A stretch of DNA of 64,000 nt from assembly GCA_002269645.1 (NCBI GenBank), contig NIVC01000825.1, forward strand, positions 186,001-250,000. The letters run 5' to 3'. The notes below the pieces were generated by a model that saw only the letters and a program-made list of their open reading frames with translations, had not been told where the DNA came from and did not search any database. The stretch is from Macrostomum lignano. Lineage: Eukaryota. Made by a program: the position numbers and the translations under genes. Positions 1 to 64,000 of this stretch are shown piece after piece. How positions within the stretch are numbered: position 1 is the stretch's first letter; each line of letters starts with the position of its first letter.

Positions 1-375
1 CAATGACAGTGAGTGACAATGACAGTTAGTGACAATGACAGTGAGTGACAATGACAGTGAGTGACAATGACAGTGAGTGACAATGACAGTGAGTGACAAT
101 GACAGTGAGTGACAATGACAGTGAGTGACAATGACAGTGAGTGACAATGACATTGAGTGACAATGACATTGAGTGACAATGACAGTGAGTGACAATGACA
201 GTGAGTGACAATGACATTGAGTGACAATGACAGTGAGTGACAATGACAGTGAGTGACAATGACAGTGAGTGACAATGACAGTGAGTGACAATGACATTGA
301 GTGACAATGACAGTGAGTGACAATGACAGTGAGTGACAATGACAGTGAGTGACAATGACAGTGAGTGACAATGCT
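1..375. repeat. 16-bp tandem array (CAATGACAGTGAGTGA)n, about 23 copies, runs off the window edge
   Basis: Period 16 read directly; degenerate copies continue to about 530. Confidence 0.95.
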
Positions 376-644
376 AGTGAGACTGAAATTTAGTGTGAGA
401 GTGATATTGAAATTCAGAATTTCGAGTGACAATAGTCGAGATGTTTGAGTGACAATTGGTGTGAGTGTGAAAATGGCAGTAAGAGTGACAATAGCACTAA
501 GTGTGACCAAATGAGTGACATTGAGAGTGAAAATAGAACTGAACAAATCAAATCAACCTTCAAAACCTAGAGTTGGCGGAAGCAAAAGTCATTGTCGGGA
601 ATTAGGCAAGGTAATAAATAATAAGTGAAGAGCATTCAACTCAC

Positions 645-3600
645 TCAGCGGTGTTGTGGCCCCCTGCTGATGGTGATTCTCCTGGTTGTCCGAGCGCCAA
701 GAATTGGCCGAGTGCTGCTGCTGCGGAGACGGCAGGTGGTCGCGGCTCAGGCTGGAATTGTTGCCAGCGCCTGTCCGCTTCGTAGGCACGTACTCCGTCT
801 TGGGCCGCTCGGCTGCCTCTCTGCGCCTGCGGCGGGTTGATCACGGCGGATGCAGGGGTGTGGATTCAGAAGCCTTATGACTTAGATTCTCGCTTAATTT
901 TTAGCGCGGAAATAAAAATCGGATATAATAACCTCGCTACTCTACTTACTAGTAGACTAGTAGAGTAGTGCGAGTGTCAATAAAATTCACAAAAGTTTAG
1001 GTATAAAGTTCTTGCCTGTACAACTGAATGACAATTAGCAATCCATTCTATTCCTTCATCCGGAATTGGCTAGATTAGCAATCCATTCTATTCCTTCATC
1101 CGTGTTTAGCTAGATTAGCAATCCATTCTATTCCTGCATCCGTGTTTGGCTAGATTAGCAATCCATTCTATTCCTGCATCCGTGTTTGGCTAGATTAGCA
1201 ATCCATTCTATTCCTGCATCCGTGATTGGCTAGATTAGCAATCCATTCTATTCCTGCATCCGTGTTTGGCTAGATTAGCAATCCATTCTATTCCTGCATC
1301 CGTGTTTGGCTAGATTAGCAATCCATTCTATTCCTGCATCCGTGTTTGGCTAGATTAGCAATCCATTCTATTCCTGCATCCGTGTTTGGCTAGATTAGCA
1401 ATCCATTCTATTCCTGCATCCGTGTTTGGCTAGATTAGCAATCCATTCTATTCCTGCATCCGTGTTTGGCTAGATTAGCAATCCATTCTATTCCTGCATC
1501 CGTGATTGGCAACATAATTCTACAATTATATCAAACTTATTTATTCTAAAAAAGTAGAAAACTTCTTTTGTTTCCAATTGGCCCTCATCAAAAGGAAGTT
1601 GCAAGACCAGTCAGCTTCATTTTATTCTGGCGGGAGGGGCCCAATTTATTCATTGGAAATAAAGAAAGTAGGCGGACAAAAATAATTCGACACCGATAAC
1701 TCCGATCCCCCCAAGAGGATTAAAGAGGCTGCGATGGGATGGGGTTCCGAGCGCCGGCGCCTCCCCTCCCGCGGGATCGGCACACTGTGGGAACTATATT
1801 GCTCCCGAATAGGACAGCTCTGGTCCGCTCTCGTTGGAGAAGACGAGAGCGGAGGCAGAAAGTTGCAGACGGAAGAAGACCGAGGCAAAGGCGAATGCGA
1901 AGACGGGGAGCCGGACAAGATGGACCGGAGAGAGCGGAGAGAGCGAGTGTGCGAGCTGGGAGAAACTAGGAAGAAATCCCCGAGTTGCGAGTTCGCTGAG
2001 CACTCTCTCTCTCTCTCTCTCTCCCTCTCCCTTCCCAATCTGTCTCTGCATCTCTCAGCCTAAGCCCGAGAGCCCGAACTGCCTCCATAAGCCTGATGCA
2101 AACTCGCATCACGCAAGGCGGCCGGCACTGACAAGGGCGCATATAGGGCATATAAGTATGAGTCCTAATATGGAATCCAACTCAGGGGGGATGCTGACAT
2201 CAAGCAGATTAAACCGTTCCCCACATCTCAAAACAAATCAAAGTCTATAATAGCAATTGGAAAATCATCAGTTCTAACAGATACTCGTAAATCTGTCAGA
2301 TGAGCGTTGAGCAGCCAATCTCGCCGCACTACCATATAAGGCAAAGGGAAATAGTTGCCGAAAGTAATACTTGCCCAACAGGCTAAAAATAGATTCGACT
2401 TCACAATGGGACACGCCAGATCGATAGAGAATCCAAGCCATTCACACTTAGTCCAGGCGCTTTCCTCTCTGCATGGGCATCCAGCAGCCGCCCACGCTGC
2501 CTTCATCTCCGCCATTAACCCCTCCCCTCAACCTCAAGCATCGTCTCTTCATCTCCATTCTGTTTGCAATTTCTTTTTCTCACTTCCTAACGGCCACCTA
2601 GAGTAGCGCGAGGTTAACCTGGACTAGGGGGCTAAAATCGATGGACTGCATACTCACATATGGGGCTATTTTTGGCTGCGGATTTATTTATAGACTGTCC
2701 GAATTGGACAGGTTGAGGACAGGCTGCGCCGATGGATTGCTGATCTATGTGGATTGCTAATCTATCTATGAGGATTGCTAATCTATCTATGAGGATTGCT
2801 AATCTATCTATGAGGATTTCTAATCTATGAGGATTGCTTATCTATCTATGAGGATTGCTAATCTATCTATGCGGGTTGTGTGAATCTATCAATCTGTCTA
2901 TCTATGTGTGAATTGTTAAGGGATTGCTAATCTATGTGGATTGCTAATCTATCTGGGTGGATTGCTAATCTATGAGGATTGCTAATCTATCTATGAGGAT
3001 TGCTAATCTATCTATGCGGATTGCTAATCTATCTATGAGGATTGCTAATCTATCTATGAGGATTGCTAATCTATCTATGCGGATTGTGTGAATCTATCTA
3101 TCTATCTATGTGTGAATTGTTAAGGGATTGCTAATCTATGTGGATTGCTAATCTATCTGGGTGGATTGCTAATCTATGTGGATTGCTAATCTATCTGGGT
3201 GGATTGCTAATCTATGTGGATTGCTAATCTATGTGGATTGCTAATCTATCAATTTGGATTACTAATCTATCTATGAGGATTGCTAATTTATCTTTGTGGA
3301 TTGCTAATCTATCAATTTGGATTAGTAATTTATCTATGTGGATTGCTAATTTTTCTATGTGGATTCTTAATCTATGTAAATTGCTAATTTATCTATATGG
3401 ATTGCTAATCCATCAATGCAGATTGTTAATCAATGTGGATTGCTAATCTATCTATGGGGATTGCTAATCGATCTGTGTAGATTGCTAATCTACAAGATGC
3501 ATGTATCTAACCTAATTAAAGTACACAGGCTCATTCAGTATGCTTAAAATTCAGTAGTAATTCTGTGTTTCCCAGAAAAACTATTCAGCTCAGCGAACCC

Positions 3601-6600
3601 CCTTCCCCAGTCCCGCGTGGCCCAATCGCGAGAGCCAATCGAGTAAATGGACCCCCGAGCGCCGCTCTGCCTGTCGGCTTCAGAGCGCTCCAAGGAATTT
3701 TTCAATCGCTTGATGGCTGATTTACTCATTTGTTAATTAGTTCAGAATTGAGGACTAAGTAAAAAATAGATTAGCAATATGCGGCGCCTATTGATGCGTT
3801 GATAATTATATTGATAATGAAAGGTTAGTAACCCAATGGAAATGAGTTTAACAGAGAATAAAGTAAACAAGTCTTTGTGGACCAAGTACTTTTTAAAGAG
3901 ATAGTGATAGATTAACAATACCAACAGATAGATTAGCAACCCCCATTGACAGATTAGCAATCCACATAGATAAATTAGCAATCCACACAGATAGATTAGC
4001 AATCCACACAGATAGATTAGCAATCCACACAGATAGATTAGCAACCCACACAGATAGATTAGAAATCTACATAGATAGATTAGCAATCCACACAGATAGA
4101 TTAGCAATCCACACAGATAGATTAGCAATCCACACAGATTAGATTAGCAATCCACACAGATTAGATTAGCAATCCACACTGATAGATTAGCAATCCTCAT
4201 AGATAGATTAGCAGTCCACACAGATTAGATTAGCAATCCGCACTGATAGATTAGCAATCCTCATAGATAGATTAGCAGTCCACACTGATAGATTAGCAAT
4301 CCTCATAGATAGATTAGCAGTCCACACTGATAGATTAGCAGTCCACACAGACACTTAACCCAGTAGAAATCGGTGGCTCACTTCTCTTCAAGCCGCTGCT
4401 GCAGGTCGGACAGAATCCGCACCGCCTCCTGGTGATAGACGACCTCGGACGATACAAACTCGTACAGAGCGGCGATGTGCTCAGCCTGCGCGCAAAGTTT
4501 TGAGTCATTTGTTCGAGTTAGATTATTTTAATCGATACTTTCACAGAAAAGAATTTAAAACTGCTAGCCAAATCAACAACTCACATCGGAATTGAGAAAG
4601 TTGATCATGGCATTTTCGGCCAGGTTTTTGCTCTCAACGAATTTCTCTTCGGCCATGTGCAGCTCCTCCTCGGGGTTCTTCGATCCTCCCGCTGCGGAAG
4701 GGCGAGCATCGGAGATTATCGAGAGTGGGGATTTGAGACAAGAGAGCGCTGGCGATCAAAATTCGAGATTGATCAGACTAAGGATCGATCAGATTCGGGA
4801 TTGATCAGATTCGGGATTGATCAGATTCGGGATTGATCAGACTCGGGATTGATCAGATTCGGGATTGATCAGATTCGGGATCGATCAGACTCGGGATTGA
4901 TCAGATTCGGGATTGATCAGATTCGGGATTGATCAGATTCGGTATTGATCAGATTCGGGATTGATCAGATTCGGGATTGATCAGACTCGGGATTGATCAG
5001 ACTCGGGATTGATCAGACTAGGGATTGATCAGACTCGGGATTGATCAGACTAGGGATTGATCAGATTCGGGATTGATCAGACTCGGGATTGATCAGACTC
5101 GGGATTGATCAGATTCGGGATTGATCAGATTCGGGATTGATCAGATTCGGGATTGATCAGATTCGGGATTGATCAGATTCGGGATTGATCAGATTCGGTA
5201 TTGATCAGATTCGGGATTGATCAGATTCGGGATTGATCAGACTCGGGATTGATCAGATTCGGGATTGATCAGATTCGAGATTGATCAGATTCGGGATTGA
5301 TCAGATTCGGGATTGATCAGATTCGGGATTGATCAGATTCGGGATTGATCAGATTCGAGATTGATCAGATTCGGGATTGATCAGATTCGGGATTGATCAG
5401 ATTCGGGATTGATCAGATTCGGGATTGATCAGATTCGGTATTGATCAGATTCGGGATTGATCAGATTCGGGATTGATCAGACTCGGGATTGATCAGACTC
5501 GGGATTGATCAGACTAGGGATTGATCAGACTCGGGATTGATCAGACTAGGGATTGATCAGATTCGGGATTGATCAGACTCGGGATTGATCAGACTCGGGA
5601 TTGATCAGATTCGGGATTGATCAGATTCGGGATTGATCAGATTCGGGATTGATCAGATTCGGGATTGATCAGATTCGGGATTGATCAGATTCGGTATTGA
5701 TCAGATTCGGGATTGATCAGATTCGGGATTGATCAGACTCGGGATTGATCAGATTCGGGATTGATCAGATTCGAGATTGATCAGATTCGGGATTGATCAG
5801 ATTCGGGATTGATCAGATTCGGGATTGATCAGATTCGGGATTGATCAGATTCGAGATTGATCAGATTCGGGATTGATCAGATTCGGGATTGATCAGATTC
5901 GGGATTGATCAGATTCGGGATTGATCAGATTCGGGATTGATCAGATTCGGGATTGATCAGATTCGGGATTGATCAGATTCGGGATTGATCAGATTCGGGA
6001 TTGATCAGATTCGGGATTGATCAGATTCGGGATTGATCAGATTCGGGATTGATCAGATTCGGGATTGATCAGATTCGGGATTGATCAGATTCGGGATTGA
6101 TCAGATTCGGGATTGATCAGATTCGAGATTGATCAGATTCGGGATTGATCAGATTCGGGATTGATCAGATTCGGGATTGATCAGATTCGGGATTGATCAG
6201 ATTCGGGATTGATCAGATTCGGGATTGATCAGATTCGGGATTGATCAGATTCGGGATTGATCAGATTCGGGATTGATCAGATTCTTTACGAGCGCAATTT
6301 CGATTAAGGGAAGTGAGATAGTTGAGAAGCTTGAGCATGTTGATAGGGTATACAAACAAAAAAATATCATAGTAAAATGAAATACGAAGCTTTACTGGAC
6401 TAAGCACTGCCATGGGGTTACAAAGATACAATGGAGAAACAACAGAAAGTCTACTTAAGCAGCAACTAAACTAATAAATGAATATCATCACATCCAGGCT
6501 TTCACACCTCTCGCTACATCCGTTGTTCAAATCACTTTAACTCGCGCAATAATATTTCTCTCGATTGGAATTATCACGACTCCATCATCACCCCGCCCAT

Positions 6601-9600
6601 TTCTGCAGCATTTTGAGAATCTTTTCCCAGTAAAAACTGGGGACAAAAAAGGAAACCTCAAGGTCGGCCAGTGGGCGAGAAGAATAAATGCAGACAGCTC
6701 AGATGATGCAGAAATCTGGGGTGGGAGCGGAGGAGAGGAAGGGAAGAATCAGACACACTGCAAAAAGCAAAAGCGATCCCAGGGCCTCTTCGCTCCCTAA
6801 TCCTATAATGCGCTTCCTTCGAATCCTAATCTCTTTCCACAGCTCCCCTCTCCTGCATCGCTCCCTATCCTCCTCGCAGGTCAAAATGGTGCACAGGGAC
6901 AGAGGAAGGGACTACCGATATGTAGTGTAGTTTACATAAAAGTAAATATTAAAACGTTTTACTGCAGCTCGAGCTCACTAAATATATCCCAGCTAAAAGT
7001 GTTCTAAAGATAGATGGACGGATGGAAAGGGCGGCGGAGATTGAAAAGGAGCAATAAATCTTCTTCAAAGTCTGACAAGTTGCACTCGAGGGTGTGTACG
7101 CGCCTGTAGCGTATAAGGGGTTTTTCTGCCCAGACTCGCAATTTTTTAGAGGGAAGGAGTGGCAGAGGGAGTGCCACTCGAGAGAGTCCGATACTCTAGC
7201 ACTAACCCCCGATCTGCCCAGCCTCACCCTCGCCATCAGCATTCGAACTATTTGCTTCTCAGCCTCTGATCCTCCTCTCTCAGCTGCTTCTCTCGCCATC
7301 CCAGCGAGTTATATTTTCCATTTCTCTATAGCTAAGCCAAGCACGCACCCACCCCAGCGCCCCGCGCCAGGTCAAAACTGCAGGCTATGCAAAACTTGGC
7401 GGGGATGAGGCGGGGTGGGATGCTGAGACTGAGGCCGAATAAGTGCAGCTTTTCTATAGAATAGTTCGTGCTCTCTAAGGAGAAACTATAGCTATAATAC
7501 GAATGCAGCTCATAAATATAGACTCTCACAAGGCAGCAGGAAATTGATGAGGATTAGTTGTGTTAATTCATATCACAGCAATACGATGCCACTTCCTCAA
7601 ATATCTTTCCGAGAAATTGAAGCATCTAATAATTTTCTTAAAATGTGATTTATTAACGCTAATTAGTACCGATTTCCACATTCACTACGCTGTATATCAG
7701 CGCGCAGTATTATTAGGCGCGCAGTATCATTAAGCGCGCAGTATCATTAAGCGCGCAGTATCATTAAGCGCGCAGTATCATTAGGCGCGCAGTATCATTA
7801 GGCGCACAGTATCAATAAGCGCGCAGTATCATTAAGCGCGCAGTATCATTAAGCGCGCAGTATCATTAGGCGCACAGTATCATTAGGCGCGCCAGAGCAT
7901 ATTGTTTTTATATTTGTATTGCAGCACAGTAAAACTAACTGGGATCGCATGCAGTCTTTGCAAAGTCTTTGTCTATTAAAATATTACGACACTTTAATAG
8001 TTGAATTTAGTACAAAGTATAGTACAAAATTTTAATTAGTACACGGCGTACTCTATACACGATGACAACCCAGTGCGCTCTTATGCGTTAAAAAATTGAC
8101 TTCAAACGAGAGAAAAATGTAAAGAAAGGAAATTAGATGGGGAAAATAGGAGAGACAGAGAGGGTTAGGACTCGGGTAACCCCTCCAATCCCTGAATTGC
8201 TGCACAATATGCCTGCTCGAAGCAAAAGCAAACAATGGGCCGAGAGGGCAGCCAGTTGTTGTGTAAAAATCAAGCAACGGGACGGGTCAAACGGGCCAGA
8301 AAAGATTGGGGGAAAATGCCTGAGCAAACTGGGCGAAGCGGGGGAGCGAGAGAGAGGGGGGCGTAAATCCCTCACTCGTCTCCCCGTGACCCTGACGAGG
8401 TCTTAGCGCAATCTCAGCTGCTTCCCTCATCTACAGCTGCCTACATCTGCAGTTAGTACACTGGAGGTACACAGACCTCGCCTACAAGCAAGGCAAGTCG
8501 CCCCAACTGATGTTGCCTAGTAGGCATCGGGACTCAAGCGGGGTCCGGAATGAAGAATTAAGAGATGAAAAAAGGGACAGACAAGCGGGATTTGATGGAG
8601 GAGAGAAAGCTGCGAGACAGCGAGAGTGAGAGAACACTACTGTGCTCGCACCGGGTGAGAGACTTCAACGAGAAAGGAGAGAGGGGGGAGTGAGGCAGAA
8701 GAGGCAAAGTACGGCGGCGATTTAGGATGAATAGGGAAAAGACGAGAGACGGGACGAGAGAGAAGAGCAGGCGCAGGGTGTCCGGGCAGGCAGTAGAGGA
8801 GTTTGAGCACGGGAAAGGGGATGAGGGAGGAGCGCATTAGCTCTGTCAGCCTCTCTGAGCTCCATTGCCAGTGGTATTGATTTGGGAAGGCTAAAGGGGT
8901 AGGCAGAGCCGGAGTCTCCCGCTAGGCTGCTATTCCGACTGTACAAGCCAAGAGGCGGTGACTGAGGTGACTGGGGGGGGTGGGGTTGGAGGGGGTGAGG
9001 GCGAAGGCGGCCGAGAGAAAGATGCAGAGCACAGACGGATACGGACAGGCTGGGAGATTTCAGGAGTGAGTCTGGAGCCCAGACTAAAGAGAAAGGCTAG
9101 TCTTAGTAGCCTGGTCTCAGTATGGCGCTGCTGGAATTTCAACAGTACAGCGCACATTGATTATATATTGCTACCATATTAATGCTCAATTAGATTACGA
9201 GAGAAGAGAGAGATGGAGAGATGAGGGCCCTGACAGCAAGGGATATTAGAAAACTAGGCTGCTTACTGCAGCCCTGCTTACCCACTACTCAATATTAATC
9301 CAATAGACTACGCGAACTATGAAATTTTCAATCATAAAATTGACAATATCTCCTCTGCTAGTGATTCAAACTTGGCGCTAGATAAAAACGAAACACGAGA
9401 ATTGGAGTTGCGTTCTCTAGGCATAGAGACGGAAATAGAGAAGGAGATGGAGAGGGAGATAGAATAAGATAGAGAGGCAGATATAGAGGGAGAGAGAGAG
9501 GGAGAGAGAGGGAGAGAGAGGGGAGAGAGGGAGAGAGGGAGAGAGAGGAGGAGGGAGAGGGGGAGAGAGAGGGGGAGAGTGGGGGAGAGAGGAGGGCACC

Positions 9601-12600
9601 TCCAATCTCAGTCGCTGATACGGTGAAAAAAGAGCTGATAAGTCAATTATTTAATATTGCCGATATTTCGAATTTGGTAAATTATTGGTCAAGGTGAATA
9701 AACCCACACCTCAGACCCATGTGAGATGTTGTCCATTATCGATTTAATGTGAAACAAAACTAACAAACTCCCTATTCAGATAATGCATCTTGCATCGAAA
9801 TCCGGCCTCAACTGAAAGTGAGGCTGATCCATAATACACCCAGGTAAAACTTCTGGCCGCAGTTTAAACAGGGCATAATACAGCCAGGTAAAACTTCTGG
9901 CCGCAGTTTAAACAGGGCATAATACAGCCAGGTAAAACTTCTGGCCGCAGTTTAAACAGGGCATAATACAGCCAGGTAAAACTTCTGGCCGCAGTTTAAA
10001 CAGGGCATAATACAGCCAGGTAAAACTTCTGGCCGCAGTTTAAACAGGGCATAACACAGCCAGGTAAAACTTCTGGCCGCAGTTTAAACAGGGCATAATA
10101 CAGCCAGGTAAAAACTTCTGGCCGCAGTTTAAACAGGGCATAATACAGCCAGGTAAAACTTCTGGCCGCAGTTTAAACAGGGCATAATACAGCCAGGTAA
10201 AACTTCTGGCCGCAGTTTAAACAGGGCATAATACAGCCAGGTAAAACTTCTGGCCGCAGTTTAAACAGGGCATAATACAGCCAGGTAAAACTTCTGGCCG
10301 CAGTTTAAACAGGGCATAATACAGCCAGGTAAAACTTCTGGCCGCAGTTTAAACAGGGCATAATACAGCCAGGTAAAACTTCTGGCCGCAGTTTAAACAG
10401 GGCATAATACAGCCAGGTAAAAACTTCTGGCCGCAGTTTAAACAGGGCATAATACAGCCAGGTAAAAACTTCTGGCCGCAGTTTAAACAGGGCATAATAC
10501 AGCCAGGTAAAACTTCTGGCAGCAGTTTAAACTGGGCAACTAGAAATAACAGAAAAATCAAAAAGCAAAGATTACGGAAATAAGAGAAAAACAAACAATT
10601 AAAGACTAAGGAATACCACATTGAAACATAAAAAAATGAACTAGAGAGTATAGGCGCGGAATGCGTGCGCTGTGCTATGGCACTGCAGCGACCACTTACC
10701 GCCGCCTGAATTTGATGATGCGGGGATGCCGGTTGAGACACATTTTTATTAAACCAAATATACATACTGAGCACTAATTATTGTCCTTAAGAGGTTTCTA
10801 AAGGCTGTAAATGAGGTTTTCCCGCAGGAGGTTTTCCCGCAGGAGGTTTTCCCGCAGGGCTTTTTGCAGTCGGAATTTCAAGTCAAATCCAATCAGATTT
10901 GAAATCTAGTCTATTTGTAATCTAGTCTAGTTTTTAATCTAGTCTAGTTTATGTCTAGTCTAGTTTTTAATCTAGTCTAGTTTATGTCTAGTCTAGCCTA
11001 GTCTAGGCCTGTTCTAATCTAGTCTAGTTTTTAATCTAGTCTAGTTCTAATCTAGTCTAGTTTTTAATCTAATTTAGTTCTAATCTAGTCTAGTTTTTAA
11101 TCTAGTCTAGTTTATGTCTAGTCTAGCCTAGCCTAGGCCAGTTCTAATCTAGTCTAGTTTTTAATCTAGTCTAGTTTATGTCTAGTCTAGTTTTTAATCT
11201 AGTCTAGTTTATGTCTAGTCTAGTTTTTAATCTAGTCTAGTTTATGTCTAGTCTAGCCTAGTCTAGGCTGGCCCTCCTGTGTGTGAATCGCCCCAGAACC
11301 CCCTGGGCCAATTTTGGTGCACACCAGCCCCAAATGAATGTGGGCCGCGCAAGGATTCGAACCAGGGGCCTTGGCTGGAGAGTCAGATGCGTTTAGCACT
11401 GAGCTGCCCTGCCCTCGACCCCCCTAACCTCATTATTGCGCTTCTTACCTTTGCGCTTCTTGCAGTCAAAGTCAAGCCGGCGGCCTTCCAGCTTCTTGCG
11501 ATGATGCTGAATCAAGTTTTATGATCCAAAAGGAAATTGTTACGTTGCAACTGTCTAATTCATAAATGTCAATAGCAAATGCAAAAGCAACAAGACAGTT
11601 TCTCCTTACATTGATCTCCTTGATTTCTCGGTGCTGCAAGCTGGTGAACGGGTCTAGAAAGTTCTGCTTAACATTGTCCTCAAGACTGTACTTGATCTCC
11701 GCCATCTGCTTGTACGCCTCGCCTCCGTCTACTAAAGCGTTGCCTAAAAAAGCAGAAGGGGCAGGTTGAAAGCAGTGAAAGTCATAAACTCATTGATAAT
11801 GCTATTTGAAGACTTTAAATATTTCTAATAAAGTGCTTCTACCGCAAGCACGGTTGAAAAAGTTCGACTGCAGATTTAATGCAATACTAAAGAATAACAT
11901 GAAAGTGTACGAGCGTAGTACGCCCACTGAAGTACTGAGGCGAAGGTAGTACACTCACTGAGGAACGATGGGGAGGGCAGCACACTCACTGAGAAACAAA
12001 GGGGAGGGCAGCACACCCAACTAAGAAACAATGGGGAGGGCAGCACACGCGCTGAGAAACAATGGGGAGGGCTGCACACCCAACTGAGAAACAAAGGGGA
12101 GGGCAGCACACCCAACTGAGAAACAAAGGGGAGGGCAGCACACCCAACTAAGAAACAATGGGGAGGGCAGCACACGCGCTGAGAAACAATGGGGAGGGCA
12201 GAACACCCAACTGAGAAACAATGGGGAGGGCAGCACACCCAACTGAGAAACAATGGGGAGGGCAGCACACCCAACTGAGAAACAATGGGGAGGGCAGCAC
12301 ACCCAACTGAGAAACAAAGGGGAGGGCAGCTCACGCGCTGAGAAACAATGGGGAGGGCTGCACACCCAACTGAGAAACAATGGGGAGGGCAGAACACCCA
12401 ACTGAGAAACAAAGGGGAGGGCAGCACACGCGCTGAGAAACAAAGGGGAGGGCAGCACACCCAACTGAGAAACAATGGGGAGGGCAGCACACCCAACTGA
12501 GAAACAAAGGGGAGGGCAGCACACCCAACTGAGAAACAAAGGGGAGGGCAGCACACCCAACTGAGAAACAAAGGGGAGGGCAGCACACCCAACTGAGAAA

Positions 12601-15336
12601 CAATGGGGAGGGCAGAACACCCAACTGAGAAACAATGGGGAGGGCAGCAAACCCAACTGAGAAACAATGGGGAGGGCAGCACACCCAACTGAGAAACAAA
12701 GGGGAGGGCAGCACACCCAACTGAGAAACAAAGGGGAGGGCAGCACACCCAACTGAGAAACAAAGGGGAGGGCAGCACACCCAACTGAGAAACAAAGGGG
12801 AGGGCAGCACACCCAACTGAGAAACAATGGGGAGGGCAGAACACCCAACTGAGAAACAATGGGGAGGGCAGAACACCCAACTGAGAAACAAAGGGGAGGG
12901 CAGCACACCCAACTGAGAAACAAAGGGGAGGGCAGCACACCCAACTGAGAAACAATGGGGAGGGCAGAACACCCAACTGAGAAACAATGGGGAGGGCAGC
13001 AAACCCAACTGAGAAACAAAGAGGAGGGCAGCACACCCAACTGAGAAACAAAGGGGAGGGCAGCACACGCGCTGAGAAACAATGGGGAGGGCAGAACACC
13101 CAACTGAGAAACAAAGGGGAGGGCAGAACACCCAACTGAGAAACAAAGAGGAGGGCAGCACACCCAACTGAGAAACAAAGAGGAGGGCAGAACACCCAAC
13201 TGAGAAACAATGGGGAGGGCAGCAAACCCAACTGAGAAACAAAGGGGAGGGCAGCACACCCAACTGAGAAACAAAGGGGAGGGCAGCACACCCAACTGAG
13301 AAACAAAGGGGAGGGCAGCACACGCGCTGAGAAACAATGGGGAGGGCTGCACACCCAACTGAGTAACAATGGGGAGGGCAGAACACCCAACTGAGAAACA
13401 ATGGGGAGGGCAGCACACCCAACTGAGAAACAATGGGGAGGGCAGCACACGCGCTGAGAAACAATGGGGAGGGCAGCACACGCGCTGAGAAACAATGGGG
13501 AGGGCAGCACACGCGCTGAGAAACAAAGGGGAGGGCAGCACACGCGCTGAGAAACAATGGGGAGGGCAGCACACGCGCTGAGAAACAATGGGGAGGGCAG
13601 AACACCCAACTGAGAAACAAAGGGGAGGGCAGCACACCCAACTGAGAAACAAAGGGGAGGGCAGCACACCCAACTGAGAAACAATGGGGAGGGCAGCACA
13701 CGCGCTGAGAAACAATGGGGGGAGGGCAGCACACGAACTAAAGACCAGGCCATGGGTTCGGAACTGAAGCGCCACTCTGGAATCTCACCAAGCACAGAGT
13801 CGGAGCCGAGATCTTTGCCATGCTTGACCATAGACTCGCCGAGAATGCCCTCGGGCTGCGGGTACACCATGCTCTTGTTCTTATTCTGCAGATTGTTAAA
13901 TCCTTTCACGGCTGTCATTCGAGCGCGAGCCACTGAAATTGTTTTATAAATATAACGCATATATTACAGCACAGAGCTAGCAACTGGCAAAGTTGCCTGA
14001 GCTATAGATTAAAGCATAAAGCTTACTTGGGTTCGGCTGCAGATACTCCTGAGTCCTGGCAATCAGATCTTCAACCATCCTTCCAGCTACATCAATTTTC
14101 TGTAATAATTATAAATATTGCTATCACTAATGTTTAGGTTAAATAGCATAACATAAGCAACATGAGAACAGAGACATACCCGCTCCATTTCCATGAAATC
14201 TGGGTCCAACTCTGTTCCACGGGCTCCAGCAATTTTCTCATTGAAAAGCTATAAATTATAGTTGAGTAAGGAATATTTAGAAAAGGAACTACTATTATAA
14301 GACAGGTATGCATAGAAATAAAATTAATTCAAGCTGATAAACCTAATGTTGAAATGTAATAAAAAACGATTATTTTTAGATAGGTCTCTGCAGTGTCAAT
14401 TAATTGTAGGCACATATAGATTACAGTTATCTTAAAACCTTCAAAAGACCTAAAAAGAACATTTATTTTAAGGTACAGTCAGAGGTTTTAGGATAGGGAC
14501 CAGTTGGGACACAGAAGATACTAAAAGGACATTTTTGTTGAATGCAATTAAATGCAATATTTCTAAATTGAACATAGTTAAAAACTAATAAATCCCATAG
14601 CTAGGGTAAATATGATATAAAATAAAAAAGTATATTTTCTTATTTAGAGATTTAAAATGAAAATTAGAAAGTTAGGATAGATGGCCAAGGGACCTACAGC
14701 CTGACTAGAGGTGACCTAGACCCCTAGCACCTTTTGGATATACCCTTGATTAATTGAGTCAAAGCGAAGTAAGTCAAGACAAGATGAATTAAAGTCAAAA
14801 TAGTAATAGTTTTAATAGTTTTAGATATCAATAAAGCAAAATTTCATTCCATGTCATCAAAAAACAAAATCTATTAATACCAACAATTCTTAAAATCATT
14901 TTCATTAGAATCTAACATATTAATATTATTTATTAGTATAGTTATGAAACATATACTCCTGAATTTTTTAAAATCTTTTAACTTTTTATTTTGCATTTAC
15001 ACATAAAGAAAAAAATTGCTTGAAATAATTATAAAAAAACTACCTTGAAATCCAGATGTCATTAAAATTCAGGACTGTTATTAGCAACTTTATTATTTTT
15101 ATGCCTTTAAAACATAAAGTGTATTTTTTAAAGAAATGTAGCTTGTCAAAAAGACAACTACTTAAAAAAATTTTTTTTATCTAGAACCTAACACACACGG
15201 AACAAGTAATGATTAGAATGTACATTTGCTGGCACAGGTAAAATGTAAAAAATAGCAAATATTCAACAACCAACAGAGTGAAAGAGCATACCTGATTCGC
15301 TTTATTTAGCTGCTTCTTAAATCCGGCGAGAGACAT
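645..15336 (-). CDS. SH3GL/endoA: Endophilin A (N-BAR domain; the SH3 exon presumably lies beyond the left window edge)
   Basis: Exons with GT-AG borders and consistent phases: 15292-15336 MSLAGFKKQLNKANQ; 14180-14248 LFNEKIAGARGTELDPDFMEMER; 14027-14099 KIDVAGRMVEDLIARTQEYLQPNP; 13789-13932 MARARMT..YPQPEGILGESMVKHGKDLG; 11610-11743 ..MAEIKYSLEDNVKQNFLDPF..; 11449-11506 HHRKKLEGRRLDFDCKKRK; 4585-4691 ..EEELHMAEEKFVESKNLAENAMINFLNSD; 4382-4485 AEHIAALYEFVSSEVVYHQEAVRIL..; 645-826 KRREAAERPKTEYVP.. linker. Matches endophilin-A hallmarks (amphipathic H0 helix, EYLQPNP, KKLEGRRLDFD). Confidence 0.95.
1035..1510. repeat. 40-bp tandem array (TAGCAATCCATTCTATTCCTGCATCCGTGTTTGGCTAGAT)n, about 12 copies
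   Basis: Period 40; contains the core AGATTAGCAATCC. Confidence 0.95.
2732..3492. repeat. Degenerate 17-21-bp array (GGATTGCTAATCTATCTATGA-like)
   Basis: Repeated GGATTGCTAATC core; reverse complement of the 3940-4350 array. Confidence 0.93.
3940..4350. repeat. Degenerate array (ATAGATAGATTAGCAATCCACAC-like), inverted relative to 2732-3492
   Basis: Repeated GATTAGCAATCC core. Confidence 0.93.
4775..6283. repeat. 16-bp tandem array (TTGATCAGATTCGGGA)n, about 94 copies, with a 496-bp higher-order duplication
   Basis: Period 16; diagnostic variants recur at +496. Confidence 0.97.
7699..7892. repeat. 17-bp tandem array (GCGCGCAGTATCATTAA)n
   Basis: Period 17, about 11 copies. Confidence 0.9.
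9460..9600. repeat. GA-rich low-complexity tract
   Basis: Almost purely purine GAG/GGA runs. Confidence 0.85.
9838..10535. repeat. 44-bp tandem array (CCAGGTAAAACTTCTGGCCGCAGTTTAAACAGGGCATAATACAG)n, about 16 copies
   Basis: Period 44; near-identical copies apart from A-run length variants. Confidence 0.96.
10905..11270. repeat. TCTAG-based array (TCTAGTCTAGTTTTTAA-like units)
   Basis: Pentamer-based units with repeated higher-order blocks; lies next to the 3' end of the minus-strand SINE. Confidence 0.9.
11279..11420 (-). mobile_element. tRNA-derived SINE fragment
   Basis: Minus strand reads GGCAGCTCAGTGCTAAACGCATCTGACTC..GGTTCGAATCC (A-box-like and B-box-like). No closed cloverleaf. Shares ATTTGGGGCT with the 19840 copy. 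Confidence 0.6.
11960..13740. repeat. 31/32-bp minisatellite (GAGAAACAA[T/A]GGGGAGGGCAGCACACCCAACT)n, about 56 copies, in endophilin intron 4
   Basis: Period 32, with a 31-bp CACGCGCT variant; source of the spurious 694/584/467-aa ORFs. Confidence 0.97.
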
Positions 15337-16635
15337 TGAAACTATATGTTTATGAAAAGGTTTTAGACCAGAAAAGGCTAGGCAGTGGATTTAAGAACAA
15401 TAAAAATGCAACAAACAATGCAATTATCGCGGCCGCGATAACACAAATGAACGTTTGTAAAAATGGCAAAAAATTTCCGCCTTAAAAATTTTAAACAACT
15501 TTAGAAGTAAATAAACAAAAAAATACGGACAAAAGTCTAAAGCAGACGTAGAGAAATTATATGCACTACTAAAATACTGTTGATCAGCTTTCTTCATAGA
15601 CCATTGTTATTTAGCTGAGGATGAATAGCTCTTTGTCGTTAGCATAATTGATTATATTCAATAGTTTATAAAATCCTCGGTAGCAGGCCTTTGTTTGCGA
15701 TGCAATATGCAGTAGCTAGAGTGTACATGGAATTCAAAAGCAGTTAGCCAAGGTATTGAGATACAGTTTTACTACAGAGAAACTAGAGAGGTATACATAA
15801 GCATTAACTTGGCGATTGAAGCTTTCTAACTGCTAATCCTGACAACTGAAAAACCATCGACCTTTTTATTTTTTAGTAATAACTCATGCATATATGTTCT
15901 GTAGTACGCATAGAGAAGATTCTAATAATTTTCGTAACATAACTTACATGAAAATTAGTGGATATTCTGTTGTACTTTTTAGTTGCGACTTAGTTGTCAT
16001 TACTTTACCATATATAGATCGACATTTCATTTACAGTTCTTTCTCGCAGTAATATGTGCCCCAATCCTTTTCATCGTTATTAACTCACAAGCTAAATAAA
16101 ATCGAAATTTACGAGAAACTTTGAATTTCAACTCTAAAACTTTCCTTAGTTTCTCTACACATTTATAAAGTACTACAGTCTATTTCCTGGCTAAACAGAA
16201 CGAGATGGACATATGCATTGAAACACTTTTGTGAGTCTGCTAAACTGCAATGTGCACTTTCAGAGAGGCATGTCGTCCTTATACTTTTACACTTTAAGCA
16301 ATGTACATTGACTTTTATAAATTATAATTTGTCCTAAACATTATCCAGCTTCAACTAGCTTTCAAAAATCGTCACAAAAACTTTGCTGTAACAAATGAAG
16401 TAGCTTTTCTTTCCTACAGTTTTAGTCAGGGTTATCAATTATCCCTGTCAAAAAGACTAAAACGTAGTTGATGGTTGCGTTCTTATTTATTACAAGGAAC
16501 TTGATCTATTAATTATCAATCCACTTTAAGCGACTTTTATGTTTAACCAATAAATCACATCTAATTAGCAAATAAAACTAAATATAAAATCAAATTAGAT
16601 TTTTTAGATTTTGTCAGATAAGAAATATTATTTGG

Positions 16636-17931
16636 CTAACAGTTTGACGGCACGGGGACCCGGCCATCCGTTCTGCCACCACTATGCCGGTACTCAAACT
16701 CGCACATGCCTCGGCCGTTGACGATTCGACCGTCTGGTAGCTTGCAGCGAATCTTGGCCAGCACACAATAGAGTCTGGCCTCCCAGTTCCAGCCGCAGTA
16801 ATAGGATGGTGCGTCAACAGAGGTCACCTCGAGTTCGTAGCGTTGATTTCCTTGAACTGTGAGATCCACTTGATAAGTCTTGGGCGGTGGCTCGGTCTCG
16901 CCAATTTGCCAGAGCGACCGGGAGCTGGCGGTCGCGGCCAGCTTCTTCTTGTCAGGAGTGATGACGAAGCCGGTGATGAGGTGAGTCATCAGCACTGGCA
17001 GGCAGACAAGGTGGAAGGCAATGCAAGTTGAGTCTTCCAGTACGAAGTATTGCAAGATGTATCGATGAAAGTCGTTCCATTTTCTGTACAGCCCGTAGCT
17101 TCTGTCGCGCATGCTGTCCAAGTTCAGCTGCCACTGACCGACGTCTTGCACTTTGATCTCGCCGGTTAGCCGGCCGAACTGCTCATAGTGCGTCTGGTGC
17201 GCCTCCCGCAGCCGCTGGAAGAAGTCGCCGCTCCATGGCTCCCGCGCGATGGCCTCGCAGGTCGGGCCGGCGTCCATATCGGTGTCGAAGTCGAAGCAGG
17301 GCGTCTCCGCCCGCCAGGTGAGGTCGAAGCTGACCTGCCGCACCTGGCGACCGCGGCGCTGGCGCAGCTCTCCGTTGAACATGACGCGCCACTCTTTCAT
17401 TGGTGTAACAGTCTGGTAGGCGAGCCCGCCAGCGTTCCAGCTGCTGTCGTCCACCGCGTCAACGTCGGTGGCGGGACCCCAAGGCCACTCCAGTACGTCG
17501 CCGTCCAGAATAGTCTCGGGTGGCCGGATCACCATGATGCATTCGGCCTTGAGATGATGCCGCCGCTGGATGCCGGCGCCGAAGTACCAGCCGTCGCGGC
17601 TGTAGCCGTTGAAATAGGCGGCGTCGATGGCCTGCGGATGCGCGCTCAGTGGCTGGACTCGCTCCATGTCTGCCTCGCTAGCGTGGCTTTTTCTGCCGTA
17701 GCCGCTGCCGCCTCCGTGTCCACCACCAGCGTCGCCACCGTCGCCGCCGCTGTCGCCGCGAAGCTTCCGCAGCCGCAGTAGGACGTAGAAAGCGGCGAAC
17801 TTGATGGGGTAGAACGGGCCAGGCTGGCTGTACACGCTGAGGTACTTGCCAGCGCTGTGACGGCGGAGCGCCAGTATCAGTGTTGCTATGGCAACGACAG
17901 CTCCTGAGCCGATGTACAGTACGACTGACAT
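16636..17931 (-). CDS. Intronless 431-aa uncharacterised protein with N-terminal membrane anchor; resembles an invertebrate family also found as the N-terminal region of 'PEP-synthase-like' proteins
   Basis: Clean GC-rich ORF with hydrophobic N-terminus and motifs YSQPG, DAAYFNG, FDFDTDM, AIAREPWS..F, HQTHYEQFG, RDRSYG, GWNWEAR, EFEYR. The family assignment is from memory, not from a search. Confidence 0.85.
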   Translation of the reverse strand: MSVVLYIGSGAVVAIATLILALRRHSAGKYLSVYSQPGPFYPIKFAAFYVLLRLRKLRGDSGGDGGDAGGGHGGGSGYGRKSHASEADMERVQPLSAHPQAIDAAYFNGYSRDGWYFGAGIQRRHHLKAECIMVIRPPETILDGDVLEWPWGPATDVDAVDDSSWNAGGLAYQTVTPMKEWRVMFNGELRQRRGRQVRQVSFDLTWRAETPCFDFDTDMDAGPTCEAIAREPWSGDFFQRLREAHQTHYEQFGRLTGEIKVQDVGQWQLNLDSMRDRSYGLYRKWNDFHRYILQYFVLEDSTCIAFHLVCLPVLMTHLITGFVITPDKKKLAATASSRSLWQIGETEPPPKTYQVDLTVQGNQRYELEVTSVDAPSYYCGWNWEARLYCVLAKIRCKLPDGRIVNGRGMCEFEYRHSGGRTDGRVPVPSNC

Positions 17932-18971
17932 TGTTCAGCTGCAATTGCGTGAAGGTGGCGATGCATGGGATTGCAACTTATTTAGAATAAACTGGGTAGT
18001 GCAGGATTCATGATTGCGATGCGAAAGAAGAGATGAGGGAGAGAAGAGAATGCTTTTGGTCATTTCAGGCAATGATCATTAGAAATTACCGATGCATCAA
18101 GCGAGATGGCAATTGCTTTCTACCGCTATATTTCTATAATCTATAGTCTATCGAAAATAGAAATTTTTAAACACTTAATGGACGATTTCGATTTCTCTCT
18201 TTCTGCTGTTACGAGCGCGTACGACGTCTATATGTAGCTTGCTTGCGTTTGCGGGTCTGAGGTGGCTTCATCAGTTTATTTTTATCAACTAAAAATCTCC
18301 ACTGGAGGCTGGCAGCCGCGCAAGATTGAAGCAAAATTGCACCATTATTCCTGTCTTTTTAATGTATTGTTTTCTGTAAGGATTCGCCTCGTTCCAAGAT
18401 TTTCTGTGGTAGAACCTCGCCTGTTTAACTAGTCTGACTCGTAGGTATGTTTATTTTATGCTCCACTTGATGCAATACATTCTGCAAAAAAATCCTTCCA
18501 GAGAAGGCACTGTGATTTGATTTCAGGGCGTATAGCTGAAAGCATATTTCATAAAGCCATTACTTTTGGGTTGTTGCTGGTTAACAAAACATTCAATGGA
18601 AAGAAACTTACCAGGTGAAGTGAAAGTCTTAGTGGTCAAAGTCACGTCTATGTCTACGAAGTTCTTGTAGATTTTTATTACACTTTTAATTGCTTGGAGT
18701 GAACGTTTAAAAACGATCTGGAGCACAGAATTGCCGTCTCTAAAGTTGAATTTCAACCCCGATAAAGAAACAGTGGTACCACCGCAACAGACGCCATAGC
18801 GATCGATCGAGGCCAGCTCAAGAACGGCTAAGGTAATTCTTATCTATCTGTCCCTGCGTGTCCTGTGCGCTCAGCTAGGCAGGGTGACCTCACCTGTCAA
18901 ATGGGCCGCGATTATTTCGTACCAGTCTGCGGCCTATCCGTGCCAGCACAGGCCCGTATTTTAATGGTCCA

Positions 18972-19352
18972 CAGGCGCGTCGCCACCGGGAGGACAGGGG
19001 GGACATGTTCCCCCAGTTAAAGCTAGGGGGGGGACATGCCAATGCTTTGTCCCCCCCCCACCCCACCTTGTGACTCGTTGTGTTAATCAATAATTTTTCT
19101 TCAGGGTGCCAAAGTATAGCGCCTTCGGCGCCAAAATGAGTGCCTGTGGCGCTAAAATGAGTGCCTGTGGCGCTAAAATGAGTGGCTGCGGCGCTAAAAT
19201 GAGTACCTGCGGCGCCGAAATGAGTGCCCGCGGCGGCAAAATGAGCGCTGACAACACGATTCTCAAAATAATGGAATTTTAGAAATTTAGTCATGTACAT
19301 GTTAAATTCTTGGCTTCGTCCCCCCCCCATACAATCCATGGCGACGCCCCTG
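18972..19352. mobile_element. Non-autonomous hAT-like MITE
   Basis: TIRs CAGGCGCGTCGCCA and TGGCGACGCCCCTG (13/14 match). 8-bp TSD ATGGTCCA (18964-18971) / ATGGTTCA (19353-19360). Internal 21-bp tandem, about 6 copies. Confidence 0.8.
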
Positions 19353-19839
19353 ATGGTTCAACTAAACGAAAATAGACCTACAGTACAGTGGAACATCGAA
19401 CTGTAGGGGCGTTGAAATATTATATTCAAAAAAAGCTGAACTTCGTTTTTAACATCAGGAGCCTGAAATAATTCCGGCGAAGGAATTCATTAGAGAGAAA
19501 GAAGAGTTGAAGAAGTCCACTCTGACGAAGTTTTTTTAATCAAGTGTTTGAATTATTTCAACGAATTTCTAATCTTCATTTCAATCTTAGTGACAAAATA
19601 TTTCTCTTAGCAAAGAAATTAGTAGTTAGCAAAATTTGTTTAAATTTGTAGTACGCTTGTAAAAATACCGGAATTTTTAGTGATATTTATTTTTTTATTA
19701 ACAAACGATGCTCATCATTGAGCAACACACAAATTAGTAAAGCCTAAATTAAATTTGTTTTATACCAGCTTTAGAGGAAACACGTTAGCCGTATACTGCT
19801 GAGCTGAAATTTTAAGTCACTTTAATTGTAAAGAATGTC

Positions 19840-20195
19840 GGGTGGTCCGTAGCCCAAGCAGTGGTCTAACAGGGCGCTCGATGTGCCAGCGGCCCAGGCT
19901 CGATTCCAAGTGCAGTCGCAATAATTTGGGGCTAAATTGGAATCTCGGCTTGGCTCTGTTCGTGCAATAAACGTCATTGAGAACCAACCCCCAAGACACA
20001 GGGAAGCTAACGATAAACAAAGTTAGGACCGCTGTACACTCCTGTGTGAGTGTGTGCCTGTGCTTATGACTGCGTACGTATCCGCGCGCTTGTGTGCCTG
20101 CTCAGGGGAGTCGGCGGAATGGGCAGTAATGCCTCTCGCTTAGAGTGCGCCACCATGGATGCACACCCCCTTGTCTCTAACTAAACCAAACTAAA
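19840..20195 (+). mobile_element. tRNA-derived SINE with a simple-repeat tail
   Basis: A-box-like and B-box-like head (TAGCCCAAGCAGTGG..GGCTCGATTCC). Body homologous to 35525-35680. Tail CTAACTAAACCAAACTAAA. Confidence 0.65.
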
Positions 20196-21169
20196 ATTTA
20201 AGGGAGTTTAAACTCTTCTACAAAATTCCAATTCGAATGTGTACATATTTAGTAAATCATCTACCTACTTGCTAGTAGCAGGTAAAAACTTTGAATAGGA
20301 TTTTTTCTTTAAAATAGAACTTGGAACTTGGGAGAATTACTAAGATTTCAAGGCTTACGGGGGGAATCGCTGAGATGTCAAGTCTGGGGTGGGTATTCTG
20401 AGAAGGCTTACGGGGACAAGAGCTGAGATGGCAAGGCTTGGAGGGGGGAGAATCGCTGAGATATCAAGACTGAGGTGAGAAGCTACATGTAGTTTATTCA
20501 AACATTTTTATTACATTCTTTGTCGGCTCCCCAACGGGGGGCGCTGATTGCTAGTCCTATATACTAAAAATGAGTTGTCTAATTCTGATTACCTCCGTAC
20601 GGGACCGCAGCGATCCTGCAAACTCTATTATGACCATTTTGAAACTTTCATACGCGTGAAAATTATTAAAATCCTCAGGGAAATCCTGAGAAACCCACCG
20701 ATTCGGTCAGAAAAAAATTAATTAAGAAAGGCCAAATCAGAGAGAGAAAGTTCAGGTTATTAAAGTTAGTTATACTGTTTAAACTCGGTATTATTAAATG
20801 TGCTCTTTGATAGTTGATAGCTAAGAACGCAGTTCAGGCAAACTCTGTGGACTTTTGATCAAAATGATGGGAGAAAAAATATTTATAGCATCGCATTACT
20901 CCCATCTGACTCCGAGTTTTAACGGTAGGTAGTTCATTAGGCTGAGGCATAGGTAAAGCGCCAGCCGTTTCCCACTAATCCTATCAGATAAGTAGTTTTT
21001 ATCGCCAAGCCAATTTGTCTTCATTTTCATCAAGCATTAAAGCTCGGTAACTTTATGCTTTAAAGAATAGCTGCTCTGCGTTGGCTCAAAGTGCAGATCC
21101 ACATCGCTTGGCCAGAGTGGTGAGGGAGGGTACGCGGAAAATGCAGCTTTTCGAACTAATCCAACGATC

Positions 21170-21590
21170 TATCTGCCTATCTACCTACCTTAGCTATCTA
21201 CTTACCTACCCATCTACCTACTTACCTACCTATCTACCTACTTACCTACCTATCTACTTACCTACCTATCTATCTACTTACCTACCTATCTACCTACTTA
21301 CCTACCTATATACATACCTACCAATCTACCTACCAACCTATTTACCTGCCTACCTATTTATCTACCTACTTGCCTACCTAACCTGTCAAACCACGTACCT
21401 ATCTACATGTACCTACATACCTACCTATCTACCTATCTTCCTACCTACCTGTCTACCTACGTACCTAGCTACCTACTTATCTACCTGCCTTACCTACCTA
21501 TCTATCTACTTACCGATCTAACTACTTATGTATCTACCTACCAACCTATTTATCTACCTACCCGCCTATCTACCTACTTACACACCTAGT
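21170..21590. repeat. Degenerate (CTAC/CTAT)n microsatellite
   Basis: Tetranucleotide tract. Confidence 0.92.
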
Positions 21591-21668
21591 TAAATACTGC
21601 AGAAGCCAGGACAAATCACTGCCAGTCATCAGAGTTTGGGTCATCAGGCTGCAAGGAGGCTCAGCCTC

Positions 21669-22367
21669 CTAGCGTATCCCCAGCAGCGACCGCAGCCCGT
21701 TGGCGCTCCGCGATCCGCTCATATCGCCGCTCCGGCCGCCGTTTTTGCCAGTCGACGCAGCCGTCTTAGCGATCGGCCGCCGACAGTTCAGCGGCATGTA
21801 GTGCTCGAAGTCGGACTGGTTTACGTACAGAACCACCCACTGCTCGCCCTGGCTGTAGTACTGGGCCAGCAGCCGGCGCCGCCTCTCGGTGAGCTGAAAC
21901 GGCAGCCGCGTCCTGTGCGGATAATAGGCCTCGATTTTGCCGTGCGACAGGGCGAAGCTGGCCACCAGCTCGTACTTGTCCTCGCCGTCTTTCACTTTGC
22001 GCTGGTACAACTCCTGCATTCGACTGGACTCGGCTGGTGTCATCAGCCTTGGCTGCTGCGGTTGCTGCTGCTGTTGTTGCTGCTGCTGCTGCTGTTGCGG
22101 CTGTGGCTGCACAGCAGTGCCTTCGGCTGTGGAATTTTCCGTCACCACGGCGGATCGAGAAGTTGGTAGAAGATCCCAAACGAATGTTGGACCCGGTTGG
22201 TGCTGCTGTTGATGCTGCGACTGCGCCTGCTGGCTGCCTCCGCCGAAGCTGCTGCTGCTGCTGCTCTGGTGCGTCAGGTGCTGATGATGGCGATGGTGCC
22301 GACGGTGACCGCCACCACCGCCGCCGCCGCCGCCTCCATCACCGCCGAAAGAGAATCCACCCGGCAT
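21669..22367 (-). CDS. Uncharacterised 232-aa Gly/His/Gln-rich protein (or terminal exon) with a C-terminal globular-looking segment
   Basis: GC-rich, coding-like codons; poly-G, poly-H and poly-Q followed by non-repetitive MQELYQRKVKDGEDKYELVASF..WVVLYVNQSDFEHYMPL. The start abuts a tandem array, so the 5' end is uncertain. Confidence 0.6.
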   Translation of the reverse strand: MPGGFSFGGDGGGGGGGGGGHRRHHRHHQHLTHQSSSSSSFGGGSQQAQSQHQQQHQPGPTFVWDLLPTSRSAVVTENSTAEGTAVQPQPQQQQQQQQQQQQPQQPRLMTPAESSRMQELYQRKVKDGEDKYELVASFALSHGKIEAYYPHRTRLPFQLTERRRRLLAQYYSQGEQWVVLYVNQSDFEHYMPLNCRRPIAKTAASTGKNGGRSGDMSGSRSANGLRSLLGIR

Positions 22368-22369
22368 CT

Positions 22370-22852
22370 TGTGTCCGCTTGTCCGTCTATGATGTGTCCG
22401 CTTGTCCGTCTATTGATGTGTCCGCTTGTCCGTCTATTGATGTGTCCGCTTGTCCGTCTATTGATGTGTCCGCTTGTCCGTCTATGATTTGTCCGCTTGT
22501 CCGTCTATTGATGTGTCCGCTTGTCCGTCTATTGATGTGTCCGCTTGTCCGTCTATGATTTGTCCGCTTGTCCGTCTATGATTTGTCCGCTTGTCCGTCT
22601 ATGATGTGTCCGCTTGTCCGTCTATGATTTGTCCGCTTGTCCGTCTATGATTTGTCCGCTTGTCCGTCTATTGATGTGTCCGCTTGTCCGTCTATTGATT
22701 TGTCCGCTTGTCCGTCTATGATTTGTCCGCTTGTCCGTCTATGATGTGTCCGCTTGTCCGTCTATGATTTGTCCGCTTGTCCGTCTATGATTTGTCCGCT
22801 TGTCCGTCTATGATGTGTCCGCTTGTCCGTCTATGATGTGTCCGCTTGTCCT
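22370..22852. repeat. 23/24-bp tandem array (GATGTGTCCGCTTGTCCGTCTAT[T])n, about 20 copies
   Basis: Period 23-24. Confidence 0.95.
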
Positions 22853-23521
22853 TCGATGTCGTCACTCGTCGTTCTTATATGTGTGAACAAGTCCTTATTT
22901 TGTTTGTCCGTTTATTGTTTGTTTGTCTGTCCGCCAATCTAGGTTTCAACATCCAGCAGCAGTCGCTTGAGAACACTCGCGCGCTGTAGAAAACGGGCTG
23001 CAGGTGAGACACCGTGAGGACGTCGGCCTGAAAGCCTCTGCAGAGAGATGGGGGGGGGGGACTGCGGCGGCCATAGCCGATGATGCAGCTTTTCCTCCGT
23101 TCCCCCGGTCTTCTCGGTTGGCCTGGGCCAGCTTCCCGCACCCCCCCCCGCCACCCTACGCGACAAGACCGCGGGATAAAGCGAGCAATATGACTGACTC
23201 ACTGCGTCCGTCCGGAGTCGCGCGCCACCTCTATAACCGCAGACTGGATGGGGGGAGGTGACAGGTTTCTGGGGGGGGGGTGGGGGTGGGGGTGGTGTTG
23301 TTTGCAGTGCAGTTTGCAGCATCTGGGCTTCATCCTACACTGCTCCCAGATCACTTCTGATATCCAATATAGCTGAGCGGGCTAGAACAAAAAATAAAGC
23401 AACTCTCTTTTAGAAGGAGACATTCACTAGCAGCTGCACTACGATAAAATGGTGTGTCGCAGAGCCCGCTATGCAGTTTGCGTTCCCAGTTTTCCCCTGT
23501 CTCCCGCTGCCATCAACAATT

Positions 23522-23522
<1 letters not shown>

Positions 23523-23575
<53 letters not shown>

Positions 23576-23580
23576 ACACA
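23523..23580. repeat. (CA)n microsatellite
   Basis: Direct reading. Confidence 0.95.
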
Positions 23581-23947
23581 CAGCCTGAAAGCGCATTAAT
23601 TCTGAGAGGCTGGCTGAATTTCTGCTTTCACTGCGCTAAGCTAATGCAATTTGCATTGCAGCGAGTATAATGGAAGACGAGAGAAAACTGGAAGAGAAAA
23701 GCAAAAAAAAAACAGCACGAGGGCTGAGTGCTTTATTTTAAATAATTTTACTTTTTGTTTCAGGCAGACAGCATTGTGAAATTACAGGAAAGCAACTCAC
23801 TCAGCAATAGCGATAGCCTATAGTTACTGCAGTCAGCAGCCACTTTCATTTGGCAACCATGTAGGAAAATTTCATGACCTGCAAAAGCTGTTCCAATAAA
23901 AAATGCCTCAGAAAGGTTTAAAGGTGTGTGTTAGAAGCACTTCAACA

Positions 23948-24152
23948 TGTGTGTCAGCAGAGCGTCAAGATGTGTGTCAGCAGAGGGCCAAGATGTGTGT
24001 CAGCAGAGGGCCAAGATGTGTGTCAGCAGAGGGCCAAGATGTGTGTCAGCAGAGGGCCAAGATGTGTGTCAGCAGAGGGCCAAGATGTGTGTCAGCAGAG
24101 GGCCAAGATGTGTGTCAGCAGAGGGCCAAGATGTGTCAGCAGAGGGCCAAGA
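23948..24152. repeat. 23-bp tandem array (GATGTGTGTCAGCAGAGGGCCAA)n
   Basis: Period 23, about 9 copies. Confidence 0.95.
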
Positions 24153-24457
24153 TAGGTAATATACGAGTATGGTGCTTTATTTACATAAAGTAACCTTCAG
24201 CTGCAAAAAAATCGGATAGATCAAAGATCTATAAATCATTTCAAAGTGAATTGATGATTTTTGTGTATTTTAGACTCACGTCAAGTCTGCAGTTTCCCCG
24301 GGGATTAGTCTTAGTCGAAATTCAGTTTGTCTTACTGTCCGTTGTTTAAGGCGAGATTATCTTTTAGCCTCAATTTGTTCTGCCGCCGTTTCTCTCAAAC
24401 TGGGTGGCATTTTTCACTCGACATGTCTATCTTCTGTAAACTGAAAGCTATTAAACC

Positions 24458-24775
<318 letters not shown>

Positions 24776-25324
24776 TCTTCCATTATCCAGCCAGAGTAGC
24801 GTCCTATTTCAGTTGCCATGCTGGCCGTCCCTGTCTGTGCCGCATCCCAGTTGCTGATCAATCCCAAAGCCCAGCTGCTCACACTTTGCCGAGCAAACAC
24901 TTGCCACTACATCCGGGACGCTTTGAGCAGGAGAATGCTCACGGCGCGCTCACGTTGAGTTATGAACTCAAACGGCCATGCAAAACGCGTTTCAATTCAT
25001 CATTTTTTCACCGCAACAAAGGGCCGCACGTGATGTTATTAATTTTTTTGTTGCCCTATACAATCCTACCCATGCAGTTCTTGAGAAAAGAAATTTATGA
25101 AGACTGGAAATACTTCACTTGGCGTGTCTGCTCAGAGGGCATAAAGTCAATCTCAACGTCATGTTATGCTTAAAAAATCATGCCATTATGCTTTGTTGGG
25201 GACAATGCTATCAATAGGAATCGTTTATGATACAAAATTACTATTTTGCTTTCATGCCCTCTGTTGTCTACTGTTAGTAAGCTAAAATCATGCTTTCTAA
25301 ATAATACGGTTAGAATAGAGGTGA

Positions 25325-25760
25325 TGCAGAATGTAGCTGGAATTGATGTGGAATGCAGCTGGAATTGATGAGGAATGCAGCTGGAATTGATGAGGAATGT
25401 ATCTGGAATTGATGAGGAATGCAGCTGGAATTGATGAGGAATGCAGCTGGAATTGATGAGGAATGCAGCTGGAATTGATGAGGAATGTATCTGGAATTGA
25501 TGAGGAATGCAGCTGGAATTGATGAGGAATGCAGCTGGAATTGATGAGGAACGCAGCTGGAGTTGATGAGGAATGCAGCTGGAATTGATGAGGAATGCAG
25601 CTGGAATTGATGTGGAATGCAGCTGGAATTGATGAGGAATGCAGCTGGAATTGATGAGGAACGCAGCTGGAGTTGATGAGGAATGCAGCTGGAATTGATG
25701 AGGAATGCAGCTGGAATTGATGAGGAATGCAGCTGGAATTGATGAGGAATGCAGCTGGAA
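25325..25760. repeat. 22-bp tandem array (GAGGAATGCAGCTGGAATTGAT)n, about 20 copies
   Basis: Period 22. Confidence 0.95.
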
Positions 25761-26412
25761 GCAATGTATACAGCTAATGTGTCAAACATTGAAATGCGCC
25801 AAGCTTTTAAAGTAAAAATACTATTGAAAATAACTGTATTGGCCAGCACGCCCTCCTTAATTCGGCTCACATCCGCATGGCAACAAAGCTGCTCTCCTGA
25901 TCTGCGGTTCTGGCTGTTAGAGAGGCAGCCTGCCGCATGTTTCTGCTCTGTCCCAGTCTCAATGAATAAAAAAAATAGTTAGGCCAGGCAACCAAAGCAG
26001 AAAATTAAAGGTTGAGTAGAGGTCCCAAAAGTTTCCTGTGCAGGCTGGGGTTAAGAGTCACTGCGTGGCACAATGGGCGCTTCCGGTTTGTTTTCAAGCC
26101 ATCTTGGTTGCTAGGATACCACACTGCGGGGATCTATTGAACAGCCCGAAAGCTCCTATCCATCTTGAATCTATCCCTACCCTCCCCCGACCAACCAACT
26201 CGCAAGTTCAAAAGGCAGATCTTCTTGGGTCGTGTCCATGGCAACAGTTTCTAACCGCGCTCCAAGCTGCTCCGGTGCCGGGCCTCCCCTCCTCCCCTTC
26301 CCTTCATAAGCGGCGGCGCCCGCACACTCCGCTCTGCAGGTCAGCCCCCAGGAAGCTCTTGCTCGCAAGCTCAAGGAGTCGCTTAGTCGGATTTAGCCTC
26401 TATAATTCAACC

Positions 26413-26897
26413 ATGGCCGAAGTTGATCTCACGAACCGCGACCCGAACGCGCTTAACAACCATCTGTCGGTAAGTCCAACTCTTGCAATGATTATTAGTA
26501 GCTATGGCTGAGCCCCTCACGAGTTCGCCAGCTGAAATCGATCTCCCATGCCATCCAGACAGCATTCGAAGATGTCCTTGGAGAGCCGGACGGCATCCAC
26601 AGCATGGACTGCGTGTGGCGCAACTCCTACAGCTGTTTCAACTGCGGCAAGAACTGCCTGTACAAGGTGTGCACCCTGCTCTGCGGCATCTTCATCGCCT
26701 TGTACTGGGGCTGCGTGTTCGCCGCGGTGGCGATGCAGCACATCTGGTGCATCACGCCGTCCTTCAAGGTCTGGGAGATCAACATGGCCTGCATGCGCCA
26801 CTATTCCAAGTCTATCGTGGACTGCTGCCTTGGCCCGTGCTGCGAGACCTGCGGCCTGTTCCTGTCCAACATGAAGCTCACGCAGACCAGCGGATGA
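26413..26897 (+). CDS. cav: Caveolin (131 aa, 2 exons)
   Basis: Exon 26413-26469 MAEVDLTNRDPNALNNHLS followed by gtaag; exon 26559-26897 after ccag, TAFEDVLGEPDGIHSMDCVW... Contains the DLxNRDP motif, the FEDV(I/L)xEP signature, an intramembrane hydrophobic stretch and C-terminal Cys. Confidence 0.95.
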
Positions 26898-27751
26898 TCA
26901 GCCAGAGGAGGGCGCACTGAAGCCAAGCAGAACTGAGGCACCAACAGTAGAAAAACTGAAGACAAGCGCTTATGCTTTTTTTATATGCCTATATTATTCA
27001 TTTTTTCGAAAATGTGCTCCTACCGGACAACAATTAACCAAAACTGTTTAGACAAAAGACTTTATTTCTAAATATGCCTATATCACTTAAAGCTGACTGA
27101 TTTGATGGCAAAATACATTTGAGCAGTTATTTAATGGGAAAGTTTCAAAATAATTTCTACAAATTTCAACTAACATGTCTTCACCTTAAGTAGTCTATAA
27201 AATCAATCGTGGTAGCTTGTGTCCAATACACTCAAGCACAATGATCAATTTGTTAAGAATCAACATCAAAAATCAAAAAGCTATGAAACTAAATATGGCC
27301 GTATGTGGCGTCACCGAAAAGACAGTCAGGAGAACACCACCATATTCACGGCTATCAAGAGTAATAAAATCTGTTCTTTCCGAAATTTCTTGGAGTTAAA
27401 GAGTTGCCAGTGCCACGCACGCACGAGCGCATAAATCACTTGAGGTTTGGAAAACAATTAACAACCCATAAAACAGAAAGATAATGACTAAGCCGAAATT
27501 CCTTCTTGTCTTATCTCGGCAAATTTTGACACTCATTCCAAACGGCAATCTGGTACACGCTGAGGGCAATTATGGAGCATGGCAATCAACTTCTGGCCAG
27601 TTCCCGCGAGACACAGGGAACAGCTGAACAATAATTCCCCCGTGAGAATCAGTCATCAGGACGATTCGGTCCGAATGCTGTATATAATCAATCCTGTAGC
27701 AGCTTCAGAGGCAAAAATTCCCAACAGACATTGAGCATACCGACTCTAATC

Positions 27752-30613
27752 ATGCGCCTGTTTGTGCTCTCCCTGTGCTGCCTGCAGCTGGCCCTGCTCG
27801 CCTCCGCGGTCAAGGAGGACGAGGAGCTCTTCGACTGGCAGGAGTTCCACCTGACCATCGAGAACCCGCAGGCCGCTGCCACTGTTCGTCATTATGTGAA
27901 CGCTCGCGACGTAAGCAATGAACGTTATTTTCGAAGCGCGTAACTTGGCGGACAGCGAGTCTGAGGGTAGTTTCCTCTTAGACCTGAAACACCGAGTCTG
28001 GTGGTGCCACCATGGGTTTTCACTTCAGACGGCAGCCTCCACCATCATTCAGAATACTGCTACCTCTAGAGGCATTAGGCATGCACTTAACCTTCACGAT
28101 CTTCTATCAAAGTACTACCTAAAGCCATAAAGGACTAGGAATTTAGTATTCACGATGTTTAAACAAGTACTATCTCTTTTCAGTCGTTGGCAATCGGCCT
28201 AAGACGCAAGTTAAAAAAACATGCTACTTTTAGTCCACAACCCTTACCATCTGGTCATTTAAATCTATTTGTTGTCCGATAATCAGGAAGGTCCATAATC
28301 TTTACTATAAAAATTAGATTTTGCTGTCCCACAGTTCCTCGTCGCTAACGAGAACCACTTGGGCTACACCGAGAGTGTAGTCGTGCCGCCACAAGAGGTC
28401 ATCGGATTCATGGCCTTCCTCGGCAATCTGCAAGTGAAGTACGAGATTCTGGAGAAGGATGTCGGCGGGTAAGGCAACTTGTTTTGCAGAAATACTGATA
28501 AACAAATTGGTCTACCAACCAAATCAAATGAACCAACTGAATCCTACTTCAGCATGCTGCTGAGGGCCAGGCTGGAAAACAAGCTGAGCGCCAGGGCCTT
28601 CAACAATGACCCGTCGACTTACTTCGCTCAGAGCTCTGAGGTAAGGTTCTCTCTATAACCTGTGAAACGGTTTTTCAATGAAATAATCTATCGATTCTCT
28701 ACATACTTTGATGAATGCATCCGGTTGCAGATCTACACCTGGATGGAGGGCCTGGTCAGTCAGAACAGCGGCGTTGCTTCTCTCGTTTCCATCGGTAGGT
28801 CTTACGAAGGCCGTAATCTTCGCGTGCTGCGGCTGAATATGAACGGCGGCTCCAACAAGCCTGTGATCTTCATTGACGCGGCCATCCATGCCAGGGAGTG
28901 GCTGGCCCCCGCCACTCTTAACTACATCGTCAAGCAGCTTATCAACGACTACAAGGCCGGAAACAGCGAGGTCCGGACGCTAATGAACAAGTTTGACTGG
29001 CACTTCATGCCGGTGGTCAACCCCGACGGCTATGACTACACATTCCGATCCAGCTCGGTTAGTTCGAAGATAAAGCTAGCTAAAACGTACTCAACAGGTG
29101 ATAATTGAACTTTTTTTTCAAATGTTCTCCCAGACCAGGTACTGGCGCAAGACCCGCAAGCCGTACAGATTCGCCTACGGCGCCGATCCCAACCGCAACT
29201 TTGACTTCATGTTCGGCGGACCCGGAACCAGCAACAACCCGTCCAGCGACATTTACCACGGCCCGAATGCATTCTCTGAGCCGGAGACCAAGGCTTTGAG
29301 CGACTACCTGACCGGCATTAGAAACCAGCTGCAGCGGGGCATGTACATCAGCTTCCACACCTACGGACAGTGGTGGCTGACCCCGCCTGGCTACACCCGA
29401 TCTCTGCCTTCCGACCACACCGAAATGGTGAGCACTTGATTCGTGAGCACCTGACTAAATTCATTACCTAATTAAAATTGCTAAAAAACGCATTGAAACT
29501 CTACACGAACAGATGAGAGTTGGAAACGCTGCGGCAGCGGCCATCCGTGCGGTTAGCGGACAAAACTTCCGCGTTGGTCAGCCTGCCAACGTCGGCCTGT
29601 GTAAGTTTTGGGAATTGAACCAGAATAGGGATAGTTAGTTTGAAGTCAGAGCTGATGGCATCCAGGGTGTAGAGCAGTTGTTAATTTGGGTTTAACATCC
29701 GTAAAGTATATAGAATTCAGCAGTTGTTAATTTGGCTTTGTAGCGGAGGGGTTTGTAGGCCCTGGTGTGCCGAAAATCAAGGCAACTGGCGACCCCGCAG
29801 CCAGCGAGGAGCAGCCAGTAGTTATGCCCATTTCGCTCACCCTCAAGCTCGTGCTCTCGCACGGAGATGCACACAGGCTGTACAAATTTCTCTTCGTCAG
29901 TCGTGCGCACTCTGTCCAAGGAAAAGACCCAAATAGACGCGAATTGTTCGACACACTCTAAGGCAGATTTCTGTCCCGTTGAAAACGAGAGTTAAACTTG
30001 AAAGTAAATAAACGAAAAGTAACTTTTGTTGGTTAATTTACCGTATTTTAACTTTTGAAAAGGCGAATTTACGTTAGTCAACCACACTCACTTTGTAGGT
30101 TAATTTCGGTTAACAAGCTCGTGAATTAACGTAAATTTACCCTCCTTAAAGCTATAAAGTATCGTCAACAACAAACAGCAACAACAAAGTGAAACCTTAA
30201 ATAACGTTTATTTACATAAAATGACGTTAATCAACCTTCAGGCTATTGTTTAATTACCCCCCCCCCCTCGTTAATTAATTATATTAACGTATATTAACCC
30301 TCGTTTTCAACGGGCTTGCGCTCTCAAGAAATCGACTTCGTGTACTTAGATGAGAGAGACGCCTTTCTAAGCCAGAGCTTCGTGCACTTTAAGCTTCAGT
30401 CTCTCTTCAACCGCGTCTTTTCCAGACGAGGCCGCTGGCGGCAGCTACGACTGGGTGAAGTACCGCCTGGGCGTCAAGTACTCCTTCACGCCGGAGCTGC
30501 GGCCGTACTACAACGGCTCCCTGAGCGGTTTCTCGCCCAGCGCCAGAGAGATCCCGAATAGCGGCAAGGAGATCTACCAGGCTGTCAAGGCCGTGGTTAA
30601 GGAGATCATGTGA
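27752..30613 (+). CDS. Secreted zinc carboxypeptidase, M14A family (pre-pro-enzyme, 425 aa, 7 exons)
   Basis: Exons 27752-27910, 28335-28468, 28553-28640, 28731-29057, 29134-29427, 29513-29600, 30426-30613, all GT-AG and phase-consistent. Signal peptide, propeptide, HAREW (H69/E72), WRKTR, DPNRNF, SFHTY (H196), Y248, ELRP (E270). AATAAA at 30726. Confidence 0.96.
29975..30314. mobile_element. MITE in carboxypeptidase intron 6
   Basis: TIR CCCGTTGAAAACGAG[A/G]GTTAA (20/21 match); AT-rich interior; no clear TSD. Confidence 0.75.
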
Positions 30614-31273
30614 TTGAGCTGTTGAGCGTGATGGGGTCTTCTGAGACGTCTTCTGAGACGGGCATTCGTCTGTGCAGTTTAATAGTTGACTGCTTTGCTA
30701 TCAAGATATGAATGATTAAATAATGAATAAAATGATTCAGTGTAGCAGCAACTGTTGTAAAACCCTTCTCCGCTCTGTTAAGCGCAAAAATCTTGGAATT
30801 TAGTCTGTCTTTTATTCAAAGCCTACATGCTTAGTCCAATGACCACTATAATGAGAATATTTGCCAGTGTTGCGTCCAGATACAACGGTAACTTCTAGTG
30901 GTCCTTGGCTAAGTCCTTGCTTAGGCTGTTTCTACGAGTAGAAGGAAAAGAAAATTGTTTCTACTAATGCATTACTGACAAAAAATCAAAAGTATAGTTT
31001 AAAGTGCACTCTGTTGTGGGGCCGGGCAGCCCAGCGGCAGCTCTGGCTCTCTCGCGCTACAACTGTTGGTTCGATTCCGTTCGCGACCACATTGATCTGC
31101 GGTTGGTGAAAAAATATTGGGAGATCAGCGGTTTATGAAGTTTGCTCACTGATACTTAAATAGAACTTTGAACGTACATGTTCACAGGGGAGGCCTTGAC
31201 CAGCTGACAAAGATTAAGAAATCAGAAACGAGTCTGGTCTAACACGACTTTGAATCTCACTTTTGGACACACC

Positions 31274-31540
31274 TGTAGAAGATTACAGCATACCCATCCG
31301 GAGGTGTAGAAGATCACAGCATACCCATCCGGAGGTGTAGAAGATCACAGCATACCCATCCGGAGGTGTAGAAGATCACAGCATACCCATCCGGAGGTGT
31401 AGAAGATCACAGCATACCCATCCGGAGGTGTAGAAGATTACAGCACACCCATCCGGAGGTGTAGAAGATTACAGCACACCCATCCGGAGGTGTAGAAGAT
31501 TACAGCACACCCATCCAGAGGTGTAGAAGATTACAGCATT
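31274..31540. repeat. 31-bp tandem array (GTAGAAGATCACAGCATACCCATCCGGAGGT)n
   Basis: Period 31, about 8.5 copies. Confidence 0.95.
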
Positions 31541-32599
31541 ACAGCAACTCAATGCAATCGGACTCTGCGACCCACCTAGCTGAATTATTCACAGCACAGT
31601 TGTTCATCTGGAGTGATTCGAAACTGGACAGTTGATAAATGTATTGCAAATTATTTTTTGCTTTAAATGACTCTATGTAACTGCGGAGCATTCAGTCATA
31701 TGTAAGTACTGTGCGAACTAAAAAGGAGCAGTCTGGAATATTCTAGATAAGGAGTAAGTATTCGCTTATTAAAGTTAAACATATCAGTAATTGGCGATTT
31801 TATGTATAGCAATGCGTTTACAACCTACAAGCTACAACGCTCCCACTTAATTTGCATACTACCGGTAACCACAGATACTATAATAACTAGATGGGCCACT
31901 CTGGCATATATACTTGGCAAAACAGCTTTCTACTTTCAGTTCAGTAGCAAAGAAGAATATATAAGCTATTTTATAAGAATAAAGGCAGCTGAGATGACTT
32001 TGATAAGTTTAGAAGCCCAAGCTTGCAGACGTAAACAGCTTGCTAATTAGTTCAGACAAAATGTACATTAGCCACTGAAATGTACAAGGCAGATTTAGGC
32101 CGGAACAATCAAAGAAGGTAATAAAATTAGGTCGCGGGCCGGGGTTAGAGGTTCTATGAGGAGTTTGAGGGTTTAATAGCTTAGGAAGGGTTAGAGCCAA
32201 TAAATAAGCTTTGTCTTTAAAAATACATTAGAATGTTTCTGTTTAACTTACTACTGAACTGAAAGTAGCTGGCACGCAAATGTGCTGAGTGGCCTATCTA
32301 GTTGTTCTAGTATCCGTGCCGATAACGCAGTATCAAAAGGTTTCAGAAAAACGGGCACATTTTAATGAAGGATGTTACATTGTATAGTTGTAAATTTTAC
32401 TAACGATAATGTCACTTATAATCACATTGCAATTTTGAAGTGAATAAACGGTAATAAATAAATGTAGTTATTGGCATCTGTCAATCATGAATCATTTCGC
32501 AATATGTAGCCAGTTATCATTTAACAGTTAATAATCTCTCCTGGATGAGCGAACAGCATTTCTTGGAGCTTGCAATTTGCCTTTCAAGCAAGAATTAGG

Positions 32600-33830
32600 T
32601 GCCTTTCAGGGACAACGGGGAAAGAAGATCATCGCGGGATCTCGCTGATTTCTCTTGTAACAGTTTGCTGCTTCTTGCTACTCCAGCAACTCGGTCACTC
32701 TGATAAGTTTGAAAATATATCCAGTCGTAGAGCGTCGGTCGTTCTGATATCCAGTCCAGTAGGCATAAAAAAAGCCAGTTAGATTTTTATTGTTATTATT
32801 GTTTATTGATCCAATCGATCATTTTTCTAAACTGAAAGCTGAGACAGGACTTCTGCAGCGGCCCAATAACCACTGAGGACGTTGTGCTGTTCGCTCGGAA
32901 AACACCAGGCGGCAAGGCGCTCGGCCCCGACGAAGTCCCGGTCGAAGCGTTGCGGCTCCGCTGTGTGGCCTCCCAGGTCACAGGCGTCATGAACCGCGTG
33001 CTCGCCGGCGCCCCAGCCCCTACCGAATGGACCATCGGGCACATCGCGCCGATCCCGAAGAAAGCAGGGACATCGCGGAAAGAAGACCACCGTGGAATCT
33101 CGCTGATGTCTTGCATCGCGAAGCTCTTCAACCGGCTGCTGCTCGATCGCCTGCAGTCGGCGCTGGACTCGTACCTGCGGTACGAGCAGAACGGATTCCG
33201 GCTGCAACGCGGTACAGTGACACAGATCCTCGCACTCCGTTGTGTCGTCGAGGAGGTGCGCATCCGCCAGTCTACGCTGATCTTTGTCTTCGTTGACTTT
33301 CGAAAGGCGTTAGACTCAGAGTTGAAAGCCGTGCTTCCCTTCCTACCGGGTCCCACAGCAGCCAACCGTCGCTTCATATCGCTATATTGCGACACTCGAG
33401 CTACTGTGGTCACGGCGGAAGACCTGTTTGACACTTTATCAGAAGTTCTGCAGGGCGACACGCTGGCACCGTTCCTCTTCATGGTGCTGCTGGACTGGGT
33501 GCTTCGGACTGCACTCTCCTTGGCGCAGATGCAGACGCATCGGTGAAAAGCGTCTGAGCGTGCTTGGTTACTCAGACGACCTCGCCCTCTTGTTATCCTC
33601 GTCCGTTGAAGGCTCCCAGCGCCAGACCGACAGGCTGGTCGAGTTGGCATCGAGCATCGGTCTAATTGTCAACACGCTGAAGACCTAGGTGCTGAGTGTG
33701 CCGACCGACATCCCAGCGGACCTGACGTGCCGCGGCACAGATGGGCAGACAACCAGGCTCGCACGCTGCCAGCGGTTCACCTACCTCGGCGGTCTGGTGC
33801 CCCACGTGGGGGAAGACCTCCGGCGGCCCA
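32600..33830 (+). pseudogene. Decayed non-LTR retrotransposon (LINE, RTE/RTEX-like) reverse transcriptase
   Basis: GKALGPDEVP, PIPKK..EDHRGISL, EQNGFR, FVDFRKALDS, LQGDTLAPFLF, YSDDLALL, FTYLG. Internal deletions, a frameshift and stops. A second KEDHRGISL fragment lies at about 32600-32670. Confidence 0.9.
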
Positions 33831-34520
33831 TAGCTAACGGAGCAGCAACTGACGCGAGATGCAACAGTATTGAATTATGACATCAGCGCTATGGAAACTT
33901 GAGTGAACAAGCTCTAAAAGAGGAAGTTTAGTTGTTGCTGTTGAATAAGAGCAACATGCAGGCTGACGGCATCTCAATTTGTAAGGCATGTGTGGAAAGC
34001 AAATGCACAGAAAATCAGTTAAGAAGGGCGAGAGCTTAATGTCCAACGGACTATTGGACTATTGAATCACAGCGATGTGTGCGGCCCAATGCAAACCACG
34101 TCAATTGGAGAAGCGAAATGCTTTGTCACATCACCGATGACAGCTCGCGCTACTGTTCTGTCGATTTTCTGGAAAAAAAACAAGTCGATAGTTTCAGACA
34201 AATTCAAGAATTTTCAAGCGCTAGTCACAAACCGAGCAGATAAATCTATAGAGGTTAATCGAACTGATAATGGAGGAGAGTATGCATCCGGCTAATTCGA
34301 AGCCTTCTGTTTCCAAAACGGAATAATTAATGAAACTACTGTGCCATATTCCTCAGAACAGAATGGAGTTGCAGAAAGTATTAACACAACCTTGGTGGAT
34401 GCAGCTAGGTCAATGATTGCGCATGCTGATCTTGGCAAGGAATTCTGGGCTGAGGCTGTGGCTACTGCACTATACCTTCGCAGTACAGTCAGCAAAGCGA
34501 CACTATCAAATATGGACTGG
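33830..34520 (+). pseudogene. Copia/Ty1 pre-integrase and integrase core remnant
   Basis: HSDVCGPMQTTSIGEAK, RTDNGGEY, TVPYSSEQNGVAESINTTLVDAARSMI, FWAEAVATALYLR; stops and frameshifts. Confidence 0.9.
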
Positions 34521-34569
34521 CAACAAACCGAACGTGCAACAGTAGCGACTTTCGAAAATATAGCTTGTC

Positions 34570-35100
34570 TTCGATCGGTAGCGAATGCTATTAGCCCTCG
34601 ATCGGTAGCAGAGGCTATTAGCCCTCGATCGGTAGCAAATGCTAGTAGCCCTCGATCAATAGCAGATTCCATTAGCCCTCGATCGGTAGCGCATGCTATT
34701 AGCCCTCGATATGTAGCGAATGCTAGTAGCCCTCGATCGGTAGCAGAGGCTATTAGTCCTCGATCGGCAACAGATGCGATTAGCCCTCGATCGGTAGCGC
34801 ATGCTATTAGCCCTCGATCGGTAGCGAATGCTAGTATAGCCCTCGATCGGTAGCAGAGGCTATTAGTCCTCGATCGGCAACAGATGCGATTAGCCCTCGA
34901 TCGGTAGCAGAGGCTATTAGCCCTCGATCGGTAACAGATGCTATTAGTCTTCGATCGGTAACAGATGCTATTAGCCCGTCGATCGGTAGCAAATGCTAGT
35001 AGCCCTCGATCGGTAACAGGTGCTAGTAGTCCTCGGTCGGTAGCAGACGCTAGTAGTCCTCGGTCGGTAGCAGACGCTAGTAGTCCTCGGTCGATCGGTA
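34570..35100. repeat. 27-bp tandem array (TATTAGCCCTCGATCGGTAGCAGAGGC-like), about 19 copies
   Basis: Period 27; directly follows the Copia fragment. Confidence 0.93.
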
Positions 35101-35524
35101 GAAGCAGTCTCCCGTAAGTAGCAGATACTATACGAAAATTAGTTGGTCGGTCCTCGACCGCGAGAGCAAGTGCAACTTAATCTTTTTTAAATGAGCAAGT
35201 CAACTGAGAGCCTCAATACAAACGCTAGGCCTTTCTTAATTCATCGAAGAATAAGTTCATTTAGACAGCAAATAGAAATAGTGAAATCTCTAGAGCGTTA
35301 TGGACAAACATACAAACAAACAAACAAACATTAGAGATTTAGTGTATTGTGATTTGATTATTTCTTAATTAATAGCTATTTATTCGCACCAGACTACTTA
35401 TACTCCGTGTTTGTTGCTTGTTTGTTTCGTTTGAGTTGCACTCGCAAGTTTATCGAGCTGATTTTTTCATGAAATGCTCGGCAAAAAGCAGAGTTCTAGA
35501 GAAACTTCAGTTGTTCGAATCTCT

Positions 35525-35680
35525 GTAGTGCGAGGATGTAGCCCAGCGGTCCAGGCTCGATTTCAAGTGCAGTCACATTTATTTGAGGCTGAATTCGAAT
35601 CTCGGCTTGGCTCGAATTAATGCCCTTGAGGGCCAACCCCCAAGGCACAGTGAATTGTACATGCTTAACGATAGTCAATT
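35525..35680 (+). mobile_element. SINE fragment homologous to 19840-20020
   Basis: Shared CCAGCGG[C/T]CCAGGCTCGATT[C/T]CAAGTGCAGTC, GAATCTCGGCTTGGCTC and CCAACCCCCAAG[A/G]CACAG. Confidence 0.7.
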
Positions 35681-35965
35681 TTTGAGAAGTGACTCAAAAA
35701 CCAGATTCTGCTGCTCCGTGCAATAATTCCAAAGCGATATGAATCTACTAATCCCTCAGATTGGTGTATTGACTCGAGAGACTTCTATGCACACGCACCT
35801 GCTTTCCGCAGTCGTGAGGATATATCTCTATTTGCCTACAAAAGCCCCACCACCTGCAACACCTTGCAGGGGCCAACTGTTCCGATCAGTAAATACCGGT
35901 TGACTCGCGCAGAAACTTGCAGAGCTCCGCTTCCAAAGTTGCTAAAGGCTGTATTCGAGTTAGGC

Positions 35966-38900
35966 ATGCCGACACAGTCCAAGACGAAGACACTGACAGC
36001 AGTGCTTCACGCCTATCTGGCCGAAACTACGGCCCACGGCTTGCCAAGGATATCGAGCTCCGATCGGCCAATCTACCTCAAACTGATGTGGCTCTCCAGC
36101 TTCCTCGGCCTGCTAGTCTGGTTCGGCATCACATTTAGCGACGCCGTGACCAAACTGCTCAGTGCTAAACGAGACACGGCTATCTACGCGTTCGAGGTTC
36201 CTTTCCGATTCCCTGACCTGTACGTCTGCGGCAGCAACCCGGTGTCCGGCAGCCGCTCTGTCGGCCTCTCCGCCGTCCAAGCCGATGCCCTGCGCCGCCA
36301 GCTGGCGCCCACGCTAGCCACGCTGAACAACCTGACTGGCCTGACCCCCGTAGACCTGCTGAAGTACGTCGTCAATTCGTTGCCTTTCAACTTGGCCGCC
36401 GACTTGCTGGGGCACAGCCTCAGCCAGATGATCGCCTTCGCCTCCATCGAGGGCGACGTCAGCGGTACGATTCGAGATAACCAGACTGGCCGGCTGCAGT
36501 TCTCCAACTTCTACCATCCCGCCTACCTGCGCTGCGCCCGGCTCGGCCTCGACTCGGCCGCTGCAGCTCGGCTTCGCCAGCCCGACGCCTACCTGCACTT
36601 GGCGCTGACCGTGGACTCGCAGCTGCTCAGCTACACGGTCGACTCCAACCAGGTGTACATTCCACTGAGCGTGCTCGGCCGAATCCACAAAGCCTACCCG
36701 GCCGAATGGAGCCTGGATCTCGGCTGGAACGTCTTTGTTGAGAGCGGCCTGCGGCTGTTCCTAGTCGAGCCGGGCACTTATCCGACACCTTGGTCCACTT
36801 CCCTGTTGATTAGGTCGGGCACAATGGCCGAGGTTCGAATCACTATGCAACAGGTGTCTTACCTGGAGAGCCAGTTCGCTGGACAGTGCATGCCGAACTC
36901 TAGGCAGAGCCGGGTGCAGTTTGTTAATCCTTATGATGATTCCCTGTACGATTATAATTGCTCGGATGCTTGCTGCTATTATACAGGTGAGTCGCTTGTC
37001 TGTGATTATCTGCAATGTCTGCAATACCTGAGTGCACCTGTGATTACCAAATGGGTGATTATCTGATGAGTGATTATCTGGTGAGTGATTATCTGGTGAG
37101 TGATTATCGGATGAGTGATTATCTGGTGAGTGATTATCTGATGAGTGATTATCTGATGAGTGATTATCTGGTGAGTGATTATCTGGTGAGTGATTATCTG
37201 ATGAGTGATTATCTGGTGAGTGATTATCTGGTGAGTGATTATCTGGTGAGTGATTATCTGATGAGTGATTATCTGGTGAGTGATTATCTGGTGAGTGATT
37301 ATCTGGTGAGTGATTATCTGATGAGTGATTATCTGGTGAGTGATTATCTGGTGAGTGATTATCTGGTGAGTGATTATCTGATGAGTGATTATCTGGTGAG
37401 TGATTATCTGATGAGTGATTATCTGGTGAGTGATTATCTGGTGAGTGATTATCTGATGAGTGATTATCTGGTGAGTGATTATCTGGTGAGTGATTATCTG
37501 GTGAGTGATTATCTGATGAGTGATTATCTGGTGAGTGATTATCTGGTGAGTGATTATCTGATGAGTGATTATCTGGTGAGTGATTATCTGATGAGTGATT
37601 ATCTGGTGAGTGATTATCTGGTGAGTGATTATCTGATGAGTGATTATCTGGTGAGTGATTATCTGGTGAGTGATTATCTGGTGAGTGATTATCTGATGAG
37701 TGATTATCTGGTGAGTGATTATCTGGTGAGTGATTATCTGATGAGTGATTATCTGGTGAGTGATTATCTGGTGAGTGATTATCTGGTGAGTGATTATCTG
37801 ATGAGTGATTATCTGGTGAGTGATTATCTGGTGAGTGATTATCTGATGAGTGATTATCTGGTGAGTGATTATCTGGTGAGTGATTATCTGGTGAGTGATT
37901 ATCTGGTGAGTGATTATCTGGTGAGTGATTATCTGATGAGTGATTATCTGGTGAGTGATTATCTGGTGAGTGATTATCAGATGAGTGATTATCTGATGAG
38001 TGATTATCTGGTGAGTGATTATCTGGTGAGTGATTATCGGATGAGTGATATCAGTAATGTCTCGAAACCTGAGCAGGTTAGGTAATATCAATCACTTCAT
38101 CAAAAACTATTTCAGAGTTTGCCCGAAGAATGCAGAGCCTGCTGAACTGCACAGACAAGGCGGTGCCCCGTACGGCAGCTTTCAGACACCTGCGAAGCTG
38201 CCACAACGCCACAGGGCTGACTGTTGATCAGCTGAACAACCTGACGGCCAGGAAATTGGCAAACAGGGACCTTTTGAAGGCCATTTCAACTCAAGTGTCT
38301 GATGCGTGCTCGAATCAGTCTCCGTGCACTTCTCTGAGCTATACGGTGACTTTGGGTTATCTGTATTGCGCTTAGCAGAAAAAGCTTAGTAGAGCTCTAG
38401 ATAGTTACAGGGTAAAGGCTTTCTCCCATAGAGAGCTGCTGACAGCTTCCTGCGGGTCATAAAGAACAGTCTAAATCAAACTAATTGTCTTTGATCGCAC
38501 ACTAAAACCATTAGATTTACGAGCATGCCAATATTAACCTAACAGATCGACTGGTCCGTTTCCGATTGGCCTCTCGCCGCCTTCACCGACATCATGATGG
38601 AGATGATTCGCTCTCGCATAGACAGCCTGACCGACAAGCCGTTCTTCCAGATCTACTACGCCGAGAAAGACGCGGCCGGCTCCAACGCCAGCTCGCAACA
38701 GCTTGAAAAGTTGGCGAGCCTGATAAGCAGCCAAGTTTCTCTGGTCAGGCTGAGCAGTCGGCACTCTAATAGCGATCAGGTACGGAGTCTTATACTAAAG
38801 TTCCGGTCAGCACCAACCTTTCTAGCTGGCTCTGATCTCGAAACTAGCCAGCGCCCCTCGGCCTTATTTACAACCACCCCACTCCTTGCCCCACCCCTCA

Positions 38901-40176
38901 GACTTATTTCCAAACACCTCACTCCCTGCCCCATCCCCTGCCTTATTTACAACCACCTCACTCCCTGCCCCATCCCCTGCCTAATTTACAATCACCTCAC
39001 TCCCTGCACCCACCCATCTGCCTTATTTACAACCACCTCACTCCCTGCACCCACCCATCTGCCTTATTTACAACCACCTCACTCCCTGCCCCATCCCCTG
39101 CCTTATTTACAACCACTCACTCCCTGCCCCATCCCCTGCCTTATTTACAACCACTCACTCCCTGCCCCATCCCCTGCCTTATTTACAACCACTCACTCCC
39201 TGCCCCATCCCCTGCCTTATTTACAACCACTCACTCCCTGCCCCATCCCCTGCCTTATTTACAACCACCTCACTCCCTGCCCCATCCCCTGCCTTATTTA
39301 CAACCACCTCACTCCCTGCACCCACCCATCTGCCTTATTTACAACCACCTCACTCCCTGCACCCACCCAATCTGCCTTATTTACAACCACCTCACTCCCT
39401 GCACCCACCCATCTGCCTTATTTACAACCACCTCACTCCCTGCACCCACCCAATCTGCCTTATTTACAACCACCTCACTCCCTGCCCCCACCCAATCTGC
39501 CTTATTTACAACCACCTCACTCCCTGCCCCCACCCATCTGCCTTATTTACAACCACCTCACTCCCTGCCCCATCCCCTGCCTTATTTACAACCACTCACT
39601 CCCTGCCCCATCCCCTGCCTTATTTACAACCACTCACTCCCTGCCCCATCCCCTGCCTTATTTACAACCACTCACTCCCTGCCCCATCCCCTGCCTTATT
39701 TACAACCACTCACTCCCTGCCCCATCCCCTGCCTTATTTAGAACCACTCACTCCCTGCCCCATCCCCTGCCTTATTTACAACCACCTCACTCCCTGCCCT
39801 CACCCATCTGCCTTATTTACAACCACTCACTCCCTGCCCCATCCCCTGCCTTATTTACAACCACCTCACTCCCTGCCCTCACCCATCTGCCTTATTTACA
39901 ACTACCTCACTGCTTGCCGTTTTTTATCCTGTTTATTGATTTCTAAGCATTTTTTTGAACAGAAAACTTCAGTTCACCACTCGCATTTTCTAAACCGATC
40001 AGCTGCGAGTCACTCTGGCCTACACCTTCAACAATTTGTTTGCGGAGACCGGCGGCCTACTGGGACTCTTCCTGGGCTGTTCTCTGCTGACTCTGCTTGA
40101 GCTGGTCGAATTGCTGCACAATTGTATTATTAACTGCTTTTGCAGGCGAAAACGGGTTGAAGCGAAGCCCACGTGA
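35966..40176 (+). CDS. DEG/ENaC family amiloride-sensitive channel subunit (about 552 aa, 4 exons)
   Basis: Exons 35966-36986, 38116-38345, 38546-38779, 40003-40176, phase-consistent. TTAHGLPRI (HG motif), TM1, FPDLYVCGSNP, PCTSLSYTIDWSVSDWP, TM2 FAETGGLLGLFLGCSLLTLLELVE (GxS filter). Confidence 0.9.
37040..38049. repeat. 15-bp tandem array ([G/A]TGAGTGATTATCTG)n, 67 units, in ENaC intron 1
   Basis: Period 15 with binary G/A variants. Confidence 0.97.
38850..39910. repeat. 38-43-bp C-rich tandem array (CCTTATTTACAACCACTCACTCCCTGCCCCATCCCCTG-like) in ENaC intron 3
   Basis: Variable period; makes ORF 38594-39946 read through the intron. Confidence 0.95.
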
Positions 40177-40544
40177 TAAAAGAAAACTTTCTTGTTTAGG
40201 CATCTTGATTCATAAATACAGCTTAGACATTGAACTGGATCGTTCACACATAGTGATAAAAAATATCTCGATACTACTAATAGCTGCGGATATCAGTAGC
40301 ATAAAAATATGAAAAATTTAATATGCCAAGGGAAAAGAGAGCTGTTATAATATACGAGTAATAGCTTGGAGTGGCTATTTCCCGCATGTTACTAAATTTT
40401 TCAACTGAAACTTTTCAAGTTCAGTAAAATCGGTTTTCAAAAGTTTACTGCTTTGTTTGTCTCAGAAACTTTGATTCGCATTTGTTTTAAAACCTCTTCA
40501 AATTTGAATATGAAATCCACTGCTCAGCTACCAAATAAGTCTGC

Positions 40545-40925
40545 TCAGTGCTGTACTCACTCCAATCAGCACCATCTCAGTGATCTGTTCACTCCAATCA
40601 GCACCATCTCAGTGCTGTACTCACTCCAATCAGCACCATCTCAGTGATCTGTTTACTCCAATCAGCACCATCTCAGTGCTGTACTCACTCCAATCAGCAC
40701 CATCTCAGTGATCTGTTCACTCCAATCAGCACCATCTCAGTGATCTGTTCACTCCAATCAGCACCATCTCAGTGCTGTACTCACTCCAATCAGCACCATC
40801 TCAGTGATCTGTTCACTCCAATCAGCACCATCTCAGTGATCTGTTCACTCCAATCAGCACCATCTCAGTGCTCTGTTCACTCCAATCAGCACCATCTCAG
40901 TGCTCTGTTCACTCCAATCAGCCAG
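40545..40925. repeat. 32-bp tandem array (TTCACTCCAATCAGCACCATCTCAGTGATCTG-like)
   Basis: Period 32, about 12 copies. Confidence 0.94.
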
Positions 40926-41321
40926 CCAATGGCAGGCTTGGATGGAGATGGGGACCAAGCAGGAGACTGTATTTAGCTGCTACAAGCTAGGCCAGAGAGA
41001 AAACCGCTGCATACACTTTCTTTTTGAAGCAGCGCTTTTTCAACGCTTTAAAAGAACCTCAGTTCGCTTTTTGCTTGTTAAGTTGGCTTGTCACACAGGA
41101 CCCCCCCCCCCAAGTCTCGATCTGCAACATGTCGCCAAGTGCAAGGTTTTGCTTTCTATTTTGTCTCATCGCTCTGGGTGAGTTTTGCGTTCTTTTTTTG
41201 CATCTTTAAAATATTTTTTTAAACTTATACTGTTCCCAAATTATATAATCTGTGAATGATTTCTGAGTTAATTAGGACTTTTATTTGAGTTTTCTCAGAG
41301 TAGCTTTCCCAATTACATGTA

Positions 41322-41745
41322 GATCTGACCCGATTAGATATCAGATCTAACCCGATTAGATATCAGATCTGACCCGATTAGATATCAGACCTAACCCGAT
41401 TAGATATCAGATCTGACCCGATTAGATATCAGATCTGACCCGATTAGATATCAGATCTGACCCGATTAGATATCAGATCTGACCCGATTAGATATCAGAT
41501 CTGACCCGATTAGATATCAGATCTGACCCGATTAGATATCAGATCTGACCCGATTAGATATCAGATCTGACCCGATTAGATATCAGATCTGACCCGATTA
41601 GATATCAGATCTGACCCGATTAGATATCAGATCTGACCCGATTAGATATCAGATCTGACCCGATTAGATATCAGATCTGACCCGATTAGATATCAGATCT
41701 GACCCGATTAGATATCAGATCTGACCCGATTAGATATCAGATCTA
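41322..41745. repeat. 22-bp tandem array (GATCTGACCCGATTAGATATCA)n, about 19 copies
   Basis: Period 22, near-perfect. Confidence 0.96.
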
Positions 41746-42152
41746 TCCAACTTGCCTACAACCAAAGATCCCTTACGAGAACAGCACCAGCCCAAAGTGC
41801 CATTGGGAGTAGAAAGTGAAATTCACTTCCTGTATAAGTGTTCTTGGAAATTAATTTAATAGTGCTCCCTGTGATAATTGTCTAAGCAGTAAATCTCGAA
41901 TAAAGGTTCAATTTTTTATAAACCCTACTGCAGAGAGCAAAGAATTTTACGTAATGACTCACGAGAAAAGAGACAAAATGGAAATTCTAAATTTTCTCGC
42001 TTCATGTAATACCGGAAAATTGTTTGAATATTCTGTTTGTGTGCGATACTTATTTCAACGTTTGTGACGTCAAAAATTTTTTTATCGATTAGCATTTTTC
42101 TTTTGTTTCCTTCTGCCCTTCTTTCTTTATGTACAGGGAAATATTATAACAT

Positions 42153-45100
42153 ATGAAAATCAGCACCCTCTCGGTAAGGGAACTTAGTAGTGCTAATTAT
42201 TAAATTAAATTATTATTCTTTTAATATAAAGATATAAAAAATTATGAACAAATAGTAACTATAAAAATTAATTAAGTAAGAAATTAAATAAAAATCAGTG
42301 AAGTATTAACCAAAAATTAACTAAGAAATTGACTAAAAAATTTAATTAGGATTAATGAAATTAGCAAAATTAGGAATTAACTTAGAGCTAACTAATAATT
42401 ATTTTAAAAATTAACTTAAATAAGATTAAATAAGATTAGGATTAGAAACTATGATTAAAAGAAAGAGTATATAAGATTTAAATTCAAAACAAGCCAAAAC
42501 AAGTCTTTCTACATGGTGTGTTTTTTACACTCGGCCAGCCGAAGGGACTTAAATAAACAAATCTAGGAAAGGCAGAATTAGGAGCCGATCGATGAGTACA
42601 GTTCCGGAGTCCATGATCAGGCATTGACAGAAATGGAAGCAAGTCGATTACCCGTTTTTTTATGATCTCGGATTCTCGGTCGGTGGGTGGCTGGGTGGAC
42701 AGCCATGCAGAAAACGATCTGCGAGACGTGGGCGGAGCGGCTTCACGAAGGAGGCGGGTCCGCGGCGACACTGTATCCGTTTCCGTCTCGTTCTCATTCT
42801 CTGAGACACACAGCAATCGCTAAACAGGAGGGGATTAAATGCATTGAAGAGAATTATTGGAGGCGCGGTAATGAGACTGCCTGCGGTCCTCGCTTTCCGA
42901 TTTCCCCCCGTCCCAACATCAGTCGAGTTGCAGCTATGGTTTGATTTTATCGTGTCTCTCAATTCATCTTAAGTGCCAATTTTATCTCGGCTTCGAGAGA
43001 CTGACTGCCTGCTCATCTGCTGCTCTGATGCTCGAGTCGATCAGATAGAGGTTTTATCTTAGCTTACAGAGTGTTCTTGCAATTAATTAATATATAGTAC
43101 CAAGGTTCTAAGAGGCTTGTAGCCTGGGGGGGGGGGGTTGTAGACCAGTGGTTAGTGCGTCGGACTGAAAGGTCGGGGGTTCGACTCTCAATCTGATCGG
43201 AACAATTTGTGTCCTTGAGCAGGAATCAGGAGTCAAGAGTCAGCAGTCAGCAGTCAGCAGTCAGCAGTCAGCAGTCAGTAGTCAGCAGTCAGCAGTCAGC
43301 AGTCAGCAGTCAGCAGTCAGCAGTCAGTAGTCAGCAGTCAGCAGTCAGCAGTCAGCAGTCAGCAGTCAGGAGTCAGCAGTCAGCAGTCAGCAGTCAGCAG
43401 TCAGCAGTCAGCAGTCAGCAGTCAGCAGTCAGCAGTCAGCAGTCAGCAGTCAGCAGTCAGCAGTCAGGAGCCTGGTGCCCGGAAAGCCGTCAGAATAGAC
43501 AGCTGGGGTCAGCAGCTAGTGTGTCAGGAAAAACCAAACATGTGTCAGATGCTGTGCATAATTTCTGCCCAACAGCAGAGGCCAAGCCGCTCGCATTTGA
43601 AGTGTCCCCAGCAATTTCAATCTATAGAATAAAAGCCAATTTCTCCCAGAGTAGGATCAAGCACTCGGGGTGCCGATTCAATGGAATTCTGCTTTTAGTA
43701 GCGGCATCAGCAGCCGGTATAATGGCCGAGGGAAATGCGGAACACGCAGGCGATTAGGTGCGAATTGGAGACGCGCGCTTCAGGAGGCGGTAATAATTTC
43801 TGCCGCCGCCCCCCCCCCTTTTCTCTTCCTCTCCTTCGCGGGAGCATCGATTTTTTGATCCATGAATAATTGAATAATTCTCGGGGAATTTGCTGCAATG
43901 CATGCATTCAGGATGAGGTGTCAGAATGCAAGATGAGAAGCAAGAGAGGGCGGGGTCGCGGCATCGCCATACCTGAATGAATTGAATTCACAAGAAAAAA
44001 GTCACGCTCTCAAAGTATTTCTTTCCTGTGCTTTTGAGTTCCAACGGGACTGGCGGCTGAAAGCGCTGCTCAAATTCAATTTCAGTTAGCCTTGGCTCCG
44101 CTGCCCCGCCACGGGACTTCGACGACATCGAGGAGCACGACGCGCTCTAGTGAGTACAGGCTCTGAATTATTTATCCTAGCAACTAATTTGAATTGTCAG
44201 CTCAACTTAATCTCCATGCCCCCTCGTGCAGCCGACAATTCTGCTGCTTTTGTCGATTAAAAGCTGTCCTGCAACAGTTGGGGAGAAGTGGGACTCGGGG
44301 TTTTATATGGTGGAACTGCTCTGGAAATAGGGGTGATTCCATTAGAAGAAGCACTTTTTTAAATGTGGGATTTTTCACGAGTGGGAAACTTTGAATATGG
44401 GATACTTCAAGGGTGGGATACTTATGAACATGGGATATCTCAAGAATGGGATACTTATGAACATGGGATATTTCAAGAATGGGACACTTTTGAATATGGG
44501 ATATTTCAAGAATGGGACACTTATGAACATGGGATATCTCAAGAATGGGATACTTATGAACATGGGATATCTCAAGAATAGGGGACTTATGAACATGGGA
44601 TATCTCAAGAATGGGAGACTTATGAATATGGGATATCTCAAGAATGGGACACTTTTGAATATGGGATATTTCAAGAATGGGACACTTATGAACATGGGAT
44701 ATCTCAAGAATGGGATACTTATGAACATGGGATATCTCAAGAATGGGATACTTATGAACATGGGATATCTCAAGAATGGGAGACTTATGAATATGGGATA
44801 TCTCAAGAATGGGGGACTTATGAACATGGGATATCTCAAGAATGGGATACTTATGAACATGGGATATCTCAAGAATGGGAGACTTATGAATATGGGATAT
44901 CTCAAGAATGGGGGACTTATGAATATGGGATATCTCAAGAATGGGATACTTATGAATATGGGATATCTCAAGAATGGGGGACTTATGAATATGGGACATC
45001 TAAAGAATGGGAGTCTTTTGAACATGGGATATTTCATTAATGGAGGACTCTGAATATAGGAAATTTCTACAACACAGAACCTGACTTTCGGGAATTACTC

Positions 45101-46209
45101 GCAGGTAAGGGAACGAATCCTAGTAAACAGGTTCGAGTCGAGTTCTTTGCTCAGGTAATCTTCAGCACGCAATTAGCTCCAAGCATAAGCAGCATGCTCG
45201 CGTAAAATTTCACCTTAATAACGAGATAAAATATAGACATCTAGCGAGCCACCAAAGCAAGTTTAGAGTCGCAAGCCTCAGTCTAAACAGGTTGAACTCT
45301 CTCTCCACCTCTTGTAACATCACCCGCTACTCCGAGCAGAGAGCACCCCCCATACACAAAGCGAGTCAGTAAGCTCCGGGTTATGATTTCCCACGGGAAT
45401 CTGGTGTGATCCATTAGCCTCTCTGTGACTTGGAGGCTGCACACTCCGTCTAATTGTGGGCCAGCAACTTTGGAGGCTGCAAAACAACACATTTTAATGC
45501 GACATCGAAATATCATAATCCGCTTTTAGGAGTTATCATATAATTATGGGGGCGACTTCCGCATGACACTCTGCAATGGTGCTTCGCTGCCATTCTGTCT
45601 GCCTATTTTCTTTTGTACTTTTCAGTGTTTGGAGAAAGCCTTGCATTCAGATTTGCAACTGTCTTATCTTAGTTTTTCCTAAATATTTGTCTCATCATCA
45701 CTCTGCCCCATCATCACTCTGCCCCATCATCACTCTGCCCCTTCATCACTCTGCCCCATCATCACTCTGCCCCATCATCACTCTGCCCCTTCATCACTCT
45801 GCCCCTTCATCACTCTGCCCCTTCATCACTCTGCCCCTTCATCACTCTGCCCCATCATCACTCTGCCCCATCATCACTCTGCCCCTTCATCACTCTGCCC
45901 CATCATCACTCTGCCCCATCATCACTCTGCCCCTTCATCACTCTTCCCCTTCATCACTCTGCCCCTTCATCACAACCTCACTCGTGAGCCCGCTCACAAC
46001 CTCACTCGTGAACCCGCTCACAACCTCACTTGTGAACCCGCTCACAACCTCCCTCGTGAACCCGCTCACCCACCAGCAAGCGCGGCTGGCCAGTCCGTTA
46101 CGTCACAGGCGGCGGGGTGATGGAGATCAAGCGAGGCGACTCCAAGCATCTGTTCGACGCCCTGATGGGGCTGAAGCGGAGCAGGGAGTGGATGCTGCAC
46201 AGGCAATGA
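42153..46209 (+). CDS. Candidate neuropeptide/peptide-hormone precursor (about 94 aa)
   Basis: Exons 42153-42173 MKISTLS (tentative), 43650-43716, 44086-44149, 46077-46209 splice in phase to a signal-peptide-like SRIKHSGCRFNGILLLVAASAAVSLGSA followed by APPRDFDDIEEHDALY-KR-GWPVRYVTGGGVMEI-KR-GDSKHLFDALMGL-KR-SREWMLHRQ-stop. Confidence 0.7.
43135..43225 (+). mobile_element. tRNA-derived SINE head, possibly CORE-type, interrupted by a 7-bp array
   Basis: A-box TAGACCAGTGG (43141), B-box GGTTCGACTC (43178), then TGTGTCCTTGAGCAG resembling the CORE-domain start. Confidence 0.65.
43237..43468. repeat. (AGTCAGC)n 7-bp array
   Basis: Direct reading. Confidence 0.96.
44390..45050. repeat. 33-bp tandem array (TTATGAACATGGGATATCTCAAGAATGGGATAC)n, about 20 copies
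   Basis: Period 33; intronic to the candidate neuropeptide gene. Confidence 0.96.
45695..46070. repeat. 16-bp (CATCACTCTGCCCC[A/T]T)n array followed by a 24-bp (CACAACCTCACTCGTGAACCCGCT)n array
   Basis: Two adjacent arrays ending a few nt before the 46076 acceptor. Confidence 0.93.
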
Positions 46210-48369
46210 AGCGACCTTAAGAGAATTTCGAATTCGCAAGAACCAAGCAAGTCTCACCCCCTAATTTGCGACTAAACTGAACGAAAAAACCACACCAAAA
46301 CTTGGCGGAATGTTTTCGCTATTTTGCAAAACAAACCAAAATTCTTAATTACGCAGCCCTGTTATGACAAATAAAACGATCATCTTTGCGGTTTGAATCG
46401 CAGCAAAATTTTGACTTCTTTTGGACCTTTTCTTAATGAAGAAATTTGGCCAATTCACTATTCTGCCTTCAAGTAGGGTACACGTTCTACCTGTGAATGC
46501 ACGTTAATAACGTGCAGGCTGGTGAAGAGAATCTGCATTGCTTGGGAGAAATCATCAATTCAGAAAAGGTATAATAGATCATAGAAAACCTGGGATTCCT
46601 AGTTGAAAATTTTAGCATTGTTCTGACTCCATAACCATCTCTGATTGACAGGCTGCAATGCATTCTTCCCTATAGTTTCGAGAGCATTTGCGAATTTAGA
46701 ATCCTCTTCTACTCAATCTGCTGAGTGCACAGGATGCTTCACCCTGGAAGACTGCTCGGTAAGCGCTTTTAACGCAGGTAGATGGGTGAGAATCTATAGA
46801 ATTGTTCAAGTTTAAAGGCCCACTTCTCAATTGCAATTGCATTGCTGGTTGCCATGCAGTTCCCTCCTCCGACTCCGTCTGTCTACTCGAATTTACATGC
46901 AGCTAGAAACAAAAAATGAACAAAAGGTGCGTAATTTTTCTTCTAGAGGTAGTTTAACTTTCTTCCCGGAACTGTTGGAACAATTCAATTTTCTTTTTTA
47001 GTCTCTCATTCATGCTCTCTGATGCGTCTTCTGCCCCGTCGGGAAATTTACCAAAGGAGAAAGTCTGCATGCAGGCAGGCCCGGAAGAGTTTAATGGGGC
47101 TTCGTCCCAAGCAAATATTTGCTTCCAGGCTCCTAAACTATACTTTTGGATACCAGCGCCTTTTGATGCAGCTTGACATTTTTTTTTGGGGGGGGGGTGG
47201 GAGGCGGGCGTTAGTCGAGAAAACCGGAGAAGTCATACCGGATCAAGGATAGCAACTAATGCCAAGCTATTTATAGGTGAAATCCGCTAATTGCCGCCAT
47301 AAAAATTTTGTGTCAACTCCAATTGGCGAACTGCGGCAGATTAACAAAATGAAATTAATTGGATAGTCTATAGATAGTCGGGGACAAATTGGTTAAAACA
47401 AATATTCAATTGGCTGTGTGATCTGGATTATAATAGTTTAAAATGACATATCATTAAACTGTGCTGAATTTGAGTCCAAGACAGCTAGAGCAAGAGATAC
47501 TTGGGGTCATGGAAGACCTATGGATTATTGTTGAGAAGGAATATTGTTGCCTATCAAAACCCGTTCTCAGATCGGCCGCTGCTTTTAAGCAATTCAATCA
47601 GTTGCTTTCAAGCGGAAACTAGCTAGTGCAGTCTTTCAATGCATCTATTTTGAATGCTTGAAACAATAGCATAGCTATTTACTAGCTTTTGGGGAAATTG
47701 ACGTTGAGCACTTTATTTTAATTTTTTAAGATAACTCAAATCTAAGCCGTACAGCAGTCGCGCGATTGTGTTAATTGTATTAAAAGAGAGATGCTTTACT
47801 AAGTCAAGCTCACAGAATCGCTTTGCGTTCGAGTCTAAAATCTGTGCACCAGTGTCCATTGTCTCGATGTGCAGTGCAATAAGCAAGCCGACACAGTCGA
47901 ACGGCAACAAACAGTTACTGACTAAAACAAATGCAGGCATAGAGCATACGGATTTCTGCAAACTGCTATTTTTAGAATTTTTACCTGTTGAATCCACCAT
48001 TCTCTTATGGAGTAGCTCCTAAAGGAAGAAGCAAACAAAAAAGATTGACTCGTCAGGCATAGTGTTGAGCTAAAGACTCCTAGCAAACATTTACACAAAC
48101 GAACACTGCTAACACTTACTGTATGCATCCGTCAGAAGCAAAAAAGTTTACTTGTTTCGATCAACACAGCTGAGACCAATTGAATTTGAAGCTTAGGATT
48201 TGCGTAGCTTAGCTTGGAAGTTTAGGATTTGCTAGCCATGGACTTAAAACCCGACTACCATAGGTAAATAAATTGTTCTCTAACTATGTCAAGTGACACA
48301 TGGAAAACAGATAAATAAAAATGGCTCATTTATGTGCATGTAAATTCTAAATACGCTAAATGTTCCGTG

Positions 48370-50100
48370 AGTGCATGGGTGATGCACTTTGGGTGATTGA
48401 CCTACATCAATACAGAGATTGCGGCAGCACTGGGACTTGAAGGGAAGGAGGAGCAAGGTCAACTTGAACGTGCTGAATGTTCAGACCGAGACATTCATGA
48501 CTTCACCAGTGATAATGAAATTGGAGAGCGCCGACGGAAAATGGAAGACGCATATCACTGCATACACTGACTGTCACTGGAAAGCTGAAAGCTACAGACT
48601 GGAGCACTTTTGCTGCACCATGGAAGCATCTCGAAGACATTCCATTCCCGAAGCTTACTCATCCGCCAGTCATTGAGCTGCTGATCGGTGTGGATCATGC
48701 TGAACTTCGAAATTCTGTGTAATTCGGAGAGCCACAAGAACGCCTCACGCCACTATGGACTTGCACTGGTCAATCAAAACCATCTTTGTCATTAGCGCAG
48801 CTTGACAGCACGTTCCTATGTCATGCAGCTGGCTCAGGGGAATTTTCTTCATTGCTACACAGAAGTCTTACCGTGGACGAGCAGTGCGCCGTGCAGCAGG
48901 CGAAGTCGACATTATCGATTAACAACAGTCGCTACAAAGTCGGCTTCCCCTGGAGACCAGGACGTTGCTCGCAGTTCGGCAGTTTCGAGATGGCTGTGAA
49001 TCGGCTTCAGAACACAAAAGCTAAAGGACACCAAGGTATCTGTGCAGTACCAGGCTTGCATCGAGCGCTACGAGCTATGAACAGCAGGGCTACATATCAG
49101 ACGGATTAGTGCTGAGGATCCGGCAGTAAAAAGGTCCTTCTTGTCACACTTTCCGGTGATTCGGTTTGACAAAAGCTACAACGAATCTTCGAATCATTTT
49201 TGACGCTTTGGCTTGCTTAATAGTCTCATCCTTCCAGGTCCAAATTACTTCGAGACTTGGTGGATGTGCTCCGCTTCCGAAAGTAATCAGTCGCCGTCAC
49301 ATGTGATGTGTCATAGACCTGACGTGTCTTTGGAATCAACAGCTCGCCTTCATAGCCCAGTTTGTTGTTCGTGAGCACACCTATCGACTGAAGGATGAAT
49401 TGCCTGTGGCAGCAAGGAAATGGGTGTCAAACTCCAAAAAACTACTAAATCAAGTACCATTGGAAGATCAAGCCGGAGAAGTAAGTCTGGATGGGACGTC
49501 GCTATCATAAAAAACACTGGGAGTAATCTGGAAGAGTGAGAATGACGAATTTACTTGCGGCAAAACGAGGTCTTTTAAAAAACTCGCGCGTCAGTATTCG
49601 ACCCTCTGGGTTTTATTTCGCCCTTCACAGTACTTGCAATGATGCTTCTACAGTTGTGGGCAGCGGTCAAGATTAGGATGAGACGCCAGATCCGGAGCTG
49701 GAAAAAAGAATTTATGTGTGATGCGAGAATTTCCACAGCTTGAACTAAGTTAGAGTCCGGCGTTGTCTGTATCAGTTTTCGGTGCATTGGCAGAAACGAC
49801 GCATTTAGTCCGACCAAGAGATGGCGACATGTTCAACGGCTGGTGAGAAACTTCTGGCACAGCTGGCTCCGCAAGTGGCTGCCAGGGCTGGGAGAGCATT
49901 TCGATCTGCAGGTGGGCGACATAGTGCTGCACGTGGCTCCAGACAGTCCGCGAGGTCGAACACCTCTGACACGGGTGCTAGACGTGTACCCAGGCAATGA
50001 CGGGCATGTGAAGGTTGCCAAAATTCAGCTAGCAGGCAAGACTTGATGCGGCCGATCGCACGACGGTGTGCATTGATACAGATTGCACAAAAACTTGACA
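48370..50100 (+). pseudogene. Decayed BEL/Pao LTR-retrotransposon pol
   Basis: LLIGVDH, RYKVGFPW, RT fragments (HFPVIRFDK, PGPN), RNase H fragment (KTLGVIW), and a C-terminal [45 protein letters not shown] segment (DUF5641-like). Many frameshifts and deletions. Confidence 0.85.
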
Positions 50101-50122
50101 TTTATTAAGGTTCAAATGATTG

Positions 50123-50315
50123 TGTAGCAGCGAGAGGCATTAATCAGATAGCAGCGAGCCCCGTTTGGCCATAGACAATATTCTTAAGCTGTTCTCGTTA
50201 CTTTACTGTCTCTAAAATCGAATAAAGCCGAAGTTAGAGCCCGCCAAGGGTTTACAACCGTTCTATCTCACTTCCACGAAATAATTTCCACTGCGTTTTT
50301 TGACTATTTCGAACG
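50123..50315 (+). mobile_element. LTR copy of the same family as 60865-61199
   Basis: Starts TGTAGC; shares ATTAATCAG, GCTGTT(T)CTCGTT, ACTGTCTCTAAAAT, AATAAAGCCGA, GTTTACAACC, TCTCACTT and TTCCACTGCG with the 60865 LTR; 3' end degenerate. Confidence 0.8.
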
Positions 50316-51101
50316 CATATTTCGACTTTCCCTGTTGATTTTAGTTTCGTTTGTTGCAAGTTACCGATTCCTAATATTTCTATGGCCGTACCCCAGAAGA
50401 AATCGACTGCTTGTGCCACCCTGAGATAATGACCACGTTTGGAGCGCTGGGTCGTATATAAAATGGTGAAATAATGGCCAAACACGAGTTGTCTAAATGG
50501 AATGATGGGTGTTGAAACAGACTGCAGTTGAATCAAACGTTGATAGGATTAACTGAACTTCCTCTAGAAGTTACAAGTTCAGCTCAAGTGGATTAGCATT
50601 TGATCCGATTCCACGCGGTAGTGCAAGCGGCGTCACAAGACCCTGGTCGATCTAATGTACAGATAATAACCTAAATCAATATTTAAACCCCTGCTGCTTT
50701 GATCAAAACAGACACGGAAAATAATCGATAAAAAATTCCGAGACTTTCAGCTGTCTGTTTTTTCTGCCAACTGGCAAACGGCAAATCAAGTATAGGTAAA
50801 AGTGTACTCACGGAAATTGTGTACGAGTAATTATCCGTCTGATCTGCGTGCACTGCAGCACGCTATTCGTGGCCACACAAAAGGGCTACAGCTGACGACA
50901 CGGCCCGCGCGAATGCCCAAAGCCCACTGACTAACTGCATGCATCGTGGCGCATTGTTGTGACAAAAGGGCTCTTTATCTTACGAGTACAATTGTGCCAA
51001 CCAAAAGCCCCTCCTTCCATACGCTCGTACAACAGAGCTGTCATGCAAATGTCTGTTATCTAAAACATCTGGAACCACTGGACTGAACCAAGGACTGTTC
51101 A

Positions 51102-51266
51102 TTTATATAGAGGGAATCGCACTAGAAAAAGTTGGTGACAAAGCCTGTCTCTGAACTGAAGCTTTATGAATAATTCATTTCTCAGGTAGGATCCCGACGA
51201 ATTTGCTATTTCTCGTCCTAGTTGAACTTGTTACGACCATTGCAACAGCCTTTTTTGCTCCAACAG
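51102..51266 (+). promoter_or_regulatory. TATA box, non-coding first exon and 81-nt 5'UTR intron of cystatin
   Basis: TATATAG at 51104; donor CAG|GTAGG at 51186; acceptor CAACAG at 51266; intron size typical for this window. Confidence 0.55.
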
Positions 51267-51283
51267 AACTCAGTAGCTGAAAC

Positions 51284-51733
51284 ATGAAGTGCGTAATTCT
51301 GCTGTCTGTAGTTGCCTTCTCTCTGGCCGGCGTCGCCATTGGCTCCCTGATCGGCGGCAAGAGCCCTCTGACAGAGGCAGACGTTAAATCGCCTGAGTTC
51401 CGCGGCGCCTTGGACATGGCTACGCTGGAGATGAACCGGCTGAGCAGCCAGCCCAGATTCTACGCAGTGCTCAACTTCATGAGCGGCACCAAACAGGTGG
51501 TTGCCGGTGTCTTCTACGAATTCAGCGTCGTTTTGCGCGCCACCGAGTGCGAGAGCCACAAGGAGCAGAACCTGGAGAATTTGGCCAAGTGCGCCCCAGT
51601 GAACTTGCCAGGCGCCTCCGAGTTCCGCTGCAACTTCAAGGTTCTCTACCAGCCGTGGTCCAGCAACTCTGCGTACCGGGTTATGAGCGAGCCGTCCTGC
51701 GTGTCACCCCGGGAGGTGCCCTTCGCCGGCTAA
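51284..51733 (+). CDS. Secreted type-2 cystatin (149 aa)
   Basis: Signal peptide, N-terminal Gly (LIGG), QVVAG, PW motif and four Cys; AATAAA near 51877. Confidence 0.96.
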   Translation: MKCVILLSVVAFSLAGVAIGSLIGGKSPLTEADVKSPEFRGALDMATLEMNRLSSQPRFYAVLNFMSGTKQVVAGVFYEFSVVLRATECESHKEQNLENLAKCAPVNLPGASEFRCNFKVLYQPWSSNSAYRVMSEPSCVSPREVPFAG

Positions 51734-52059
51734 GAGCCCCGAGGATTACTAGGACAACGAGTCGTGGGTCGAATTTCAGTTTTAGTGCACTATAAGCGCG
51801 TCTGAGGCAGAAAAACCGCTTGGTTATCTGCGTACATATCTTTGTTGACTTCAGCCCCTTGGTTTACCAAACATAAAATAAATAGACAACTGCAGTACCC
51901 GCTAGTTCAATTCATTGTTTCATTTATTATTTTTTTAATGGTCAAGCGAGCTATCCTTACATCTCCGACCCAGTGTACAACAATTATGATTTAAAAGAAG
52001 AAACACAAATCAGATTATTTCGCATCCAGATTTGCATACATGTAAATTAGAATTTTGTA

Positions 52060-53030
52060 TTGAATCTGAATCCGAATCTGAATCCGAATCTGAATCCGAA
52101 TCTGAATCCGAATCTGAATCCGAATCTGAATCCGAATCTGAATCCGAATCTGAATCCGAATCTGAATCCGAATCTGAATCCGAATCTGAATCCGAATCTG
52201 AATCCGAATCTGAATCCGAATCTGAATCCGAATCTGAATCCGAATCTGAATCCGAATCTGAATCCGAATCTGAATCCGAATCTGAATCCGAATCTGAATC
52301 CGAATCTGAATCCAAATCCGAATCTGAATCCAAATCCGAATCTGAATCCAAATCCGAATCTGAATCCAAATCCGAATCTGAATCCAAATCCGAATCTGAA
52401 TCCAAATCCGAATCTGGATCCAAATCCGAATCTGAATCCAAATCCGAATCTGAATCCAAATCCGAATCTGAATCCAAATCCGAATCTGAATCCGAATCTG
52501 AATCCAAATCCGAATCTGAATCCAAATCCGAATCTGAATCCAAATCCGAATCTGAATCCAAATCCGAATCTGAATCCAAATCCGAATCTGGATCCAAATC
52601 CGAATCTGAATCCAAATCCGAATCTGAATCCAAATCCGAATCTGAATCCAAATCCGAATCTGAATCCGAATCTGAATCCAAATCCGAATCTGAATCCAAA
52701 TCCGAATCTGAATCCAAATCCGAATCTGAATCCAAATCCGAATCTGAATCCAAATCCGAATCTGAATCCAAATCCGAATCTGAATCTGAATCTGAATTTG
52801 AATCTGAATCCAAATCCGAATCTGAATCCAAATCCGAATCTGAATCCAAATCCGAATCCGAATCCGAATCCGAATCTGAATCCAAATCCGAATCTGAATC
52901 CAAATCCGAATCTGAATCCGAATCCGAATCTGAATCCGAATCCGAATCTGAATCCAAATCCGAATCTGAATCCAAATCCGAATCTGAATCCGAATCCGAA
53001 TCCGAATCTGAATCTGAATTTGAATCTGCA
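52060..53030. repeat. Hexamer-based array: 12-bp (TGAATCCGAATC)n grading into 18-bp (TGAATCCAAATCCGAATC)n
   Basis: Direct reading; five of the six frames appear as long ORFs in the track because the units lack stops in those frames. Confidence 0.97.
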
Positions 53031-54619
53031 TATATAGTAGGATTCCACTATAATAAAGACACTACTTTTTTAAGGCTCTTCTAAGTAGTATATCAAAGTT
53101 TTTTGTTGTATTTAGCTCGTAGAATTCTAAATCTTGATCGAATTACAACTGTTAATTTACTCACTAGAAGCTTTGGATTAAAATATAACAAAGAATAGCG
53201 TCTCTCGCACACAAGCTAACTCAGGAAACCTGTTCGCAAATGAATAATGCCTACCCTTATTATTTTTCGGCTCGTAGCAGCCCAGCTATAATAATGATCA
53301 TCTTCTAACAGGTGAGGCAGGTGCGAAAAATATAATTAGCATGTTGTCGCCTTGGCATGAATCGCCATGCAGGTTTTTTGGTTCTGACCGGATGTGAAAA
53401 AAAGAAATTGTATGAAATTTAAGTGTAGGTCGACATTCTCATTCATATGCGCATGAGAGCTGGGATTTGTTAATCTCGCTTGTTCTCTCTCTCTCTCTCT
53501 CTAGGACTAATCCCCAACAGGTGCTTCCCTGCTCGCACAGAGCATTCAAAATGCTCGCCTAGGACCAAGTTTCTTGCATGTCTATCGCTGCCGATCGTGC
53601 CCTGGCATACACCTAGTTATTAGTTGAGTTGAATCACAGAGAATTAACACTGTATGGTCAAGGGATAAATTGAAAATTCTGGAATTGAGGAGTGAGAGAG
53701 AGTGGGTGAGCGTGTGAAAGTCCCTGAGCAGAACAATATGGGAATTAGCAGCAGCAAATGTGAGGCAGATGTAATAAAAGGAAAGTAAAGGCAGGTGCTG
53801 AACAAATGCTTGTGAGGCAAAATTATCACTGGCTGTCAGGCAGGCAGTCGCCAGTACAAACAATACATATATATATAGATTGACTCCATAATCAGGCGTT
53901 TGGGAAGAGACAAAAAAGCGACGAATGGATAGTCGCGAAAAATCCTTTAGCAAACCTCGGGAGCCGGGAGCGGCGGGGGATATTTGGCGTAAGCCCCACC
54001 TCGCCTCCTCGCGGAGCGAGCGCCTTCTTCTCCTCGCTCAGTAAGTCAACAGAGACAGTCAGTCAGAGTCTAATAAAAATGAGCTGACTGCTCCAATAAC
54101 TTCCTCACTGGAGAGAGAGAAGCGGGCTCCAAGTGTGCCAAACACGCTTTCTCTCTCTCTCTCTCGTCTCCCATTCCCAACGCGCGGGACATCAGTTCTG
54201 CTTTTAGAAGCAGCAGAAGCGGAGGCGGCGGCGGCAGCAGCGGCTGGTTGTGTGCGTGACCCAGAAAGCAATTTCTGGCAAAGATTTTTCAATCCACTCT
54301 GCATTGATCAGCGCAGCTACATGGATTTGAGTTCTGCAATTTCGCTTCACCTGCAGAGGCTTGATATTGAAGAGCAGTTCGAGCAATTTAAATAATTATC
54401 CCCACCGCCTCAGCTCCGGGAAAGACAATTAAAGCCACACAAGTGGACGAGACTGCAGACTTCTGCAGACTGGCGGCAGAGCATTGTAGGCTGCACGCCC
54501 CCGATGGTGACTGCATGGGTTCTCAAACAGCTCGGCATCTACTCGATTTTCAGACATAGGGCATAATTTTTTTATTCAATTGCTGAAAGGATTTCTGCTG
54601 CGCAATTTAATCATTAAGT

Positions 54620-55445
54620 TGAAGATTCAATGATCCAATGACCCAATGACCCAATTACCCAAAAACCCAAATACCCAATTACTCGATGAACCAATGACCC
54701 AATGACCCAAATACCCAAATACCCAATGACCCAATGATCCAATGATCCAGTGCTTAATGACCCAATGACCCAATGACCCAATTACCTAAATACCCAATGA
54801 ACTAGTGACCCAGTGACTTAATGACCCAATGATCCAATGACCGAATGATCCACTGACCCAATTATCCAATGACCCAATCTGGCGAGTAAAGAAACCAAAT
54901 AACCCAATTACTCAATGACCCAATCATCCAATGACCCAATGACCCAATGACCCAATGATCCAAGGATCCAATGACCCAATGACCTAATAACCCAATGACC
55001 CAATGATCCAAGGATCCAATGACCCAATGACCTAATAACCCAATGACCCAATGACCCAATGACCCAATGACCCAATGACTCAATGACCCAATGACCCAAT
55101 GACCCAATGACCCAATGACCCAATGACCCAATGACCCAATGATCCAAGGATCCAATGACCCAATGACCTAATAACCCAATGACCCAATGATCCAAGGATC
55201 CAATGACCCAATGACCTAATAACCCAATGACCCAATGACCCAATGACCCAATGACCCAATGACTCAATGACCCAATGACCCAATGACCCAATGACCCAAT
55301 GATCCAATGATCCAATGACCCAATGACCCAATGACCCAATGACCCAAATACCCAATGAACCAATGACCCAGTGACTCAATGAACCAATGACCCAGTGACC
55401 CAATGACCCAATGACCCAATGACCCAATGATCCAATGAACCAACC
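54620..55445. repeat. 8-bp array (AATGACCC)n, degenerate
   Basis: Direct reading. Confidence 0.95.
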
Positions 55446-56189
55446 TGGCGAGTAAAGAAACCAAATAAACCAGACGATGCACTTCACCAGCTAGGAGCCC
55501 GAGGATTATTAGGACTATGAGTCGAATTTCAGCTGCTGTTTGGAGAGCTTGGTCTGCTTAAGTACAGTCTGCTCAACGAGACAGAATGCAGTGAGCCCCT
55601 TTTTGCCCCTCTGTTTACCTGGATTCGGCTGCAAATATAACAATAGCCACAGCTGCAGTGCCCGCTGGTTAATAAGTTTTTATTATCTCTCATTACATAA
55701 CTAACTAGAGTTGTTACATTTTCATGTGATTCTAATCGAAACACTAATCAGATTTTCATTGTACTCGTATATGTGGCACACATTGGACATTATTTCAATC
55801 CAAGATTATTACGTGGCAATTAGTTCAGCAGAGAAAAAGGATGGATTAAACCATGGAAAAACAAGCGAAGAGGCAAGAGCTCTGTTTGGGAAAGAGAAGA
55901 AGCCTGCAGTAAAAGGCTTGCCTAGGGGCCATAATTTTAGCAGAATAAATGGGGTGGGTTGAACCATAGAAATACAAGCGATGAAGAAATGCTTTATATG
56001 AAAAGGCTCAAATACGAGCTAATACAGCGGAAAACTTGAGTCGAGAAATAGAATAGCTCTTGCTGGCTACTAAACTAGCGCATGGATCTCATTAATTTGG
56101 GTAATCTACCCGTTGATTCTTTAAACGTGGTGACAAATAGGAAGGACACCAGACTGATGCCGAGTTGGAGGAATTCATCCATTGACTTA

Positions 56190-56790
56190 AGAACGCGGTG
56201 GATTTCTGTGACACACCAGAGCTACCTACCGAGGATGTCACAGGGAAGCTGGACGCGGCTGAAATTGAATCACTGCAGCGAACCACGCAGGAGCAAATGC
56301 GACGTCATGGGAAAGCTTTCGAGAAATTCTTGAAGGAACACACCTTGAAGACTGTGCCACGATGGAGCCGTGGAAACTCAACGAATGCCTACGGTATTCC
56401 GATTTCGGTTTGAAGAAGTAAAGAGGAGATCTTTATGTACCTGCAAGTCTAGTGTGCCTTCGGGAAGGCATCCTTCAGCTGGTCAAGAAGCGTTCGGTGA
56501 GCTTGGTGGGTGGAGAAGAGTTGGGAAGCTCCCAGTTCGAGGCATTCCAAGAAGCAGATATACTTAAGTTTTGTTTACAATCCTATACGTCTTTGGTGAG
56601 CGGGGACAAGAGCACCTCAATGAACTTCCTTCAATCGGAACTCAAGCGAGGTGCTACTAATGATGCCAAGCAAGTACGCATGTATGACACCGCTATCTTG
56701 AAGCGCTACCTAGAACGCTTACCAGCTACCACCAAGGATGCTCCTATTCCCGAAGCCACTGAAGGGAGAAGACAAGGATCTTTTCAATAA
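56190..56790 (+). pseudogene. Crypton-like (DUF3504/ZMYM-type) tyrosine-recombinase N-terminal remnant
   Basis: QRTTQEQMRRHGKAFEKFLKE, then a frameshift, then EPWKLNECLRYSDFGLKK*RGDLYVPASLVCLREGILQLV. Resembles the ELxxxLxxF..RKxDGxxYxPxSLxxxxxGIQRYL pattern as I recall it. Confidence 0.5.
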
Positions 56791-57588
56791 TGGTAAATCG
56801 AGGCAAGAACTACTGGAACAACTTCATGAAAACTTGAGCACGAAGGCTGGGTTGCCTAATACACAAACAAGCTGTATTAGGTAGGTCCATGACCACCGTT
56901 CATGCTTTATAATTAAAGATAAAGTTTATATAATTTTTTCATATCTTTACGTGTGCATCAAATTCTTTCGCCTAAGGGTTACTGGCATTTGCAACCTGCA
57001 TTCGATGGGCCATAGTATCGACGAAACCATTAACTTCTCCAGGATCTGACGACTCCAAGTACGGAGGATATACATGTAGCTTCGGCTCCTACGGCTCCGG
57101 CCTCGCCAGAAGCTTCGGACACAAGTGCGAGAATTCAGCCGATTCAGTCCGAGTCCAGCCGTGTAGAGAATTGTCAGTCAGTCCATGAACCTTCTAGCAA
57201 CATCATTGTAATGGATCTACCAGCTAAGATGATCTACCAAATCAGTCTATTGGAAGAGCATTGTTCACGAGCTCAAGTTACCAGTCAATTGTTTGTGGCT
57301 ACGTCCAAGTCAGGGCCATCTAGATTTCAATTTTCTGAATGCGGGTTCAAGAACTGTTCGTTTAATCCGAAAGAGAGAACTGTCTGAACTAAAATGACGA
57401 ATTGTTGGCGTTAACGAATTGTCTATGGCCATGTTTGAATTCATATTACATGTTACAGTGTATCTTGAGCTGTGTCTCATTCTATTAAGTTTCAGGAACT
57501 CGAGTTTGCGATACGATTCAACTGCCATTTTGAACCTCTTCGATGTAACTCGGACACATCAGTTTTAAACTATAGATTATTACTCGTA

Positions 57589-58666
57589 TCTATACATTAT
57601 ATAAAAACGAAACCTGTCTGCCTGTGTCTGTATAACAACTTACATCGTGACTTTTAAACTGCATAACTACACCAAATTCTACACCCACCCTAAACTCGCT
57701 ATCGGAAATTCCTTAGTTAAATTCGATTCTTCATGACTCAAAGTGTAAATTTTCTTATTCCTCCCGTACCGTCGCTTGAATTTGACAGAACCCTAATCCC
57801 AAATTAAAATTAAAATTCAAGTTAGTCCTGAACAACGTACGTTGCTTACTTAAAAAAACAGCGTTATAGTCTGTTTTTGGCGAAACAGCCAGCCGAATCT
57901 TTCGCTTTCTTTCCCTATCTACGCTTTGAAATCTGAGCTTTGAGATTTATTAACTTTTGGCTGCCAAAACTTTGCTCCACATGAACCTTTTTATTTCAAA
58001 CCTGAAAACTTTAGTTTACAGTGGGTCACGATTCTCTTGACCTTCCTGGATCCGCCTGTCTAGGTCGAGTAATAGCTAGCTTTCCACTTGTTCCACGATA
58101 CGCCTAGCAACCCTTCCAGCTGCTTTAGCCACTATATTAGCGTTTATTTCTGAAGTAGACTCGAATTGTCTTGGCGTTGCGGCACCAGTATACACATTTC
58201 TGGGCGCCCATATCCAAATACATGTATTGCAACTGCAATTGCCACCATTGGGGCGCAGTCAGTTAATAATATTCCCTGCCATGTTTGGTTGGGAAAGAAT
58301 TCGGACGCATTGCCGTGCCTTTATTTTAGACTATCTTGTCTCTCTTCAGTTTTCCGCATACATATGCAAGATTAGAGCCATATAGAAGCCCTAATGACAT
58401 GCAGTTTAACTCGTATTCTCATAAAAATCAATTAAGCTGGGGGACACAAGTTTACAGGTTTGCAACATGCTTACTTAAACTTCAATGTTTGATCCCTTGG
58501 ATACATCCTTTCTGTTGCGATTTTTCTGGTCCATTGTTTGTACTTGGGAAACTGTTTTAATCTTCAATAAGGCCGATTGTTAAAAAAATATATAACGATG
58601 TCAGTAGCTGCGGAAACAGTCAAGTCAAAAGTAAAAAAACCGGGCACCGCAACGCCGGTTCACTAC
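57589..58666 (+). mobile_element. Possible non-autonomous Helitron-like element
   Basis: 5' TCTATACATTATATAAAAACG..TGTCTG and a 3' GC hairpin CCGGGCACCGCAACGCCGG; the terminal CTAG is not intact. Confidence 0.3.
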
Positions 58667-59848
58667 AACATGATTGAGGACGTCAACGATGTCAATATCA
58701 ATTCAGACTTGAAGCTGCAGCAGTAGTTGACCTACAAGCTGAATCACCTGTACATTAACTGGCCCTGGGACCTTTCATTGTGCTAGTAACGAGTCATTCT
58801 TACTCGTATTTATGCAAGTGTTTTAAATAAGTTTGGTTATACTTTACCAAATCCTATGCTCATGTTTCAAATGAATTATTTTTTGCAAGCGGGTAGCAGC
58901 CTGGTCGACAACCAGAATCTATACAACCTATTAAACATACTTTAAGCCTCTACAGTTATTGAAGAAGAAGCAATATCGGATGACTTTTTGAGAATAATCA
59001 AGCGAGGGCTAGCGAATAAACTTTTTCGAGTCTGGTTGTCAAGCGGAGCGCTAAGTCGACGACAACGACAGGGCTGCTCTGGAAGACTTCAGCCGAGCTA
59101 TGTCTATAGGCTCGAGGCCGGTAGCTACTCGCCAGGATAGCGGCTATGTCGGCACTGTTGTGTCATGAAGAGGGAGCCCTTAAAAGGGCCATTTTACTAA
59201 ACAACAAGCTTAGTTTTAATAGGGGTATTTTTCTTATTACTCTACTATAAGTAGGCGTCAACGTAAATGTTTTGCAAACAATAAATACTTTTCGTGTTGC
59301 CAAATTTATCGATCGTGTAATAATTCATGCTTGGATGCAAAATATAAGTGCAGGGTTGTCGTCCTAAGTGGAGCACGACTTTTGGCTGAATTCTTACCGG
59401 CTTTAGAGTTTATAGAAACGCCACAGGCACCGCTACCGTCGGCGGTGTCAAAGTTGGCATCGGCTGTGGTCGAGGTCGAGGTCCTGGCCTGTAATGTATC
59501 TGGTTTATTTTAATATCTTGACATTGAACATAAACATGAATTTGAACATTGACATTCAATGCTTAATGTTTAATGTTCAAATTTTATTTGAGCTATGGCA
59601 TCTCCTACTCATTGATTTTCCACGTGTACACGCGCACATGCATAAGAGCCCAAAGCCGAGGGCTAAGAGGTTAATAGTAAAGTTGGATGAGCTACGAGCT
59701 CGAATGCAATACTCAAAACCGATTGCCTTCACGCTGAACTCCAAGAGCCGGGGAACAAAATACGGTCGCCCCCTGAAGGTCTGAAGACTGACGGACTTTT
59801 CTTGATGCTAGTCTTGATGCTGGAAAATCACCAGGAAACTGATTTTGC

Positions 59849-60650
59849 TACATGAGGGCCGTGCAATATTTTTTAGGTTCGTTTTGACATGCGAAGCGGC
59901 ACAGTCTACGATCAATTATATGCTTAAACAAATACAGTAGGGGAGTTTGACTGAATTTTCAACAAAGTAATTGCAGATACTGCCGCTGTATAATGCACAC
60001 GGTATTGATTCACTACAATATTCTAGACGTTATGAGTAAAAGACTTGTTGGACACTCCTGGTACGATTGTATGCCAATCACAGCGGAGTCAACTGGAAAT
60101 GACGATTTCTTATGATCGACATGACGATTCTTTTATGGTGAACATGATGATCATTTTATGGTGAACATGACGAGTGGTAGCAGCCGTAAGACACGCGGCC
60201 AACAGTCGTCCATCGGAGTCAAGACGTCAAGAAGATTATGCTCATCGTTGCCTACGATGCCTTTGGCATTCTGATCGTGCACCGAGTGCCCCAGGATCAG
60301 ACCGTGAACCAGCAGTACTACAGAGAATTTCTGATGCTGCATCTCCGACCTGCCATCCGCAAGAAGCGACCAGCTCTGCTGAGTGACGGACCTCTCGTGC
60401 TGCACGGCAATGCGAGTGCGCACACAAGCAGCGCAGTGAAGCAGCTGCTGCTGAGTTATGACTGGGAGGTGCTGCCTCACCCACCCTAATCCCCTGACAT
60501 CAGTCCTTGTGACTTTGAGTTGCTTCCGAAGTTGAAGACTCAGTACCGCGGGCGCCAGTTCACCGACCTTGATCAGCTGTTTGGCGAAGTCGTCCAACTG
60601 GCAAATCACCCGGCACGTACAGGAGCCGTGGAAGGAGTTCGGATGCAATT
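59849..60650 (+). pseudogene. Mariner (DD34D-type) transposase remnant
   Basis: MLIVAYDAFGIL..TVNQQYY..LRPAIRKKRP..LHGNASAH..EVLPHPP*SPDISPCDFELLPKLK (YSPDLAPxD motif with Y changed to stop). TIR-like TA-CATGAGGGCCGTGCAATA at 59849. Confidence 0.88.
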
Positions 60651-60864
60651 ATTCGCAAACAACTACAACCCTAAACGCCATGCATTATCTGCTACATATA
60701 GTCTTGCCAATTCTGAAACCAAAAGAGAGAAAAACAAGCAAGCAACGACATGCAACGTGGAGGATATCATAAGACTGAGCCCGACTTTTGGATGCACATG
60801 AAGCTGGAAACGATTACCTGGCGGTGGCTCGCACGCTTAACGTTAAACGCTAAACTATGTACAT

Positions 60865-62760
60865 TGTAGCATTAATCAGCTAGTAGCGAGCACCATTTTG
60901 ACCATACAGAACCATACAGACCATACAGAACCATACAGACCATACAGAACCATACAGAACCATACAAACCATACAGAACCATACAGACCATACAGAACCA
61001 TACAGACCATACAGAACCATACAGAACCATACAGATTTTGACCATTTTGACCATTAGAATATATTCTCAAGCTGTTTCTCGTTTACTGTCTCTAAAATTA
61101 AATAAAGCCGAGGCGAGCCGAGCCGAGCCGAGAGTTTACAACCTTTCTTTCTCACTTACGCCAAAGTTAATTCCACTGCGCTTTGGTTCACTCGCTACAA
61201 AGTGGTAGCAGAGCGTATGGTATGGAGGACACACAGCAGCAGCCGTTAGCGCCCCAAGCTGGAGCCCTGGCGCAACCAGTACAAGAGGCCTTCGTGCAAC
61301 GCATCGCTATCAAGCCTCCCGCCTTCTACCGGAAGTTGCCTGAGATCTGGTTCCGGCAACTGGAATCGCAGTTCACTCTAGCTGGAATCACCCACGCTGC
61401 AACCAAGTTCCATCATACGTTAGCAGCCCTGCCTGAGGACGTTGCCTGCTCGATCGACCTAGGCACAGAGGACTACGCCTCGCTTAAAACATCGGTGCTA
61501 GAAGCTTTGCGCGCCAACCGGCACCAAAGAATCGAAGAGGCCCTCGCCGAGGTGGAGCTCGGGGATCGCCGCCCATCTCAGTTGGTAACCGACATCAAGC
61601 GGCCATTCAGTGAAGTAGGCTTACAAGTCGATGACAGCATCATCAAGTCTCGACTCCTAACTGCACTGCCCACCCACATCCGCTCCGCCTTGGTCGGTCA
61701 CGAACAGGCGGAGCTGGACGCGTTTGCGAAGATCGCCGACAGCATGCTGGCTGTCGCCGGTTGCACCACCCCGTTCGCCTCTGTAAACCGCACCTCTGCC
61801 ACCGGCCAAGAGCACCCGAGGAGCAACGCTGGTTCTTTTCGTAGCAGGAAGCCCGACGACTCGAGCTCCAACCGGAACTCACGCCGACGACCCAAGATCT
61901 GTAACGGTCATCTCTACTACGCGGCCGATGCTCGCACGTGCCGACCATGGTGCCAGTGGCCAGGCTCGAAACCGCCGACACTGCTTGCCAGCCGTCAGCC
62001 CACTCCGGCTCAGTCCCGGGCGTCAAGCCAAGCCAGGTGTCAAACCAGTCGGTCACGTGCATCGGCCGAGCCGCGACCCGTCAAAGGCCACCACGCTGCT
62101 TCTTCGTTGCCAAGTCCTTCGTACGCCCGTTTCGTTCATCGTTGACACCGGCGCCGAACGGTCGCTTCTTCCTTTGCAGTTTGTTCCTCAAAATCTACTC
62201 GGCATTCACCACATCCGCACTTCAGCCTATAATCCGAGAGCTAACGGTATCATCAAACGTGCACACCGGACGCTAAAGATCGGTTTGAAGGCGCGCGGCA
62301 AAAACTGGCTGCAGCAGCTGCCCGTCGTGCTCCTGGGCATGCGCATTTTCCCAGACGAGTCAGGTGCCTCACCGTTCTCCGTTGTTACGGGTGAGCAACC
62401 GCTGGTCCCACCGGTCGTCACGACACGTCTGCGCTCAAGGAGCTCTCGACTAGTCTACACCAGCTTTTTTCCCATACCGGCAGCCGAGAACGCGCGAGAT
62501 AGCCGTGCATTTGCCAGCCGCGCTGAGTTCGTGCACACACGTCTGGCTACGGTTGGACCGTGTGCGACGACCCCTGGAGGCTCCTTACCAAGGCCCGTAC
62601 GCTGTGCTAGACAGGCACGACACCACAATAACACCCCAGATCAACGGCAAGCCTACCGTAGTGTCTATCGATCGTGTAAAGCCCGCCACCCTGCCAACAG
62701 CCCATCAAGAGCAGCCAGCAGCTACACCGGCCCCGCCAAGCGACGCTCCGTAGGCCACCT
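60865..62760 (+). mobile_element. Internally deleted Ty3/Gypsy element: 5' LTR, PBS, gag, protease and integrase fragments
   Basis: LTR TGTAGC..GCTACA (60865-61199). PBS TGGTAGCAGAGC (61203-61214), complementary to the initiator tRNA-Met 3' end. gag from ATG 61222 (IKPPAF..PEIWFRQLESQF). FIVDTGAERSLLP, TSAYNPRANG, LEAPYQGPY, VSIDRVKP. No RT and no 3' LTR seen. Confidence 0.92.
60898..61036. repeat. 9/10-bp array (ACCATACAG[A])n inside the Gypsy LTR
   Basis: Absent from the paralogous LTR at 50123. Confidence 0.93.
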
Positions 62761-63457
62761 ATAGTTACTACGATCTGTCTCGTCAAAATCTTTATAACAG
62801 ATTCAAAAGATGAAACTATTTTATAGCATGGCAACCTTAATCTAAAGACAATTAGAATATTTCTGTCCAATATTCAATATGGATTGAATTCACGTATAGG
62901 ATATCTGTATCGAGGAATTTATTTGGAGTTCCGAAAAACTTCCAATTCACCATGTTCATTCTTCCAATAAAAATACATAATCTTGTAACTAATTATAGCA
63001 TATTCTATTCTATATAACTGCTATTTTGCAGTTATTGCAGTTATTACTTACCCTTGCTGGAATCCTGAGTTTTCAAAATAAAAAACTACAAAGCGTCCCG
63101 CAAATTGTATTGAAATCAGTAGCTCAGGATCTCAGACTCTACATATCCGAGATCCCCTCAAGCTGCAGCCTGTACCTGCTTCTGGTTTGGGCCAAATACT
63201 ATATGGCTCTGGGACTGTGGCGCTTTGGTTTTATGTCTATGTCAAGGTTGATCGGTGCGAATTTGCTGACAATAAAGTGCATAGATTTTTTTCCAAAAGA
63301 GTTGAACCATAGAGGCAGAAATAAAATGAGAAAGGCATGCATCATTTCATATAATAGATATCGATGCATGCAATATACCTTTTTACGTTCTATTTGATAA
63401 AAACTGCAACCAATTTGGCCACGGCTCAGCCTGACCATAGACATAGAATTTTCCATA

Positions 63458-64000
63458 GACAGCCACCGCTAGCGGCAACCAATTTGGTAAAAACTGCGAG
63501 CTATTTTGCCAGCTTGAAGATAGCAGCTGCTCTGATGGCGAATCGTGGGCCGTACCAAAAGATAAGTCAGCTGGATCGAGAGCGAATCGTGAGAGCGTAC
63601 AGGAGTGGCGACGACTGGGGAGAGCTTGGCAGAATGATGGGGATGAAGAAACCGACAGTGAGGAACATCGTGACCACGTATGAACGAACTGGTAGAGTTG
63701 GCACTCTGCCAAAAGGAGGAGTGAAGAGGATGGCGCTGACGGAGGCTATGGTGGACACCATTGTTCAATTCGTCGAAGGTCAACCTACTGCCTCTCACGC
63801 CTCTCAAGTGCCTGCGCTGGATCAACCATTCCCAGACGTACTTCAATCGGTGCTTGAATGCTGAGGACATAATGTTCTGACTTCGTGCATGTATTGTTAA
63901 CATTCTTTATCGTTATTGTTATGCTATTGAGCTGCTATCTTCAAGCTGGCAAAATAGCTCGCAGTTTTTACCAAATTGGTTGCCGCTAGCGGTGGCTGTC
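63458..64000 (+). mobile_element. Foldback/MITE-like derivative of a Tc1/IS630 transposon carrying the N-terminal HTH region
   Basis: Perfect 71-bp inverted arms at 63458-63528 and 63930-64000 (cut by the window edge). ORF from 63535 MANRGPYQKISQLDRERIVRAY..KPTVRNIVTTYERTGRV..PKGG resembles a paired-like HTH; no DDE domain. Confidence 0.75.

Follow-up and report, generated by a model that had tools for sequence, protein, structure and literature searches.

The locus considered here, on the forward strand of a 64,000-nucleotide stretch (the window) of contig NIVC01000825.1 in the Mlig_3_7 assembly of Macrostomum lignano, raises the question of whether a few small exons embedded in minisatellite-rich DNA encode the precursor of a secreted signalling peptide and, if they do, to which family this peptide might belong and whether it has any connection to the DEG/ENaC channel gene lying just upstream. 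An earlier note on this DNA had proposed a hidden, prohormone-like gene of three exons at this place, with four released peptides.

A transcribed three-exon gene

The three-exon gene is genuine and transcribed. Joining positions 41009-41177, 44086-44149 and 46077-46209 of the window yields, residue for residue, the GenBank protein PAA76414.1 (BOX15_Mlig028524g3, a hypothetical protein of M. lignano; gene Mlig028524.g3), and the spliced product contains the UniProt entry A0A1I8JHN8, which carries the automatic name 'Secreted protein'. The annotation of the Mlig_3_7 assembly derives from RNA-seq, transcript assemblies and TransDecoder only (PMC5730564), and hence the junctions 41177/44086 and 44149/46077, whose splicing reproduces PAA76414.1 exactly, rest on transcripts. 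The annotated range of the gene in a GenBank-derived locus record, 10001-15201, corresponds to 41009-46209 of the window. GenBank annotates the gene three times (Mlig028524 g1-g3), and UniProt has it too. Because this public annotation derives from RNA-seq, the gene counts as uncharacterised but not as hidden: it was indeed missed by a prokaryote-style list of open reading frames, but not by the transcript-based annotation. An exact-protein look-up for matching cDNA contigs returned none, and the Mlig gene identifiers were absent from the M. lignano papers and supplements searched for expression data.

The coding sequence (41129-41177, 44086-44149 and 46077-46209) specifies a precursor of 81 residues. 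Coding exon 1 (41129-41177), to which residues 1-16 align with 100% identity in tblastn, opens with ATG, encodes most of the predicted signal peptide (MSPSARFCFLFCLIAL) and the first base of V17, and ends in phase 1 with its donor at 41178. Exon 2 (44086-44149, 64 nt; acceptor TTTCAG) is 100% identical to residues 17-37, contributing the last residues of the predicted signal peptide (VSLGSA), the acidic spacer APPRDFDDIEEHDAL and the first two bases of Y38 before it ends in phase 2. The coding part of exon 3 (46077-46209; acceptor CCACCAG, stop TGA) is 100% identical to residues 39-81 and encodes, in this order, KR, GWPVRYVTGGGVMEI, KR, GDSKHLFDALMGL, KR, SREWMLHRQ and the stop. Both donors are the canonical GTGAGT, and the intron phases, 1 followed by 2, are those given in the earlier note. 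On the 5' side, the untranslated region spans 41009-41128, and the GenBank 'partial' coding sequence of PAA76414.1 starts at 41009 and is in frame throughout; the presence of an in-frame genomic TAG six codons 5' of 41009 places the transcript start near this position. A putative core promoter (40926-40976) can be read from the sequence, comprising CCAAT at 40926-40930 and the TATA-like element TATTTAG at 40970-40976, 33-39 nt before the annotated 5' terminus of the transcript. The probable 3' UTR extends over 46210-46395, with an AATAAA at 46370-46375, 160 nt past the stop.

Both introns contain tandem arrays, in line with their earlier description as minisatellite-filled. Intron 1 (41178-44085, 2908 nt) holds a 22-mer minisatellite at 41321-41744 (19 copies), an AT-rich stretch, a tRNA-like segment at about 43128-43200 and a 7-mer array, (TCAGCAG)n, at 43226-43467 (35 copies), while intron 2 (44150-46076, 1927 nt) holds 33-mer, 16-mer and 24-mer minisatellites in 21, 18 and 4 copies, respectively. 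A tRNA scan of the whole window reported no tRNA, and Rfam gave only spurious sub-threshold MIR1513 matches, which fall on the palindromic 22-mer minisatellite. The GC content of exons 2 and 3 is 0.66 and 0.63, as against 0.42-0.44 in the introns; the characterization of the exons as small and GC-rich thus fits these two, but the third segment to which it had been applied is no exon.

That segment, at about 43640-43716, had been taken as exon 1, ending at 43716, with 42153 as a possible start and GILLLVAASAA as the signal-like stretch. An open hydrophobic frame does precede the GT at 43717 and would join exon 2 in phase 1, but it offers no ATG from the preceding stop up to 43716, forms the tail of a microsatellite-derived open reading frame (43209-43757) and would depend on the weak donor GTATAA. 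Both the segment and the ATG at 42153 lie within intron 1. Moreover, the transcript-based GenBank model uses 41129-41177, which translates exactly from the window, and the paralogue described below has a homologue of this very exon (MS...FC..L) with the same phase-1 intron. This version of exon 1 is practically untenable: the junction 43716/44086 gives way to 41177/44086 and the predicted signal peptide is MSPSARFCFLFCLIALVSLGSA, whose coding sequence lies 2.5 kb further upstream, whereas exons 2 and 3 and the junction 44149/46077 were placed exactly.

The reading frame is intact in two other copies of the locus, where the only amino-acid change is S18G. As the three copies are 94-98% identical throughout, in exons and introns alike, they are too close for a comparison of selection on exons and introns among them to be informative.

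The predicted precursor and the block shared with its paralogue

The N-terminus of the precursor, MSPSARFCFLFCLIALVSLGSA followed by A, has a basic n-region; its core is hydrophobic, with Kyte-Doolittle means of up to 3.3 over 9-residue windows, and the predicted cleavage site (after GSA) has small residues at positions -3 and -1. Beyond it lie the three KR sites that had been noted previously (residues 39-40, 56-57 and 72-73), and the protein contains no cysteines. The earlier proposal of a small spliced gene for a precursor bearing a predicted signal peptide and dibasic sites is supported. The 15-mer between the first two sites, GWPVRYVTGGGVMEI, occurs once per precursor, has no Gly-dibasic signal and would hence be non-amidated; its predicted monoisotopic mass is 1619.81 Da and its charge is about 0 at pH 7. 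An AlphaFold2 model of the precursor shows no confident globular fold (pLDDT 61, pTM 0.26) and, at low confidence, a tentative hairpin over the 15-mer (44-55) and a C-terminal helix (60-80). The hydrophobic N-terminus, the name 'Secreted protein' and the lack of both cysteines and a globular fold are weak but consistent pointers to a precursor.

The family in M. lignano consists of two genes, each with several near-identical copies. The second, Mlig025753/Mlig002456 (UniProt A0A1I8H4U9 and A0A1I8HT75), is an old paralogue of the first: it likewise has three exons, a homologous first exon, a predicted signal peptide interrupted by a phase-1 intron and a phase-2 intron just 5' of a dibasic site and GWPVRY. 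Its protein is longer, at 103 aa; it has additional dibasic sites (DKR, GRR), its spacer differs and its C-terminal helix, rich in Arg and Glu, is longer. The gene also resides in another chromosomal neighbourhood, with neither a DEG/ENaC nor a cystatin gene within 10 kb.

The only block conserved between the two lies at 46078-46134, comprising KR (46078-46083), GWPVRYVTGGGVMEI (46084-46128) and KR (46129-46134), and takes the form (K/R)R-GWPVRY[VM][TA]GGG[VL]MEI-KR in both paralogues. Within the 15-mer 11 of 15 residues are identical, or 15 of 19 if the flanking dibasic residues are counted, as against 9/40 for the rest of the mature protein (4/16 in the spacer and 5/24 in the C-terminal part). 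The four synonymous codon differences within the block point to selection on the 15-mer peptide. The four peptides predicted earlier read as written, but of these the paralogue conserves just GWPVRYVTGGGVMEI, with the dibasic site on either side; APPRDFDDIEEHDALY, GDSKHLFDALMGL and SREWMLHRQ show no conservation there. The conservation rests on one within-species pair, as the searches revealed no orthologue in any other organism.

This pattern bears on the possibility that the product acts uncleaved, as a small secreted protein of about 59 residues in which the KR pairs are incidental. The modelled hairpin and helix would suit such a protein, as would the lack of conservation at the third KR, where one set of paralogue copies reads SAESER in place of SAESKR, while the two sites around the 15-mer are kept. 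Against this stand the low confidence of the model, the lack of cysteines, the divergence of everything outside the dibasic-flanked block and the retention of KR/RR and KR as flanking sites in the face of nucleotide changes, which together make an uncleaved protein improbable.

We therefore favour, with a probability of roughly 0.55, a putative precursor, restricted to this lineage, of a neuropeptide or peptide hormone, with GWPVRYVTGGGVMEI as its non-amidated product. The N-terminal signal peptide (about residues 1-22, cut after GSA) would route the precursor to the secretory pathway; cleavage at the dibasic sites would fall to a subtilisin-like prohormone convertase, and a carboxypeptidase would trim the basic residues. 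The functional product would be the 15-mer, which would most likely serve as an intercellular signal, either a neuropeptide or a peptide hormone, acting via a putative receptor; the N-terminal acidic piece and the C-terminal tail, which is basic and probably helical, would be spacers or have a part in processing.

Comparison with known peptide families

No known family could be assigned to the gene, in agreement with the earlier note. No homologue outside M. lignano emerged from word-indexed searches, whether the query was the protein or a profile of the two paralogues, and a full phmmer search against 1.84 billion representatives found no credible homologue beyond copies of the gene and its paralogue; the sole other match, a repetitive 1211-aa protein (E 1e-4), was judged spurious. 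A degenerate DNA pattern for the 15-mer had no match in metagenome contigs. Scanning the 81-residue protein against Pfam at E<=10 gave nothing, and the same scan of the paralogue proteins gave only a sub-threshold TMEM132_C match over the signal peptide. Neither a sequence search of the PDB nor a full-text literature search for peptide strings and gene identifiers produced a match. No neuropeptide catalogue for M. lignano was found in the literature searched.

A few resemblances nevertheless raise the possibility that the precursor belongs, in diverged form, to a known family, namely orcokinin/pedal peptide, tachykinin or motilin. In orcokinins and pedal peptides, (N/x)FD(E/S)I stands at the N-terminus of peptides that are usually repeated several times in tandem between dibasic sites and that homologues conserve. 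The FDDIE of this precursor resembles the orcokinin FDEID, but FDDI occurs only once, in the post-signal spacer, and is missing from both the paralogue and the conserved peptide. Tachykinins end in FxGLM (or FxGxR), followed by Gly and a basic residue for amidation. The segment FDALMGL-KR has no such signal, because Leu separates Gly from KR, and hence cannot yield an FxGLM-amide; it is also unrecognisable in the paralogue. Thus, the orcokinin/pedal-peptide and tachykinin likenesses pointed out in the earlier note fall in non-conserved parts and fail direct tests. A PDF/cerebrin-like reading of the C-terminal HLFDALMGL, compared by eye with ELINSLLGL and ADALYNL of PDF/cerebrin-type peptides, was likewise rejected: the segment has no amidation signal and is not conserved in the paralogue. 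In motilin/ghrelin precursors the hormone directly follows the signal peptide. UniProt calls the paralogue A0A1I8H4U9 'Promotilin', but Pfam at E<=10 detects neither a motilin/ghrelin nor a motilin-associated domain in it. Automatic UniProt names in this family, which also include 'FGE-sulfatase domain-containing protein', are unreliable.

Flatworm neuropeptides are typically amidated and carry a Gly-dibasic signal, unlike the 15-mer. The architecture of the gene is otherwise that of generic invertebrate neuropeptide and peptide-hormone precursors: a pre-propeptide of small size that combines a predicted N-terminal signal peptide, an acidic spacer and a short conserved peptide between KR/RR sites, free of cysteines and of a globular fold, in which the putative bioactive peptide is the only part conserved between paralogues. 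It departs from the planarian prohormones in the catalogue of Collins et al. 2010 (PMC2953531) in that its peptide matches none of theirs, has no amidation signal and is present in one copy; the strings GWP, WPV, PVRY, KRGW and MEIK are absent from the supplements of that study. A loose parallel is offered by the planarian PPP-1 peptides (KR.GAYYDPIGGGLL.KR), which lack amidation and have been observed by mass spectrometry (PMC2953531). Smed-PPP-1, of the orcokinin/pedal peptide family, shares with this gene peptides that are non-amidated, 12-15 residues long and bordered by KR, and its YYDPIGGGLL, like RYVTGGGVM here, has an aromatic residue, then GGG and then two hydrophobic residues, while the FDDI of the spacer recalls the FD.I of that family. 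However, Smed-PPP-1 contains eight tandem copies as against one, the spacing from Y to GGG differs and it has no equivalent of the strictly conserved GWPVRY. Profile comparison by hhalign gave a probability of 0.35%, and we consider the GGGLL resemblance a loose one that this value rules out. Nor does GWPVRY correspond to anything in the orcokinin/pedal-peptide, tachykinin or motilin families. Derivation from any of these known families is very unlikely.

Gland product, channel ligand or new signalling family

The same predicted signal peptide, dibasic sites and small size would also fit a secreted and processed peptide with a role other than that of a neuropeptide, such as a product of exocrine or reproductive glands (seminal fluid, adhesive or defensive) released by furin-like convertases. 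Confinement to one lineage, which is common among genes of reproductive and secretory glands, and the failure to match any known neuropeptide family are also in keeping with such a product. On the other hand, the retention of a short block together with both dibasic sites amid divergence is a classic signature of a receptor-binding peptide, and the neutrality of the 15-mer makes it unlike an antimicrobial peptide, which counts against a gland origin. A gland peptide is thus unlikely, though it retains appreciable weight. Observations that count against a neuropeptide are the lack of amidation, the single peptide copy, the lack of an orthologue outside M. lignano and the fact that secreted gland products can be built in the same way.

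The DEG/ENaC gene (35864-40176, stop TGA at 40174-40176) is separate from the prohormone-like gene. Its large 5' exon (35864 to about 37040) matches positions 1-315 of PF00858, and its last exon (about 40004-40176), with the second transmembrane segment GLFLGCSLLTLLE, matches positions 419-455. It lies upstream on the same strand, as reported earlier, ending 0.83 kb from the prohormone-like gene rather than 2 kb. A search of the PDB with the DEG/ENaC exon (E<=1e-3) found no relative that would place it among peptide-gated channels, and no DEG/ENaC gene is present within 10 kb on either side of the paralogue locus. The suggestion that the peptide is a ligand of the neighbouring channel, in the manner of FMRFamide-gated or HyNaC-type channels, thus gained no support. 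It is extremely doubtful that GWPVRY..GGG.MEI represents a new non-amidated, possibly hairpin-forming flatworm neuropeptide family which forms a ligand-channel pair, and with it a new peptide-gated system, with the adjoining divergent DEG/ENaC. That the motif founds a genuine new neuropeptide family independent of any channel is, tentatively, a proposition at slightly below even odds.

Returning to the favoured precursor of a secreted signal, the 15-mer is probably an undescribed signalling peptide. No general concept is altered by an orphan prohormone-like gene that is already in the public annotation, though unnamed. M. lignano is a transgenic flatworm model, and if the 15-mer truly signals, it would represent a lineage-restricted, non-amidated family beyond the reach of homology searches and would give peptidomics, RNAi and receptor de-orphanisation something concrete to aim at (1619.81 Da, two genes).

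Structure and transcription of the prohormone-like gene

The peptide joined according to the earlier note's exon model matched UniProt A0A1I8JHN8, an 81-aa M. lignano "Secreted protein" (89% identity, 99% query coverage), whose cluster also includes GenBank PAA62076.1 and PAA79739.1 (BOX15_Mlig028524 g1 and g2) and the partial, 121-aa PAA76414.1 (g3). The prohormone-like gene is real; it had been described as hidden and missed, and is already present in public annotation as a hypothetical or "secreted" protein. The interval 31009-56209 is 100% identical to the g3 locus (L003; GCA_002269645.1, NIVC01000825.1), which places the window in the M. lignano assembly Mlig_3_7. UniProt A0A1I8FFZ6 (P0002) models one copy of the gene with a frameshift and a 5' extension, and its public name, 'FGE-sulfatase domain-containing protein', looks wrong, not being reproduced by a Pfam scan.

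A tblastn search of the window with the 81-aa protein returned three 100% matches (41129-41176, 44085-44147 and 46078-46206), the first of which defines the first coding exon as 41129-41177 (ATG TCG CCA ... GCT CTG G, with GTGAGT as the donor). Exons 2 (44086-44149; acceptor TTTCAG, donor GTGAGT) and 3 (46077-46209; acceptor CCACCAG) lie exactly where the earlier note had put them, and are GC-rich (0.66 and 0.63, versus 0.42-0.44 in the introns) and separated by minisatellite-rich introns, as it had also described. Its first exon, ending at 43716, has to be replaced: it has no in-frame ATG and a weak donor (GTATAA), and is the 3' tail of a repeat ORF (43209-43757) that is mostly translated (TCAGCAG)n, with both this segment and the ATG at 42153 falling within intron 1. 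Hence, two of the three proposed exons and all KR sites are retained, and exon 1 is lost. The splice 41009-41177 + 44086-44149 + 46077-46209 reproduces PAA76414.1 exactly.

The small gene is transcribed. The Mlig_3_7 GenBank annotation consists only of genome-guided transcript assemblies, built by StringTie/TACO from RNA-seq and supplemented with mapped de novo transcripts; TransDecoder supplied the ORFs (PMC5730564). In the g3 entry the CDS carries a "partial" flag and begins at 41009, within what is actually the 5' UTR, and the genome has an in-frame TAG six codons upstream; this is the TransDecoder output expected of a transcript that itself begins near 41009. On the plus strand, a CCAAT box (40926-40930) and a TATTTAG (40970-40976) lie at suitable distances upstream of 41009 and an AATAAA can be read at 46370, the predicted mRNA being ~550 nt.

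A paralogue and the constrained peptide

The locus has two more copies (L001 and L002), which are 94-98% identical in exons and introns alike; they preserve the frame, with a single substitution (S18G), and are too similar to serve as a selection test. The published literature refers to hidden polyploidy of M. lignano, and the Mlig_3_7 assembly is substantially redundant (PMC5730564). Only P0006 (E 3e-4) emerged as an informative relative from a full phmmer search of 1.84 billion representative proteins; it is a second M. lignano gene (Mlig025753 g1/g2 and Mlig002456 g1; UniProt A0A1I8H4U9 and A0A1I8HT75) whose true precursor is 103 aa long (MSKYALLPVFCSLVIVLAVMDLVTALPASQEELDKRSGHEEADGRRSAVSRRGWPVRYMAGGGLMEIKRAAADAILSAESKRERLQRRLQELYEEKLRRLGQE). 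The UniProt name of A0A1I8H4U9 (P0009), 'Promotilin', looks wrong and is likewise not reproduced by Pfam. The paralogue, on L004, has a matching three-exon architecture, with a phase-1 intron in the putative signal peptide and, as in the window gene, a phase-2 intron shortly upstream of a dibasic site.

Identity between the two proteins is concentrated in the block (K/R)R-GWPVRY[VM][TA]GGG[VL]MEI-KR (window-protein residues 39-57; 15/19), with 9/22 in the putative signal peptide (1-22), 4/16 in the spacer (23-38) and 5/24 in the C-terminal part (58-81). The block also contains four synonymous codon differences (CGT/CGC, GGG/GGT, AAG/AAA and CGA/CGC). The third KR is found only in some paralogue copies, SAESER replacing SAESKR in others. 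One peptide is therefore under constraint, rather than the four released peptides originally envisaged.

Neighboring genes and repeats

The DEG/ENaC gene reported upstream is indeed present, with PF00858 matches on the plus strand in the ORF 35864-37066 (positions 1-315, E 2e-13) and in the last exon at ~40004-40176 (positions 419-455, E 6e-10), which encodes TM2 with GLFLGCSLLTLLE. In this multi-exon gene (35864-40176), TM2 and the selectivity-filter region are intact and the introns are full of 15/45-mer and 38-mer minisatellites; a PDB search with the channel fragment gave no relative at E<=1e-3. Apart from the prohormone gene, the GenBank-derived gene table for the locus lists a cystatin and nothing else, suggesting that the DEG/ENaC gene may be unannotated or very weakly expressed. 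Only ~0.83 kb, not 2 kb, separates its stop from the start of the prohormone transcript downstream, and with no AG directly before 41009 there is no indication of a trans-spliced downstream cistron. No DEG/ENaC gene occurs within 10 kb on either side of the paralogue, and a functional link between peptide and channel is pure speculation, with very little chance of being correct.

Other plus-strand genes include an M14 zinc carboxypeptidase of at least two exons (28662-29439, PF00246) and the single-exon cystatin with a signal-like N-terminus (51284-51733, PF00031), which also lies downstream of the prohormone gene in L002. A 431-aa intronless ORF on the minus strand (16636-17931) has no Pfam match. 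Mobile-element fragments, all on the plus strand, comprise a reverse transcriptase (RVT_1, 32884-33546), a gag-like DUF7041 and, downstream of it, another ORF (61183-62764 together, 61928-62764 for the ORF), and a sub-threshold match to the Sleeping-Beauty transposase HTH domain (63364-63864; 29 bits versus a cut-off of 43).

Minisatellite density is extreme across the window (39 TRF rows with score >=150, arrays of up to 1.8 kb), as exemplified by a 32-mer x56 array (11957-13734) and a 16-mer x95 array (4761-6284), and the six-frame list owes many long but spurious ORFs to these arrays. A partly palindromic 22-bp minisatellite (AGATCTGACCCGATTAGATATC x19) occupies 41321-41744; the Rfam MIR1513 hairpin matches on it are spurious and sub-threshold (25 bits versus a gathering score of 95). 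Within intron 1, a tRNA-like segment (~43128-43200) has motifs resembling boxes A and B (CCAGTGGTTAGTG ... GGTTCGACTCT). With a G11 run in front of it and a (TCAGCAG)x35 microsatellite (43226-43467) behind, it suggests a tRNA-derived SINE; the segment was called neither by ARAGORN nor by Rfam at E<=1.

Relationships and probable product of the precursor

A two-paralogue profile detected no relative outside M. lignano among 5.8 billion proteins. A degenerate DNA pattern had no match in metagenome contigs, Pfam and PDB sequence searches gave no family or match, and no mention of the peptide strings or gene IDs was found in full-text literature. The orcokinin/pedal-peptide resemblance noted earlier dissolves, as the FDDI string falls in the non-conserved spacer, and the tachykinin-like FDALMGL-KR is not conserved and has no Gly-dibasic amidation signal. 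Peptides of the planarian pedal-peptide-like prohormone PPP-1 (KR.GAYYDPIGGGLL.KR) have been seen by mass spectrometry, but share with the 15-mer of the window gene only Y..GGG and hydrophobic residues, and hhalign gave a probability of 0.35%. The gene would work like a prohormone, outside any described family.

The N-terminus of the window protein is hydrophobic and includes a GSA|A site, and just one 15-mer lies between dibasic sites, both 15-mer and sites being conserved in two old paralogues sharing gene structure. Prohormones are typically processed by signal peptidase, by PC2/PC1-type convertases cutting after KR/RR, and by carboxypeptidase E-type trimming. By analogy, the product would be free GWPVRYVTGGGVMEI, predicted to be neutral and non-amidated (computed mass 1619.81 Da), and we estimate a probability of roughly 55% that it is so released and acts as a secreted signal. 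The main rival, in which a gland outside the nervous system makes the processed peptide, appears distinctly less probable. The protein lacks cysteines, and AlphaFold2 gave no confident fold (pLDDT 61, pTM 0.26), with a tentative hairpin (44-55) and helix (60-80); an uncleaved mini-protein is accordingly considered an improbable, smaller rival. The gene can plausibly be regarded as a peptide-hormone precursor that is undescribed and restricted to its lineage, with the 15-mer as its only constrained product.
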